A model generated the notes under the pieces. The model made no database searches. It was not told the DNA's origin and worked only from the letters and a program-made list of their open reading frames with translations. 64,000 bases of DNA, from the NCBI GenBank assembly GCA_950097015.1, contig CATNEN010000007.1, positions 2,356,001-2,420,000 of the forward strand, read 5' to 3'. The position numbers and the translations under genes are program-made. This DNA comes from Macrostomum hystrix (Eukaryota > Animalia > Platyhelminthes). Positions 1-64,000 of this stretch are shown here, piece after piece. Position 1 is the stretch's first letter. The number at the start of each line of letters is the position of its first letter.

Positions 1-3000
1 CCAACTAGAGAGAATCGATAATCCAAACTAGACAGAATTGATAATCCAACTAGAGAGAATCGATAATCCAACTAGAGATAATCGATAATCCAACTAGAGA
101 GAATCGATAATCCAAACTAGAGAGAATCGATAATCCAAACTAGACAGAATTGATAATCCAACTAGAGAGAATCGATAATCCAAACTAGACAGAATTGATA
201 ATCCAACTAGAGAGAATCGATAATCCAAACTAGACAGAATTGATAACCCAACTAGAGAGAATTGATAATCCAAACTAGAGGGAATCGATAATCCAACTAG
301 AGAGAATCGATAATACAAACTAGAGGGAATCGATAATCCAACTAGAGAGAATCGATAATACAAACTAGACAGAATTAATAATCCAACTAGAGAGAATCGA
401 TAATCCAACTAGAGAGAATCGATCATTTAACTAGAGAGAATCGATAATCCAACTAGAGAGAATCGATAATCCAACTAGAGAGAATCGATAATCCAAACTA
501 GAGAGAATCGATAATCCAAACTAGACAGAATTGATAATCCAACTAGAGAGAATCGATAATACAAACTAGGCAGAATTGATAATCCAACTAGAGAGAATCG
601 ATAATCCAAACTAGAGAGAATCGATAACCCAACTAGAGAGAATTGATAATCCAAACTAGACAGAACCGATAATCCAACTAGAGAGAATCGATAATCCAAA
701 CTAGACAGAATTGATAATCCAACTAGAGAGAATCGATAATCCAACTAGAGAGAATCGATAATCCAAACTAGAGAGAATCGATAATCCAAACTAGAGGGAA
801 TCGATAATCCAACTAGAGAGAATCGATAATACAAACTAGACAGAATTGATAATCCAACTAGAGAGAATCGATAATACAAACTAGGCAGAATTGATAATCC
901 AACTAGAGAGAATCGATAATCCAAACTAGAGAGAATCGATAACCCAACTAGAGAGAATTGATAATCCAAACTAGACAGAACCGATAATCCAACTAGAGAG
1001 AATCGATAATCCAAACTAGACAGAATTGATAATCCAACTAGAGAGAATCGATAATCCAACTAGAGAGAATTGATAATCCAAACTAGACAGAACCGATAAT
1101 CCAACTAGAGAGAATCGATAATCCAAACTAGACAGAATTGATAATCCAACTAGAGTGAATCGATAATCCAACTAGAGAGAATTGATAACCCAACTAGAGA
1201 GAATTGATAATCCAAACTAGAGGGAATCGATAATCCAACTAGAGAGAATCGATAATACAAACTAGACAGAATTAATAATCCAACTAGAGAGAATCGATAA
1301 TCCAACTAGAGAGAATCGATCATTTAACTAGAGAGAATCGATAATCCAACTAGAGAGAATCGATAATCCAACTAGAGAGAATCGATAATCCAAACTAGAG
1401 AGAATCGATAATCCAAACTAGACAGAATTGATAATCCAACTAGAGAGAATCGATAATACAAACTAGGCAGAATTGATAATCCAACTAGAGAGAATCGATA
1501 ATCCAAACTAGAGAGAATCGATAACCCAACTAGAGAGAATTGATAATCCAAACTAGACAGAACCTATAATCCAACTAGAGAGAATCGATAATCCAAACTA
1601 GACAGAATTGATAATCCAACTAGAGAGAATCGATAATCCAACTAGAGAGAATCGATAATCCAAACTAGAGAGAATCGATAATCCAAACTAGACAGAATTG
1701 ATAATCCAACTAGAGAGAATCGATAATACAAACTAGGCAGAATTGATAATCCAACTAGAGACAACTGATAATCCAACTAGAGAGAATCGATAATCCAAAC
1801 TAGACAGAATTGATAATCCAACTAGAGAGAATCGATAATCCAACTAGAGAGAATCGATAATCCAACTAGAGAGAATCGATAATCCAAACTAGAGAGAATC
1901 GATAATCCAAACTAGACAGAATTGATAATCCAACTAGAGAGAATCGATAATCCAACTAGAGAGAATCGATAATCCAAACTAGAGAGAATCGATAATCCAA
2001 ACTAGACAGAATTGATAATCCAACTAGAGAGAATCGATAATCCAAACTAGACAGAATCGATAATCCAAACTTGACAGAATTGATAATCCAACTAGAGAGA
2101 ATCGATAATACAAACTAGGCAGAATTGACAATCCAACTAGAGACAACTGATAATCCAACTAGAGAGAATCGATAATCCAAACATGAGAGAATCGATAATA
2201 CAAACTAGGCAGAATTGACAATCCAACTAGAGACAACTGATAATCCAACTAGAGAGAATCGATAATCCAAACTAGACAGAACCGATAATCCAACTAGAGA
2301 GAATCGATAATCCAAACTAGACAGAATTGATAATCCAACTAGAGAGAATCGATAATCCAACTAGAGAGAATCGATAATCCAAACTAGAGAGAATCGATAA
2401 TCCAAACTAGAGAGAATCGATAATCCAAACTAGACAGAATTGATAATCCAACTAGAGAGAATCGATAATCCAAACTAGACAGAATTGATAATCCAACTAG
2501 AGAGAATTGATAATCCAAACTAGAGGGAATCGATAATCCAACTAGAGAGAATCGATAATACAAACTAGACAGAATTAATAATCCAACTAGAGAGAATCGA
2601 TAATCCAAACTAGAGAGAATCGATAATCCAAACTAGACAGAATTGATAATCCAACTAGAGAGAATCGATAATCCAAACTAGACAGAATTGATAATCCAAC
2701 TAGAGAGAATCGATAATACAAACTAGAGTGAATCGATAATCCAACTAGAGAGAATTGATAACCCAACTAGAGAGAATTGATAATCCAAACTAGACATAAC
2801 CGATAATCCAACTAGAGAGAATCGATAATCCAAACTAGAGAGAATCGATCATTTAACTAGAGAGAATCGATAATCCAACTAGAGAGAATCGATAATCCAA
2901 CTAGAGAGAATCGATAATACAAACTAGACAGAATCGATAATCCAACTAGAGAGAATCGATAATCCAAACTAGAGAGAATCGATAATCCAAACTAGACAGA

Positions 3001-3681
3001 ATTGATAATCCAACTAGAGAGAATCGATAATCCAAACTAGACAGAATTGATAATCCAACTAGAGAGAATCGATAATACAAACTAGAGTGAATCGATAATC
3101 CAACTAGAGAGAATTGATAACCCAACTAGAGAGAATTGATAATCCAAACTAGACAGAACCGATAATCCAACTAGAGAGAATCGATAATCCAAACTAGAGA
3201 GAATCGATAATCCAACTAGAGAGAATCGATAATCCAACTAGAGAGAATCGATAATCCAACTAGAGAGAATCGATAATACAAACTAGAGAGAATCGATAAT
3301 CCAACTAGAGAGAATCGATCATTTAACTAGAGAGAATCGATAATCCAACTAGAGAGAATCGATAATCCAACTAGAGAGAATCGATAATACAAACTAGAGA
3401 GAATCGATAATCCAACTAGAGAGAATCGATCATTTAACTAGAGAGAATCGATAATCCAACTAGAGAGAATCGATAATCCAACTAGAGAGAATCGATAATA
3501 CAAACTAGAGAGAATCGATAATCCAACTAGAGAGAATCGATAATCCAAACTAGACAGAATTGATAATCCAACTAGAGAGAATCGATAATCCAACTAGAGA
3601 GAATCGATAATCCAACTAGAGAGAATCGATAATCCAAACTAGAGAGAATCGATAATCCAACTAGAGAGAATCGATAATCCA
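1..3681. repeat. Tandem satellite of mixed 22-bp and 23-bp units (CCAACTAGAGAGAATCGATAAT / CCAAACTAGACAGAATTGATAAT); runs off the window start
   Basis: Units read directly from the sequence. Minus-strand ORFs here repeat every 15 aa, equal to the 45-bp dimer. A degenerate tail with a duplicated ~52-bp block follows at ~3682-3870. Lies downstream of the splice donor at 3941, so it is probably intronic. Confidence 0.97.
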
Positions 3682-3941
3682 GGAAAACCATTAATGCCAC
3701 TAATGAGGAGAATCGATAATCTCGAAAGAAGAACCAATAATGCCACTAATGAGGAGAATCGATAATCTCGAAAGAAGAACCAATAATGCCACTAATCTTA
3801 TGGTAAATCCAACTTAAGAGAATCGGCTATCCCACTGAAAATCGATAATCCTTAAAAATCGATAATCCTTAGAAATCGTTAATACTGCTAACAAACATGA
3901 CAGCTAATCCTATTAAAATGGACAATCCCAAAAGCGCTCAC

Positions 3942-6900
3942 CATGAAGGCATCGGCCAGAGTGTTTCCACCGGTGGCAGCCAGCAGGCAGTCGGTCTCCC
4001 TGGCCAGATTGGTCACAAAGCAGACCCAGGCCAGCCGCACAGCTGCATCAGCCGTCATCAGCTGGGCAGCGCTGGACGGCACCGGCAACTCGCCGCCATT
4101 CGCTGCGTCGATTGTGGAGGCCAAGGCGGAGCGGCAGGCGCCGGGCTCGGATGTCAGGTTGCTCAGCAGCGTCAGGCACTGGCGCAGACGCCGCTGCTGA
4201 TCAGAAGACGGCGATGAAGGACTGGCGGACTCCAGCAGCTGGAGGCGCAGCTCGACCAGGAAGCCGGGCAGAAGCGACAGCAGGCGGGGCCGGCAGGACT
4301 CGTACAGTGCCAGGTTGGCCAGCAGCTGGAGTGCGTACTGGGCCAGGCGGGGCGAAGCTGAGACATTGGCCGCCACGCTGCTGGCGATGTCAGCAATGGC
4401 CGGCTGGTTGGAGGGCACGCCTGGGTTGGGGCGAGGCGGTGGGGTTTCTGCTTGTGCGTGCCAACAGGAAATAGGGACTCAGCAGTTTTTAGTTCACGGG
4501 TTTGGAGATAAGGTGAGATTAGATAGCGGGACAATCAGACAGGGGAGATAATACTAAAGGTAGATAATAGACAGGGGAGATAATACTCAAGGTAGATAAT
4601 AGACGGGGGAGGTAATAGACAGGGGAGATAATACTCAAGGTAGATAATAGACGGGGGAGATAATACTTAAGGTAGATAATAGACGGGGGAGGTAATACTC
4701 AAGGTAGATAATAGACGGGGGAGGTAATAGACAGGGGAGATAATACTAAAGGTAGATAATAGACAGGGGAGATAATACTCAAGGTAGATAATAGACGGGG
4801 GAGGTAATAGACAGGGGAGATAATACTCAAGGTAGATAATAGACGGGGGAGATAATACTCAAGGTAGATAATAGACGGGGGAGGTAATAGACAGGGGAGA
4901 TAATACTCAAGGTAGATAATAGACAGGGGAGATAATACTCAAGGTAGATAATAGACAGGGGAGATAATACTCAAGGTAGATAATAGACAGGGGAGATAAT
5001 ACTCAAGGAAGATAATAGACGGGGGAGATAATACTCAAGGTAGATAATAGACAGGGGAGATAATACTCAAGGTAGATAATAGACAGGGAGATAATAGACA
5101 AGGTAGATCGGGTAGATAAATAGACAGTATAGAAAATCGACAGGGAAGAGACAAGATAGAAGAGAGATAAGACATAGGAGAGACTAGACAAGGGTTAGAT
5201 TAGACAGGAGAGAGATTACACATTGGAAAGACTAGACAGAAAGACCAGAAAGACCAGCAGTCAGGCCGCTCACCGGAGAAGTTGATGAGGTTAAGCAGGC
5301 ACTGCAGCCGGACCTCCACAGCGGCTGAGTCGGAGCTGCCAACCCGACCGGTTCGGCGGAAAGCGTCGCAGATGGCGGCGACCAGGCAGCCACCGCGGCT
5401 GAGCCGGTCCATGTGGTGCTGGAACTGGGCCAGCCGGCCAATGAGCTGCATAGTCCTGACAGTGTCCGAGTCGCTGCCGCTAACCAGACACCTGGCCAGA
5501 ACCAGCGAGTCGCGATCTGTGAGCTGAACACTGGCGCAGTCGGATTTGCTCATTGCGGCCAGCCTGCTGGCAATGAACTCAGGCGTCAGATCATCAGGCA
5601 CATCGCCAACTGAAGAAGCGCTGTTAGCCGCAGCCTCTGAGTTAGACACCTTGGCTGCTTTGATTTCCTGTAGAAAATTAAAAAGATCAAACAGACAGGA
5701 TGTTTCTTCCGCATTGCTATAATAAAAGTTAAATAGGCCAGTTTGTGTACAGACCTGCTCAAAGTCTGAGTCGATAATCTCAGTTTCTGAGCTGGCAGCG
5801 GCGGCACCCAAATCATTCTGAGCTGATTTGTAAGCATCGGATCGAGCCGTCAATACTCGGCTGCTTGCCGTAGAATCATCTATGACAGTCTCGTCTGCTG
5901 CGGTGGACGATGCCGGTTCTTCCTCAACTATGGGAGTAACGGTGGACGATGCCGGTTCTTCCTCAACTATGGGAGTAACGGTGGACGATGCCGGTTCTTC
6001 CTCAACTATGGGAGTAACATGACGCCGTTTGATGGGCCCGGCAGCTTCTGGAGGCCTGACTGAAGTGTCAGCGGGTAGAGACTCCATTTGTAAGTCTTCA
6101 GAGGCTGCTGAAGCTACCAACGATTCCACAGCCTCCAGCTCCGAGTTAGCCAATGATTCATCAGGCTTGGCTGGACTCTCAGCCGATTGGTTTGCTTCCT
6201 GCTGCTTTGTTGATTTACCTGAGTTACAAAAGAAAAAATTGGCTGATTTAGGTTGCAATTTTCAGCTTGGCCACGCAATAACTAGCCAAATACTTTATAA
6301 TTTTCAGTTATTACAAAGTTTATCAGCATACTGTACTTAATACATATAACTTCCATTGATTATATTAAAATTACAGTCAGAAGAAATCACGTTACAACCA
6401 ATGCTAGCTAATGGATCATAAAGTTTAACTATCATAGCTATCTCTTAATAGTATAAGAATGTTTCAAAGCAGGCTACTTAAAAACAGTCTTTTTACTACT
6501 TTTAGCATGAAAACATGTTCAAAAAGATTCAAATATTGTCACTCATAGGACAAAAAGTTGGATGCAAAGATTAATTTTTGCATAGAAACATGCATAGTAA
6601 AGAAAAAAAGTATACCTAGAAAATATTTAAAAAGAGCTCAACATTAGTGGTAACAAAAAACAGAATCACATTACTAAAAATTTAATTTACTGCTTTTTGG
6701 ATTTAACTTTTTTAGTTTCAAAGAAACTCCTTTTTAAATAAATTGCATAAGGGTAAACATGTCATGTTTTCTAGCATGCAATCTATGTTAGTGACATTTT
6801 ACTGCGCAGTAAAAATGGCTAACTTTACTACATAGTAATGTCAAATGCAGTGAAGTTAGTGGTTTTTACTGCACTGTTTATAACATATTAAAAAACCACA

Positions 6901-7642
6901 CTGACCTCATTTCAGGCTCGGACTATGAGGTGGACTATGCCGAATTTACTGCACTGTTTAAATAACCTTATTTTAGGCTTGGACTATGCAGTGGACTAAA
7001 AATAGCTTCTTGATTGGCAAAGCCATTAAACAGTGTGGTAAATTCCACATAGTCCACCGCATAGTCAAAGCCTGAAATGAGGTTATTTAAACAGTGCAGT
7101 AAATTCCGTATAGTCCAGTGCATAGTCTGAGCCTGAAATCAGGCTTGGACTCAGGTTTGACATTACTATGTGGTAAAGTTAGTGGTTTTTACTGCGTGGT
7201 AAAATGTCACTAATATATGCAATCTAGCCACCAGCATAGATGACAATAAGGCCTAGCTAGATACATAACTATCTATTGCTAATGCAATCATATTACTCGG
7301 CTACCAAACCTTGATTAATAAATGTCAGGCCTACAGTCGACAGGCCACAGCACGGCAGTAATGGATAGGCCCTAGGGTAACTATATTCTATCTATTCTTG
7401 CAAAGAATTGCATAGAACTAATTAGGCGGCATTAGGCCTATGCCATTGGACAATGGGCTATATATATCAGTAATATTTTCTCCGAAAAACTTACTCTCGA
7501 ATTCTTTGCCTTGTGTAATTTGTTTTACATTCAGATAGCGATTGCGAAGGTAAATAAGCCAGCTGGTTAATGCAGTTGCAGCTCCAACACCAACCAATGC
7601 TAGAGTGCGACGCCCAAGTACATTGTTTAGTGATAACGCCAT
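3942..7642 (-). CDS. Armadillo-repeat protein with N-terminal membrane anchor, ARMC10/ARMCX-like (3' exons lie before the window start)
   Basis: Exons 7642-7495 (ATG; hydrophobic LALVGVGAATALTSWLIYL; donor GTAAGT), 6218-5755, 5667-5274 and 4420 (or 4447)-3942 (donor GTGAGC). All junctions are phase-compatible GT-AG. Helical ARM-like segments LQCLLNLINFS, ALQLLANLAL and CLTLLSNLT follow an acidic linker, the layout of the ARMC10/ARMCX family. Confidence 0.7.
4537..5095. repeat. 32-bp intronic minisatellite (AGACAGGGGAGATAATACTCAAGGTAGATAAT)
   Basis: Direct tandem repetition between ARM-gene exons 3 and 4, with some shortened units. Confidence 0.93.
5902..6018 (-). repeat. Three identical in-frame 39-bp exonic repeats encoding VTPIVEEEPASST
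   Basis: GGTGGACGATGCCGGTTCTTCCTCAACTATGGGAGTAAC at 5902, 5941 and 5980. Confidence 0.95.
6785..7216. mobile_element. Non-autonomous fold-back DNA transposon (MITE) with long TIRs and 9-bp TSD, Mutator-like
   Basis: Left end ATGTTAGTGACATTTTACTGCGCAGTAAAAATGGCTAACTTTACTACATAGTAATGTCAAA is the reverse complement, with few mismatches, of the right end (~7156-7216). A further inverted block pairs ~6905-7000 with ~7050-7140. Direct repeat ATGCAATCT flanks it at 6776-6784 and 7217-7225. No ORF. Confidence 0.85.
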
Positions 7643-8344
7643 TGCTTCAAGCAAGTTTCACAATATTTTAAGTGTGAATATTTACAGAATACTGAGGACA
7701 ATATTTCGAATAATGAAACTGACCGAAAGCTAAATTTCCAGCTTTTGTTGGCGCTCTGACTGGTGCTGTTGAGTGAAATGCGAGTGTTTGTTTCATGGAA
7801 TATAAAAAGTTTTTAATTAATTAGTATAATATTTCATGCTTGCACTATCTAAGCCTTTTAAAAAAAATTTCCAGAAATAATTTGCATGACACTTCACTTT
7901 ATTTTATTTTTAGAAACACTTCTGTTTTGTTACTTCACACAGTTATAAGTTCGCGGCATGCTAATAAATTTCACGTCACGAAGCCTGCTTTAGCGGTCCC
8001 TAGTAATGCATTTTGCTTAATAATTAAATGCAAATTAGATCAGCGACCCGATGCAGCTACATGCAGGTGGCTTAAACTGCTCGCTTTGAACTTGCAGACG
8101 ACCAAAAAATGCATTTATATTTGTTTATATCCTGATTGACTAATCTACGAGCAATAAGATAAAAGTATAGTACACACTACTGTTATGTACACACTACTGT
8201 AAGTAAATTAGGATTGCGGCAAAACACGTTGCATATGCCTTCATACCATTTTAGCTCTATAATTATTTTTGCAATTACTTTTCACACCGTTCGAAATTGA
8301 AGCGCTATTATTTTACTTATATATTTATTTAGGTTAGATTTTGG

Positions 8345-9000
8345 TTCGCGATCGTACTGGTGATGGACAGGGTAAATCCGGTCCGGCCTGCCATCTGCGG
8401 ACAACGGCTTCATGCTGTGTCCGCGCTCGAGCCGGCGGCCCCCGAGAAGAGGCTCTGCACTCTCGGCTACGCAGAGGACATCGCGCTGCTTCTTCGACGG
8501 TCAAAGGCGCCCAACAGCTGCTGGGTAGCCTGACAATGCGGCGGCGAGAGTCGGTCTCGTCGTGAACGCGCAGAAGACCGAGGTGCGACGGACAGCGCCA
8601 GGTCGCAGCTCTTCCAGTCGTTGCTCTATAATCCGGAGATCTGGACTCTGAAGGAGGCGCTCGAGGGGCAGCTCAACGCGACACATGCGGCCCTGCTTCG
8701 CGCTGCGTTTGGCGCCCGCCGCGGCCCAGGAAGCGAGACGACCGACCCCATGTACAAGCGAGCGCGACTGACGCGGCCTCCAACCTGCTGAGACAGCGGC
8801 GCCTCGGCTGGCTGGGCACGTGATCAGGGGTGAAGCCTCCTGCCCTGAGGCGCTGCAGGATGTGCTTCTGCAGTGGGCTCCGCAGGGACCGCGCAGGCGC
8901 GCGGACAGGGACGATCGGCCCGTTACATCGACCTGCTCTTCTCCGACGCGCGTGCCTCGAGCCAGGCTGATGGAGTGAAGCATGTCCGCGAACTAGCGTG
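8345..9000 (+). mobile_element. Decayed 5'-truncated non-LTR retrotransposon fragment (RTE-like reverse transcriptase C-terminal part)
   Basis: Frameshifted pieces FAIVLVMDRV, LCTLGYAEDIALL (YADD-like), STVKGAQQLLGSL, VGLVVNAQKTEV, SLLYNPEIWTLKEALEGQLNATHAALLRAAF, LAGHVIRGE and RYIDLLFSDA match the typical order in RTE-clade ORFs. Confidence 0.8.
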
Positions 9001-9738
9001 CGTTTTGATGCTTCCATCTGTTGTGTATTTAACACAGTGTTTGAATGTTGTAGCAAGCAAATAGCAAATAATGAACTAGTAGTAATATATCGCGTGGTCT
9101 AGAACACCATCCTTTCTTGGGCCACTGCGTGGCCGTTGTGTTGCGTTTTATTATTATTAGGCTTAGATTTCGTCTGCTCTTGCAGAACTTTAAACATTTC
9201 CACTTCCAAGGCCAATTCGATATATGCTCGACTCGAGCCTTTCGTGGTGAATATTGGATTTAACCAATGTGATGCGGAGGCCTCAGAAAAAACTTGTCCG
9301 CTAGGATTAGACTGCTAGTGCAGTATTTAGGCTTTGTGGTCATGAAACTGCGTATTTTAAAATTGACTGCATATACAGGCTCCTTCAATTTTTCTTTGAT
9401 GTAAATTTAGGACTAGCTGATTTAGTATTCTACAGACACTAAGTTAATTGCATCTAAATGCTGATTAATTGCTGGCCATTGTTGTTCCAGTCGACATCGT
9501 AAAAGCCAGTCCAAACAAGACTCATGTACACGAGTCTGCTGGCATTAATAATTAACTGCATTTCGCTAAATAATTCTTACTTTCTGCAATCAAATTTCCT
9601 ATTTTATTTCTAAGTGACAATCAAACTGACGATAGAAAATTTGTTCAGGCTCCGAGCGATCGACGTTTCGACTCCGTCTCGCATACGCTAGCTAAATAAA
9701 ATTGGCTTTCTTGACCGCGTGGCGCATTAACGCATGTA

Positions 9739-10872
9739 ATGGATCCGTTCAAAATTCTGCACCTAGTCCCCAGCCTGAAGGGCCACATCAGCAAGCTGGT
9801 GCAGGAGGACCAGGGCATGAAGCGAATTCTGAGGCCTGTCTACTGCAGATACACCAGTCCACCGAAGTTCATCGGTCTGCCGTTTACCGTATGCTTTAAC
9901 TATCCAGGTAACGTTACAAAAATAGATCTAAAATAGATTAAATCGGAGCTCTGTGTCCCGTCTTATTCGCTAAATTAGAAATTTGCTGCACCAAGTACAA
10001 GTTCTACTTCTCAGGCAAAAAAGTAAAGGGATGGCAGAGCGGTCTAACGCGTTTGCCTCTCGCACCAAGGTCCCTGAGCTCGATTCCGCGGTGAGGTCAC
10101 ATTTATTCGGGGTGCAGCCGCGGAGAGAAAGCTTCGGGTCGTGCAATTTACTCCCTTAAGGGCCAACCCTTAGGCACAGTGAAACTGTACACTGCCTGAC
10201 GATGCGAAAGTCCTGTGAGCGCGTGGGCCTGCGTATACGGTATCTGTGTGCGTGTGTGTTCAGGAGTCAGAATGGGCAGAATTGCCTCCTCGTTGGCTGC
10301 GGGTCTTAGTGTCACCAAATGACGTGAAATTGCACACAGCCCTACTGCAACCATAATTATTATTATCTGGCAACGAAAGCTAGATTCTGGTTGCCGCTAA
10401 TCTAGGTACCCAGGTCACCCACTCCGAGGTGAAGATGGCCATCGAGAATAAGCTGGAGATGCTGGCCGGCCAGTACATCATCCAGTGCATCCAGTTCCTG
10501 CCGCTAGCCAGCACTGTCAATGTGAAAGGCATGGAGAACCGCTGGGTGGTCACGTTCAACAGAAACGAGCCCAAACTCGAGCTGATCCGGTTCGGCGTCA
10601 AGCTGCGCGGCGTCTACGCCACTGTGCGTGACTACAGCGACGTCCAGCGTGTGGAAATGGCCCTCTGGCACCTCGCCCACCCGGACAAGCACGAGGACGT
10701 GCTGGGCAACAGTGTGGAGAGCTCTAGGCCAAGCACCACCGGCACCCGCAGCAGCCTGGCGGAGTCGCCATACAGCCACGGCAACACCGAGATTGACAGG
10801 GTGAAACGAATGCTGCTGAAGAGGAAGCCGTCCTTCTCTGAGCTGCAGGCGATGCTGCACGAGGGAGTGTGA
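9739..10872 (+). CDS. Uncharacterised 211-aa protein, two exons
   Basis: Exon 9739-9907 (donor GTAACG) joins exon 10406-10872 (acceptor CTAG) in phase 1, reading ...VCFNYPGTQVTHSEVKMAIENK.... GC3-rich codons. The intron contains a SINE. Confidence 0.75.
10028..10366 (+). mobile_element. tRNA-derived SINE, full-length copy
   Basis: A-box-like TGGCAGAGCGG and B-box-like GCTCGATTCC, ~330-bp body shared with the other copies, (ATT)n tail. Confidence 0.85.
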
Positions 10873-11487
10873 GCAGCTTTCAAGACAAGCCTTTTTCCTT
10901 TTCGAACCTTATATAGCTAGTCAAATCAAGTGACGATTTTTTGAGAGACTGTCGCATTCGCTAATTTGTGCTTCACTTTGTACATGATAAATATCTTAGC
11001 AATAAATTTCGAGAAAATGAAATCTAAGAATGACTGTATTTTGCCGAATTCTAATCAATGTAGGTTAAACTATCGTAATAAATAATACTCGTAGTTCGCT
11101 TGGCAGTCTAAGATGTTGAAGATCTTACACGAATATCACCCAAACAGCTCATTATAGCTAACTCGCAATAAAAGTAAGCATTCATGCTAAAAACTGGGAA
11201 GAAATAAACACAAGCAATCGAAAATTCATGTTTGATTTATTTGACAAGTCTTGTTTCAAAAAAGAAAAGCAATGCATGCAAAGCAAACTTGGTCTTGGAT
11301 TAGGTTATTCTAGTATTCACTAGACGTCGATACACCTGGGGTGAACAGTCAACTAAAATTCTGGATGAAAGATACTGTAGATAAAAATATTTTGCCTTCG
11401 CCCACTCGAATGGGCACATTCTCCAGTTGGTTCTCATAAAATCATAAACAGCAATCGATTCGCACACAGCAAGGGAGAGTCAGAAGC

Positions 11488-11760
11488 TCAGGACTGCGAC
11501 GAAGGAGCGTCCTTGTCAGTAGCTGCTGAAGGCAGCTGATCGCCCTTACGGGTATCATGCTTGACCTGGCTAGCACCCTCGGCCTGACCGCCATCCTCAG
11601 CTTCATTGAACTTCATCGACTGCTCAAATATCTGGTTGAAGTTGCGGGGCTTCATGGTTGCCACTTCGCTGTAGCGAAACGCCCGAGTCTCACAGGTCTG
11701 GACCTTCTCCTTCTGGTAGGCGAGGTCCAGATCGTACTTCTTTGAAGACGAGAACGGCAT
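11488..11760 (-). CDS. Putative small 90-aa protein (MPFSSSKKYDLDLAYQKEKVQ...)
   Basis: ATG at 11760. GC-rich, coding-like codon usage within an AT-rich context. No recognisable motif, and an upstream exon cannot be excluded. Confidence 0.4.
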   Translation of the reverse strand: MPFSSSKKYDLDLAYQKEKVQTCETRAFRYSEVATMKPRNFNQIFEQSMKFNEAEDGGQAEGASQVKHDTRKGDQLPSAATDKDAPSSQS

Positions 11761-12628
11761 GATTGGATTCGGGCTGTGCAAAACGGTGTAATGCGCCTGC
11801 TGATTGATACCAACTGATTTTTGAGATGAGCAGTTTATGACACTTTCATGTTCAGTTTCTTCTCGCATTGGGCTTGCCGTCCTATGAAGGCACGTTACGG
11901 CTATGGGCCATAGAACGTTATCTCTCAGTTCTCTTAGCGATAATAAGGTTAGTCTAAAATTAGGTCCAGTGGTCTTACTAAAGTGCAATTGCTTGTATCA
12001 TTTTAAAGAATTTCTGCTCTTATCTGTTTTAAATTTACTCGCATTTGAATACACTCTGCTAATCTTAATTTAATATATTCACATATTCAAGATTTTAGCT
12101 CTATTCTGTCAGTTGGCGCATTGCCTTTGCTCGCCTGTCTACGTACAGCAGTCAAATGTAGTAAAAAACGTTTCAAAGCATTTTATTGTCTTTCAATCCA
12201 CATGTGCATTCACTGCACTGGTGACGAGCACATTAACCAAAATTGACTAACGAAATGCATCAAAGAAAGCTCGCGGCTCCTAATTAAAAAAATTTGTGAT
12301 TAACTTTGGATCGGAATGTTACTGTCAAGGAAAAGACAATTCGATTTTATTTTAAACTTTCCTAGCTTACTTAATATATGCGCAGTGCATTGCTTCGCCT
12401 TGTTCTAGCGAGACTGACAAATTTAGATGATTGACGACTCAATGCGGGAGTTTGAGTGAGCGATGAGGCTTTGACCTGTGCTCGCCGAACAGAGAGCAAA
12501 ACACTGGGACATTGTTATAAAACTAGCTGTTTCATTCGATGACGTAGTCCTAAAGTTGAAAAAAGTGCTTAATATGTGGTCGATAGTCACTAGCGATGTG
12601 GCTCGTGCGCGCGATCCGCTCTGAACGC

Positions 12629-13002
12629 TTACAGGCCGGCCTTGTAGACCAGGATGGCATAGGGACCATTCTGGAAGTAGGCGAAGGTGTTCTTCTCGTG
12701 GGTCACGTAGCTGGAAAAAGGTTGGAGGGAGATTTCAATAGTTATTTTTCATGTCAGTTTCTGGTTCAGACGTCATGCACAAACTCATGTACGAAAGCTG
12801 AGCGTTCAGAACGGCATTCTCACCTGGCGTAGTTGCGGCCAACGGTCACCTGCCATGTGGGAGTCAGCTTGCTGTCCAGACGCTTCTTCAGGTTGCTGGC
12901 GATGCTGTCATCGTCCTTGAACTCGGCGCAGACCTCGTTCACCAGGGCGGTGACCTCCTGCTTCAGCTCAGGGGACATGTCGCCCTTCTGGAACTGGGAC
13001 AT
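12629..13002 (-). CDS. Dynein light chain, LC8/DYNLL family, divergent (86 aa)
   Basis: Exons 13002-12824 and 12710-12629 with a 113-bp GT-AG intron give ...[45 protein letters not shown], compared with LC8 [25 protein letters not shown]. Confidence 0.9.
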
Positions 13003-13097
13003 TCTGGCTGTCTGGGGGTTTGATTTCGCTGGATAAGAATGTGAATTCGGCTGCTTCTTGGCGTGTGTGACTCGGCACACGCTGACTGTGCACCTTC

Positions 13098-13104
13098 TTA
13101 TATA
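13098..13104 (-). promoter_or_regulatory. Candidate TATA box (TATATAA) about 100 bp upstream of the dynein light chain ATG
   Basis: Motif and position only. Confidence 0.3.
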
Positions 13105-14734
13105 GGCCGCGCCTGCGCCTCTGTCGCGAGTATCTGGAGGCCATGCAAGCTTGCTCTTGGCACTGAGGGCGAGCAGGCGGAGGGCTCATTGGCTGGGCTG
13201 CACCCACACACAGGCTCTTAGCTGCAGCTAAACTCCAGTGCATCGCGTAAACCGCCAACTCCATCGCAGCACTCACTGGCCAGCTTGAAGCTAAAGCGAC
13301 CTGCCGAGTCTTTTCTGCTGCAGCTACTCCGCTCATTCTTCTGCTTTGCATTGTTTCATTCAACACACACAGAAAAGCATTTTAGTTCGCGAAGCTGTAT
13401 CTCCAAATGCGGCTCTGGGCCACCCGCCCCGCCCTGAGGCACAACTCCGTGCAGCCTCCGCCCGAAACCGTGGAATGGGGCAACGCCGATAGTGGTCACT
13501 TTAGCAGTCCGGCCACCCCCTGTACTCACACTGAGAGCGGAAGCCTGCGGCCTCCTCAGCATTCCTTCCTGTCCCAGTGCCAGACCCCCAAACTTGCTTT
13601 GTTTGCTTCGTGCGCAACAATTAGACAGCTTGAATGGGTGCAACCCAGCCGCACAAAGAATTGAGCTTGAATGAATGGAGCCGCCAGTATGCCGCCAGGG
13701 CCCCACTTTCAACTGGATGAAATGAATCGACTAAGGAGAGAAGGAATGAGCGAGAGAGAAAAGTAACGCAGGTCTTTCAACAAAAGCGAACCTGACAACA
13801 AAAGAGAATAGCGTTGCATAGATGTATCCGATTCGAGCCATTTATGGCGCGGGTCAGTTGAACTGCTCTCTTTGGCTCCTGTGGCAAGGCATTACGAATT
13901 TTCTCTTGCGTGACCTCCTGTTGAAAAGCTAAGAGCGGCAGGCTTTGGCCCAGACTTAGCCAAATTAATACTGGCATTAGTTAGAAGGGCCTCATGAGCC
14001 GTACGAAGCAGAATAACCTAGGCTCCCATGGCTAGTATTCGAGAGGACCAAATTATTCAGATCGGTAAATTTTCAGAGGCAGAGACAGTTCAGTTCTAAA
14101 TGTTAGGAGTCGATTCTTCGAACACTTCGAATAAGAGTTATGCAAATTGAATGAATAATTATCAACAGCACACTGCCTTAGTTTGTGGCAATAAACGAAT
14201 TCACTCAAATCAAGACTTTGTGTGCTTCATAGTTTTTGCGGTGACCTGCATGCCACAGTCAATGCAATAAGTAGGCATTCGTGATCGGTGGCTCGAAGAC
14301 CACCAATTCTAAGCTTATCTATAGTTTCGCTCTTCTTTCTTATCCAATTCCGTGCGTTGGAAGTGCGCAACACTCTCGCTCTGGTTCTAACCTTTCAGTA
14401 CAGAAAATGTTGCGGTCACGCTGCTACCTCATGGGCATGAGCCTACGATCGTGCACGGGTGTGGCTGTTGCGATCAAAGGGAGAGACGGAGAGCGTAGAC
14501 GATACGCAACACTTGCTATCAGCGGGAAAGAGTTGGAGTGGTGACTAATGGGAGGTTGTTCGAAACAGGGTCAAACGGCTGGTTACTCATAGCGAACCAC
14601 AGCGGTGATATGTGGGTAATATAAAATAGATCAGAAAGTACTGTGTCGAACCGAATTTCGGTTTCGTTCCAAAAAGAACTTTTACCCGAGCGGCCGATTG
14701 ATACCCAATATCACACTTTAGAATTCTTTAAGCA

Positions 14735-16324
14735 ATGCCCCAGCGACAAGGCTCCTCTGGAGTAACTGGCTTCCTTGCGTTCTCCTGCTTTGCCGCATTC
14801 CTTGGCGCCGTCTGCTTCGGCTGGAGCACCGGCGTTATTAACAATCCAAAGACTAGCATCGTTCAATTGATCGTCAACTCGGTGCTCGCACACTACGGAG
14901 TGCGCCTGTCTGCCTATGCGTCGGAAGTGCTGTTCTCTGTAGTTGTGTCCATGTTTGCCGTGGGTGGCATGATCGGTGCCCTGGTCAGCGGTTACTGGGC
15001 TGAGAAGCTCGGGCGCAGGAACGGCATGCTGATTAATTCCGTTGTTGGCGTTGTGGCCGCTCTGCTGATGTCGCTTGCCAATCCAACTGGAAGCTTCGAG
15101 ATGCTGATAGTTGGCCGGCTGGTCATCGGATTCTGCAGCGCCCTCTACACCGGGCTGGTGCCGATTTACCTGACTGAGATTGCACCAAGGCGACTGCGAG
15201 GAGGGATCGGCGTGCTCAACCAGCTCGGCGTGGTGACTGGACTTCTTCTGTCGCAAGCTCTCAGCATCCAACAGGCGCTAGGTGGACCGCAGCTCTGGCC
15301 AATCTTGTTTGCCATCGCAGGCTTGCCGAGCCTCCTGCAGTTAGTTTGCCTGCCAGCCTGTCTGGAGACGCCACGGCACCTGCTGCTGACTCGACGCGAT
15401 GAGACTGCCGCGCGCTCAGCACTGCGTCGCCTACGCGGTTTTGGCAGCTGCCTGGCGGACGAAGATAATGAAATAATCGACGAGGAGATAGCAGAGATTC
15501 GCGCCGAATCAAACGAACAGTCAGGTGAGCAGCAGCAGGGCTGCTCGCGGCTCACTGCCCAGTGGCGGCCCCTGATAGTCGGCATTGTGCTGCACCTTTC
15601 GCAGCAGCTGTCGGGCATCAATGTTATATTTTACTACTCAGCTGATCTCTTCCAAGGCGTCGGGGTTTCGAATTCGGCTGCCCAGCTGGCCACGATCGCT
15701 GTGGGTGCAATCATGGTGGTCATGACCATCGTCTCTGTGCCGCTAATGGACCGCGCTGGAAGACGAACGCTTCACTTAATTGGTCTGGCTGGCATCACCG
15801 TCACCTCAGCGCTCTTCACCGTCCTATTTAGCGTCGGACAGCAGCAGAAAAGCGGCGTCGACGGCACGGTGCCCGCCGGTCTCGCCGGAGGCAGCATCGC
15901 GTTCGCGCTGCTAGTTGTTGTGTTCTTCGCCATCGGCCCCGGCTCCATTCCGTGGATGATGATGTCGGAGATGTTTCCACAGGATTCACGCTCAGCGGCC
16001 AACGCTGTTGGTGTTCTGGTCAACTGGCTGGCGAACTTCGCTGTGGGCATGCTGTTCCCAGTGCTCCTGGACAGCCTGCACTCGCTGGTGTTCGTGCCGT
16101 TCACCATCCTGACCGCACTTTTCCTAGTTTTTCTGTTCTTGCGCATGCCGGAGACGAAGGGGCGCAGCATCGATCAGATTGTGGCTTCGTTTAGTCGCGG
16201 CAGCGGCAGCTCAGTGAGTCCAGACGGTGGTGACAAAGGCGCCGCGAGCGAGGCGACAGTAATCCTGCAGGACACGGGCAGCCGGAGACTGAGTGGCAGA
16301 GGCGGCAGCGGAACCTACACTTAG
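14735..16324 (+). CDS. SLC2A: Facilitated glucose transporter, GLUT/SLC2A class I-like, intronless (529 aa)
   Basis: About 12 TM segments with sugar-porter motifs GRRNG, EIAPRRLRG, NQLGVVTG, ETPR, QQLSGINVIFYYS, DRAGRRTL, GPGSIPW and PETKG. Confidence 0.96.
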   Translation: MPQRQGSSGVTGFLAFSCFAAFLGAVCFGWSTGVINNPKTSIVQLIVNSVLAHYGVRLSAYASEVLFSVVVSMFAVGGMIGALVSGYWAEKLGRRNGMLINSVVGVVAALLMSLANPTGSFEMLIVGRLVIGFCSALYTGLVPIYLTEIAPRRLRGGIGVLNQLGVVTGLLLSQALSIQQALGGPQLWPILFAIAGLPSLLQLVCLPACLETPRHLLLTRRDETAARSALRRLRGFGSCLADEDNEIIDEEIAEIRAESNEQSGEQQQGCSRLTAQWRPLIVGIVLHLSQQLSGINVIFYYSADLFQGVGVSNSAAQLATIAVGAIMVVMTIVSVPLMDRAGRRTLHLIGLAGITVTSALFTVLFSVGQQQKSGVDGTVPAGLAGGSIAFALLVVVFFAIGPGSIPWMMMSEMFPQDSRSAANAVGVLVNWLANFAVGMLFPVLLDSLHSLVFVPFTILTALFLVFLFLRMPETKGRSIDQIVASFSRGSGSSVSPDGGDKGAASEATVILQDTGSRRLSGRGGSGTYT

Positions 16325-17099
16325 AGGACAAATTTTAGAGAAAATACTCGTAACATATTTTCAGAACAATTTTACGCGTTCGTAACATTTACTTAATAAA
16401 ATGAAAACAGCCTGCATGTGCATTGTTGGAAGAAATATGCACTGTAATTATTTTTTTAACTAAGTTGACTCTCTGGATCTAATAGCAAGAAAAAAATATG
16501 CAAATACGGCTCGTATATTTTTTACCTATTCACATGTGCAGCGTTGCTTACTAATATAGCGAGAAATGCTTAAATTGCTACTGGCCACTCACATACGAGT
16601 TAACTGAGCTGTGGGTCAGAAAACTATATTAGTCAAAAATTTGGTTCATATAGTCCGATTTTTTCATAATTCTATAAAATTGTAACGAACTTAAGTTCAA
16701 AGCTATGGCTCAGGTTTATAATTGTTCGTCAAGAACTCCGCTTCTTGTCTTGAAAATCAGTTTCGGTCGCAAATACAACCAATTAAGTCATTGACCAAAT
16801 TATTTTTGCAAACTTCATGATATGAGTTTGCTAATAATACCCGGTGGGATAAATAGAAAAGCTAATATTTTAAACTTGTGTTTGGAAAGAAAAATTGCAC
16901 GCAGTGTACTCGTACTTTCTAAGGCTCAATAAGTTCAAAATCGATGGGCTTGGCCCATAAATTATAAATTTTTGTAAAAATTCGGCCTAAACTTTGCCTT
17001 CAACGCCTGCTGTCCCGGAGCTGGTCATCTGAAGCACATTGACCGTCGTGTCGCTTGACATTCGCAGTCGTCGCGACCCGATCAGACAGCAGTCGTGCA

Positions 17100-17883
17100 G
17101 CAGTTCTAGCAGCTACGAGCGTACAGCGCTGACAGCAGTGACATTCCTAAAATTTTCGCTTGGATACTGTCCCCTCGGTGTTACGTATACACGCATCCTA
17201 ATTGGTCTTGTGAATGTCATGCCGTAGTCTACTAGCTCACGCATCGCTTTGCCGGTCAATCTAATATGTACATATCACTAACTCTCGCTCACTATGTGCA
17301 TGCCCCCCACGCGCACGTTGATCGTAGCGGTGGCACGTTGAGACAACGTTGAGACAACATAAATACAGTCTCGCCCTACTTAGAGGGCTCATCTTTTCTT
17401 CGCACCACACACAGATTGACTCTTGAGTTATTACAGTGAAGTCTGCACAGTAGTCATTACTCCAATAGAAGGGCTTGAGACTGATGTCAGATTCAAATCG
17501 TTTTAGCATATCCTGCTCTGTGGCACTGTCGAAGGCCATTGGCAGCATATGATATAGAAACATGCTGTTGTTTCAAAATTCAACTCGTTAGCCCGAATGG
17601 TTGCTCTTAGTTCTCCGCCGATGAAGCTGCGATATGATTCAGTTACTCTTAAGATGCAAACACTCAACGATGCGAAGGACAAAATTAGCCAGGCTGCCTT
17701 GATGTAGGGGCCTGCTCGTACCTGCCAGTCGCGCCAGACTGTGAGTTGTGGCGTTGCTCGCAAAGTTTTCCAATGCTCTGGCGAGCATCCTTGAGGACCT
17801 GCTGGGGGCGGCGCTTTCAGACTAGACAAAATTTGCAACGCACTCAGAATATTTACAGTCTCGTAATGGCGCTCCAGTAACAA
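17100..17883 (-). pseudogene. Possible decayed DEG/ENaC-like channel fragment
   Basis: Hydrophobic AAWLILSFASLSVCILRV followed by SYRSFIGGELRATI resembles the TM1/post-TM1 region. Later pieces TCHRYD and RMRVYVTPRGQYP lie in other frames. Broken by frameshifts, including an 11-bp duplication GTTGTCTCAAC. Similarity is weak. Confidence 0.25.
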
Positions 17884-18655
17884 ATATGTTTCGTTTGGAT
17901 TAAATTTGGATCAAAATTGACAAAGCTCACAACCGAGGAGTCTCTGTCAGAGACTCTACAAGCGATCCTCAAGCGGAGTGATTGCTTGGAACACTTACAT
18001 GAGCACTAGCAGGCTGCAAAACAGACCATGGACTGGTCCTCATGGAGCTGGAACAAAGCAGTTTCAAAAGCTGAAAAAAAGAAAATATTTTGTCTAATTG
18101 TTTGATGTGAGTTGAGCACGTGATTGACAAGCGAACAATAAGTTTATTACTGATCAATTCATTCGCAACCTTAACAAAAAAGAATAACAATATTATAAAT
18201 GTCTTTTAAACGTTTTGTTGAAATCCCAAATGTACCAGTAAAGCGAGAGATTATTAGCTTGATTAAAAACAAGAGAAAAGCGGCGACTTGAATAAATGAA
18301 GCGCTGAAATCGAATAACAATATACGAGTATTAAGTTTTTAATAGATTTCTTGATTGAAAATTTCTGAAGTAAATATAGATTGATAAAAATATAACCGAC
18401 TGAATAAAAATCTTACACTCGGAGAGTGTCTGCAAGAGAAAAATTTCGTTTTCAGAAGTACATACCAGTTCTAGAATAAATACGAGGCGTGGCAAAAGAA
18501 GCACTGCAAGCGTTATTGAAATTAAGACAAATTTTCTGCCTACATTTATTTTAGCAATAAGATATCTGGCACTTCTCAGCAGCTATGGCAGCATAGCAAG
18601 TGCTACTACGTGTATCTGTGTCAGCTAGCTGGACTCAGTCGCATAGTTAGTCACC

Positions 18656-21600
18656 TCAATCAGCCGTCCTGCGATACAGAGACCGCTTCCAATGTCTTTC
18701 GCTCTCTTTCTCGGCAGCTTCAGCAAGTCGAAATGTGTTCCTTGGAGTCGCGTTGGCTGGCAGATTCCTTTCGGCCATCCGCTTGTAGATTTCCGTCGTC
18801 TCCGCACTCACCCGATCGTCTAGGAATACAAGAAAGCGCCGAGTCACCTTCGTCGCCTGCATCAGCTCCAGCAGGTCGGCCAGCAGCTGCCGGTTTTCCT
18901 CCGCCTCTTCCTGAAACCAGCGCACCATCGCGGGCGTCAGCAGGATGACAAACTGACGAGTGCGCTTAAGAAACCGCGGGGTCGCCTCAGCAGCGCCGTT
19001 GAACACGCGCTCGAAGCTGTCCGGAAAGGCAACCACCAGCGACGGCTGGCAGCTGGCTAGAAGAAGTCGACGGCTGGCGCTCTCGGCAACAATCGAGCGA
19101 AGTAGGCGAGCGGCGCTGGCCTCTTCAGGCGTTGGCGGCTGCGCCAACAGCAGGACGTCGCATCCACAGCCCCCCGAGTGGGGCGGCCACTCGGGCTGCT
19201 GCTGTAGCGTTGGCGCTACAGTCAGAGGAGAAATATTTATTGTTTCGCTTACATAATTTGTCAGTCAGCATATGAATCAAATTTACGAGCTATCAGACAG
19301 TGTGCATACTCACTGAACTTTAATTTCGAGTCTCACAACAACCCCCAACCCTTCTCTCTATATATGGACCCTGGACAGGGCGAGAAATGGATATCTTACT
19401 TGTACTTTTGATGAGATAAACAGACCCCTTGGCTCGCCCTTCACTATCTGCGCGAATGCAATCAGCAGCTGAAGTCAAGTCGCCTTACCCGCCATGTCAA
19501 GTGTGCAGACGTCATCCATCAGAGAGCCTGAATCGGTTGGCATTCCTCCAGCACCTGCTAAGATTTCCACATCTTCCTCTCCCGATAGCTCGACAGAAGC
19601 CCTCGTCCGCATCGGAACACCAGTCACTTGGTGCTGTTGCTGAAACTTTGCACGACAGACCAGCGAGGCCACTTTGTACTCCCAGTCAATGGTGCCATGC
19701 TGGACCGACCGGCTAAACAGAGCAGCAACCGCACCGGACACCTGGTGCCCATATGATTGTTGGGGACGTTCATTCGACAGGTCGCGAGCCAGTTTCAGAA
19801 GCACTATGTGATCGGATGGATTCCGACCGCTGGCTGACATTTCGTCCACGGCCTGCAGCAGGTCGTGAAAGCCGGCGTGAAGGAAGCGGCGAGACAGTAA
19901 CACCACAACCGTGCGGCTGAAGCGGACTCCATCCGACACCGACTCGAAGCGAGTCTGCTGCAGGAGACCGCTGCTACGATGAACGGCATAGTCTATGGCC
20001 TGGGAGCTGCTCAGGCGGTAGAATCGGAAAGCGGAGTCCAGGTCGCGAAGAACGCTGACAAGGGTCAACTCATCCTGAGGTGATGTTTTACATTGCTTTT
20101 CGTAACTTAACTAGTTTTAGCAAGTTTTGTATAAACATTGCATTGTTTAGCTATGTACGAGTATTAACTCAAAGCCATATGTACTAAGAAATTGCTGAGA
20201 ACGGTACAGAAAATCGGCGTTTAAATTTAAAATTAAGAAATTGGCTAAGACTGACACAAGATTGACCAGTAATCTAAGAACTAGCTAAGCGAGCTAGAAG
20301 GTATTTATATCGCCTAATTAAAAGTGATAAAACAGTGACCACTTTTTTTTACTAAATTTCGAATCGTTTGACGCTCATCGGAATTCATGCCGATGGGATT
20401 GAGTGCAGATATGACCCCAAATCTAATATCTTACCTGTTGATCGGCCAGAAAGAAGACGTCAAACTCGAAGGCATCACTGTGCCCGCCGCCGCTACTACA
20501 TAGGTCGCCCGTGCCGGCGGCTCTGCCGCTTCGCTGTCGTCGTGAGTTCTGCATGTACTTTAGAATGAAAAACATTTCCACCGCCCCATAAACTTTGTGC
20601 CGCTTAGTGACTAGCGCTACAAGCAGCAGGCACCCGAAAGCAGCCCCCACGGCTGTGAGTGTCCATTTAAGAACCGCTTGCCGCCTGGCATCTTGATAGG
20701 TTTCTATGGCAACGCAAAGCCGCTGCAATCTCCCTCTATCGTTAACTTGATAGGGCGCGCTTAAATTGAGTCTATAGTTCTCTGTCCAGCCCGAGTCGAT
20801 GTACTCATTGTAGGCCTCATTAAATATTTTGTCTAGGAATTTACACTCGATCTGTTCAAAGTCATTCACAAACTGGCCTAGCTGTGAGATGTTCATAAGC
20901 TGGGTCTGGAATCTGAGCCAGCCAGTTTCACATGAGCAAACCCAGGCGTTGCCGCGCAAAGTCAGTATGGAGAGGCGTCGAAAATTGTTGAAGATTCCGA
21001 GATCGAAGGGCCGAATGAGGTTATCGTGCAGCTCGAGCCGGCAGAGCTTGTCTTCTAGTCCCGTGAAGGTAAACTGGCTGATGACGCGAAGCTTGTTTTT
21101 GCTAAGATAAAGCATTTCAATGTTATAGGAAAAGTCCGTTCCATTGAACGCATAGTCCTCAATGTGCAGTATGTTGCTATTAGAGAGGCTGAGATAGCGC
21201 AGGCCATTGGAAGGTGACACCTGGGCATTGGCCCAGCTGATAGTGTTGCGCGTAAATTTTCCGGCAATGCCGATCATTTCGGCATTATTTAGCCACAGCT
21301 TCTTCACCGGAATGCGAATAGGCACGTTGAAGGGATCGGCCCGCAGGTAGTCGCAGTTCACGTCCGAGTAAATCCAGTCGAACGAGTGCCAGCAGAGACA
21401 GGATCGGATGCATTTGATGCGGTGCGGCCCCGTCCAGTTTTTCGGAAAGTACTGGGGATAAATTTCCACTTCCATCTCATCGTAGTAGGGACAGATGAAG
21501 TCGCTGGGATGAGATTGTTCTAAAGTTTTCAATGACTTTTGAGTCGCATTCTCGCGATCGAAGAACTCGCAGCTGTATTTCTTAGTTTCGGTGGTCGCGA

Positions 21601-23478
21601 ACTGCGGGTACTGATAGACTTGAGTGCAGTCCTTTCCCTGCTTCTGAACCTCGTGCTCCGAAATGGCATAAACATGGCTGCAAGGGCACTGCTGCTCCAC
21701 TTTCTGGTCGGAGATAAATAGCAACACTCGGGACGCTCTATTGCTCCGGTTGCTCATTTTGAAATAGTCGCTGTGCCAGTCGGTGATGCTGTTGTTCCTC
21801 AGTTCCAGGCTGTGCAGCTGGGTCAGGTTGGTAAAGCAGTCGCAGTCAATGTCGCTGATGAAATTGTGGTTTAGCCTGATTAGCGTGAGATTCGGCGATT
21901 GTGGAATGCTGCTAGTCAATATCATTTTCAGATCGTTATTTGAAATCTCAAGTTTCTCCAGGCGGGTTAGAGAAGCGAGCTCGAACTTTTGCAGCCAGTT
22001 ATAATTGAGACTCAGTTCTAGTAGGCTGGTGGTCAGAACAGATTGGCTGAATGCCATGGCGTTTATAGACTTCAAATAATTGTGAGACAAGTCGAGGTAC
22101 TGTAGTTTGACCTACAACGGGACAGGGGCAAGTTCCGTAGTTAAAAGTATTGCTATGAATTGATCAGATAAATCAGATTTTTATAGGATATATCTCAAAG
22201 ATGGTGGCAAATATTTTATGTAATTCATGATTATTCTCCTTTGATCATTAATCTGTTTCTCACCTCAAACCAAGGTGACACCGCTCCAATGAAAGGTATC
22301 TGATTGTATGACAGATCGAGAATTCTTAAGCTGTCCTTGGGAGCACGGAACCAATAGCAGCAGGTCTGTACATCTGAGGGTGACCAGCACATGTTGTTGT
22401 CGTACAGGCTCGATATAGCATTGTGGCTCAGATTGAGCTTGATAAGATTGCTAAGAAGTGAAATCACATTTGGAATTTTAGTGAGCTGGTTGTAGGACAA
22501 GTCAAAGTGAGACAGCTGGCTGGGGATCAACTCCCATTTCTGCAGCCGTTCGAACAGCGGTCCCTCTCTAATACGGTGCTGAGCAAAGCTGAATGTGAAG
22601 CCACTCGTGCTGCTGCTGTCGTCACTTGCCTTAAAGAGCACTTTCTGCCAGGTGAGTTGGCCGAGCTGCTTTTTTAGCTTCACTAGCCAGGCCGTTTTAT
22701 TTCGCAGCGTCGCCGATCTGTTTTCGACGGCATCGTCCAGGTAGTGATTAAGCGAGTCCATCGCCAGGTCGTAAATATTTTCGCCAGCCATACTCAGATT
22801 GGCTCGGCTGACGACGAAATTCTGAAGCGACATCACACCCATCATGTTGGATACACTGATCACATCTAGCGGAGTGTCAATAAGCTGCATCTCGACCAGC
22901 CCCTGGCACTTCATGTTAAGATAGAGCGGAAAGTAGACCACAATGCAGTTGCGCAGAACCACCGAGATAAGTTTGCAGTGTCCGGGCTCGAAGGTGGAAT
23001 CGTATTCAAGCCTCTCGGTGTACAAGGCAGCGAGGCGCGAGTGCAACGGGCCCAGATTGGCCAGCATGACGCTCTCGTGAGTGCTGACGTTCTCTCGCTG
23101 GAGCTGGCCGAAGCTGAGATTTTCGTACTTCACCCGGCAGTGAATCAGCTCCACATTGTACGGTGGGAAAATCCTATCGTTGCCTCGAGAGTGCAGAAAG
23201 GTCATCTCGTGCAGGTCGACTTCACTTTTAAAGGTGAAGTTGCTGCAGTCGATGGTCAGCCTGGAGATGATCATGAATGGGAGCTGCTTGCACTCCAGTT
23301 CAAAGGAGCTTGAATTCACAGCCTCAACCAGATAACAGTGTACCATCTTAGACGCCAAGTCCTGACGACAGCTGCAGCTCACATTGGTGTCGTGCAACAC
23401 GTAATTTGGTGTCTGAGTATCTGCTGGGGCAGCTGGAGCAGCCAGCATCAGAGACATTATAATGATGAGTGCGTGCAT
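18656..23478 (-). CDS. Toll-like receptor: signal peptide, LRRs with internal cysteine clusters, LRRCT, TM, TIR, and a second TIR-like domain (1345 aa)
   Basis: Exons 23478-22264, 22111-20435, 20074-19489 and 19215-18656, all GT-AG with phases 0/0/1, total 4038 nt. Motifs: LRRs (LSHFDLSYNQL, LRILDLSYNQI, LYLSKNKL), internal QCPCSH and CIRSCLC...VNCD clusters, LRRCT LRGNAWVCSCE, TM WTLTAVGAAFGCLLLVALV, TIR FEFDVFF and SRTVVVLLSRRFL. Confidence 0.85.
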
Positions 23479-24690
23479 TGCATTGATTTCGGTTAGACAG
23501 CTCGGTAGCAGACGGAAATGCCAGATGTCCTAGATGCCAGATGCAGGCAGTTTGTAGGCAGTTTGCGAGCAGCGCTGGTCTCTAATAAGCCAGAGTAAAC
23601 AATCCAGGAGACAGGCAGATGCATACTGATCGCACGATAAATTTAGCATCGGTAGGACTTTGCCTGATAATTCCGAACAACTTCAGAGTGTCGATAAGAG
23701 ATTGACCGTAAACCCGGCCGCAGCTGCAACTAAAAATAGAACCTGGGCCAGCAAAGCTGCAGTGACTCTGTGAGAGGCTGAAGTTCTGTCTGTGTACCGT
23801 TCACAGCAAAAACATATCAGCGCTTCCATCTGTTTAATGCTATAATGAATACATGACGATTGCTGTTACATTTCACCATAGCAATACGCTCGTATAACCT
23901 TCTACATGAAAGTTGTTTATTTGAAATATAAATTTACATCTCACAAATCGAAACCAGCACCAAAAACGACCTGAATTTAAGGCAGTATTTTGAAACAATT
24001 AGTTTAACATTTTCAGAAATTTGAAACACAATCTATAGCTTGAGAAAATCTGAGTAATTGGAAGATATTTCAAGTGCTGTGATTATCCAGCAGCGCTTTG
24101 ATTACACGGAATTAGTTAATACGTAATACACGCTTGTGTTTAAAAATACTGAACTAGAGACTCTATCGAAAAGAAAAACGAAAAAGGGAGATCATCGACG
24201 AAATTTTTAAATTACGTAGGTCTGCAAGTTCAATATAGAAGTTCACTTATAAAAAATGAAAGATACATGGACGTGCTTAATTGTGCTGTCAGTTTCATGC
24301 GTCCAAGTCACAATGTTTCTATGCGTCCATTTTCGGGAATAGAAATAAATAAATAAAGAAACGTGTCTGGCTGTTAGATGAGCTGAATAATGGAAACTAT
24401 GCATGAAGTGTTCGATGCCGCGATGAGGTAAACATCTCAGTGGTTAATAAGAAGTCGCCTTCAATGCTGAATTAGAATACTAGGTTACGAGCGTGCTTTT
24501 AATATTTAGGTCGTAGCTTAGCACGGTTGAGGTCCGTTGAGTTTGCATATCACCTGCGAGTTTACATAACCTGAAAATATAGCTTTCAGGCTTTTGCTCC
24601 CATTAATTGCCTCTATTTATTACACACCCCTTGTATTTGGACAGTAAAGTTAGATTTCATTTGAAAGGCATTCTGCATTTGCACTCTGCA

Positions 24691-25583
24691 TCAGTACCAC
24701 ATTGGCCACCACATCAGAGGGGAGAACAGCAGCGCTCCCGTTGCGAAGCCGAGCGCAGCGTCTCCTGCACAGCAGGAGTGACAGCCGTAGCACGAGTGCC
24801 GATTGCAATAAGGTGGCCTGCCGTCATCGTAGACAACTATGGTGTTGCCGTCCGAGTGGTAGATCACCTGGGCTGGTACCTGGCGGCCGTTCTCAACGTA
24901 GATCACTCGCTCGCGACGATACGGAGGAGGCGTCACTCCGTCAGAGTAGACCGGCGGAGGCGAGAAGTGGCGCTGCTTTGGTCGGACCTGGCGTCCGGTG
25001 GCCACAGCCTCGGTCCAGGCCACTAGTTCTTCGACGGAATCGGCGCAAAACTCCCACGTCTTCTCTGGTGTCTCTAGGGCGAAGAGGGCGTCGATTGGCA
25101 CGCCTTCCGGTGGAGAGACGTCGCACTTTGAGCCGACGAGCACTCGCTGTACCTGCAACGAAAAGCAAATAAACAAACACGTGGAACAACTCGTCCTTCA
25201 AACCCAGTCCGAAGACAAGTTTGATATTCAGATTAAAAAATATCTGAAGCCAGCGAACAGCCTCACCTCAAGCGGCAGCACGATGGTGTCCTCGGCGCTT
25301 CCGCTTTGAGGCGACTCGAAATAGCTCAGATCGCCGTTGCAGTCGATCACCACCCAGCTGCGCTTCCAGCGACGAAGGAAGTCACCTTTAAAAATGGGAA
25401 ATTCGGGATTTTATAAATAACTGAAAATATCTAAATTAAATCTGGATGTACCTGTAAGCTTAGCTTCCTATTTAAACAGATTATTTATTAAAGTTTCCTT
25501 GAAGTTTAGTAAATTCGACAGGTCTTACTTTTGCGAAACAGCCAGCCCGACTTCAAGATCCGGTCCGAAGATGCTGCAGCCAT
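24691..25583 (-). CDS. PLEKHB: PH-domain protein, PLEKHB (evectin)-like (211 aa)
   Basis: Exons 25583-25529, 25385-25267 and 25152-24691. PH motifs KSGWLFRKSDFLRRWKRSW and FCADSVEELVAW, a PPPY motif, and the C-terminal hydrophobic tail DAALGFATGALLFSPLMWW typical of PLEKHB1/2. Confidence 0.85.
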
Positions 25584-26297
25584 TAAAGAAACAATGAAAG
25601 CAGGACAACCCCGACAGTCAGTGGAGCTCTTGGATTCTCACAGCTTGTTGCTGCCGCGGGTTTTAGCTAGTGCACCCTACTCAAGAAATTTCTGGAATTC
25701 GGGGCTCGTGAATGCAACTCAAGTCAGAGAAAGATAGTTTCTCTTGCCGATTCGTTCAATCAACCCGATCGCAATAGAATCGATTGTTTAATACAGGAAA
25801 AGCATTTCTCTTTCCTTACTCAGCTTTTTAGCTACATGAGAGCTGAGCGCGCGGTTAAAAAGGACTCGTTGAAAAGGAAAAAATCGATCCTAACTCGACG
25901 TTGTTACCTAACTTGCTATGGGCGTATTCACGCATATGTTACTCAGTAGCCATTAGCTCTGTTTATCTTTCTTTACTCAACTGTTCTACCATAATATAGT
26001 CACAGGTCCATGGCTCTAAGTGAACTCAAATCAATGGAATCTTCGTGCCAGTTGGAGTAAAATAAAATTTGTGCATTTCGTGTTCTCAAAGCTAGAAAAC
26101 TAGCGACTTTATATAAAGATCAATTCAGAATAATATAAAAAGAACCAATGCCAATAGGCAATAGGTCGTAAGTTATTTTCAGTAAATTTTCCGCAATATT
26201 TCAAGCATTTCAGCCTTTGCATTGTCCCGCACTTTGGAATTTAAAATCGTTCTCGATGGTGTTAGTTCAAGTTATCTCAAGTCCTTCTCATTCTGTT

Positions 26298-26897
26298 TCA
26301 GAGGACGAACGGTGAAAGGCACTCTCCGAAAAAGCCCGAATAAAGGTCAGAAAAACTGGGCCCGTCATTCAGCTGTGAACGCGTGTGCTCCAGAATGACA
26401 ATGCTTTCATTTCCATTGCCGTTGTTCGCCTCCGAGGGGTACTGGTAACAGAGGCTGGCGTTGACGATGGTGCCGCAGCTGGCCCAGGACCATCCGCCAG
26501 CCGGCTCCGGACTGCCCGGAGCCTGAAAGCCAACGGTGATTGCGGTTATCGAGCTCATGCTTTTGACAAGGTTCCTGAGGTGAGCCATCTCGGTTAAATC
26601 TGTGACTTCAGCCATGATGCTCAGGCCGAGCTCAGTGTCCATGGTTGCCTTGGCGACCGTCCAGTTCTTTGTGCCGGCGTAGAACTTGTACTTAAAACCA
26701 CACAGGTCGTCAGCGAATCCGGTGGGACACAGAGCTCCGGGTGGCAGTCCCGGCTGCTGCTTCACAAACACCTGCTTGATGCGAGTGCGAGTGAAGAATT
26801 CAAGCTTGGTCCGTGAGTCGACGCAGCATGTTGCGTAATATTTCGGTCTCCGAAACCTGACTCGACAATATCGCAATGTCAACTTAGACGCTTCCAA
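26298..26897 (-). CDS. Atypical C-type-lectin-like domain protein; 5' end unresolved, possibly a pseudogene
   Basis: CGFKYKFYAGTKNWTVA, EPAGGWSWASC, EANNGNGNESIV, LNDGP and GECLSPF. Paralogous to 35823-36320. No signal peptide, and an in-frame stop lies just upstream of the ORF start. Confidence 0.6.
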   Translation of the reverse strand: MEASKLTLRYCRVRFRRPKYYATCCVDSRTKLEFFTRTRIKQVFVKQQPGLPPGALCPTGFADDLCGFKYKFYAGTKNWTVAKATMDTELGLSIMAEVTDLTEMAHLRNLVKSMSSITAITVGFQAPGSPEPAGGWSWASCGTIVNASLCYQYPSEANNGNGNESIVILEHTRSQLNDGPSFSDLYSGFFGECLSPFVL

Positions 26898-27589
26898 ATA
26901 TTAGCAGATGAACTACCAAGGGGGAATCCCGCCTGACAATTATTGGTGCTGCACCTGAACAGAGAAACGCAACTGTTTAAACATCAGCGTAAAGCTCTGA
27001 AAGCATGGCAGACTGACAAATCAGTTGATAAACACTGAGGCGGATGCTGTTGCTCAGAAGGATATGTGAGAAGTCTACAAACAAATAGTCGGAGTTAGAC
27101 TATGGTATTCAGTGTCAAGCCGCGTGCCTACTTTAATGCTTGGTGCGTTCTGATTGGCTGGGTGGTCAAATTTTGGCAGGCGAGTGTTGTGGCTGTGGGG
27201 GTCCCGCGACTCTGAGCAGGCCGTCGCCTCTCAAAGCGGAAGCTCAGTTTCTTGATCAGTTTAAAAACTATTACGCTTGTAATACTGCTTCTAGAAAGTG
27301 TGTTTATAAAGGCAAAATTATTTTATGCGTTCAAACATTCTAGAAGGCACAAAACGATTTATTAAACGATTTATATAATTATCAAATATTAACTCACAAG
27401 AATAAGACAAGTAAAACAATTACCTAAGAAGTGAACTCAAAATGGTATCGGATGAATAAAACAACAATTATCAGCAAACACTTGACAGCAAAATTAAAAC
27501 AAAATGGTTCGGGGACACCATAAAAAGTTAAAAGGATAGAAATATCTTAAGAAAAAAAATCGGGCAGCTCATGGGTAGCTCATCATAGA

Positions 27590-28030
27590 ACTAGGTCGAT
27601 GATAGAACTAGGTCGATAATAGAACTAGGTCGATAATAGAACTAGGTCGATGATAGAACTAGGTCGATGATAGAACTAGGTCGATAATAGAACTAGGTCG
27701 ATGATAGAACTAGGTCGATGATAGAACTAGGTCATCATAGAACTAGGTCGATGATAGAACTAGCTCATGATAGAACTAGGTTGATGATAGAACTAGGTTG
27801 ATAATAGAACTAGGTCGATAATAGAACTAGGTCGATAATAGAACTAGGTCGATGATAGAACTAGGTTGATGATAGAACTAGGTTGATAATAGAACTAGGT
27901 CGATAATAGAACTAGGTCGATAATAGAACTAGGTCGATGATAGAACTAGCTCATGATAGAACTAGGTCGATGATAGAACTAGGTCGATAATAGAACTAGG
28001 TCGATGATAGAACTAGGTCGATGATAGAAC
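27590..28030. repeat. 17-bp minisatellite (AGAACTAGGTCGATAAT / AGAACTAGGTCGATGAT)
   Basis: Direct tandem repetition. Confidence 0.95.
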
Positions 28031-28042
28031 ATGATAGATAGA

Positions 28043-28245
28043 GAGGGCAAACCTCCAAGGCACAGTGACGATGAGAAAGTCAGGGCAGATGTACACACAT
28101 GTGTGGGCGTGTGCTTGCGTACGGTTTCTGTGTGCGTATGTGCTGAGAAGTCAGCGAAATAGGCAGAATTGCCTCCTCGCTGGCTGCGGGTCTAGTGTCA
28201 CCAAATGATGTGCAACTGCCCGCAGCCCTCCTGCAATTATGATAT
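28043..28245 (+). mobile_element. tRNA-derived SINE family, 5'-truncated copy
   Basis: Shares the body GCAGAATTGCCTCCTCGCTGGCTGCGGGTCTAGTGTCACCAAATGATG with the other copies. Confidence 0.85.
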
Positions 28246-28597
28246 GATAGGTCAAGGATGGCGCCTTGCATTTATATCGCAGAATAATTGTTTTAATACT
28301 CATATTTAGAAAATATGCGCTGCGCGCTCGTAGTCACAAAACGAACAAAACAGAAGCGCTTGCTAAACAGAAGCAAGCAGAATAGAGCTGCCAGCTTTAA
28401 GGCGTAAGGCGAATCATAGAAATAGTGCTTTTAGTGACGTATAAGAAACAATACTCATAGTAGTGCGCACCGTCTAAAAACAAAAACTTTCAGAGCTCGC
28501 ATTCACCCAGTGGGCCCAGCATCAGCCATTTTTATTGCTGAGCCTCAGTCATTCCCCAGAATCAGCCGGTCTTCCAGCTTCAGCAACTCTCCCAGCT

Positions 28598-31127
28598 TCA
28601 GCCTCGATGGCACAGCCAGTTTTCCAGTTCCTCCAAGCCCTTCTGAGTGACATCCGGCGAGTAGGCCTCCAAGCGTTCAGCCAGCGCTCTAGCACAGCGG
28701 CTCCAGTCCAGCTCGCGGCGGTGGAGGTCGGCAGCCAGACCGTAGACAAACCTGCCAGACAGAAGGCGTGGCAGCCAGTCGATGAGTCTATCAGCCTCGC
28801 CAGTCTCCGAGTGAGCCTGCAGGAACAGCATCAGGGACACCAGATGAGCCTGGAATGCGTTGAACTGATGCAGCAGGGAAAGGTAGTACTCGGATTGTTG
28901 ATCTGCAGCCACTTGACGATTTTCAACTGAGTAGATGTCGAAGTCCAAGCTTCTAGAACGCTTAGCCGATGGCTCGGATTCATCCCGAATATCTGTGCGA
29001 TTTCTCTTACGTTTGACCTCGGCGACGCCTTCACCCTTGTTCTCGCCCTCGGCTTTGGAGTCGCCCTCGGCCTTGGAGTCGCCCTCGGCCTTGGAGTCGC
29101 CCTCGGCCTTGGAGTCGCCCTCGGCCTTGGAGTCGCCCTCGGCTTTGGAGTCGCCCTCGGCCTTGGAGTCGCCCTCGGCCTTGGAGTCGCCCTCGGCTTT
29201 GGAGTCGCCCTCGGCCTTGGAGTCGCCCTCGGCCTTGGAGTCGCCCTCGGCCTTGGAGTCGCCGTCAACCAGCTGAAAGTGCAGCACACAGATGGCCAGC
29301 AGGGCGCGGGTGACGCACAAACTCGGCCAGCCAATCAGCCGCTTGCGCTCGCTATTTTCGCCTACGCCGTCTGCCGAATGACGGCAGGCTCGGCGCAGCA
29401 GGTGCAGGACTAGGCGGAACTTCCGACTCGACGCAAACCTGTTCGGCAGCAAGGCGACAAGCTCGGAATCGGTTGCTTCCAGGGCACTCATTGCGCAACG
29501 CCACACAATGTCACCATCGCCATCACTTGCTGCGCACCGATGCTCCGCCAGTTTCACTGGCATCTGTCGAACTTCGGTTCCGAAGCGCACAAACTCTTCA
29601 ACAACAAAGCCGTCCGAGCTCCGACCGCGCGCGTTTTCCAACTCGTAGGCCACGGAGCGCCATTCTCTGGTGGACTCAAAGATGGCCGGCAATTTCGGAT
29701 GCTCCAATCCAATGGGCAGGATCACCTTGCCATAGAGCAGCGCATCGATGAAGAACACCAGCTTGCGCCGGCGTCTGTGAGCGTCAGTCAGCGGCGACGG
29801 CGCCGGAGTTGGGAAGAAGATCTGGTCGGTTCCATCTGACTTCAAGCTGAGCGCATCAGCCTCCGACTTGAGTCGATAGTGGCGCAGGGAGGCGTCAAAG
29901 CGCTCCATAACGCCCGGCCGCAGCTTACGGCGCAGCTCAGCCAGGCAATCCTGCGCGGCTTTGAACTCGTGCGTCCAGCGAATCGACTCCGTGATGGCGG
30001 AGAACTGGTCGCCGCCGACCCGGCGACAGCCCAGCGATTGGCGGGCCTCGGCCGCTTCCTTCTCGGACACGTAGTCATTGCCGGCCAGGCTGGCCCACAG
30101 GGGAGCGAGCTCCGGTCGCAGGCTGAGGTTGTCCAGCGGCGCTAGGCGGCAGTCGGACTGCGGGGCGGATTGAACGTACAGTTTTGTGTCAGCTGAAGCT
30201 ACCGCAGCTGAGAATTTCCACCTCTTCCAATTCGCTAATCCTACCTGCAAATAAAGGCAGCAGCGCATGAAGGTGTCAGCTGACGCGAGTCCCCTATCCG
30301 TGAGGTCCAAACTGTCGGAGGGCACGACGCCGCCGCTCAGTGGGTAAAGAAAAAAGTCGCTGTCGCCAGTCAGCAGCGGACAGTTTAGCCGACCCGCGAG
30401 GGTTGCAGTCTGTTGAGGCGAGCAAAGAGCGCATTAAGGAAAAGAAAGAGGATGGGATTCTATAATTTTCTAAACATATCGGCTATCAAAAATGTAAGAT
30501 ATTCTTTATTTTGCGTGCCGCTGACCTGCTCATCAGCATCTCCGGTCAGCACGGTGGCCACTGGGTAGCCGCGTTGCACCACCGCCTGGCTGAAGACGTC
30601 GTAAGTGAGAATCGGCAGCAGGCGATTGCGATTGTCGCTGCGGCCGGTGCGAAGCAACCTTTCGCAGCCGGCTGCGCGCTGAGACATCCGGTTCAGCTGC
30701 TGGCGAATCTTGCCGCCCTCCCAGTCCTGGCGGCAGAGGGATAGGAGGGATAGGGATCTATACATTGGGGTGGTGGGTTCTTAGGCGTGAGGTGGGTGCC
30801 AAGAGAGTGAGAATCTGAAAATAAAAGTCCAAGAACGAGTCTTTCAAAAAAGTACAATTAACCAGTTCACAAGACACCGTCTTTCACCTTGGCTCCATCA
30901 AAAACAAACAGAGGCTGCACGCGACAGCGATCGAACTTGTCAAATAGCCGGCTAATCCGGTCAGCGTACAGATCGTACTCGCCGCCATAATCGTAGGCGA
31001 ATGAGTACAGATAGTGGACAAAGTTCGCAGCGTCAATCACCAGGCGGCAGTCGGCAAGACGGTGCTCCTTGAAGCCGCCGTCCTGAGCATTGCGCTCCAT
31101 GTAGCTTTTGAGTCCGCGGACTCCCAT
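28598..31127 (-). CDS. ASTE1: Asteroid homologue (XPG/FEN1-like PIN-fold nuclease family)
   Basis: Exons 31127-30888, 30726-30526 and 30409-28598, with a possible extra 87-bp intron at 30244-30158. Motifs MGVRGL, LVIDAAN, FVFDG, GDADEQ, LLTGDSDFFLY and PLWASLAGNDY. Confidence 0.88.
29044..29264 (-). repeat. In-frame 18-bp coding repeat, (GDSKAE) x about 12, in ASTE1
   Basis: Tandem GTCGCCCTCGGCCTTGGA units inside the open reading frame. Confidence 0.93.
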
Positions 31128-31206
31128 TGCGCTGAGGACAGGAAAGTACCTTTAGATTAGTGTACTATTAACTATTCGAAATACAAGGGCAATGCCTAGT
31201 CACTGA

Positions 31207-31934
31207 CTGACTCACTAATGGAATAGGGATTTGGGTAGTGGCTGACTCACTGATGGAATAGGGATTTGGGTAGTGGCTGACTCACTGATGGAATAGGGAT
31301 TTGGGTAGTGGCTGACTCACAGATGGAATAGGGATTTGGGTAGTGGCTGACTCACTGATGGAATAGGGATTTGGGTAGTGGCCGACTCACTGATGGAATA
31401 GGGATTTGGGTAGTGGCTGACTCACTGATGGAATAGGGATTTGGGTAGTGGCTGACTCACTGATGGAATAGGGATTTGGGTAGTGGCTGACTCACTGATG
31501 GAATAGGGATTTGGGTAGTGGCTGACTCACTGATGGAATAGGGATTTGGGTAGTGGCCGACTCACTGATGGAATAGGGATTTGGGTAGTGGCTGACTCAC
31601 TGATGGAATAGGGATTTGGGTAGTGGCTGACTCACTGATGGAATAGGGATTTGGGTAGTGGCTGACTCACTGATGGAATAGGGATTTGGGTAGTGGCCGA
31701 CTCACTGATGGAATAGGGATTTGGGTAGTGGCTGACTCACTGATGGAATAGGGATTTGGGTAGTGGCTGACTCACTGATGGAATAGGGATTTGGGTAGTG
31801 GCTGACTCACTGATGGAATAGGGATTTGGGTAGTGGCTGACTCACTGATGGAATAGGGATTTGGGTAGTGGCTGACTCACTGATGGAATAGGGATTTGGG
31901 TAGTGGCTGACTCACTGATGGAATAGGGATTTGG
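31207..31934. repeat. 35-bp minisatellite, 21 units (CTGACTCACTGATGGAATAGGGATTTGGGTAGTGG)
   Basis: Period of 35 verified. 18 units carry TGACTCA; three (31382, 31557, 31697) read CCGACTCA. Confidence 0.97.
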
Positions 31935-32324
31935 AAAATGATTGACCCACTGGCTGAACAGGAATTACTTAACGATGCGAAAAATGATGAAGAGATTAAA
32001 AAACGGCAGAGTTTTCTAAGGATGTGCTAAAAGCTCTAAACAGAAGTTCAAAAGAGAAATTTATTTTCAGGTTATAAAAAAATAGCGCATGTTTCCATAG
32101 TAATCACAACAGCTTCATTTAAATTCTATCTAAAAAGCGAAAAAGTATAAAAATAGCCATAAATACTTTTGATACACACGGATCGGTAAATAATTGGGGA
32201 TGCAAGTAGTATATAATATTACTATTAGGTATAAAAATGTGACCTTTTGACCTTCTTTTGTCTAACAATTAGGCTCATCAGTCTAACAGACTGGTTTATT
32301 AGTATAACATGTAGGCCCATTATT

Positions 32325-32775
32325 CTAACAGGTAGGCTTCACCGTCTAACAGGTAGACTCATCTGTCTAGCAGGTAGACTCATCTGTCTAACAGGTAGAC
32401 TCATCTGTCTAACAGGTAGACTCATCTGTCTAACAGGTAGACTCATCTGTCTAACAGGTAGACTCATCTGTCTAACAGGTAGACTCATCTGTCTAACAGG
32501 TAGACTCATCTGTCTAACAGGTAGACTCGTCTGTCTAGCAGGTAGGCTTATTAGTCTAATAGGCAGTTTTATTAGTCTAACAGGTAGGCTCACCAGTCTA
32601 ACAGGTAGGCTCATCAGCCTAGCAGGTGGACGCATCAGTCTAACAGGTAGGCTCGTCAGTCTAACAGGTAGGCTCACCAGTCTAACAGGTAGGCTCATCA
32701 GCCTAGCAGGTGGACGCATCAGTCTAACAGGTAGGCTCGTCTGTCTAACAGGTAGACGCATCTGTCTAAGTGGTA
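32325..32775. repeat. 21-bp minisatellite (CTAACAGGTAGACTCATCTGT), degenerate at the edges
   Basis: Direct repetition; ORFs across it repeat every 7 aa. Confidence 0.92.
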
Positions 32776-32869
32776 GGCTGCCCTGCCGAATAATTTGTAA
32801 CATTTGTAATTTGCAAAGGTGTCCATGCACGTGTGTAACAGGCAGGATCTATAGTAAACCACGCCTCAA

Positions 32870-35800
32870 TCAGCCGGGAAGTCCAAACGTGGCAAATCGG
32901 GTCGGACGCCCGGATTGCTCAGCTCCCAGCAGAGCCACCACGGCAGCTGAGCCGGCCACCAGCCTAACAAACCTTGCCGAGCCCGACTCGCCAGCTTCGA
33001 AGTGGGCCAGCTGGCGGCCTCCGCGCCACACTCGCAGGCTGCCGTCAAGGGAAGCCGTCACGGTCACGATGTCGCTGAAGCTGGCTAATTGATCCGCATA
33101 GGTGAAGTCGACGGACGCAATCTGATAGCGAAGATAGAAAGAAATTTAATGTAAGGAATTTTAAGCCTTGGGCTGACATGCACTCTCTAGCAACGCATCA
33201 AAGCAAAGCCATCTGCACTGACTACAGGCATCACATCCGAAACATCACAAAACATTACATAACATTGGCCTTTCATGTGCAATCCAATTAATAATAATAA
33301 TAATAATAATAATTGCAGGTGGGCTGTGGGCAATGGCACATCATTTAGTGACACTAGACCCGCAGCCAGCGAGGAGGCAATTCTGCCCATTTCGCTGACT
33401 CCTGAGCACACACGCGCACAGATACCGTACGCAGGCACACTCTCACACGTGTGTACATCTGCCCTGTCTTTCTCATTGTCAGGAAGTGTACACTTCACTG
33501 TGCCTTGGAGGTTGGCCCTCAAGGGCTTAAATTGCACGACAAGCCCCTAAGCCTTCTCTCCGCGGCTGCGTCCCAAATGTGGAATCGAGCTCCGGGACCT
33601 TGGTGCGAGAGGCAAACGGGATATAACGCTCTGCCACTCACCTCCCGTGAATACCAGCATTAGCCGTTGTGCAAATTGGGTGGGTATTCGCAGCCCATTG
33701 GGCACAGCCATAAATCGATCAATCTAAACGAGTACTTTAGGCTTACTCAACAGATGAGCACGAACATACCGGACTAGAGTGTCCCTGCAGTTGGATTAGA
33801 CTATCCAATCTGCGATCCGCCGAGAGCCAACGCCAAAACGCGGCGCAGCCGTCGCCGCCGCAGGTGACAATGAAGTCGCCGCGGAAGCAGCGCAAGCTGA
33901 CGATGCCACCGGCGACGCCGGAATGAGCGCCGCGAGCGACCGCGACAAATTTAGACGTTGGCGCCTCCTTTGAAATTGCGGCCGCTGCGGCTGGTGACGT
34001 CGCTTTCAGAGCTGCCGGCAGCGCCAGCGCCACTCGATAGGCATCTGAGGGCTTAAAAATTCGGGCAGCCAAGCTTGAGCACACTCTTATTCTATGAGTA
34101 TTTCTTCCTAACTTACATGAAAAACCAGCAGATCGCCACTAGTGAGTCCGATGGCCATGAGAGGCTCCTCATCTATCTTGTCCTCAAAGAATTGAACTGA
34201 ATCCTCCGTGGCGATGCCTCCTATAGTGCTTATGTTCGCTTTCACTGGCACCGCCGCGCCTCGGGCCCAATCGCCGCGCGAGTCGCGAAGGGACCAGACT
34301 GAGAAGCTTCCGCTGGCGCTGTCGACTGATAGAACGTGGCGAGAGTCCGGAGAGAAGATCGGCTTGAGCTTGGAGACACCTGCGAGTGAATTGGGTCCGT
34401 GTGGGATACACTGCGATTAGACAAGGGGTTCCTGTGGATTGATACTCTGCGATTGGACAAGGGGTTCCTGTGGGAGGATACACTGTGATTGGACATGGGG
34501 TTCCTGTGGGAGGATACACTGTGATTGGACATGGGGTTCCTGTGGGTTGATACTCTGCGATTGGACATGGAGTTCCTGTGGGTGGATACTCTGCGATTGG
34601 ACATGGGGTTCCTGTGGGAGGATACACTGCGATTGGACATGGGGTTCCAGTGGGAGGATACACTGTGATTGGACATGGGGTTCCTGTGGGAGGATACACT
34701 GCGATTGGACATGGGGTTCCTGTGGGAGGATACACTGTGATTGGACATGGGGTTCCTGTGCAAGGGGTTCCTGTGGGTTGATACTCTGCGATTGGACATG
34801 GGGTTCCTGTGGGAGGGTACACTGCAATTTGAAAGGGGTTCCGTTAACTGGTACAGGACTATTACCTATTTTTTAACATTCGAAAACATTCTCACCAGGT
34901 ATTTCCTAGCAGTGAATGCGCTTCAGGATTCGCTTAGCAATGTCTCGATCATCTCGGTCGGCTTTGCCAGCGTCTGGAAACTCGTACAGGTGGCAACGAC
35001 TGCCGAGCGTCTCAATCAGTACCAGATGCTGCATCGTGGCTCGGATCCAGCGTACTTCACCTGGAAGTCGTCGAAGAGTGCCAACTCTGCGCCGACTGAG
35101 AAGGTCAAAGAGTACAAGCGAACAGGCGACGCTGTCGCCTTCGCCGACCATCAGGGCAGCGATTCCACGCGACGCTAAGATTCTAACGCTGGTCAGGTAA
35201 AGTCGACGGTGATTGTTCAACGGCGCCTCGGCTGGCGGTTGAGCTCCGTTCTGTTCGGCGAGCATGTCGACAGCTGAGGCAAGTCGTGCCTCATCTCGAG
35301 AGATCTGATGAAAGCGTGACATGGAGCCTTCTACTATTCAGACAAAAATCAATAAACCAGGTGGGTTAGTGTGAAGACGAAGTTGTTATAAAGCGCAAAA
35401 AGCTACTTGAAAAAATGCCAAAGTAGTCAAAGAAATAGCATTTAAGCTTGCCATACTAGTGGAAAATTATTTAACAGTTGGCTTAAATTGGTTCCAAAGC
35501 ACATTAGAAAGTATCTTAGAAAGTCCAACAAGTCAAAAGCTTTTTTCATATGCGGCTTACTCTAAGTTTGAGCCCATTATTTTCCAGCATACAGAGCGAT
35601 GGCAGAGGAAGAATAAATTTTGTTCAAACAAAGCAACCGGATATTTTTTGTGCAAACGAGTTTGATGCGGTTTGGGTCCATTAGGTCCATGTCAAAACCT
35701 GAAACCTGAATTGCTAGATGGATAGATGGACAGCAGACCAGAGACACTGAGCTGCTAGCCCTGAGCGCTAGAGCTAGAGGCATCCACCTGTTTGCGGTAC

Positions 35801-38800
35801 TGCTAATGAAGCAATTTAAGTCATGGAAAGTTTGCTTATTCTACTTGCGATTTGGACTGCTTCTGTGGTTATAAGCGGCCTGCAGTGCGTCAAGTCCGAG
35901 TTCGTGCAGACTCGCAAAAATTTTCTATCAAAGATCGAGTGCGCCAGTTTGTGCGATGCCAAGCTCGACTGCCAGGCATTCAGCGTGGCCGACGGTCCAT
36001 GCCAGCTGTTCGTGTTCAACAGGTGCAGCAAGTACTCATATACTCATATTTTTGGAATTACTACTAGCAACAACCTGACACTCGTGATGCTTGGCGGCAC
36101 TCAGCGGCCGGGCAGTGCTGAGCCTGCTGGTGGATGGTACTGGGCCAGCTGCAACTTCAGCATCGATGCCAATCTTTGGCGCTATGATGAGCCGAACAAC
36201 TTCAATGGAGCCGAAGACATCGCCGTGGCTGAAGCCGGCCAGACAAAAATGAACGATGGTCCCGCCACAGTCGATAAATACTTCGGCAGCTTTGGCGAGT
36301 GCCTGTCGCCATTCGAGTAGCGAGCAATTTGATGCCCGGGTCCTGCTGATACGCTATGATCATGCTTAAGAATCAACACCACGAACCCCAAAGCTGAGCA
36401 ACTTTTAAAACTTTAAATATAGTCAACAACTGTAAATGAAACGAGATACTTTCCTGATAAAAGCTTTCTACATAAAAAATCCAAATGAAAGCAATCTAAT
36501 TATTCATGTCTTAAAAAGGCCTTCTAAGGACACCGTTTTGAAAAAATTCAAGACTGATCTTTACAATAAAAAACATCCAAAGAAAAAAAGCAAAATACTT
36601 TGTAGTCAGATCTCATACTACGAAAAGTAAGTCATTAAAAACCCGATTTTTCTATCAGGCAGTTTAATGCAGCAGGTAGATTAAGCAAGCACACGACACA
36701 GAGCAGCGACATGAGAGAAATCGAGATAGAAATACACGAAATCTGAGAATTAGTTTTTATTGTGTCTAAATGCGAATAAATAATATTCTTAACTTACCTG
36801 CCAGTAGGCGGCAACTCCTGCGGGCTGATGAATCACTACCACTAAGGAGGCGTCGCCGTCAGGATCGCCTCGGTAGTCATCAAGCAAATGCGCAGTCACA
36901 GCGGGATCACGACTCCACCAGGGCCGCTGACCATCCTCACAATCTTTGAAGCCATCAATTAGTTCGCCGACGCGCCATGAAGTCAAAACACATTGATCGT
37001 TGCTCAAAACTCCAAACATTCGATGACGCCATGGAGATGAGAGTGTCGAAGGTAGAGCCAGGCTCGCGACCTCGCCGGAGACCGAAATGCTTCGCAACAT
37101 GCTGCGTCGACTCACGGACCAAGCTTGAATTGCGTTAGAAAAACCGGCAAAGAGAACTCGATCCTCGGCGTCAACTGCAGCGCATTTCACACGGCCGACC
37201 GCTCCGTCAAAGATGATGCGCTCCCCGGTTCGACGAGTGGCTGCCAGTTTGTCCAGCTTATCAAATCTGACAGACTCGGTGCAGACAAAATAGACGAATC
37301 CTGTACAAATTAGTGTGTCTATGACAACAGTGCCCATAGCAACGGAGTCGTTTGCATTCGCCGACCAGTCAAACCGACGACCGCTAAAAGCAAAACGTAA
37401 CGGACGAAGTCGATCCAACAGATAAAATATAGGACGGTTGTCGATGCACACTAAAGCAGCATTAGTACTGCCCCGGGTGCCAATTGTAAGGGGAAGCAGA
37501 CGCAAGTCATTAAACTTATCTGACAGCTTCATCGATAGACGATCAACTACAAAGGCTTCTATGCCATGCTTGCCTGAGGACAGCGAAATCAGCTCATAGG
37601 AAATACTGCTGTCACTTTTAGCATTTAACATTTTCCAAACAACTAGGCACGTACGAGAGTCGACAAAGCAAGCAGCAGCTGGTAAAACACTTTGATTTTC
37701 ACCGCACGGCGGCTTTAAGAAACAAGACGGAGCAAAATTTTCTGACGTGTCAACAACAACGAGTCTACCAGCCGCAGGAGCATCATCCTGATCATTGGAA
37801 AGACAAAGTAGAAGGCACCATCGTCCAGTGGGACTGCAGCTAAGTAGACGCAGTTTTCTATGTGTCATACTATCGCCTGTATCGAATTTAGTTTGGTTTT
37901 TGAAATCAGAAACCCTGTGGTCCTCACTGCCGTGGTACTCGGTCGTATCCTGGTCGGTTTCATCAGCCGCGTCTACGACTCCCCGATCACCAGCGCTGTC
38001 ATCGTTGGTAGACTCCTGATTGTCATCTCCGTCATCATTTATCAATTTCCGATCGTCATTGCTGTCATAATCAGGAGACTCCCGATTAGCACCGCTGTCG
38101 TTTTCGACTATTGCCTGACCACTCCCACTATTATGACCACTGATTTCGAAAATATTGTCAAGGCGTCGTCGAGAAACAGGATAGCCAGTAGTCGTCTGCC
38201 AGACGGTTAGCATTCGGTTGTCACCGCTGAGAGTTACCAGCAGGTCGACGGTTGAGCAAGCAAAGTAAGCGTCGTTGATCTTGGCATCAATGCCGTCAAA
38301 AATAGACATTGGAAGCGTTGTCAAACGTCCCAGCATTCGATCGTTGTCGGGCTCCCAAATTTCCAAGGCGACATCTGTTGCCGTCGAAGTGAGCACAGCA
38401 ACTGAGCAGCCGTCTTTACTTACATGCAGAATACGGAGCAACCGACTGCTGCGATCACTGCAGGTGTTCATGTTGAAAAATCATAAACTTCATAAGGCCA
38501 GGGGTTTACATAAATGTACGATTGAACTGTCAGAGGTTTCTGACGTTTTTTAAATTAGCTGCTGATCTTTTGATTCAGAGTTGATTTATTGGTGATCCAA
38601 AATGTTAAGATCATTCTAGGGAATATTCAGTAAGACCATTCTAGAGAATATTCAGTTCTTGAGGACTCTAGGTTGTAAAGCTGGCAAGCTATTATAACTT
38701 TCATAGGAATATATATATATAAGAGTACAGATTGCAGCAACCAACCTCAGCATAGAGTGGCCATCAGTCGAGGCGATCGGCACGCAGGCAGTCAGCGGCA

Positions 38801-41800
38801 CCATCGCATTGCTGTCCCCGACATCAACAGACTGGCTCCGAGCAGCCATCCTGGCCTGTTCCAACAGCCTAAAAGTCCAGGGCTCGTCGATCTCCGAGGG
38901 CGAGTCGATGCGGGCCAGAATTTCAGCAGACAGGCACCTCAAACCGCGGCCCTGCTGCTGCAGCATCGAAGCCAACAAGCGGTAAAAGCCTGCCGATTCT
39001 TTGTCGATTCGGCTCGGTTGAAAACAGTCGTCTAAGATGGAACGCAAGCCCAGGCTGGCTTGCTTGGCTTGCGGCCAGTCCAGGCTAAAGCTAATTTTAG
39101 ACTTGTAGGCCGACAGCAGGGATCCGTCTCCATTATTTTGATTGTAAATGCCACACCCAGCTGTGACGCAACTGTGGGTCATGTTTTATTCCAATATAAA
39201 TTTGTGAGAAAACACATAAAATGCGATTTCATGCTAATTTTGTAGCGTAGGTATTGTAAGCAAATGTCATGATAGCAATGTCACGTAAGCAAAGGTTCCG
39301 GTTGCAAATGTACTTTTTGCAAAAGTCCCAGTAAAGCTCACAAAGGTCACGTTCGCTATGGTCACGGTAGCGGAGGTTCTGGTAGCAAAGGTACTGAAGG
39401 CAAGGGTTCTGGTAGCAAAGGTACTGAAGGCAAGGGTTCTGGTAGCAAAGGTACTGAAGGCAAGGGTTCTGGTAGCAAAGGTACTGAAGGCAAGGGTTCT
39501 GGTAGCAAATAATACTGAAGGCAAGGGTTCTGGTAGCAAAGGTACTGAAGGCAAGGGTTCTGGTAGCAAAGGTAATGAAGGCAAGGGTTCTGGTAGCAAA
39601 AGTAATGAAGGCAAGGGTTCTGGTAGCAAAGGTACTGAAGGCAAGGGTTCTGGTAGCAAAGGTACTGAAGGCAAGGGTTCTGGTAGCAAAGGTACTGAAG
39701 GCAAGGGTTCTGGTAGCAAATAATACTGAAGGCAAGGGTTCTGGTAGTAAAGGTACTGAAGGCAAGGGTTCTGGTAGCAAAAGTACTGAAGGCAAGGGTT
39801 CTGGTAGCAAAGGTACTGAAGGCAAGGGTTCTGGTAGCAAAAGTACTGAAGGCAAGGGTTCTGGTAGCAAAGGTACTGAAGGCAAGGGTTCTGGTAGCAA
39901 AAGTACTGAAGGCAAGGGTTCTGGTAGCAAAGGTACTGAAGGCAAGGGTTCTGGTAGCAAATAATACTGAAGGCAAGGGTTCTGGTAGCAAAGGTACTGA
40001 AGGCAAGGGTTCTGGTAGCAAAGGTACTGAAGGCAAGGGTTCTGGTAGCAAAGGTACTGAAGGCAAGGGTTCTGGTAGCAAAGGTACTGAAGGCAAGGGT
40101 TCTGGTAGAAATAGGATTGTTGGCAATGGCTTAACATGAAAGCATCAAAGCTGTAGCGAGGTCTCGCTACAATTCCGGGAAATTAATAAAAACATTACCA
40201 CTAATTTAACTACCTGTTGTCAGAAGCCCTTTGATCGATTCCTCGATTCCAATGCCAGGACCGCAGCGCATCTCTTTGAAGCAGCGGTATTAGGCGATAG
40301 CAACGGTTGCTAGGGCCTCCTGCAGCACTCACAGCGGAGCAGAGTAGATCTAGAAAATGCTCATCATGCTTTTCGTAGTCAACGAATAAATATCGAGCTT
40401 CGGCAACTTTAGCGACAGTCGGGTGGCACCAGGTGATCAGCGGCACTCCACCGTCCTCGCCTAGAGTGGTCAAGAAGCCGCGAGCGTCTCGTCTCAGACG
40501 GGCCCACCACAGCTGCGGATTCGCGCCTAGCCTACTACTGCTAGTAGCAGCAGAATTAGTCCGGCCAGTGCTGGTCAAGAGTGCTACCAGCTCAGCCTCC
40601 GTGATTCCGCCGCCAATCTGTGAAACGTTCAAGACGTTGTGAATTTACCGATCACTTGAGAGGCTCGAGCAGTATTTTAGGGTTCGTGACCGTTTTTAGG
40701 CGTGTAAGAGACAAATTTGTGGGTAAAGTGTCTAATGTGTCTAAAAAGTTTCCTAAATTTTCAGCGGCTCGTGCGGCTAACGAAACCTACAATTTTTTAA
40801 CCAGCTTTTTGACGCCCACCACTTAGTTTAATCCCCATCATTTAACCGACACTTCAGCCGTATGAACAACTTTTAATCAACATTTGAGACGTCACAGCCG
40901 CGATTGAGCAGCTTTAAAGCCTTCTATAACCCACAAAAGCAAAGAGAAACTTGGGTTTCCCGGACACCATAACCCCGGTAATGTACGTACAATCACGCAC
41001 CAACCCATCGCCACCCGTACACAACCCCCTACTGGTGGCTCAAATGAACCTTTTAAGATGTTTTTGACCCATAGTTGCGGTCGTAGTAACAACGGTGACT
41101 TATCGTTTTCATCGGAATATGCAATTTTGAAATGCTAGGAATAACACTTGACACTCACCCGACTCAGATAAGTGACAGCAGCCAGGGCCTCTCGTACAGC
41201 TAGCTCCCCGAATCGCTGCTCAAGCCTTTCAAACACTCGCTCCAAAATTAAACGAACAGAGCAGAGCTGCTCCTCAGACTCAGCTTCAATCGGTTGGCGA
41301 TCTTGGGAACGCCACCTGGCCGCCTCCGCCACGGCCAGTCTGGTTCGCAGAAGGATACCGCAACGACAGCTGCCATCGGGCGACGCCTTGCCGACATTAC
41401 TCAGAGCGACAGTCAGCTGCTCGGACTGCAGCCGCCGATTCTCCCAGCCGCTGGCCAGGATTCGAATTGCCAAATGTTTCACTTCGCAATTCGTCGGCTC
41501 TTGCAGGTAAACAACTGGTCGCCGGCTGAGTCCCCAGTCGGTCAGGCGGTCAGCTGAGCAGCTGGCAACAATGCGCACACAGGTCGGACAGCTGGCTGGC
41601 AGCCAGGCCAGCGAGTCACCTTCGATGCGATCCAGACCGGCGACGATGATGACCAAGCCGCGCCCGTGCGGCCGGAGCTGAAGGTCGCTTAGCATGTCGA
41701 GGTGCGCAGCAAAGTGGGAGAAGAGAGCAGCGTCGGACAGTTCGTTGACTTTGCTATGGGTTCGGGGAAAGCAGAAACTTTTTGGTGACTTGCTGCAGAT

Positions 41801-44227
41801 TGTGTTCGGATTAAATGATGCCGAATGCTGAGATAGTCACTCTCACCGTCTACGTTAAGAAGACTACGCTAAATTATCAACTATGTGACAAAAAAGTCAC
41901 TTACTAGACCTCAACATCAATGTCGGCGAACAAACAGCTCAACTGCCGGAGCAGACTGCGCACAATGCCAGCCGTGCTGACGAGTTCAGAACTGGAACCT
42001 GCCAGGCGAAACAGCACCGCGGTTGCCTCAGTCGCAGCCGAGCTGAGCAGAGCCGACGCCTGCGCCAGAAGTGTCGCCTTCCCGATTCCGGCGGGCCCCA
42101 CAATCAGCAAAGGCGTGGCAGTAGCCGCTGAAGATCCCGACGAGGTCAATGAAGAGGCCGCGTATTCCAGAACATCTCGCTGAGCTGGACGCCAGGCACG
42201 GTGATGGACGTCGTCTTCGACATCCGGCACCGCTCTCAAGGCAGCCATCCGCATTAGTCGGCGACGAACTCGAAGATGCCCGGCAGCTTCTAGCACAACC
42301 GGGGACGGACTGGGGATAATTTAGGAGGAAAATACATTGTTGATATCAACGATAATTCATTACACCTGCCCCAAATCGAGCCAAATGTGCAGCCGACAGC
42401 ACAGTCGCAGCTATTGCGCGGCGCATCTGAAGGCTGCGTACTTCTAAAGTGTATTGCTAAAGGACAAAAATTGTTCCAGGGGAGTCTGGAATCGAACCCC
42501 CGACCTTCAAGTCATGAATCCGACGCTCTAACCAGAAAGCTACAACCCCACCGAATGCTATTGAAAGGTGAATAAAACTAACCGGAACTCAGCCGCAGCC
42601 CAGGTGTCAATAGCGCGCTGAACCGTCATTTCAAAGTCTGCTATTTCATTGCAGCGCAACACCTTCTCTGCGCTAAAATCAGCGGCGTCGTCATCAAAAG
42701 CAACTGGGGCGGCGTCATCAAAGGCGGCTCCTCTGGCCCAGGCTGCGGGTAAGACGCCTAAACCGGCGACTGCGGCGGCAGCGGCTCGCATTGAAGTCAG
42801 TAGAGCGGCTGCCTCGGGTAGCCAATCAGCTTCGGCAGCTCCGGCGGCAGAGACGTCTGGACTCAGGTAGTCAGGATAGTGAGTGCTCACCTGAGAAGAT
42901 AAGATTAATAGGTAAAAGCGAGCAAAAATTAGCCCGACGACCAGCAATGAACTCATTACAGCGTGGCTTGCAGCTATAGAGAGTCACTTGAGAAGTGTTT
43001 GAGTCGTACACGTGAGATATCAGATTCAAACTATACTAATCAAAGAACACAAGTGACTCAAATGCAATGATAAAACTCAGAACACATCTTAGATTTTGAC
43101 AGGCGTGACTGTCTACTCACAGGCAGCAAGCGGTAAAGCTTCGGCCGAGAGTTACTGTCCAGCAGGTACCACCGCCTCAGCCTTGCCTCGTCAGCGCCGT
43201 TCATCACTCCGGCCAGGTGCTCCAGAACCGGCTGGGGCACGCATTCTGGCGGATGCTGCTCTCGGCTCAGTTTTGCCTCCTTGCCGTCTCTGGCATCGTT
43301 GCTAGGCAACAAGGCGAGTGAGCAGAATGCTGGTCCAATCGATTGGCGATAGCAGCGGAGCAGCTCGCGTTGACGCACGCTGGCCAAGCTGTGATCATCT
43401 AGTTCAGCGCGGCTGATGCCGGTGCCGAGGTTCATCAGGGTCAGACTGAGGCCCCACTGGCGGAGGCAGTGGCTGCTCAGTGCATGACTGCTGTTGGAAA
43501 TGACAGCACTGACCACATCCGGGTTGGTGGCTGGTGGCGTTGAAATGAATTTGGAAATAATTGTTCTAGATTGGGTGAGTGGCAGTGATCTAACGCGTTT
43601 GCCTTAGCGGTTAACAAGGTTCTGAGCTCGATTCCGCGGTGAGGCCACATTCATTTGGGGGCTTGTCGTGCAATTTGCGCCCTTGTAGGCCAACCTCCAA
43701 GGCACAGAGAGAGTGCACTTCCTGACAATGAGAAAGTCAAGGCATATGTACACACCTGTGTGAGCGTGTGCCTGCGTACAGTATCTGTGTATGTGTGTGC
43801 TCAGGAGTCAGCGAAGTGTGCAGAATTGCCTCCTCGCTGGCTGCGGGTCTAGTGTCACCAAATGATGTACCATTGCCAGCAGCCCTCCGGCACTCATTAA
43901 TATTATTATATTAGTGTCATCTAACAGATAAAACATTATAAATAGAAAGATAATTTTCAGGCACACGCAAGCACACACACACAGATATGACCTTCTCTTT
44001 GTCCTGAAAGCAGTGTTTGCACGACAAGCCCCCAAGCCTTCTCTCCGTGGCTGCGCCCAAATGAATGCGGCTTTGCCACGGAATCGCGCAATAAAGCAAC
44101 CTTAAACTCACCCTGACCTTCCACGCTGATGAGCAGCCTGACAACACTGGGCTTCGGCAGCTGAGCTCCATGCTCCAGGTGCCCTCGCAACAGCTGGTGC
44201 TGGTTGCAGTATTTTTGCTTTGCTTTT
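32870..44227 (-). CDS. NACHT and WD40-repeat protein, NWD1/NWD2-like; start exon not found, one in-frame TAG
   Basis: Phase-compatible exons 44227-44112, 43530-43121, 42890-42583, 42309-41905, 41753-41159, 40617-40214, 39171-38746 and 38457-36798, then an unresolved junction, then ~35330-34896, 34379-34117, ~34085-33770 and 33121-32870. N-terminal NWD motifs VVRLLIS, RQSIGPAF and RWYLLDSNSRPKLYRLLP. P-loop region PLLIVGPAGIGKATLL; winged-helix region GITEAEL and LWWARLRRD; WD40 GHSSP-IASVDF...TASLDGSLRVW. Confidence 0.8.
33288..33643 (-). mobile_element. tRNA-derived SINE, near full-length copy with (TTA)n tail
   Basis: Reverse complement of the family body; A-box GTGGCAGAGCG near 33640; tail at 33288-33314. 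Confidence 0.88.
34390..34825. repeat. 36-bp intronic minisatellite (GGACATGGGGTTCCTGTGGGAGGATACACTGTGATT)
   Basis: Direct repetition; 12-aa periodic ORFs. Confidence 0.94.
35823..36320 (+). CDS. Secreted protein with PAN/apple-like Cys motif plus partial atypical C-type lectin domain (165 aa), nested antisense in the NWD-like gene
   Basis: Signal-like MESLLILLAIWTASVVISG; CASLCDAKLDCQAFSVADGPCQLF; EPAGGWYWASC, WRYDEPNNFNGAED, MNDGP and GECLSPF. Confidence 0.72.
   Translation: MESLLILLAIWTASVVISGLQCVKSEFVQTRKNFLSKIECASLCDAKLDCQAFSVADGPCQLFVFNRCSKYSYTHIFGITTSNNLTLVMLGGTQRPGSAEPAGGWYWASCNFSIDANLWRYDEPNNFNGAEDIAVAEAGQTKMNDGPATVDKYFGSFGECLSPFE
39375..40108. repeat. 30-bp intronic minisatellite (GGTACTGAAGGCAAGGGTTCTGGTAGCAAA)
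   Basis: Direct repetition with occasional 31-bp variants; lies between NWD exons 40214 and 39171. Confidence 0.96.
42479..42549 (-). pseudogene. tRNA-Met(CAT)-like pseudogene or SINE head in an NWD intron
   Basis: GGGGTTGTAGCTTTCTGGTTAGAGCGTCGGATTCATGACTTGAAGGTCGGGGGTTCGATTCCAGACTCCCC has A and B boxes and a TTCATGA loop, but the acceptor, anticodon and T stems are poorly paired. Confidence 0.6.
43573..43912 (+). mobile_element. tRNA-derived SINE, near full-length copy (internal deletion)
   Basis: Head GGGTGAGTGGCAGTG...GCTCGATTCCGCGG, family body, AT-rich tail. Confidence 0.87.
43958..44086 (-). mobile_element. tRNA-derived SINE fragment
   Basis: TGCACGACAAGCCCCCAAGCCTTCTCTCCGTGGCTGCGCCCAAATGAATG is the reverse complement of the family 5' body. 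Confidence 0.7.
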
Positions 44228-44423
44228 CTAAAAAAATAATTTAATAACAAATTAGAGGTACAGGACAAGACTGAAGCTATATTTTAATGCGAAACTGGTC
44301 GTGTGTTCGATTCCGCGATGAAAAGGGCTCAAAACTATTTTAGAACTATGTTTCTGAAAATTTGACAAAATGAAGCGCGCCGTTATTGCAGCAAGACGCA
44401 AGCAAAATCATTGCCATTAGACC

Positions 44424-44660
44424 GCAATTTACGCAAACCTCCAAGGAACAGTGAGGGTGTCCACTGCCTGACAATGAGAAATTCAGAGCAGGTGTACACA
44501 CCGCTGTGAGTGTGTGCCTGCATACGGTATCTGTGTGCATGTGCGCTCAGGAGTCAGCGACTCGAGCAGAATTGCCTCCTCGCTGGCTGCGGGTCTAGTG
44601 CCACCAAATGATGTGCCATTGTCCGCAGCTCTCCGGCAATTATTATTATAAATTATAATT
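44424..44660 (+). mobile_element. tRNA-derived SINE, 5'-truncated copy
   Basis: Family 3' body plus ATTATTATT tail. Confidence 0.85.
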
Positions 44661-47600
44661 AGTGCGTTTCTGAAAATCTGCCATGGGAAAGCGCGCCGTA
44701 AGAGGCAAGACGCAAACAGAATCCGTGCCATTGTCACACATTGTGGGCGGACAACTTAAGAGTAAATTAAAATTCTATCAAGAGTCTAACTCTGCCTGAG
44801 ATCGAATATGCGGCAATGCCACATTTATTAGGGACTCGTGCAATTTAAAACATCATGATTCACCAACCTGGACAATACCTGATGATTCCTCAGTAATGAT
44901 TTATTTTTAACTACGAGCTATAATTTGCTTTTTTCAACAAATACGTATATAGTCTCGACAGTTGTCACACCAATGTTAGTATATTAGCTTCTACAGCACA
45001 CACTCACTCCAAACTGCTTATTAATATTACGATTAACTGAGCACTCCACTGAATGAGAAGCGGCTTTGTTTCTCATACTTTTTTGTTGCTTCCTTCACCA
45101 ACAATCTCTGCCCAAGGCCACCAACTGAATAGTTATGTTCCTTAAAAAGTAACGATTGTATTAGCATGACAAGACTTGTCAATGGTTATGATCAGCAATT
45201 AATTTCTAATGTTTCACATGCAGCACTTACATAAGCTGTTGGAGTCAGTAGATAGGGATTGTTGCTCATTTTTATTCTGGAAATATGAAGAAAAGTACTT
45301 TCATTCTATCATTCAATATGTAAGCAAGATTATGATCATAAATTGTAGTCATTTAGTTTTAATATCTTGTTTAAGCAATAAAACATATAAATGGCAATTC
45401 GCACAGTACTAAAGCTCCATAAAAATATTTAAAAAAATCTTATTCTTACTCTTTATTTGTATGTTATATGAAAGGAACAATCCTTTAAAAGTTACTATTT
45501 GTTCTTGCCCATTATAAGTTTGTGAGCCTAACTTATTTATAGGGAAATTTACACCTATATATAGGTATATAGAATAGTATAGAAAGTTACTGATTATCAC
45601 ATATTGTTACTTAAAATGACAAAAGTATGCAATGAATCTTTCTGTTTCAGAGTATATGAATGCTCATTCTTGCTAAGTTTAGGTCAGTCAAAATGCTACA
45701 AATGTTTTTAATACAACTATGATAATAGCTACTGATTTAGCTAGGCTAAAAATTTCTCAAAGATACTAAGCTAGCAATATTTATTCCAATAATTAATATA
45801 TACCTCCATAAATGCCAATGATGTGTACTGGAGTACATAAAATATTCCATGAGCATCCAACTGATATGTCAACAAAAGTCTAAAGGCCAAGGTTTCGCTT
45901 TAATTTTCCTATGTATATGCATCTGAATGTATTACGAATTTGCATGTTCTTGTTTTCCGCAAGATGACATAAAGCGAAATCAGTGAATGGAGTGAAATTT
46001 AAAATCTAGAAAATTAGTACTGTCTAGAAAATATAGAAAAATCTAGAAGTAGTACAAGCAGGGACAAGCAGTACAAGCGGTAGAAAAAAATGCGCGGGAT
46101 ATTATATGCTACTATACTATACAATTGTACGTGTAGGGTCGTTTCTCATTCCAGTAATATAATATCCATACAACATGAATAGATATCTATAGCTTATTGT
46201 GAGTTTTCGCTTTGAATTAAAAAAGTTATTAGTTCCACGTTGAACTATCGCTACACATACTACCCCAGACAGAGTGCGTTTAACGAAGATAAACCCAACC
46301 AATACATATATATATTAAATGTTTTTTCAGTTCTACCTAGCGCTTTGTGCACCTTTTCTTGTAATTTTGGTGGGATTACTTTGTTATTTTACAGACCCGT
46401 TAAGTTTAGATTGACAATATTGACAATATCATCCTCTCAATCTCAATCTCATCTCGATTTTAGACTTACATAAAAACATACCAATCGAAAGCATACAAAA
46501 ACATACCTGCAACTTACAGGCTGCAGGTATTCCTTATATTTTAAAGGTTTAAAGAGACAATTTGATCACAGATACAAATCATTGAAACTAACCCTGTACG
46601 CAAGTATCACATGTATCACTTGAATTTGGGTGTCCAATTATAGAGCTTTCTTATCGAACACTGCTCCCCTGTCTGGGCACATATGTAGCATATGTAGAAG
46701 ATATGGCTCAAATCTTCAATATCTGCATTTACTGCGTTGATTATCTTCAATCGATTCAGGACATATATTACACAACTAAATGTAGTCAATATACAACATT
46801 GATTTCTAGTCAACGAATTCGGGTATTCTTTGTAAAAAAGCAATCGCTTTCTAACATAATATTTTTAGACAATATATTCCGCGTCAGATTCTCGGCTGCT
46901 AATTGACTAAAATTTCAAACTTATACAAAACTAATTTACATGCAAATATAACTAGGTTTTCAATCTCGTGACAAATCTCTTCTGGCTTACTGTATATAAA
47001 GTTCGCAACTCTTGATGAATTGCTGACAAACTTACAGTAGCAGGAAATACTAAAACTTTTCCATCTTACTGACTTTGTGGAACTATAAGCTGATAGGAAA
47101 AAAATTGTTACATGAAAAGGGATGAAAGTATAATTGCTACATTATTATAACTTTAGATAAATGACTATATTTTTCCATACTATATCGTTTTTTCATACGC
47201 CCGGGATTCCAAAGTCAAACAATGTCCAATAAATAGAGCACGTCTGCTATTTTATTACTAGTTTTATCAGAATTTTAAAATGCAATACTATATATATTAA
47301 GAGCTAAATGATATTTAAAAAAAAACAGCAGATTGCAAACTAAGCTGAAATTAAAAATTCGTTATATTATTATACGAGCTGTACACATCGCGCCACAGAT
47401 GCGAGCTACGGAATTATATGCATCTCATTTCTATCATTGATTTCTAGCCTCCGTTTGTATATTATAATGTATTAGAATACTTATACTACACGGTTTTCGG
47501 GAGAAGGAGACTACAGGCCATGGACGAGATAAGGGAAGGAAAAATAGATAGCAGCCAGCTTTAAGGACTAAAATAATGGTGAGCCGTTTTTTAATGGTTC

Positions 47601-48300
47601 TGTCCGATCTTGCCGGATTGGATCGCAGTCTGTCTGCGAGTCTGACAAGTTGGCATGGAAGGATCAGCGTCTGGGAGCCGATCAGCTGGGATGCTAAGAT
47701 ATGAATAGTTCGCTCTTTCTGCCTCCTGCTCCCAGTTATTGATCAATGCCTTTCTCTCCCCTTCACACTCTCGTACACGGCTACAGTGGGACTACACGAG
47801 ACTGATCCGTGCGCTTGCGTGTGTGTACTCAAACAAACCCCTTGCAGCTCATTCGTGCTCAATTCTCCCCGCAATATTTCTCTCCCGCCGCTGGGAGGGG
47901 CCGCAAAGATACACAGTTTATGGCTGTATGAAAGGGAGTGTGGTTGAAATTGTGCAGTGGAAGAGAGTAAGAGAAGGCCAGAAGTTGGGGTAGAGTGTGC
48001 TGTGGTTGGGCGAGAGGAGCAAGGAAGAAGCTACAGGGCTGAGTGGGCAGTTGCTGAGTCCGAGAGCTCCTGGACTCCCCTTACAAAGTGCGCGCTCTGA
48101 AGCACTGACCCGGCCTTGCTCCCCACCTCCTACTCTCTTCCCCTGCAACCAGCTTTTTTCTCAATCCGCTAAAAACTCAGTCGCTCGCTCATTAGAAAAT
48201 AATAAAAGCGGCGAGTCAGAGAGCAGCTTGTTCCATTCCAACCATCCCAGCTCGCACAGAAAGTTCAAGGAAGGAAAGTTTAATATCGAGTGCGGGAACC

Positions 48301-51300
48301 ATGGCTGCCGCAATGGACATCCTTGGAGCCGCTTCGGCCGACAGCCAGAAGCAACAGCAGCAGCAGCAGAAGCAGCAAATGTCAATTGATGACGATGATG
48401 AGGAGCCGTTTCACCTGGCGGGCCTCTTCCTTGGGGCTAGAGACGGCGATGCTGCGCGCGTCAAACAGGAGCTGCTCCTTCTGCCCGCAACCGTTGAGAT
48501 CAACGGCCGTAATCGCAGCGGCGAGACTGTCGTCCACGTCGCCGTGCCCACTGGCTCCCTGGCAATCCTTGAGGCGCTTCATCAGCGGGGCGTCGACATG
48601 CACCAGCTGAACCGGGCCTGCGAGAACGGCCTGCACATTGCCTGCAGACTTGGCGACATCAACGTGGCTCGATTCTTTGTTGAACGAGCCGCCGTTTGTG
48701 TAGACGGCCAAACCAAGGACGGCGACTCGCCAGTTCACCTGGCTGTGAAGAGGGGTCACGCCGGTGTTGTTGAATATCTCGGCTCGCGGGGCGCTAATCT
48801 GAATGCGCAAGATCGCTCATTCGAGACACCGCTGCACGCTGCTGCTGCTGCTGGCAGCGTCGACTGCGTCCGCACACTGGTGCAAGCTGGCGCCAGGATC
48901 TACATGGAGGACCGCGTCGGCTGGACCCCACTGGAGCATGCAATCAAGCGTCACCAGACAACCATTGCGCTCATGCTCATTAACGCAGGTGCGCCGATAG
49001 ACCATGTTGACCATCAGAAGAGAGAGTGCCCGCTACATCTGGCTTGCCGCGAGGGTCTTCTACCTGTGGTGCAGGCTCTCTGCGCCTACGGCTGCCGAGT
49101 GGACGTCTACAACGCTTTGGGCGTGACTCCACTGCATATCGCATCCCGCGCTGGTCACTTGGAGCTCGTCCGCTGCCTCCTACTAGCAGGCGCGAGTCCT
49201 CAGTTGACTAGTCGCGACGGCGTCCTGCCCGAGGTGATGGCGCTGGCTCAGAATCATACCCTCACGGCCAGTCTCTTGGGAAAGATGCGTCCGGAGAGAC
49301 GAGCAATTTGTGTGGAGCAGCTGGTGCCCACACAGCGCCCGCTGCCCCGCATCAAGCTGAAGGTGTTCGGCGACAGCGCCTCTGGCAAGTCTTCGCTGAT
49401 CGGCAGCCTTAGATCGAATGCCATCACGGGCTTCTTTCGAAAAAAGTTTAAAAGTCAAGATGAAGCAAACAGTCTAGATGATGAGACTCAGACATTCTCC
49501 ATGCGTTCGAGAACAATGCCTGTCGAGATGAACTTCGAAGCGGTTCACGAGGCCTACACGAAAGGAATTCAAGTGCAGAGCATCGGAATCACAGGTGCTG
49601 GAGACTTCTCAGTCTGGGAATTTTCTGGCTATCAACCATACTACCTGTTCTACGACCACTTCATCGGTGACACATCATGTGTCCACCTGATTCTGTTCAA
49701 TTTGATGGACAGCTTTGAGCTGATGCGTCAAAAGGTCATGTTCTGGGTGAACTTTGTCATGGGTCGGATTCCGGCTCGGGAGCCGCTGGGCTTCTGTGGT
49801 AAGCCGAAGAGCATGGCCCGCATAGCGCTGGTGGGCACTCACAGCGACCGCGCCGCCGGATTGAGAAATGCCGAAGGCCTGCTTGAGAATCGAGACGCCG
49901 ACCGCATCCTAGAAGAGGTAATGGCTCTGACCCGCTACCGGCTTGATGTCTGCGATCGCATCTTTGTTGTGAATACCAGCGAGGCGATGTCGCCCGAGAT
50001 GAAGGCTCTGCGTAGCCAGCTGGCCGATTGGCGCGCCGAGATTCTTCGCCATCTTCCGTTTTCAAACGGATTCCTGGACGTGGTCATTAGCCGCATCTCC
50101 GAGTGGGTCAGCGGCACCCAGTTTCCTGTGTACACTTGGCAGCAATTCGTTGAGACCGTACGCAACAAGGTAAACCCCCTCTGTAGCGAGGATCACCTGA
50201 AGGACCTGATCCAGGAGCTGCAGTATGCTGGAGAGGTCATCTACCTAGAGTCCGACGCCGGTCACGATATGATTGTGCTCAGTCCGCAGTGGCTCTGCTC
50301 CGGTGTACTCGGCTTTCTACTGTCGCAGGACAACATCTCCCAGGCTAGAGTCACTGGCAGTTTCACAGCAGACGACATTCAGTTTATGATTGCCGGAACG
50401 GAGGCTAACCAGCTCCTGCGGATTCTAACCGCCCTGGACCTGTGCACTCAAGTCGAGGTCGAAGACGAGATTCAGTACGAATTTCCCAGCCTGAACTTTC
50501 TGGACAGTGTTCGCGGCCTATGGGAAAAGGAGCCGCGGCACGACGCTTCAGTCTACGCCGGAATGCAGGTGCGAGCGACCAAGTCGCAACTGGTTCACAT
50601 ATTTCCCCGGCTTCAGTGCAGCCTTCGACGCAGCCTCAAGGTAGACAAGGACGATGAGCTTCACTCAGCCGTGCTGAGCGAGGCGGACCTGTTTCAGTGG
50701 CATCACGGCTCCAAGCTGTCACTGGCTGGCATTGAGTGCATGCTGCGAATGGAGGAGTGCGATCAGGTGCGTGCGTGCACGACTTCTAAGCTGCAAATTT
50801 TTCGCCAGTTCCTGATTTCCGAATTCTCCAAGTAGATTTTATTGCAAACGCTATTATAGGTGATACGCTTGAGAGCCAGGGGCCCCCGACAGCAACTACA
50901 ACTGCTGTTCGGAGTCTACCAGGACATGGTCAATCTGATTGAGCAGACCATCGAGGACACATGCCCCAGCATGGAGTACGAGGTTTCCGTTCTGAGTCCG
51001 AAGGAGTTGCGCAATCACTCCAAGGTGGCCATCGCGGTGCCGCAGGGCGTGGTGTACCGCGCCATCGAGGAGCAGCGCAACCGCGGCGGATCCCCCACAT
51101 CCGAAATCATCGTTAACTTCGAGGAAGGCCTCGTCATGGAGAGCCTGGAGAGTCTCTTGTGCTTCGGCAGCCGACAGCTGCTCAGCCAGCTGACTCTGGG
51201 CCCGGACTTGCACCTGTCCTGCCTGAGAACGCCCGCCTTCCAGCGCCTGTGCAGCATGTTCGATCCGGTTGATCCGCTGGGCAAGGACTGGTGCTTGCTG

Positions 51301-51651
51301 GCCGTCCGGCTGGGCATGACGCAGAGTGTCCCCACCATCGACAGCGGCAACGAGTGGCTGCGAAGCCGCACCGCCAAAATTCTCGACGAGTGGGGAAAAG
51401 AGCCCGGCGGCACCATCGGAGCGCTGATCGCCATCTTCCGAGAGCTCGGCAGGGGCGACGCGGCCGAGCTGCTGATGGACTCGGCGCCACTCTACCAGTA
51501 CTCGCCTAGTAAACCAGAAGTGGATTCGACGACGGGCGGCGCTGCAAATGTCGCGACTGGCACAACGGCCGACGCAGCCGGAGCCTCTGCCCACGACGAA
51601 GATTTGGACCAGGCTGTCGGCGGTGGCTCCGGCTCGACGCTCAGCCGCTGA
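48301..51651 (+). CDS. DAPK1-like: DAPK-like Roco protein: ankyrin repeats, ROC, COR and death domain; no kinase domain visible (1085 aa)
   Basis: Exons 48301-50766 and 50860-51651 with a 93-bp phase-0 intron. About 8 ankyrin repeats (GENGLHIAC-type, GDSPVHLA, ETPLHAAA, GVTPLHIAS). ROC motifs KVFGDSASGKSSL, VWEFSG and LVGTHSD; COR motif IVLSPQWLCSGVLG; death domain DPVDPLGKDWCLLAVRLG...RELGRGDAAELL, closely matching DAPK1. Confidence 0.92.
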
Positions 51652-52457
51652 TGAAACTGTCAAAACGAACAGGCAAACAAAATAGAAAAGTCATCGAGAA
51701 TATTATTCACTACTACGATAAGGACCATCCGACAATAACGATCACGCTAATTATATACTGTACTAAACTGACAAGATAAGTGCTCTGTGACATTTACGAA
51801 ATTAGTATCATTTTCACAATGTGATATGCTTTATCCATACCTGTAGCCTTAGCTCCATAGTTACCTTATTTTCACGTTCAATCCTAAAATTTTTCCAAAT
51901 CCTAATTTTAGTTAACTGTAGTTATTGAACACTGGTAATCAGCTTCCAGTACATTGTTCATTGTTCGTCCTCTGTTGCTAGCTAGTCCAAAATCACTTCT
52001 TTCGACTAACACCCGTGTTATTAACTCTGCTCCTCCACATTCTACTATAATTACTAGCATCCATCGCATAATATTGTATAGCTTGATTGAGTACCATGCA
52101 ATTTCCGAGAACACTTTGATGTACATTCGCAAAACAAGAAATTCGGACAAAAAAACGAAACACACTACTTACTAATCCTTTCCATTTATTATGCTCTTTT
52201 TAAGCTGGTTGCTTTTAGATACGCATAGAGCTGCACTGAATGCTTATCCTGACTGCTTCGCGAATACTGTTGTGGAATAAATGAATGTGCAAATCATTAC
52301 AAAAATGTGTGAGAACTGCCTTTGTAAATTTGCAAATATTTTTATAAGCGAAAGTAGATGAATGAATTTACAGTCAGTGACACAACCAAAGCTATTGCAC
52401 GCTGCTTCCAAAGGCAGTGTACATTGGTACACATTTTACACATTTTGTACAATCCGC

Positions 52458-52666
52458 ACAGCCGCGAAGAGAACCTCCAAGTCCAACCTCCAAGGCACAG
52501 TGAGAGTGTACACTGCCTAGCGATGAGAAATTTATGGCTGATGGACACACCTGTGTGCGCGTGTGCTCAGGAGTCCGCGAAATATAAGCAGAATTGGCTG
52601 CTCGGTGGCTGCGGCTGTACTTCCACCAAACAATGTACCACAGCCCTCCTGCAAGTACGATTATTG
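52458..52666 (+). mobile_element. tRNA-derived SINE, degenerate partial copy
   Basis: CCAACCTCCAAGGCACAGTGAGAGTGTACACTGCCT...GTGCTCAGGAGTC...CAGCCCTCCTGCA. Confidence 0.75.
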
Positions 52667-53871
52667 CTGTTTAGCAAGACACTTAACTCTTCATTGCTTC
52701 AGCTCACCCAGATAGGTACCAGTATTCAGTCCATGGACTGAATAGCCGTACCCAGCCTTCAGATGCGCCGCGAAATAGCTGTGACGCTACACACCAGACC
52801 CAATTGAATTATATTATTGTTATTACTTAGCAGCCGAAATTAGGTATTTCATGTTTGCCCCCATTTCCCTAAGTGCATGGCCATTCTCAGTACGCACAAA
52901 CAGTTTTTTGCATCGATAATTGTTTTACAACACTCCGGGAACATTTGAACTCCGTACTCAGGTGAGTGACCCGCGGAACCTTTGATTTTTGCGGTCATCG
53001 GCAAGCGGTCCATTGTTTTGATAATCAGCGCGGATTCCGGGGCATGGCTGGTGATGAAGCGAGCCGGACGCTGCCAGTTTCACATGGCTCAAAGATTTAT
53101 GACGGACCCGGCACCGAAACACCGTCACAATGGACTCTATCAGCACCACGGACATTGGGAGAAATAGCTCAGCCGGGAAGGCCCGAGGGGAAGTGGAGGA
53201 GTGGCGGAGTGGGAAGAAGACGCGGGGGGGGGGAAAGTGGCCGCCTGGTCGATGCAGGCGTTGCCAAATCAGCAGTGATTAGTGTCTGATTGCCAGTTAA
53301 TTGAACGGAAGCCGAGGAAGATAGGAATAGCGATAGAGATAGATAAGATGGATGGGGAGGCTGGGTGAGTGGAGCTGCGTCAAAAGCCTCGCGACTTTCC
53401 CAACGGTGGGAAGGCGGAGAGCTGATAAGGGAAATCTTCGGCCTAAGTGGCTGCCAGGCAGCGTCCGAGAACTCAGTTAGGACAGGATGATTTGCTCTGA
53501 AGATGGAAGAATTTTAGCTGCGAGAACTTCCGGACAGCTGGCATAGGCAAAGCATGATTTTCTGTTCCTGTTCACGCAGTTCATGACTTGGCTAACGCTT
53601 CCTACAGGTGAAATCCGTTGACCAGCCTATTTACCTCGGGTTTGCCTGGCTGCTTGATTCAGCCAACTGGCTGATCGACGCGGAAGTCACTTACGAGGCT
53701 CTAAAAACTGACTCTTGCCACTTCAGCCATCCGAGCAGAATGCGATTTCTGCTAGCCAATAGCAGGCAGTCATGCAGGGCGATTGAGTCAAGTTAGAAAT
53801 AGCCGAGCCCAATCCCATTGACAGCTCTCTCTGCATGAGCTTCTGGGTTAGCTCTGCGTTCGACTTTGGAA

Positions 53872-56800
53872 ATGCTGTCCATTCTTCTCCTACTGCTGCC
53901 AGCCAGTTGCTACGGAGTGTTGCAGCAGCAGCAGCAGCAGCAGCAGTCAGTCAAAGAGGTTCTGGCGGGCAGCTCTGTGCTGTTTCCATGCCCGGATGTT
54001 CAACCGCTGAGAACAGTCTCGCATTCGGGTTCAAAGAGGCCAGGTCGCCTGCTAATTCAACTGATTCACGGCGAAGGTTCAGGGCAGCAGGTCCTGCTGA
54101 CTCGTTGGGCCGCCATCGGCCAGTCGCAATCAACGACATCCGCGGATTCCACGTTCGAGCGTTCTCGTCTCGCCTGGCTGAAATGCGTCGGAGCGGAGGG
54201 CGGCGGAGTCCGACTTGACAATGTCCGACCAGACGATCAGGGCATCTACGAGTGTCGCCTAAATGTCGAGGAGTTCAAAGCTTCTGGAGGCCAGCCAGAG
54301 GTGGTACAGAAACTGTCGTCAGTTTACTACCTTTTCGTGTTCGGTGAGTCACCGACACAGCCTGAATGACTGAGACACTGAATGACTGAGACGCTGAAGG
54401 ACTGAGACACTGAATGACCGAGACACTGAATGACTGAGACACTGAATGACTGAGACACTGAATGACTGAGACACTGAATGACTGAGACACTGAATGACTG
54501 AGACACTGAATGACTGAGACACTGAATGACTGAGACACTGAATGACTGAGACACTGAATGACTGAGACACTGAATGACTGAGACACTGAATGACTGAGAC
54601 ACTGAATGACTGAGACACTGAATGACTGAGACACTGAATGACTGAGACACTGAATGACTGAGACACTGAATGACTGAGACACTGAATGACTGAGACACTG
54701 AATGACTGAGACACTGAATGACTGAGACACTGAATGACTGAGACACTGAATGACTGAGACACTGAATGACTGAGACACTGAATGACTGAGACACTGAATG
54801 ACTGAGACACTGAATGACTGAGACACTGAATGACTGAGACACTGAATGACTGAGACACTGAATGACTGAGACACTGAATGACTGAGACACTGAATGACTG
54901 AGACACTGAATGACTGAGACACTGAATGACTGAGACACTGAATGACTGAGACACTGAATGACTGAGACACTGAATGACTGAGACACTGAATGACTGAGAC
55001 ACTGAATGACTGAGACACTGAATGACTGAGACACTGAATGACTGAGACACTGAATGACTGAGACACTGAATGACTGATACACTGAATGACTGAGACACTG
55101 AATGACTGAGACACTGAATGACTGAGACACTGAATGACTGAGACACTGAATGACTGAGACACTGAATGACTGAGACACTGAATGACTGAGACACTGAATG
55201 ACTGAGACACTGAATGACTGAGACACTGAATGACTGAGACACTGAATGACTGAGACACTGAATGACTGAGACACTGAATGACTGAGACACTGAATGACTG
55301 AGACACTGAATGACTGAGACACTTATACTGTGTATATGTTTTAAAGAACTTTTAAGGTTTAAAGTTGTGTATTTAAAGTCACAGACTTGCAGACATGTCG
55401 CTAAAATTTGCACATTGAAGCGCAAGACGCGATCGGGTAAAAACGGAATGAATGACAACAGGGTTTCAGATATCGTGTGGAACACCAAGTTGTAAAAGAA
55501 GATTTCTTAGCGACTTTAAATTTTACTTTAGCACGAAGAAAATGCGAGAATGGATATTACAGAATGATTGCTATGAAGTCACAGCAATGGGCTAGCTTGT
55601 CCATCTACCCTGTCCTTAAGCCGCTAAGTACGCTCTCGTAGACGGTATGGCCAATTCGAAAAAAAAACTGTCATACCCATTTCAGGAAAGACAGTTTTCA
55701 ACGTTTGGCTCTAGTAGAGATGATTTTCCATTGAAATAACTGAACTGGGAGTGACCATATGCCACTAGATTCTACACTAGGCTGGCCTCGATGCTTAGTG
55801 AATTCTCTGTTCACTAATCACTCATAACAAGCTCGTTTTGTCATAAAAAGTTAGTTTCTTTCAGTCCAGCCAAGCCTGTGGTCTCTCTTAACCATTATCC
55901 TGAATGAAAGCGAATCAATCGAACCTGCAGCGTTTCATGGAAATTCTATACCTTCCTCTACTCGCCAATTGATCTAGCAAAAGTGAAAAAATCTTTCACA
56001 GAATCTGAAACAGGAGAAGTTGCTGCATCAATAAGCAACAGATCAGCTTTTATTCGATTCGGAAAAAACCTGGCCCAATCTCTGTGATCGATTTTCACAG
56101 AGCCATACAATTAAGCTTGCCACATTGGCCAGAGACTGAAGCCACTGTAGCAGCGGGAATCTTTCAATACACCACCAAAGGTGACGCGGAGGGATCTCGT
56201 AGATTCCCTGCCCACTGATGAAGGCTGTGCCTTAGTAAAGATTGCTGAGTAATGGGATTTTAGGTGCGCCAAATCCCCCAGCGAAATGGCGGGCGTTAAT
56301 TCTTTCTCGATGCCGCGGTCTGCCCTCCCACAATGGTCAGCGACTGGGACAACGAGGAGGTCACTGCGGAAGACGGTCAGCAAAGGGGCTGGGACCTATG
56401 TGATATAGGCCAATCAGTGAGAAGTCCCCCTGGCCAATCTGAAATCTAATTGTCAGCTCTGAGCTCCCTGCCTCAGTCCAGTCCCTATTTTCTATCTATC
56501 TTCATTTGTCTCTGCCCTGTCCTAGTGGGTTACCATCAGCCAGCACCGCGGGGCAAGCCATGAATGCGATCCTCTCCCTAACTCTCTTTGCCGATGTGTC
56601 TCTTCTGATTCCCCATTGGTCTGCGCTGAGGATGCGAAACCTAGCCAGCTAATAGAGCTGAATAAGCATTTAGATGGGGATCTGTGGAGAATGCTGAGGG
56701 GATCTGCGGGGAATGCTGAGGGGATCTGTGGGGAATGCTGAGGGGATCTGCGGGGAATGCTGAGGGGATCTGCGGGGAATGCTGAGGGGATCTGTGGGGA

Positions 56801-59800
56801 ATGCTGAGGGGATCTGTGGGGAATGCTGAGGGGATCAATGGGCATTTCAGTGGGGATCAATAGAAAGCTTAAAGAAATCGGCAGTGAATTTTGAGGGTAT
56901 CAATGCTAAATATAGTTATAGTTACAAATGTACGGAATTAACGCCTACAACAATTGCGCGAGATGTAATAGCCAATGTCACGGCCCCAGCACTGTTATTG
57001 CGCGGCGCATCCAGAGGTTATGTACAGATTTTCAGTTCATGGACTAGAGGGCCGACACACACTGGTACCAGGGGGGACTGGGAGAGCTGTTAATACGTTT
57101 GCCTCTCGTGCCAAGGTCCCAGAGCTTGATTCCGCGGCGAGGCCACATTCATTTTTGGCGCAGCCGCGGAGAGAAGGCTTGGGGGGTTGTCGTGCAATTT
57201 ACGCCCTTGAGGGCCAACCTCCAAGGCACAGTGAGAGTGTACACTGCCTGACGATGAAAAAGTCAGGGCAGATGTACACACCTGCATGAGCGTGTGCCTG
57301 CGTACAGTGTCTGTGTGAGTGTGTGCTCAGGAGTCAGCGAAATGGGCAGAATTGCCTTCTCGCTGACTGCGGGTCTAGTGTCACCAAATAATGTGCCATT
57401 GCCCGCAGCCCTCCTGCAGTTATTAATATAATTATTATTATTAAAGAGGCAGCGACTCGAACTCACGACCGATTGGCTACAAGCCCCCTAAAAAGTGAAT
57501 CATCACTGAATGTAAATAAAAGTTGAGCGGAGACGTTATCAGTGAGGCTGAGAAGGAATTTCGCCACACCTGCAGAGCCGCCGAAGATCCAGAACCCGCT
57601 GCCGCCTAGCCTGTCAGTCAAGCGGCTGTCCCGCCTGCTGCTCACCTGCCGCGTCACCGGGCGGCCCTCGCCGGACAACATGTGGCTGCACAATGGCCGC
57701 CGAGTGCTCAACGAAAACGGAGTCAGCGTGTCACGCAGCGGCACTTTGAGCATAGCTCAGGTCACCGAGCAGCAGGCCGGACTATACGAGTGCCTGGCCA
57801 AGAATAAAGTCGGCGAGGCCAGGGCGCACACGGCACTGCTGATTGAGGGTGAGTTGATGCCAACTTGCGATAAAGCTGCGACAGACATCTGAAACAGACT
57901 CGAGTCCTTCATGCCGAGAAGGATGTCAATTATCCGAAGAAGGATCCCCAAGGTCCCCAAAAGATCCCATTAGTCCAAAGAAGGATCCCAATAATCCACA
58001 GAAAGATTCCAGAAAGCCCAAGAGGGATAACAAAAAATAGAATCCAAAAACTCCTATTGTAAGAATGTTGCACGGATACTTCCGCAGGCGGAACTCAGCC
58101 GGACCCATGGGACGTCCCGTCGAACCTGACCCGCCGCCGGCTCCAGCGAGCCGAGCTGCCGTGCCGCGCTGTGAGCGTCGAAGCCGCGGCAGCTCCAGGA
58201 GCTCCACAGCCGCGCTGGCTGAAGAACAATCGGGATATTCAACTGATCCCCGAACTGCTTCACCGCTACATGATCGAGAACGGCTCGCTGATCCTGCCGA
58301 CACTGCTCATCAGCGACATCGGCTGGTACAGCTGCCAGGCTGGCGACGGCCAGCTGCCAACAAGAACCGCCTCGACCTACCTGGACGTGGTACACGAGCC
58401 GCAGTTTCCCACTGGCGCGGCGCAGCGGACCCAGCTGCTCACGGCTGGCCGGGGAGGCAGCATCGAGTGCCCGGCGCTGTCCAACCCGCCCCCAGTGGAG
58501 GTGCACTGGACGCACAACTACACCAAGGCTGGGGTGAGCCAGGGCCGCCTGTTTCGCCTGCTGCCCTCGGTAGAGCCGCGACACGCCGGCATTTGGAAGT
58601 GCCACGCCAGGAACCTGCTGGGGTGGAGCAGCTGGAGTCCGGAGCTGCGAGTCGTTGTGCATGGTGAGCACAGCTGTGCAAGTGTACAAACACCCATTGC
58701 GCCCACCTACTGTACCGCCTGGGGTTGGCTAATCATGAGGTGGGGCTAGACAAGAAGGGTCAGTTCCGATTCGCAATCGGAATCAAGGATTGGGGTAGGA
58801 AATAACTAGAAAACAGCTGTCATATAGAGGCATGAGTGGCAGAGCGGTTAACGCGTTTGCCTCTCGCGCCAAGGTCCCTGGGCTCGATTCTACGGCGAGG
58901 CCAACATTCATTTTTGGCGCAGCCGCGGAGAGAAGGGATAGGGACTTGTCGTGCAATTTAACGCCCTTGAGGGCCAACCTCAAAAGCACAGTGAATTGTA
59001 CGCTGCCTGACGATGAGAAAGTCAGTGCAGATTAATATACTCAAGAGAGACCCACGTGAGCTACTTCTTTTGATAAGAATATAGGTATAGACGCGGTAAA
59101 ACTTACTCGGGGCTAAGGGCAGTGACGCATCATTTGGTGACAGTCGACATGCAGCCAACGAGGAGGCAATGCTCTCTGTTCCACTCACGCCTGAGCATAG
59201 ACAGACACGTGGATACGTTTCACCGGACTTTAGTGCGTAATGGGATATGAGATATGAAGATGAAGATGAAGATGAAGAACCGTGAAACAATCGAGCAGGC
59301 CGACCAAAGCAGCATCAGAGCGGCACGGCGCAGATTCAACAGATGATCGGCACGGACTGCGTCATCTTCTGCCACTCCGCCGACCTGCCCCAGGAGGCTG
59401 TTCAACAAAAGCCGACTCCAACTGAAACGACCATTGTTCACTGGTACAAAGATGATAAGCAAATCAACTTTAGCAGCGCAGACAATGGTAGAATCCGACA
59501 CAGTGACAACTCTCGACTGCTCAGCATCGAGCGCTTGGTTCCAACGGACTCGGGTCGGTACCAGTGCACTGCCGCTCGAGCAGGACGGGCAGCCGGAAGC
59601 GAGTTTTCTCTGACGCAGCTGCTGGTGGAGACTGCGCCAAGGAGGCCGCCGTATAACCTCAGCCTGGCGCTGCGGCCTGGCGGCTCCTCGGCTCTGCTCA
59701 CCTGGAATCCGGGATTCGATTCTCAGAGACGGCTCAACTATGTTGTCTGGTTTAGAGCTATTGGCGCTCTGGGAGACGGTTGGAGCACGATCAGGTAATC

Positions 59801-61774
59801 GGCAGATCGAAACTTTCTGTATGACGCAACTCGATACCTTCGCATTTTTTGTTTTTTGTTACATTTTTCTCTTCGGTCACTTCCAGCTCAACCTCAGCCC
59901 ACAATGTCCACAGCCTCAACCTCTGTCCCTAATGTACGCAGGCTCAACCTCTGTCCCTGATCTACGCACACTCAATCTCTCAATAACCCAAATTTCACAT
60001 GCACAGAGTTCCCATCCCCAGCTTCGCCAAGGTGCACATCCTGGGCCTGAGACCTCACACCAGCTATGAGTTCTACGTCTCAGCCGTGGCTAGCAACGGT
60101 CACCAGCTCCAGAGCGAGCATCGATTCGCAGCCACGGGTGGAGTCTCAGACGATGCTATTGAAGAGGCCGACGAAGGCAGCGATGATAGAATCATGCCCA
60201 CGCCAAGGCCGCCAGCGGCGCCCAGTTCGCTGACGCTGGAACTTCACAGCAGCGCGGACGCTGAAGTCTGGCTCAGCTGGAAGGCGTCGGGCGAGATCAG
60301 TCGAACTGATGGCGGCAACAATTCAGCAGGCCGCGTGCAGTACTACACTGTGCAGTATGCCAGCGGTAGGAAACCATTGTTGACTCTTCTGAGTTGTTTC
60401 ACCAGAGAAACAGGGCAGCATTTTCTATTCTATTTTTTAACATCTCCAAACCAGAATCGCCGGGTCCAGAAAAATGGCGCGACCTGGAGCTGGCTACGCC
60501 CACCTCGTCGTCGACCAATCGTCATCGTCTGCTGTCTCTGGGCAGTCGTCGACTGAGTCGTCTAAGCGCAGCCGGTGGAGGCCGCATCCGTCTTCGCCTG
60601 CTGGCCTGTAACTGGCTGGCCTGCAGCACGTCCAGCAACTTTGTGGTGCTGGATCTCGCCAGGCTGCCCTCAGGTGAGCAGTGCGCTTGGTTGCTCGGCG
60701 ACCGTTTAAAATTTCGCAGCCAGTCGGTACATGTGCCGCGGACTCCTCACCCTCGCCATAGTAACGGCAGGTTGGTGCCACTTGGAGACCGATGTGGTCC
60801 CTGAGGTCGCAGCCACCGGTGGAGTCTCTGACGATTCTATTGAAGAAGCCGACGAAGGCAGCGACGATAGGGGAATCCATACTCAGATCCGCGACGAGGC
60901 CACATTTATTTGGGGCGCAGCCGCGGGGAGAAGGTTCGAAAGCTTTCGATTTATGCCTACGAGGGCCAAATCCAAATGAAAAGTGAGAGTGTACACTTCC
61001 TGACAATGATAATGTTAGTGAGTGTGTGCCTGCATGAGGTACTACGTGTTCGCGTGTGCTCAGGGAGCATAGAGATGAGCAGAATTGCATCTCGCTGGCT
61101 GCGGATCGACTGTGGTCGAATTGATGCGTCCAGTGCCCAAAGCCTCCTGCAATTTTATTTCTATTGCTATGTTCTGAATCCATTCCACCGCAGCTGGCGG
61201 AGGCTCTGCGGCCAGCAGCTTCTCCGCTGACGGAGTCGTCGTCATCTGGCTGTCCCTTGCCATCGCTGCCGCCATCGCCGTCGGCGTCGGCGCGGTTGCC
61301 TGCGCGATTTTCGGTGCTGTCGCCGCTTGGAGACGCAAGCGCCGTCGCCGTCGCCTCGGCTGCAGTCGAGACATTGTGGGCGGCCAACACAGCTGCGCCG
61401 TGCCAGATGGAGACGATGATATAGACCCAAATCAGGACGATGCTGCTGTTGAAGAAGATGAGAAAGGCAATCGTTATCAGCAGCGATTGCTGAAACAGCA
61501 GCAGCAGCAGTGTCGACAACTACAGCGGCTGCATCGACGGCTGCGAGGGCGGTTGTTGCTGGCTTCGGGAGAAACTGCCGACTCAGGCTCAGCTGGCACT
61601 GCCGACGAGGAACAACAGGTTGACGGCATGGCGGTGAGCGATTTACCTATAATGCTACTGACGACCGCTCACGAGTAGAATAGTAAGGGCATGAACACTC
61701 AAACCTGACTCTTGCTGTTTTTCAGATCAGGTTGGCCGACGAGGCTTCGATCTGTCTCACCAGCTTTGACCATC
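53872..61774 (+). CDS. IGSF9: Turtle/IGSF9-like adhesion receptor: signal peptide, 5 Ig, 2 FN3, TM; probably continues past the window
   Basis: Phase-compatible exons 53872-54343, 57576-57848, 58088-58663, 59299-59794, 60007-60365, 60455-60673, 61194-61633 and 61726-61774 (last donor GTGAGT). Ig motifs DQGIYEC, QAGLYEC, DIGWYSC, HAGIWKC and DSGRYQC; FN3 motifs LTWNPGFD and LRPHTSYEFYV; TM segment followed by RRKRRRRR. If the 61633 donor is unused, the frame stops at 61678. Confidence 0.82.
54363..55322. repeat. Highly homogeneous 16-bp minisatellite (ACTGAATGACTGAGAC), about 60 copies, in Turtle intron 1
   Basis: Direct repetition starting 20 bp after the donor. Confidence 0.98.
56676..56836. 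repeat. 22-bp G-rich minisatellite (GGGGATCTGYGGGGAATGCTGA)
   Basis: Direct repetition, about 7 units. Confidence 0.9.
57071..57443 (+). mobile_element. tRNA-derived SINE, full-length copy
   Basis: Complete head, body and (ATT)n tail. Confidence 0.88.
58829..59032 (+). mobile_element. tRNA-derived SINE, 5' half
   Basis: GAGTGGCAGAGCGGTTAACGCG...GGGCTCGATTC head plus 5' body, truncated after GAGAAAGTCAG. Confidence 0.85.
59108..59218 (-). mobile_element. tRNA-derived SINE, diverged 3' half in opposite orientation
   Basis: Reverse complement reads GCATTGCCTCCTCGTTGGCTGC...TGTCACCAAATGATGC. Confidence 0.7.
60885..61160 (+). mobile_element. tRNA-derived SINE, diverged 5'-truncated copy
   Basis: GAGGCCACATTTATTTGGGGCGCAGCCGCGG...GAGAGTGTACACTTCCTGACAATG...CCTCCTGCAATT. 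Confidence 0.75.
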
Positions 61775-62299
61775 GTGAGTTTCTCCTGTCGTGAGCTCGT
61801 GTTAATTTAACTCTACACGAGTAGCTTAACAAACTTATTCCCCGTATTTTCCTGATTTCAGAGCACAGCTTGGAAACAAATGATTCATGAAAGAAATTAA
61901 CTGGCTTCAAGACTTCAAGGCGTCGCTACATCGATCTGTAAAATATTTCAAAATGAAAGAAAAAGTTTTGACAAACAAATTGTGTAGCTACTAATTACCA
62001 AGCTGCTCATTTAGTAGTCAGTTGTTAATTTCTCCTGTTAGCCTTGTCAGGATTCAATGCATTCTCAACCTGCAAGTACTTTGTTCTTGCTATGCGGACT
62101 CATATTAGAAGTGATAGTTTTAGATTTGCCTCACATTATAGATTCATTCGACTCACTGAATGATCTATTTTTTAAACTAAATTCACGATATAATAAAATT
62201 TTCAACAAAGTGAATGTTTCGCGTTTAAATTATCCTTTGCTGCTCATTCATAATCACGCTCACACACTAAGCATACTCACACACTCTAAAATTCAAACA

Positions 62300-64000
62300 T
62301 GACACACTCACCCACACGCACACCCATACACACACACACACACCCACACGCACACCCATACACACACACTCATAAACACACACACACACCCATAAACACA
62401 CACACACACACCCACACGCACACCCTTACACACACACTCATAAACACACACACACACCCATAAACACACACACACACCTATAAACACACACACACACACC
62501 CATAAACACACCCACACCCATAAACACACACACACACACACGCACACCCTTACACACACACACCCATAAACACACACACACACCCATAAACACACACACA
62601 CACACCCATAAACACACACACACACACCCATAAACACACACACACACACACCCATAAACACACACACACACACCCATAAACACACACACACACACACTCA
62701 TAAACACACACACACACACCCATTAACACACACACACACACCCATAAACACACACACACACTCATAAACACACACACACACCCATAAACACACACACACA
62801 CCCATAAACACACATACACACACACCCACAAAACACACACACACACACCTATAAACACACACACACACACCCATAAACACACACACACACACCTATAAAC
62901 ACACACACACACACCCATAAACCCACACACACACACCCATAAACACACACACACACACCCATAAACACACACACACACACACCCATAAACACACACACAC
63001 ACACCCATAAACACACACACACACCCATAAACACACACACACACCCATAAACACACACACACACACACCCATAAACACACACACACACCCATAAACACAC
63101 ACACACCCATAAACACACACACACACCCATAAACACACACACACACCCATAAACACACACACACACACCCATAAACACACACACACACCCATAAACACAC
63201 ACACACACACACCCATAAACACACCCACACCCATACACACACACACACACACACACACACCCAAAAACACACACACACCCATACACACACACACACACAC
63301 ACCCATAAACACACACACCCATAAACACACACACACACACATAAACACACCCACACCCATACACACACACACACACCCATAAACACACACACACACACAC
63401 ATAAACACACCCACACCCATACACACACACCCACACCCATAAACACACACACACACCCATAAACACACACACACACACCCATAAACACACACCCACACCC
63501 ATACACACACACACACACCCATAAACACACACACACACCCATAAACACACACACACACCCATAAACACACACACACACCCATAAACACACACACACACAC
63601 ACACATACACACACACACACCCATAAACACACACACACACACACATACACACACACACACCCATAAACACACACACACACACACCCATAAACACACACAC
63701 ACCCATAAACACACACACACCCATAAACACACACACACCCATAAACACACACACACACACACCCATAAACACACACACACACATAAACACACACACACCC
63801 ATACACACACACACACACACACCCATAAACACACACACACCCATAAACACACACACACACACACATAAACACACCCACACCCATACACACACACACACAC
63901 CCATAAACACACACACACACCCATAAACACACCCACACCCATACACACACACACACCCATAAACACACACACACACACACACACATAAACACACCCACAC
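62300..64000. repeat. CA-rich satellite: (CA)n runs interrupted by CCCATAAA; runs off the window end
   Basis: Direct inspection. Confidence 0.98.

Follow-up and report, generated by a model that had tools for sequence, protein, structure and literature searches.

A receptor gene of Toll-type layout with a putative, strongly diverged TIR domain in the flatworm Macrostomum hystrix

Toll-type receptors and flatworms

Drosophila Toll and the P-type Toll-like receptors (TLRs), whose multiple-cysteine-cluster architecture is taken here as defined in PMC8609888, are type I proteins with leucine-rich repeats (LRRs), an internal LRRCT-like and LRRNT-like pair, further LRRs, an LRRCT-like cap, a transmembrane (TM) helix and Box 1, all of which they have in common with the gene described here, where the cysteine clusters are recognised at motif level. 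The global consensus of Box 1 is YDVFISY, and Box 2, the BB loop, reads RDxxPG, or H-x-R-D-F-x-x-G in group 3 (PMC7075850). The bivalve SPP-2TIR mccTLRs, which likewise belong to a spiralian lineage, combine a multiple-cysteine-cluster ectodomain with tandem cytoplasmic domains (PMC10279657), while the LRR-only “TLR-like” receptors, such as Hydra HyLRR (cited in PMC8609888), pair with separate TIR-only proteins.

Platyhelminthes have been reported to be without TLRs in surveys from 2021 and 2023 (PMC8609888, PMC10279657, PMC7958881), as the original prediction, made from the DNA letters, had correctly stated; an early-flatworm or parasitism-linked loss of TLRs has been inferred from this reported absence. 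In Table 1 of the 2021 survey Macrostomum lignano is given 0 TLRs; the same survey reported flatworm “TLR-like” proteins and applied a TIR HMM as its first filter (PMC8609888).

The present gene is located on the minus strand of the window, the 64-kb stretch of M. hystrix DNA that was analysed. Compared with Drosophila Toll and the P-type TLRs, it has fewer canonical LRRs (about 12-14, counted by pattern), an N-terminal region of 300 aa without recognisable repeats, a TIR-like domain that is sub-threshold and devoid of the RDxxPG BB-loop motif, and an additional conserved C-terminal domain of 185 aa. The designation “canonical TLR” goes too far for this gene, in which Box 2 is absent and the extra domain is present. 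In comparison with the bivalve SPP-2TIR receptors, the second cytoplasmic domain lacks a demonstrable TIR signal and no resemblance of the two tail domains is detectable. A survey starting from a TIR HMM would file the gene with the HyLRR type, from which it differs by a long conserved two-domain tail with signals pointing to TIR.

Gene structure and transcription

Four exons on the minus strand form one open frame of 1345 codons (405 + 559 + 195 + 1 + 185) with no internal stops: exon 1 (22264-23478; 405 codons, start ATG at 23478), exon 2 (20435-22111; 559 codons), exon 3 (19489-20074; 195 codons plus 1 nt) and exon 4 (18656-19215; 2 nt plus 185 codons and the stop TGA at 18656-18658). The exon arithmetic and the splice sites thus bear out the frame proposed in the original prediction. 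The three GT..AG introns, also on the minus strand, measure 152 nt (intron 1, 22112-22263), 360 nt (intron 2, 20075-20434) and 273 nt (intron 3, 19216-19488) and have phases 0, 0 and 1, the split codon being GCG (Ala); the donors are GAG/GTGAGA, CAG/GTAAGA and CGG/GTAAGG, and an AG is found at every acceptor.

In intron-free contigs from three public runs, all three introns are excised at the exact predicted borders, including those of the junction 20435/20074, which falls within the TIR-like domain, and depth is zero across the intron bins. A single 3758-nt contig bridges all three exon junctions; the tail exons are therefore joined to the LRR exons, contrary to the outcome that had been named in advance as refuting the TLR claim. 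At the 5′ side a contig extends to 23523, and the 3′ UTR reaches at least to 18361; positions 22940-22986, in exon 1, are uncovered among the contigs listed, and both the open frame and the alignment with the orthologue are unbroken there. The gene is real, spliced and transcribed; the runs carry no RNA label on record, and their cDNA nature is taken from the absence of the introns. Neither Rfam nor a tRNA scan gave a match in the window.

Relatives in Macrostomum lignano

Searching 1.84 billion representatives with exon 3 retrieved M. lignano proteins as the only real relatives, and region searches with the M. lignano family proteins, extended to E<=10, stayed within that species; a word-index protein search with exon 3 gave no match in the range of 107-341 aa. 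The orthologue (PAA67356.1 / A0A267F0V0; 1357 aa) is 69% identical over exon 3, and a paralogue (Mlig017824; 1383 aa) is 31% identical; both share the build of LRRs, TM helix and two tail domains. PAA67356.1 and PAA88883.1 (BOX15_Mlig015932g1/g2; A0A267F0V0 and A0A267GS98) resemble the present gene in having four exons, the same domain order and a transporter gene as neighbour, with an identity of 63-70% per exon; the dS > 1 marks them as coming from a different species. The window was not taken for M. lignano itself, given this dS and a 90%-cluster search in which a 69%-identical protein would have surfaced had the database contained it. The neighbour is an intronless sugar-transporter (MFS) gene (14735-16324, plus strand) with 85% amino acid identity to the M. 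lignano copy, which serves as synteny marker: in M. lignano, too, it is downstream of the orthologue and on the opposite strand. The syntenic orthologue with the same introns confirms the macrostomid host that had been suspected.

Identity to M. lignano is 81% in the TIR-like core, as against 63-67% in the ectodomain, and dN/dS is about 0.09-0.2 in all exons; the gene is under purifying selection. A full-text literature search found no paper describing the M. lignano orthologue, whose labels are automatic only (“hypothetical protein”, “TIR domain-containing protein”).

Ectodomain and topology

All features of the ectodomain are encoded on the minus strand. A signal-peptide-like N-terminus (~23422-23478, exon 1) precedes a Cys-rich region of about 300 aa, also in exon 1, on which no Pfam match was obtained, and the first canonical LRRs begin at residue 322 (22264-22515, exon 1). 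Exon 2 continues with LRR block 1 (21737-22111), the internal cysteine clusters (21353-21688), LRR block 2 (20942-21289) and a membrane-proximal LRRCT-like cluster with the pattern GNAWVCSC ... C ... C (20714-20938; exon-2 residues 392-466). The internal clusters, recognised at motif level, consist of an LRRCT-like pattern, CxC-C-C-C (residues 142-207), followed by an LRRNT-like one, C-x3-C-x-C-x12-C (residues 234-253). The TM helix (20606-20665; exon-2 residues 483-502, about 888-907 of the protein), located by a hydropathy scan, is followed by KRHK.

Pfam LRR_8 matched exon 1 with E=2e-8 and exon 2, in four stretches, with E=6e-24, and LRR_4 and LRR_1 matched as well. Only the N-terminus and exon-2 residues 479-503 contain hydrophobic 19-mers scoring > 1.6, and 18 NxS/T sites precede the TM helix, with one after it; signal peptide, TM helix, cysteine clusters and the asymmetry of the glycosylation sites thus fit a type I receptor. 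The multiple-cysteine-cluster architecture claimed in the original prediction is matched by the cysteine patterns, but the Pfam LRRCT and LRRNT models are silent on the cysteine clusters and on the N-terminal 300 aa. Judged from these patterns, the predicted order of signal peptide, Cys-rich region, LRRs, internal LRRCT-like and LRRNT-like clusters, LRRs, LRRCT-like cap and TM helix is that of the multiple-cysteine-cluster, protostome-type receptors. In UniRef, an N-terminal fragment of the orthologue is named “LRRCT domain-containing”.

Against PDB sequences, the ectodomain alignment passes through the LGR4-VLR cap “NpW-CsC”, and the LRR ectodomain is as similar to LGR4, LRIG, ALS and LRRC32 as to TLRs, so that membership in the TLR family cannot be read from the ectodomain alone.

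The first cytoplasmic domain

The cytoplasmic tail, of 435 aa, comprises two conserved domains; the linker between them (exon 3 residues 151-195; 31% identity to M. lignano) evolves fast. The first domain starts at the extreme 3′ end of exon 2 (20435-20470, minus strand), where, at motif level, the Box-1-like FDVFFLA is found (20444-20464, minus strand), about 45-50 residues past the TM helix; its counterpart in the paralogue is YDAMLWA. Intron 2 interrupts the domain past Box 1, and the sequence of this exon 2/3 junction is unbroken in the M. lignano orthologue protein. The TIR-like core corresponds to residues 1-150 of exon 3 (19625-20074, minus strand). As the original prediction had noted, a clear BB-loop motif is missing: the tail of the window protein contains neither RDxxPG nor any PG, and RD..PG is found in neither the orthologue nor the paralogue. 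DWEY, about 140 residues past Box 1, is invariant across the family members and may sit where the beta-E / Box 3 tryptophan is expected.

With the isolated domain of the orthologue, PF01582 was the sole Pfam family found, at E=0.11 and 12.7 bits, where the curated cutoff is 21.3; across 24,736 models this amounts to about 4e-6 per model, and the sub-threshold match counts only because TIR had been named as test family in advance. In this collinear match, domain residues 60-101 align with profile positions 46-85; the same segment is covered by the NCBIfam AlsR match of comparable strength, which was judged spurious. Exon by exon, Pfam matched LRRs only; it returned no TIR for exons 3 and 4 or for the domain of the paralogue, and none at E<=0.1 for the orthologue from M. 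lignano at full length. Among language-model neighbours, TIR clusters were top both for the orthologue (0.90; 22 of its 30 hits) and for the 31%-identical paralogue (0.89), scores which, with 159-163 shared features, are in the range that the tool calls a lead only. The automatic UniRef names comprise “TIR domain-containing protein” in five cases and “Protein toll” for two fragments.

Neither phmmer, run with exon 3 and the domain of the paralogue, nor profiles gave anything significant against PDB sequences; TLR5 (E=1.2; profile positions 1-77 aligned to chain 667-745) was the sole TIR-bearing chain among the 15 noise-level matches of the family profile. The AlphaFold2 model of the first domain, from a 4-row alignment, was unusable (mean pLDDT 36.7), and Foldseek with the low-confidence models of both tail domains found only noise in the PDB. 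The HMMER and AlphaFold checks recommended for the TIR claim thus returned a sub-threshold PF01582 match and two unusable models; Box 1, the weak Pfam match, the language-model neighbours and the automatic UniRef names speak for the claim, whereas the absence of a Pfam TIR match at the cutoff and the failure of both models count against it. Taken together, the sequence evidence suggests that the first tail domain is probably, although not provenly, a strongly diverged TIR. Such divergence would make its position among the metazoan TLR clades alpha, beta and gamma (PMC8609888) doubtful.

The second cytoplasmic domain

The domain encoded by exon 4 is conserved, with 70% identity to the orthologue and 31% to the paralogue, and is of alternating strand/helix character. 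Exon 4 yielded nothing or noise against the PDB (phmmer and profile), and its AlphaFold2 model, from five rows, was unusable (pLDDT 44.5). NCBIfam and PADLOC searches with six tail pieces produced spurious matches only (AlsR, E=0.03; PP2C, E=0.022), and the first and second tail domains showed no resemblance in hhalign (probability 0.1%).

Interpretation

The best explanation, which we consider probable, is that the locus encodes an expressed type I receptor of Toll/TLR design, diverged and missed by surveys that begin with a TIR HMM. Its diverged TIR would keep Box 1, a beta-C/alpha-C region weakly matched by the Pfam TIR model and the invariant DWEY, and would have lost the RDxxPG motif of the BB loop. 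By analogy with Toll and the TLRs, a ligand on the LRR ectodomain would cause receptor dimerisation, and the TIR-like domains, brought together in this way, would form a platform for TIR-containing adaptors; with the BB-loop motif absent, the interface with such partners would have to be unlike the one in canonical TLRs. For the second tail domain, a role as a built-in partner or regulator is conceivable.

An artefact, be it a pseudogene, a contaminant or a mis-joined model, is hardly credible as an explanation: the uncovered stretch in exon 1 and the unlabelled runs could be cited in its favour, but the frame is open over all 1345 codons, the splice sites are canonical with exact intron removal in three runs, intron positions and neighbour gene agree with M. 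lignano, and dN is far below dS in each exon, so that this reading is already close to refuted. It is more conceivable, albeit unlikely, that the gene encodes a “TLR-like” receptor with LRRs only, the tail being built from alpha/beta domains that are specific to Macrostomum and have no relation to TIR, and the role being of the adhesion or guidance type (as in FLRT, LRRTM and Tartan/Capricious) or in another signalling route. The TIR models that all remain below threshold, noise matches as strong as the TIR match, the empty or noise-level PDB sequence searches, the absence of a fold from AlphaFold, the non-TLR LRR proteins as best PDB matches of the ectodomain and the flatworm “TLR-like” proteins of the 2021 survey (PMC8609888) would all suit this view. 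It leaves aside, however, that the partial Pfam match, the language-model neighbours and the rule-based UniRef names each pick TIR among thousands of families, and in two 31%-identical paralogues; moreover, FDVFFLA and YDAMLWA are at the right spacing from the TM helix for a TIR, and the domain length and the order of strands and helices suit one.

The tail may instead be TIR-derived in both of its domains, which would make the receptor a flatworm counterpart of the bivalve SPP-2TIR mccTLRs; this, too, is judged improbable. The second domain is kept in orthologue and paralogue and opens with the Box-1-like CDVLLLA / EVFILSA; it contains a strand RQFV(I/L)LL(T/S) followed by an invariant W, with another invariant W about 155 residues past its start, its low-confidence model suggests an alternating strand/helix order, and two-TIR mccTLRs are known from mussels (PMC10279657). 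On the other hand, Pfam, NCBIfam, PADLOC and the PDB give the second domain no TIR support, the two domains are dissimilar by hhalign and the AlphaFold model is unusable. In its widest and equally doubtful form, the proposal would be that macrostomids, which are free-living and branched off early, keep a small mccTLR family with both tail domains descended from TIR, a design inherited from a spiralian ancestor and shared with the bivalve two-TIR receptors, whose divergence here puts it out of range for HMM surveys; TLRs would then not have been lost at the base of the phylum, but specifically in later flatworm lineages.

For the favoured Toll/TLR-design receptor, a miss by the surveys is plausible, given the TIR-HMM-first filter and a domain under the Pfam cutoff; the suggestion that loss of the BB-loop motif was responsible is likewise plausible. 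“Overlooked” is not wholly accurate, since UniRef already names the orthologue and the paralogue automatically as TIR-containing. The claim is tempered accordingly: the TIR fold is putative, and the automatic “TIR domain” label of the orthologues predates this analysis. If the reading is true, an expressed and conserved LRR-TM receptor, TIR-like in its tail and shared by two species of Macrostomum, would date the loss of TLRs after the macrostomid split, and fast-evolving receptors would be under-counted by TIR-HMM-first surveys. Macrostomum lignano is a laboratory model in regeneration research, and whether a flatworm Toll-type receptor has an immune or a developmental role is directly testable in this species.

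Gene Structure and Transcripts

The candidate Toll-like receptor gene is read from the minus strand in four exons: E1 (23478-22264, 405 codons), E2 (22111-20435, 559 codons), E3 (20074-19489, 195 codons plus 1 nt) and E4 (19215-18656, 2 nt plus 185 codons and TGA). This exon model was taken from the minus strand of 18500-23700, translated by script, and the scripted translation of E1-E4 gave the same sum, 1345 codons, as the original prediction. The codon split between E3 and E4 is GCG (Ala); the donors are GAG/GTGAGA, CAG/GTAAGA and CGG/GTAAGG, and the acceptors are AG after pyrimidine-rich tracts. For the searches, the exons were used one by one, the contiguous Macrostomum lignano orthologue being used where joined sequence was required.

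Sampled words of the receptor stretch, 84% of which is exon, were present at 72-79% in four public sequencing runs (X2-X5), which belong to one study and were the only ones containing it. The contigs of X2, X3 and X4 have zero depth in the intron bins, and these runs, which carry no RNA record, were taken as cDNA because the introns are missing. Three contig joints show CT..AC ends on the plus strand, corresponding to GT..AG on the gene strand: 19215→19489, which allows no shift of the cut, 20073→20434, which allows +1 (adjusted to 20074→20435), and 22109→22262, which allows +2 (adjusted to 22111→22264). Once adjusted, the joints from X2, X3 and X4 coincide exactly with the three predicted junctions, including 20435/20074. 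A single contig of 3758 nt (X2, record 3) spans 18397-22939 and crosses all three joints; thus, the tail exons and the LRR exons are on one transcript. On its 5′ side the transcript is covered by a contig ending at 23523, and on the 3′ side it extends to 18361 or further. In X2, X3 and X4 alike, contigs stop and then restart around a 48-nt stretch of E1 (~22937-22987), possibly owing to an allelic bubble or to a filter; the reading frame and the alignment with the M. lignano orthologue are continuous across this break. The contig-covered 5′ UTR also holds an upstream ORF of eight codons (23459-23485), whose out-of-frame ATG lies 5 nt 5′ of the receptor start codon and which overlaps this start.

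Ectodomain and Membrane Topology

Residues 321-394 of E1 and the E2 sequence match the Pfam LRR_8, LRR_4 and LRR_1 models, with LRR_8 reaching E=6e-24 across four stretches of E2, while the N-terminal 300 residues of the receptor gave no match. A hydropathy scan found only two hydrophobic spans, one at the N-terminus and one at E2 residues 483-502, followed by KRHK; 18 NxS/T sites precede the transmembrane helix and one follows it. In a search of PDB sequences, LGR4/5, LRIG1, ALS and LRRC32 resembled the ectodomain at least as closely as TLR3, 5, 8, 13 or mosquito Toll. Since LRR proteins that are not TLRs match at least equally well, the repeats cannot settle family membership.

Three cysteine clusters were recognized in E2 at the motif level: CxC-C-C-C (residues 142-207), C-x3-C-x-C-x12-C (234-253) and GNAWVCSC...C...C (392-466). 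Protostome-type receptors are defined by an LRRCT-LRRNT ... LRRCT arrangement (PMC8609888), and the clusters would correspond, as motifs, to this pattern; the Pfam LRRCT and LRRNT models gave no match on them.

The Cytoplasmic Tail

The tail comprises a TIR-like domain, coded by the end of E2 and by E3 (domain 1), and a second domain coded by E4 (domain 2). The RDxxPG motif of the BB-loop, of which the original prediction saw no clear copy, was indeed not found in the tail. Pfam searches revealed no TIR in E3, E4, the full-length orthologue (P0001), a full-length paralogue (P0003) or the paralogue's domain, and searches of PDB sequences gave nothing significant for the tail. AlphaFold2, run on shallow alignments, gave mean pLDDT values of 36.7 for domain 1 and 44.5 for E4, hence no usable model, and Foldseek with these two low-pLDDT models returned noise only.

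The sole Pfam match on the isolated P0001 domain is PF01582, the TIR family (E=0.11, 12.7 bits), aligning residues 60-101 with profile positions 46-85. Its significance, ~4e-6 per model and ~2e-4 after allowing for ~10 pieces and ~5 TIR-like models, applies to TIR as the family chosen for testing beforehand; because a spurious match to the NCBIfam AlsR model was equally strong, scores of this size are meaningless for a family not named in advance. A language-model feature search placed TIR clusters at the top for P0001 (0.90; 22 of 30 matches) and, in a separate run, for the paralogue with 31% identity (0.89), scores that the tool itself grades as a lead only. Both paralogue groups are also named TIR by the rule-based naming of UniRef. 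When the trimmed family profile was compared with the PDB, all 15 matches were at noise level, and TLR5 was the one chain among them that carries a TIR, profile positions 1-77 aligning with chain residues 667-745. A Box-1-like motif, FDVFFLA in the window and YDAMLWA in the paralogue, lies ~45-50 residues beyond the transmembrane helix (the global Box 1 consensus is YDVFISY; PMC7075850), and an invariant DWEY, ~140 residues past this motif, occupies the expected site of the beta-E / Box 3 tryptophan. As judged from its sequence, domain 1 is quite probably a TIR domain.

Domain 2 (18656-19215; 185 aa, cytoplasmic, C-terminal of the TIR-like domain) is kept in the M. lignano orthologue (70%) and in the paralogue (31%); it begins with a Box-1-like motif and contains the strand RQFV(I/L)LL. 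Family searches assigned it to no family and gave it no support as a TIR, and hhalign detected no similarity between domains 1 and 2. A twin-TIR receptor is conceivable, since multiple-cysteine-cluster TLRs with two TIR domains are known in mussels (PMC10279657); unlike these, the second tail domain of the window receptor has no TIR match. Of the complete receptor originally proposed, the Toll design and the spliced transcript stand, whereas the TIR assignment becomes a probable one, for a TIR-like domain that lacks the BB-loop motif and is accompanied by an extra tail domain.

Relatives and Previous Reports

In a set of 1.84 billion representative proteins, the E3 search returned four matches, two of which were repeat-protein noise and two genuine, both from M. 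lignano. P0001 (1357 aa; PAA67356.1, BOX15_Mlig015932g1) is 69% identical to the E3 query. For P0003 the identity is 31%, and this protein occurs at full length as P0010 (1383 aa; BOX15_Mlig017824g1) and P0011 (1330 aa). Mlig017824 is a second M. lignano gene group with the same LRR-TM-two-domain build as Mlig015932. No other relative emerged from these representative proteins, which suggests a family restricted to Macrostomum.

The M. lignano locus (GCA_002269645.1, NIVC01001489.1) has an identical four-exon structure and, as in the window, an MFS sugar transporter downstream on the opposite strand (14735-16324, plus strand; intronless, 529 aa, Sugar_tr E=5e-116). By this synteny the host is a macrostomid, and dS, saturated (>1) between the two loci, shows it to be a species other than M. 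lignano. Amino acid identity is 67% for E1, 63% for E2, 69% for E3 (81% in its core, residues 1-150, and 31% in the linker, residues 151-195) and 70% for E4, against 85% for the transporter; dN/dS is ~0.09-0.2 in each exon. On these comparisons, the receptor gene is under purifying selection and evolves 2-3 times faster than the neighboring transporter.

The absence of TLRs from Platyhelminthes, mentioned in the original prediction, is the published view (PMC8609888, PMC10279657, PMC7958881, PMC7075850). Table 1 of PMC8609888 reports zero TLRs for M. lignano, and an early loss in the phylum was inferred; "TLR-like" proteins are mentioned there as present, with data not shown. The first step of that pipeline is a selection of proteins by TIR HMM, a filter that would drop the window receptor gene. 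A limited full-text literature search found no description of the Mlig015932 and Mlig017824 proteins. Automatic database labels already exist for the orthologues: UniRef uses "TIR domain-containing protein" for the P0001 group and the paralogue group, and "Protein toll" for fragments of the P0001 group. The original interpretation is partly supported: the window gene codes for a Toll-design receptor with a diverged TIR-like domain, in a phylum for which the published surveys give no TLRs.

Other Features of the Window

Many long satellite arrays separate the genes, at 1-3681, 4537-5108, 27585-28030, 31207-31934, 54362-55323 and 62309-64000. Among them, the window opens with 164 copies of a 22-bp unit, another array consists of 60 copies of a 16-bp unit, and a CA-rich 20-22-bp array closes the window. 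A long ORF on the plus strand (48301-50835) codes for ankyrin repeats together with a weak COR-A (Roc-COR) match.

What the first reader, a model, noticed from the sequence alone, without database searches (positions are those of the whole stretch)
18656..19489. Second, tandem TIR-like domain on the receptor tail
Exon 3 has a GTAAGG donor (phase 1) that joins in frame to an exon encoding CDVLLLAQ...AARLLRSIV...TRQFVILLTPAMV...RRFLVFLDD. This follows the TIR pattern and recalls SARM1 DVFISY / RNFVLVLSPGAL / NIVPIID. Standard TLRs have one TIR, so a TIR-TIR tail could be a receptor with a fused adaptor. If the donor is skipped, the frame stops four codons later at 19475, so single-TIR and double-TIR isoforms are both possible. 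I see no Glu at the usual NADase position in TIR1.
Basis: partly seen in the sequence, partly recalled or inferred. Interest (0 to 1): 0.75.

Follow-up and report, generated by a model that had tools for sequence, protein, structure and literature searches.

The report
Second TIR-like domain, flatworm Toll receptor
The last exon of a Toll-like receptor gene in a Macrostomum-type flatworm is real, is spliced onto the receptor, and encodes a conserved extra domain that most likely is a very diverged second TIR signalling domain, an arrangement so far described in bivalve molluscs.

Summary
Exon 19215-18656 (minus strand) joins exon 3 in frame through a phase-1 GT-AG intron. The Macrostomum lignano ortholog PAA67356.1 comes from an RNA-seq-guided annotation and has the same join. 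Similarity to M. lignano DNA is confined to the four exons, and the tail exon has dN/dS 0.17.

The genome holds exactly four such tails. Each lies just downstream of a Toll-type TM plus a diverged TIR1, across the same phase-1 intron. A search of 1.84 billion protein representatives found only two M. lignano clusters.

Is the tail a TIR? Pfam TIR models miss both TIR1 and the tail, and AlphaFold failed (pLDDT 42-45). The weaker evidence all points to TIR:
- The profile-profile match to this genome's own Toll-type TIRs scores 25.9 (shuffle null 14.5±2.0; Ras and SDR controls 11-15) and runs collinearly from box 1 to box 3.
- All tails share a box-3-like W...LYRR ending.
- Language-model neighbours of two paralogs are TIR clusters.

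I put about 70% on a diverged TIR fold. "Fused adaptor" and regulated isoforms are unsupported, because MyD88-like genes exist in the genome. Twin-TIR Tolls are already known in bivalves. This scan reached the same reading earlier on a paralog elsewhere in this genome (s1-344278).

The parts
22264..23478 (-). Exon 1: ATG, signal-peptide-like start and N-terminal LRR region; donor GAG|GTGAGA, phase 0
   Evidence: ORF and translation; Pfam LRR_8/LRR_4; splice site read; 66% identity to P0001 residues 23-405
20435..22111 (-). Exon 2: LRRs with internal cysteine clusters, LRRCT, transmembrane helix, and the first strand of TIR1 (FEFDVFFLADQQ); donor CAG|GTAAGA, phase 0
   Evidence: 62% identity to P0001 residues 405-961
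19489..20074 (-). Exon 3: rest of the diverged TIR1 and an acidic linker; ends in the phase-1 donor G|GTAAGG
   Evidence: no Pfam hit; hhalign against own-genome TIRs scores 24.8-29.2, shuffle null 12.9±2.3; dN/dS 0.20 against M. lignano
19216..19488 (-). Intron 3 (273 nt, GT-AG, phase 1); not conserved with M. lignano; same position and phase in all paralogs and in the ortholog
18656..19215 (-). Exon 4: tail domain (186 codons including the split first codon) plus stop TGA at 18656-18658; the putative second TIR-like domain
19181..19192 (-). (D/E)WPP motif at the start of the tail, invariant W9-P10-P11
   Evidence: Alignments A1 and A3
19142..19162 (-). CDVLLLA, box-1-like first strand; aligns with CDAFVLFH of the own-genome Toll TIRs
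   Evidence: hhalign
19022..19024 (-). Invariant Pro64 in the loop after the second strand; a possible BB-loop proline, register uncertain by about 3 residues
   Evidence: A3 invariant column; hhalign register; inference
18935..18967 (-). KRTRQFVILLT, the most conserved block; aligns with the betaC strand (NSKRVIAVIT) of Toll TIRs and is followed by invariant W99
18815..18841 (-). RRFLVFLDD, betaD-like strand; aligns with NRLIHILFP
18668..18694 (-). HWKRSLYRR, box-3-like C-terminal helix motif; shared by all four paralogs and resembling FWKQVLYRMP of L010/L012/L013
18545..18550 (-). AATAAA, a likely polyadenylation signal about 106 nt after the stop
   Evidence: Sequence read; inference

Best explanation
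Bases 19215-18656 (minus strand) are the constitutive last coding exon of a four-exon gene in a Macrostomum-type flatworm. The gene encodes a multi-cysteine-cluster (P-type) Toll-like receptor of about 1345 residues. Its order is signal peptide, LRR ectodomain, TM helix, a strongly diverged TIR (TIR1), a roughly 50-residue acidic linker, and then the tail. The tail is an alpha/beta domain of about 165 residues. It is most likely a second TIR domain of the Toll type that has diverged beyond the reach of HMMs, which makes this a 'twin-TIR' Toll. Shown: the exon, its splice join, purifying selection, and its fixed pairing with TIR1 in a four-gene, Macrostomum-restricted family. Inferred: the TIR fold, from a collinear box 1-betaC-betaD-box 3 profile match and language-model neighbours. 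Also inferred is the mechanism. On ligand-driven dimerisation the tandem TIR modules would provide the homotypic TIR-TIR surface that recruits the MyD88-like Death-TIR adaptors encoded elsewhere in the genome. The distal module keeps an invariant loop proline and a box-3 W...LYRR, so it is the better candidate for the adaptor-binding unit. The Glu at the position used by NAD-cleaving TIRs is not conserved, so a scaffold role is more likely than an enzymatic one.
For: Splice and frame were read directly. The M. lignano ortholog P0001 (PAA67356.1, UniProt A0A267F0V0, named 'TIR domain-containing protein') carries the same four-exon join and the same phase-1 junction. That GenBank annotation derives from a genome-guided RNA-seq transcriptome (PMC5730564). 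Nucleotide similarity is limited to the exons, and tail dN/dS is 0.17. The genome has exactly 4 TIR1 loci and 4 tail loci, paired one to one, with a phase-1 intron at the same place in all of them. The tail has no Met before residue 96, so it cannot start a protein on its own. For the fold, hhalign of tail alignment A3 against own-genome Toll-type TIRs scores 25.9 (P 0.003) over 97 columns, or 147 collinear columns with greedy extension. Forty block shuffles gave 14.5±2.0 with a maximum of 19.2; the reversed alignment gave 11.5; Ras gave 11.0 and SDR 14.9. An HMM built from those TIRs scores all five tails above 18 of 19 Ras/SDR controls (four above all 19), in the same score range as true TIR_2 domains. 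A box-3-like W-x3-L-(Y/F)-R-R sits at the C-terminus of all four paralogs, against FW..LYRMP in L010/L012/L013. ESM Atlas nearest clusters are TIR for the window tail (0.91, all ten best) and for the 26%-identical L004 tail (first hit 0.86). The order of secondary structure in both AlphaFold models is beta-alpha alternation in the number expected for a TIR. MyD88-like Death+TIR genes are present.
Confidence: 0.68

Rival explanations
1. The tail is a genuine, spliced C-terminal domain of the receptor but is not a TIR. It would be a Macrostomum-specific alpha/beta or partly helical module, for example a regulatory or inhibitory C-terminal extension like the one on Drosophila Toll, and its TIR-like motifs would be convergent hydrophobic patterns.
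For: No TIR HMM hit. HH probability is only 10.7%. The fold searches cannot separate TIR from STAS, GTPase, GDSL or flavodoxin-like folds. Only two clusters were found in 1.84 billion representatives.
Against: Similarity is specific to Toll-type TIRs and absent for the Ras and SDR controls, the shuffles and the reversal. The alignment is collinear from the first strand to the box-3 motif. W...LYRR is shared with this genome's canonical Toll TIRs. Both Atlas queries land on TIR clusters.
Confidence: 0.24
2. The tail is a catalytically active, SARM1-like NAD-cleaving TIR, so that the receptor signals by NAD depletion or nucleotide second messengers.
For: The window tail has W99 followed by E102/E103, in the helix where NADase TIRs carry the catalytic Glu. 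The nearest Atlas clusters are bacterial TIRs, many of which are NADases by established knowledge.
Against: The W+4 residue varies across the five sequences (E, D, R, E, E in A3). There is no similarity to the TIR_2/SARM-like set (score 12.7). The alignment register is uncertain.
Confidence: 0.05
3. The exon belongs to a separate downstream gene or is a non-coding conserved stretch, and the in-frame join is coincidence.
For: There are no transcript data for this genome. The exon lies 273 nt beyond a possible in-frame stop.
Against: The transcript-derived ortholog joins it. The exon has no start codon before residue 96. Adjacency holds at 4 of 4 loci with the same intron phase. dN/dS is 0.17 in this frame.
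Confidence: 0.02

Closest known systems
[quoted passage not shown] 2017; the Hyriopsis cumingii Toll with tandem TIRs), as cited in PMC5845394 and PMC8181103
   Same: P-type, multi-cysteine-cluster LRR ectodomain, one TM helix, and two tandem TIR-type modules at the C-terminus.
   Different: The mollusc TIRs are recognisable by standard domain models, whereas neither Macrostomum module hits Pfam TIR. No mollusc protein was retrieved by the tail profile at E<=0.001, so common descent of the two-TIR arrangement is untested. This one comes from a phylum reported to lack TLRs (PMC8609888).
Own-genome Toll-type LRR-TIR genes L010, L012 and L013 (Pfam TIR above cut-off)
   Same: Best profile-profile partner of the tail. 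Shares the CD-hydrophobic first strand, the betaC/betaD blocks and the box-3 W..LYR(R/M) motif.
   Different: About 14% identity over the aligned columns. The tail lacks the DRxxxPG box-2 string and carries a unique (D/E)WPP leader.
Macrostomum lignano PAA67356.1 / PAA88883.1 (UniProt A0A267F0V0 / A0A267GS98, 'TIR domain-containing protein')
   Same: Ortholog: 62-70% identity in every exon, same four exons, same phase-1 junction, same tail.
   Different: A different species and an uncharacterised hypothetical protein. I could not check which part of it UniProt's TIR label refers to.
SARM1 and bacterial or plant NADase TIRs
   Same: Possible shared TIR fold.
   Different: No profile similarity to the TIR_2-type set, and the catalytic-position Glu is not conserved.

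Membership tests
TIR domain (Pfam PF01582 / PF13676) | Significant match to the family profile | tested here: not met
   No hit at E<=10 for the five tails or for whole P0001. Genome-wide scans with both HMMs hit more than 30 loci but none of the four tail or TIR1 loci.
TIR domain (Pfam PF01582 / PF13676) | Remote homology to bona fide TIRs by profile-profile comparison, above controls | tested here: met
   hhalign scores 25.9 (P 0.003) against a shuffle null of 14.5±2.0 (0 of 40 reached it), reversed 11.5, Ras 11.0 and SDR 14.9, with 147 collinear columns. The match is weak: HH probability is 10.7%.
TIR domain (Pfam PF01582 / PF13676) | Flavodoxin-like fold, five parallel strands alternating with five helices (betaA-alphaE) | tested here: inconclusive
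TIR domain (Pfam PF01582 / PF13676) | Box 1, box 2 (RDxxPG) and box 3 (FW) motifs | tested here: inconclusive
   Box-1-like CDVLLLA and box-3-like HWKRSLYRR are present and conserved. The box 2 string is absent; only an invariant Pro64 lies nearby.
Twin-TIR Toll (P-type TLR with two tandem TIRs) | mcc LRR ectodomain, TM helix, then two tandem TIR modules in one polypeptide | tested here: inconclusive
   LRRs, internal cysteine clusters and the TM helix were read. One polypeptide is supported by the ortholog. Both intracellular modules are TIR-like only at profile-profile level.
Twin-TIR Toll (P-type TLR with two tandem TIRs) | Common descent with the mollusc twin-TIR Tolls | not tested
   No mollusc sequence was in hand. 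The tail profile retrieved none at E<=0.001.
SARM1-type NADase TIR | Conserved catalytic Glu in the helix after the third strand | tested here: not met
   The residue four after invariant W99 is E, D, R, E, E in the five sequences. The register is uncertain.
SEFIR domain (PF08357) | Match to the family profile | tested here: not met
   Pfam scans at E<=10 list no SEFIR.

The most novel reading that the evidence does not exclude
The distal module, not TIR1, is the signalling-competent TIR, because it keeps an invariant loop Pro and box 3. TIR1 would be a degenerate spacer. Macrostomum Tolls would then carry a built-in second TIR that seeds adaptor filaments in cis. Twin-TIR P-type Tolls would also be an old spiralian receptor type shared with molluscs, which would overturn the view that flatworms have no Toll receptors.
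Probability: 0.2. Interest if true: 0.65.

Novelty: new variant of a known kind. Interest (0 to 1): 0.45.

Why it matters
Published surveys list Macrostomum lignano and all other Platyhelminthes as lacking Toll-like receptors (PMC8609888). This gene family shows why such surveys can miss them: both intracellular modules have drifted beyond the standard TIR models. A receptor with two tandem, very diverged TIR-like modules, in a transgenesis-ready flatworm genus, offers a tractable system. It could be used to ask what a second TIR adds, for example cis-seeding, autoinhibition or adaptor choice. It could also show how far a TIR can diverge and still signal. The architecture itself (twin-TIR Toll) is already known from bivalves, so the advance is one of phylogenetic range and divergence, not of kind.

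Tried and rejected
- **Family scans of the tail:** Pfam, PADLOC and PDB-sequence scans gave only noise: Beta-Casp at E 0.034, PP2C at 0.022, UbiX at 0.45.
- **Scans of TIR1:** Pfam and PDB-sequence scans also gave nothing.
- **Word search:** a search with P0001 residues 1165-1357 returned only P0001 itself.
- **AlphaFold:** both runs, single sequence and the 5-row alignment A3, gave unusable confidence. Both jobs are spent, so TIR1 was never folded.
- **Fold searches:** Foldseek and VIA-align on the poor model did not discriminate between folds.
- **Tail versus TIR1:** hhalign was not significant, so a direct duplication origin cannot be shown.
- **P0002:** no encoding contig is on record. Its tail therefore had no DNA reference and was left out of the alignments.
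- **Failed scripts:** The exon 2 dN/dS run used a wrong frame and is discarded.
- All searches were exon by exon or used the database ortholog.
- **Organism:** the contig is not human; it is a Macrostomum-like flatworm.

Full report
**What is in the sequence.** On the minus strand, four open stretches join through canonical GT-AG introns into one frame.
- Exon 1 is 23478-22264 and ends GAG|GTGAGA (phase 0).
- Exon 2 is 22111-20435 and ends CAG|GTAAGA (phase 0).
- Exon 3 is 20074-19489 and ends G|GTAAGG (phase 1).
- Exon 4 is 19215-18656; its acceptor is tgtAG|CG and its stop is TGA at 18658-18656.

The introns are 152, 360 and 273 nt long. An AATAAA lies about 106 nt after the stop.

Pfam sees LRR_8, LRR_4 and LRR_1 in exons 1 and 2. 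Exon 2 also carries internal cysteine clusters, an LRRCT, a TM helix and the strand FEFDVFFLA. The product is therefore a multi-cysteine-cluster Toll-type receptor of about 1345 residues. All searches were exon by exon, or used the database ortholog.

**Whose genome.** A profile of the tail, scored against 1.84 billion representative proteins, found two clusters and nothing else at E<=0.001. Both are from Macrostomum lignano.
- P0001 is PAA67356.1 (UniProt A0A267F0V0), named 'TIR domain-containing protein' by UniProt.
- P0002 is a chimeric 2297-residue model.

The window is 62-70% identical to P0001 in each exon, so it comes from another Macrostomum-like flatworm. It is not human.

**The exon is real and belongs to the receptor.**
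At the M. lignano locus (L008) the junction is again phase 1: GCC A|GTGAGG ... AAG|GC.
- The GenBank annotation of that assembly was derived from a genome-guided RNA-seq transcriptome (PMC5730564). In the sister species the join is therefore transcript-based.
- DNA similarity between the two species is confined to 23331-22259, 22117-20430, 20078-19644 and 19204-18660, that is, to the exons.
- The tail exon has dN/dS 0.17 at dS about 1.2, much like exon 3 at 0.20.
- The tail has no Met before residue 96, so it cannot be a gene of its own.
- Six-frame searches of the whole 220-Mb genome find exactly four tails and exactly four TIR1 segments, paired one to one. A phase-1 intron sits a few codons before the (D/E)WPP motif in all four.
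- In one paralog (L003/L005) the region from the LRRs through TM, TIR1, this intron and the tail core (up to an extra short intron before the last exon) reads as one 979-codon open frame.

**Is the tail a TIR?**

Against:
- No Pfam TIR, TIR_2 or SEFIR hit appears at E<=10 for any tail or for whole P0001.
- Genome-wide scans with both TIR HMMs hit more than 30 other loci but none of these four.
- The profile finds no TIR among PDB sequences.
- AlphaFold gave pLDDT 45 from a single sequence and 42 from five sequences.

For:
- I aligned six Toll-type TIRs from this same genome (L010-L015, found with PF01582) and compared profiles. Tail versus TIR scores 25.9 (P 0.003) over 97 columns.
- The controls are well below that. 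Forty block shuffles of the tail alignment gave 14.5±2.0 with a maximum of 19.2. The reversed alignment gave 11.5. A Ras alignment gave 11.0 and a short-chain dehydrogenase alignment gave 14.9.
- TIR1 behaves the same way: 24.8 against the Toll-type set and 29.2 against the larger TIR set, with a null of 12.9±2.3.
- With greedy extension the tail alignment runs collinearly over 147 columns. CDVLLLA pairs with CDAFVLFH (first strand, box 1). KRTRQFVILLT pairs with NSKRVIAVIT (third strand). RRFLVFLDD pairs with NRLIHILFP (fourth strand). ERHWKRSLYRR pairs with KNFWKQVLYRM (box 3).
- All four paralogs end in W-x3-L-(Y/F)-R-R. Two of them carry it on an extra last exon.
- An HMM built from the Toll-type TIRs scores all five tails above 18 of 19 Ras/SDR control sequences (four of them above all 19), in the same range as genuine TIR_2 domains.
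- The ESM Atlas places the window tail next to TIR clusters: 0.91, with all ten best hits being TIR. The 26%-identical L004 tail lands next to the same top cluster at 0.86. These are leads only.
- The order of predicted strands and helices fits betaA to alphaE.

Each line is weak, the HH probability is only 10.7%, and the reverse comparison scores 19.5. All of them point the same way, however, and the negative controls do not. I put the TIR fold at about 70%. Tail versus TIR1 is not significant, so a local duplication cannot be shown.

**Mechanism (inferred).** TIR domains signal by homotypic assembly. Two tandem modules would double the surface offered after ectodomain dimerisation. The distal module keeps an invariant loop proline (Pro64), an invariant Trp in the helix after the third strand, and box 3. 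In the tail, the residue four after W99 is E, D, R, E, E across the five sequences, so a conserved NADase role is unlikely.

The genome encodes a Death+TIR (MyD88-like) gene in one 516-codon frame. It also holds a five-copy array of Death+TIR+TIR genes. The receptor therefore need not carry its own adaptor. Intron retention would truncate the window's product after four codons. The same is true in three of the four copies in this genome and in the M. lignano ortholog, but one paralog stays open through the intron. Nothing points to regulated isoforms.

**Comparison with what is known.** Tolls with two tandem TIRs ('twin-TIR', P-type ectodomain) are described in the Pacific oyster and in Hyriopsis cumingii (PMC5845394, PMC8181103). 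The architecture is therefore not new. Three things are new: the phylum, which a survey lists as having zero TLRs, M. lignano included (PMC8609888); the extreme divergence of both modules; and the restriction of the tail to Macrostomum.

This scan reached the same reading earlier on another piece of this genome, presumably a paralog (s1-344278). I checked that claim independently only through my own paralog analysis.

**Verdict.** This is a new variant of a known kind, of moderate interest.

Noticed in passing
L010 76-2313 (+) = G000:C1:26818045-26821251; L013 814-3099 (-) on G000:C29; L012 on G000:C38 near 8.43 Mb: Single open frames of 745-761 residues carry Pfam LRR_8 plus TIR above the curated cut-off (25.3 and 23.2 bits). 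These are further, more canonical Toll-like receptor candidates in a flatworm said to have none.
   Followed up: partly
G000:C38:30080434-30081027 (-): A Death domain and a TIR_2 domain lie in one 516-codon open frame, which is a MyD88-like adaptor.
   Followed up: no
G000:C38:17955229-17996330 (-): Five tandem copies of a unit with a Death domain, a partial TIR_2 (positions 1-74) and a full TIR_2 (1-116). This looks like a possible Death-TIR-TIR adaptor array.
   Followed up: no
window 18806-18811 (-); L005 about 8004-8080; L006 about 6149-6240: Paralogs L002 and L003 have an extra intron of about 75-90 nt at ...VGQ|V... inside the tail. The window has a consensus-like CGG|GTGAGT at the same codon but reads through in frame, as do L004 and M. 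lignano. This indicates intron gain or loss within the family.
   Followed up: partly
window 51241-51477 (+): A Death domain hit (60 bits) falls inside the window. It belongs to the DAPK-like gene that another first-stage note covers.
   Followed up: no
window 62001-64000 and 1-4000: Strand composition is extreme: GC skew -0.90 and AT skew 0.64 at the right end, and AT skew about 0.4 with 35% GC at the left end. These are probably simple or satellite repeats.
   Followed up: no
window 14735-16324 (+): An intron-free 529-residue ORF reads like a multi-pass membrane transporter, possibly of the sugar-transporter type. It lies about 2.3 kb downstream of the receptor's 3' end on the other strand.
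   Followed up: no
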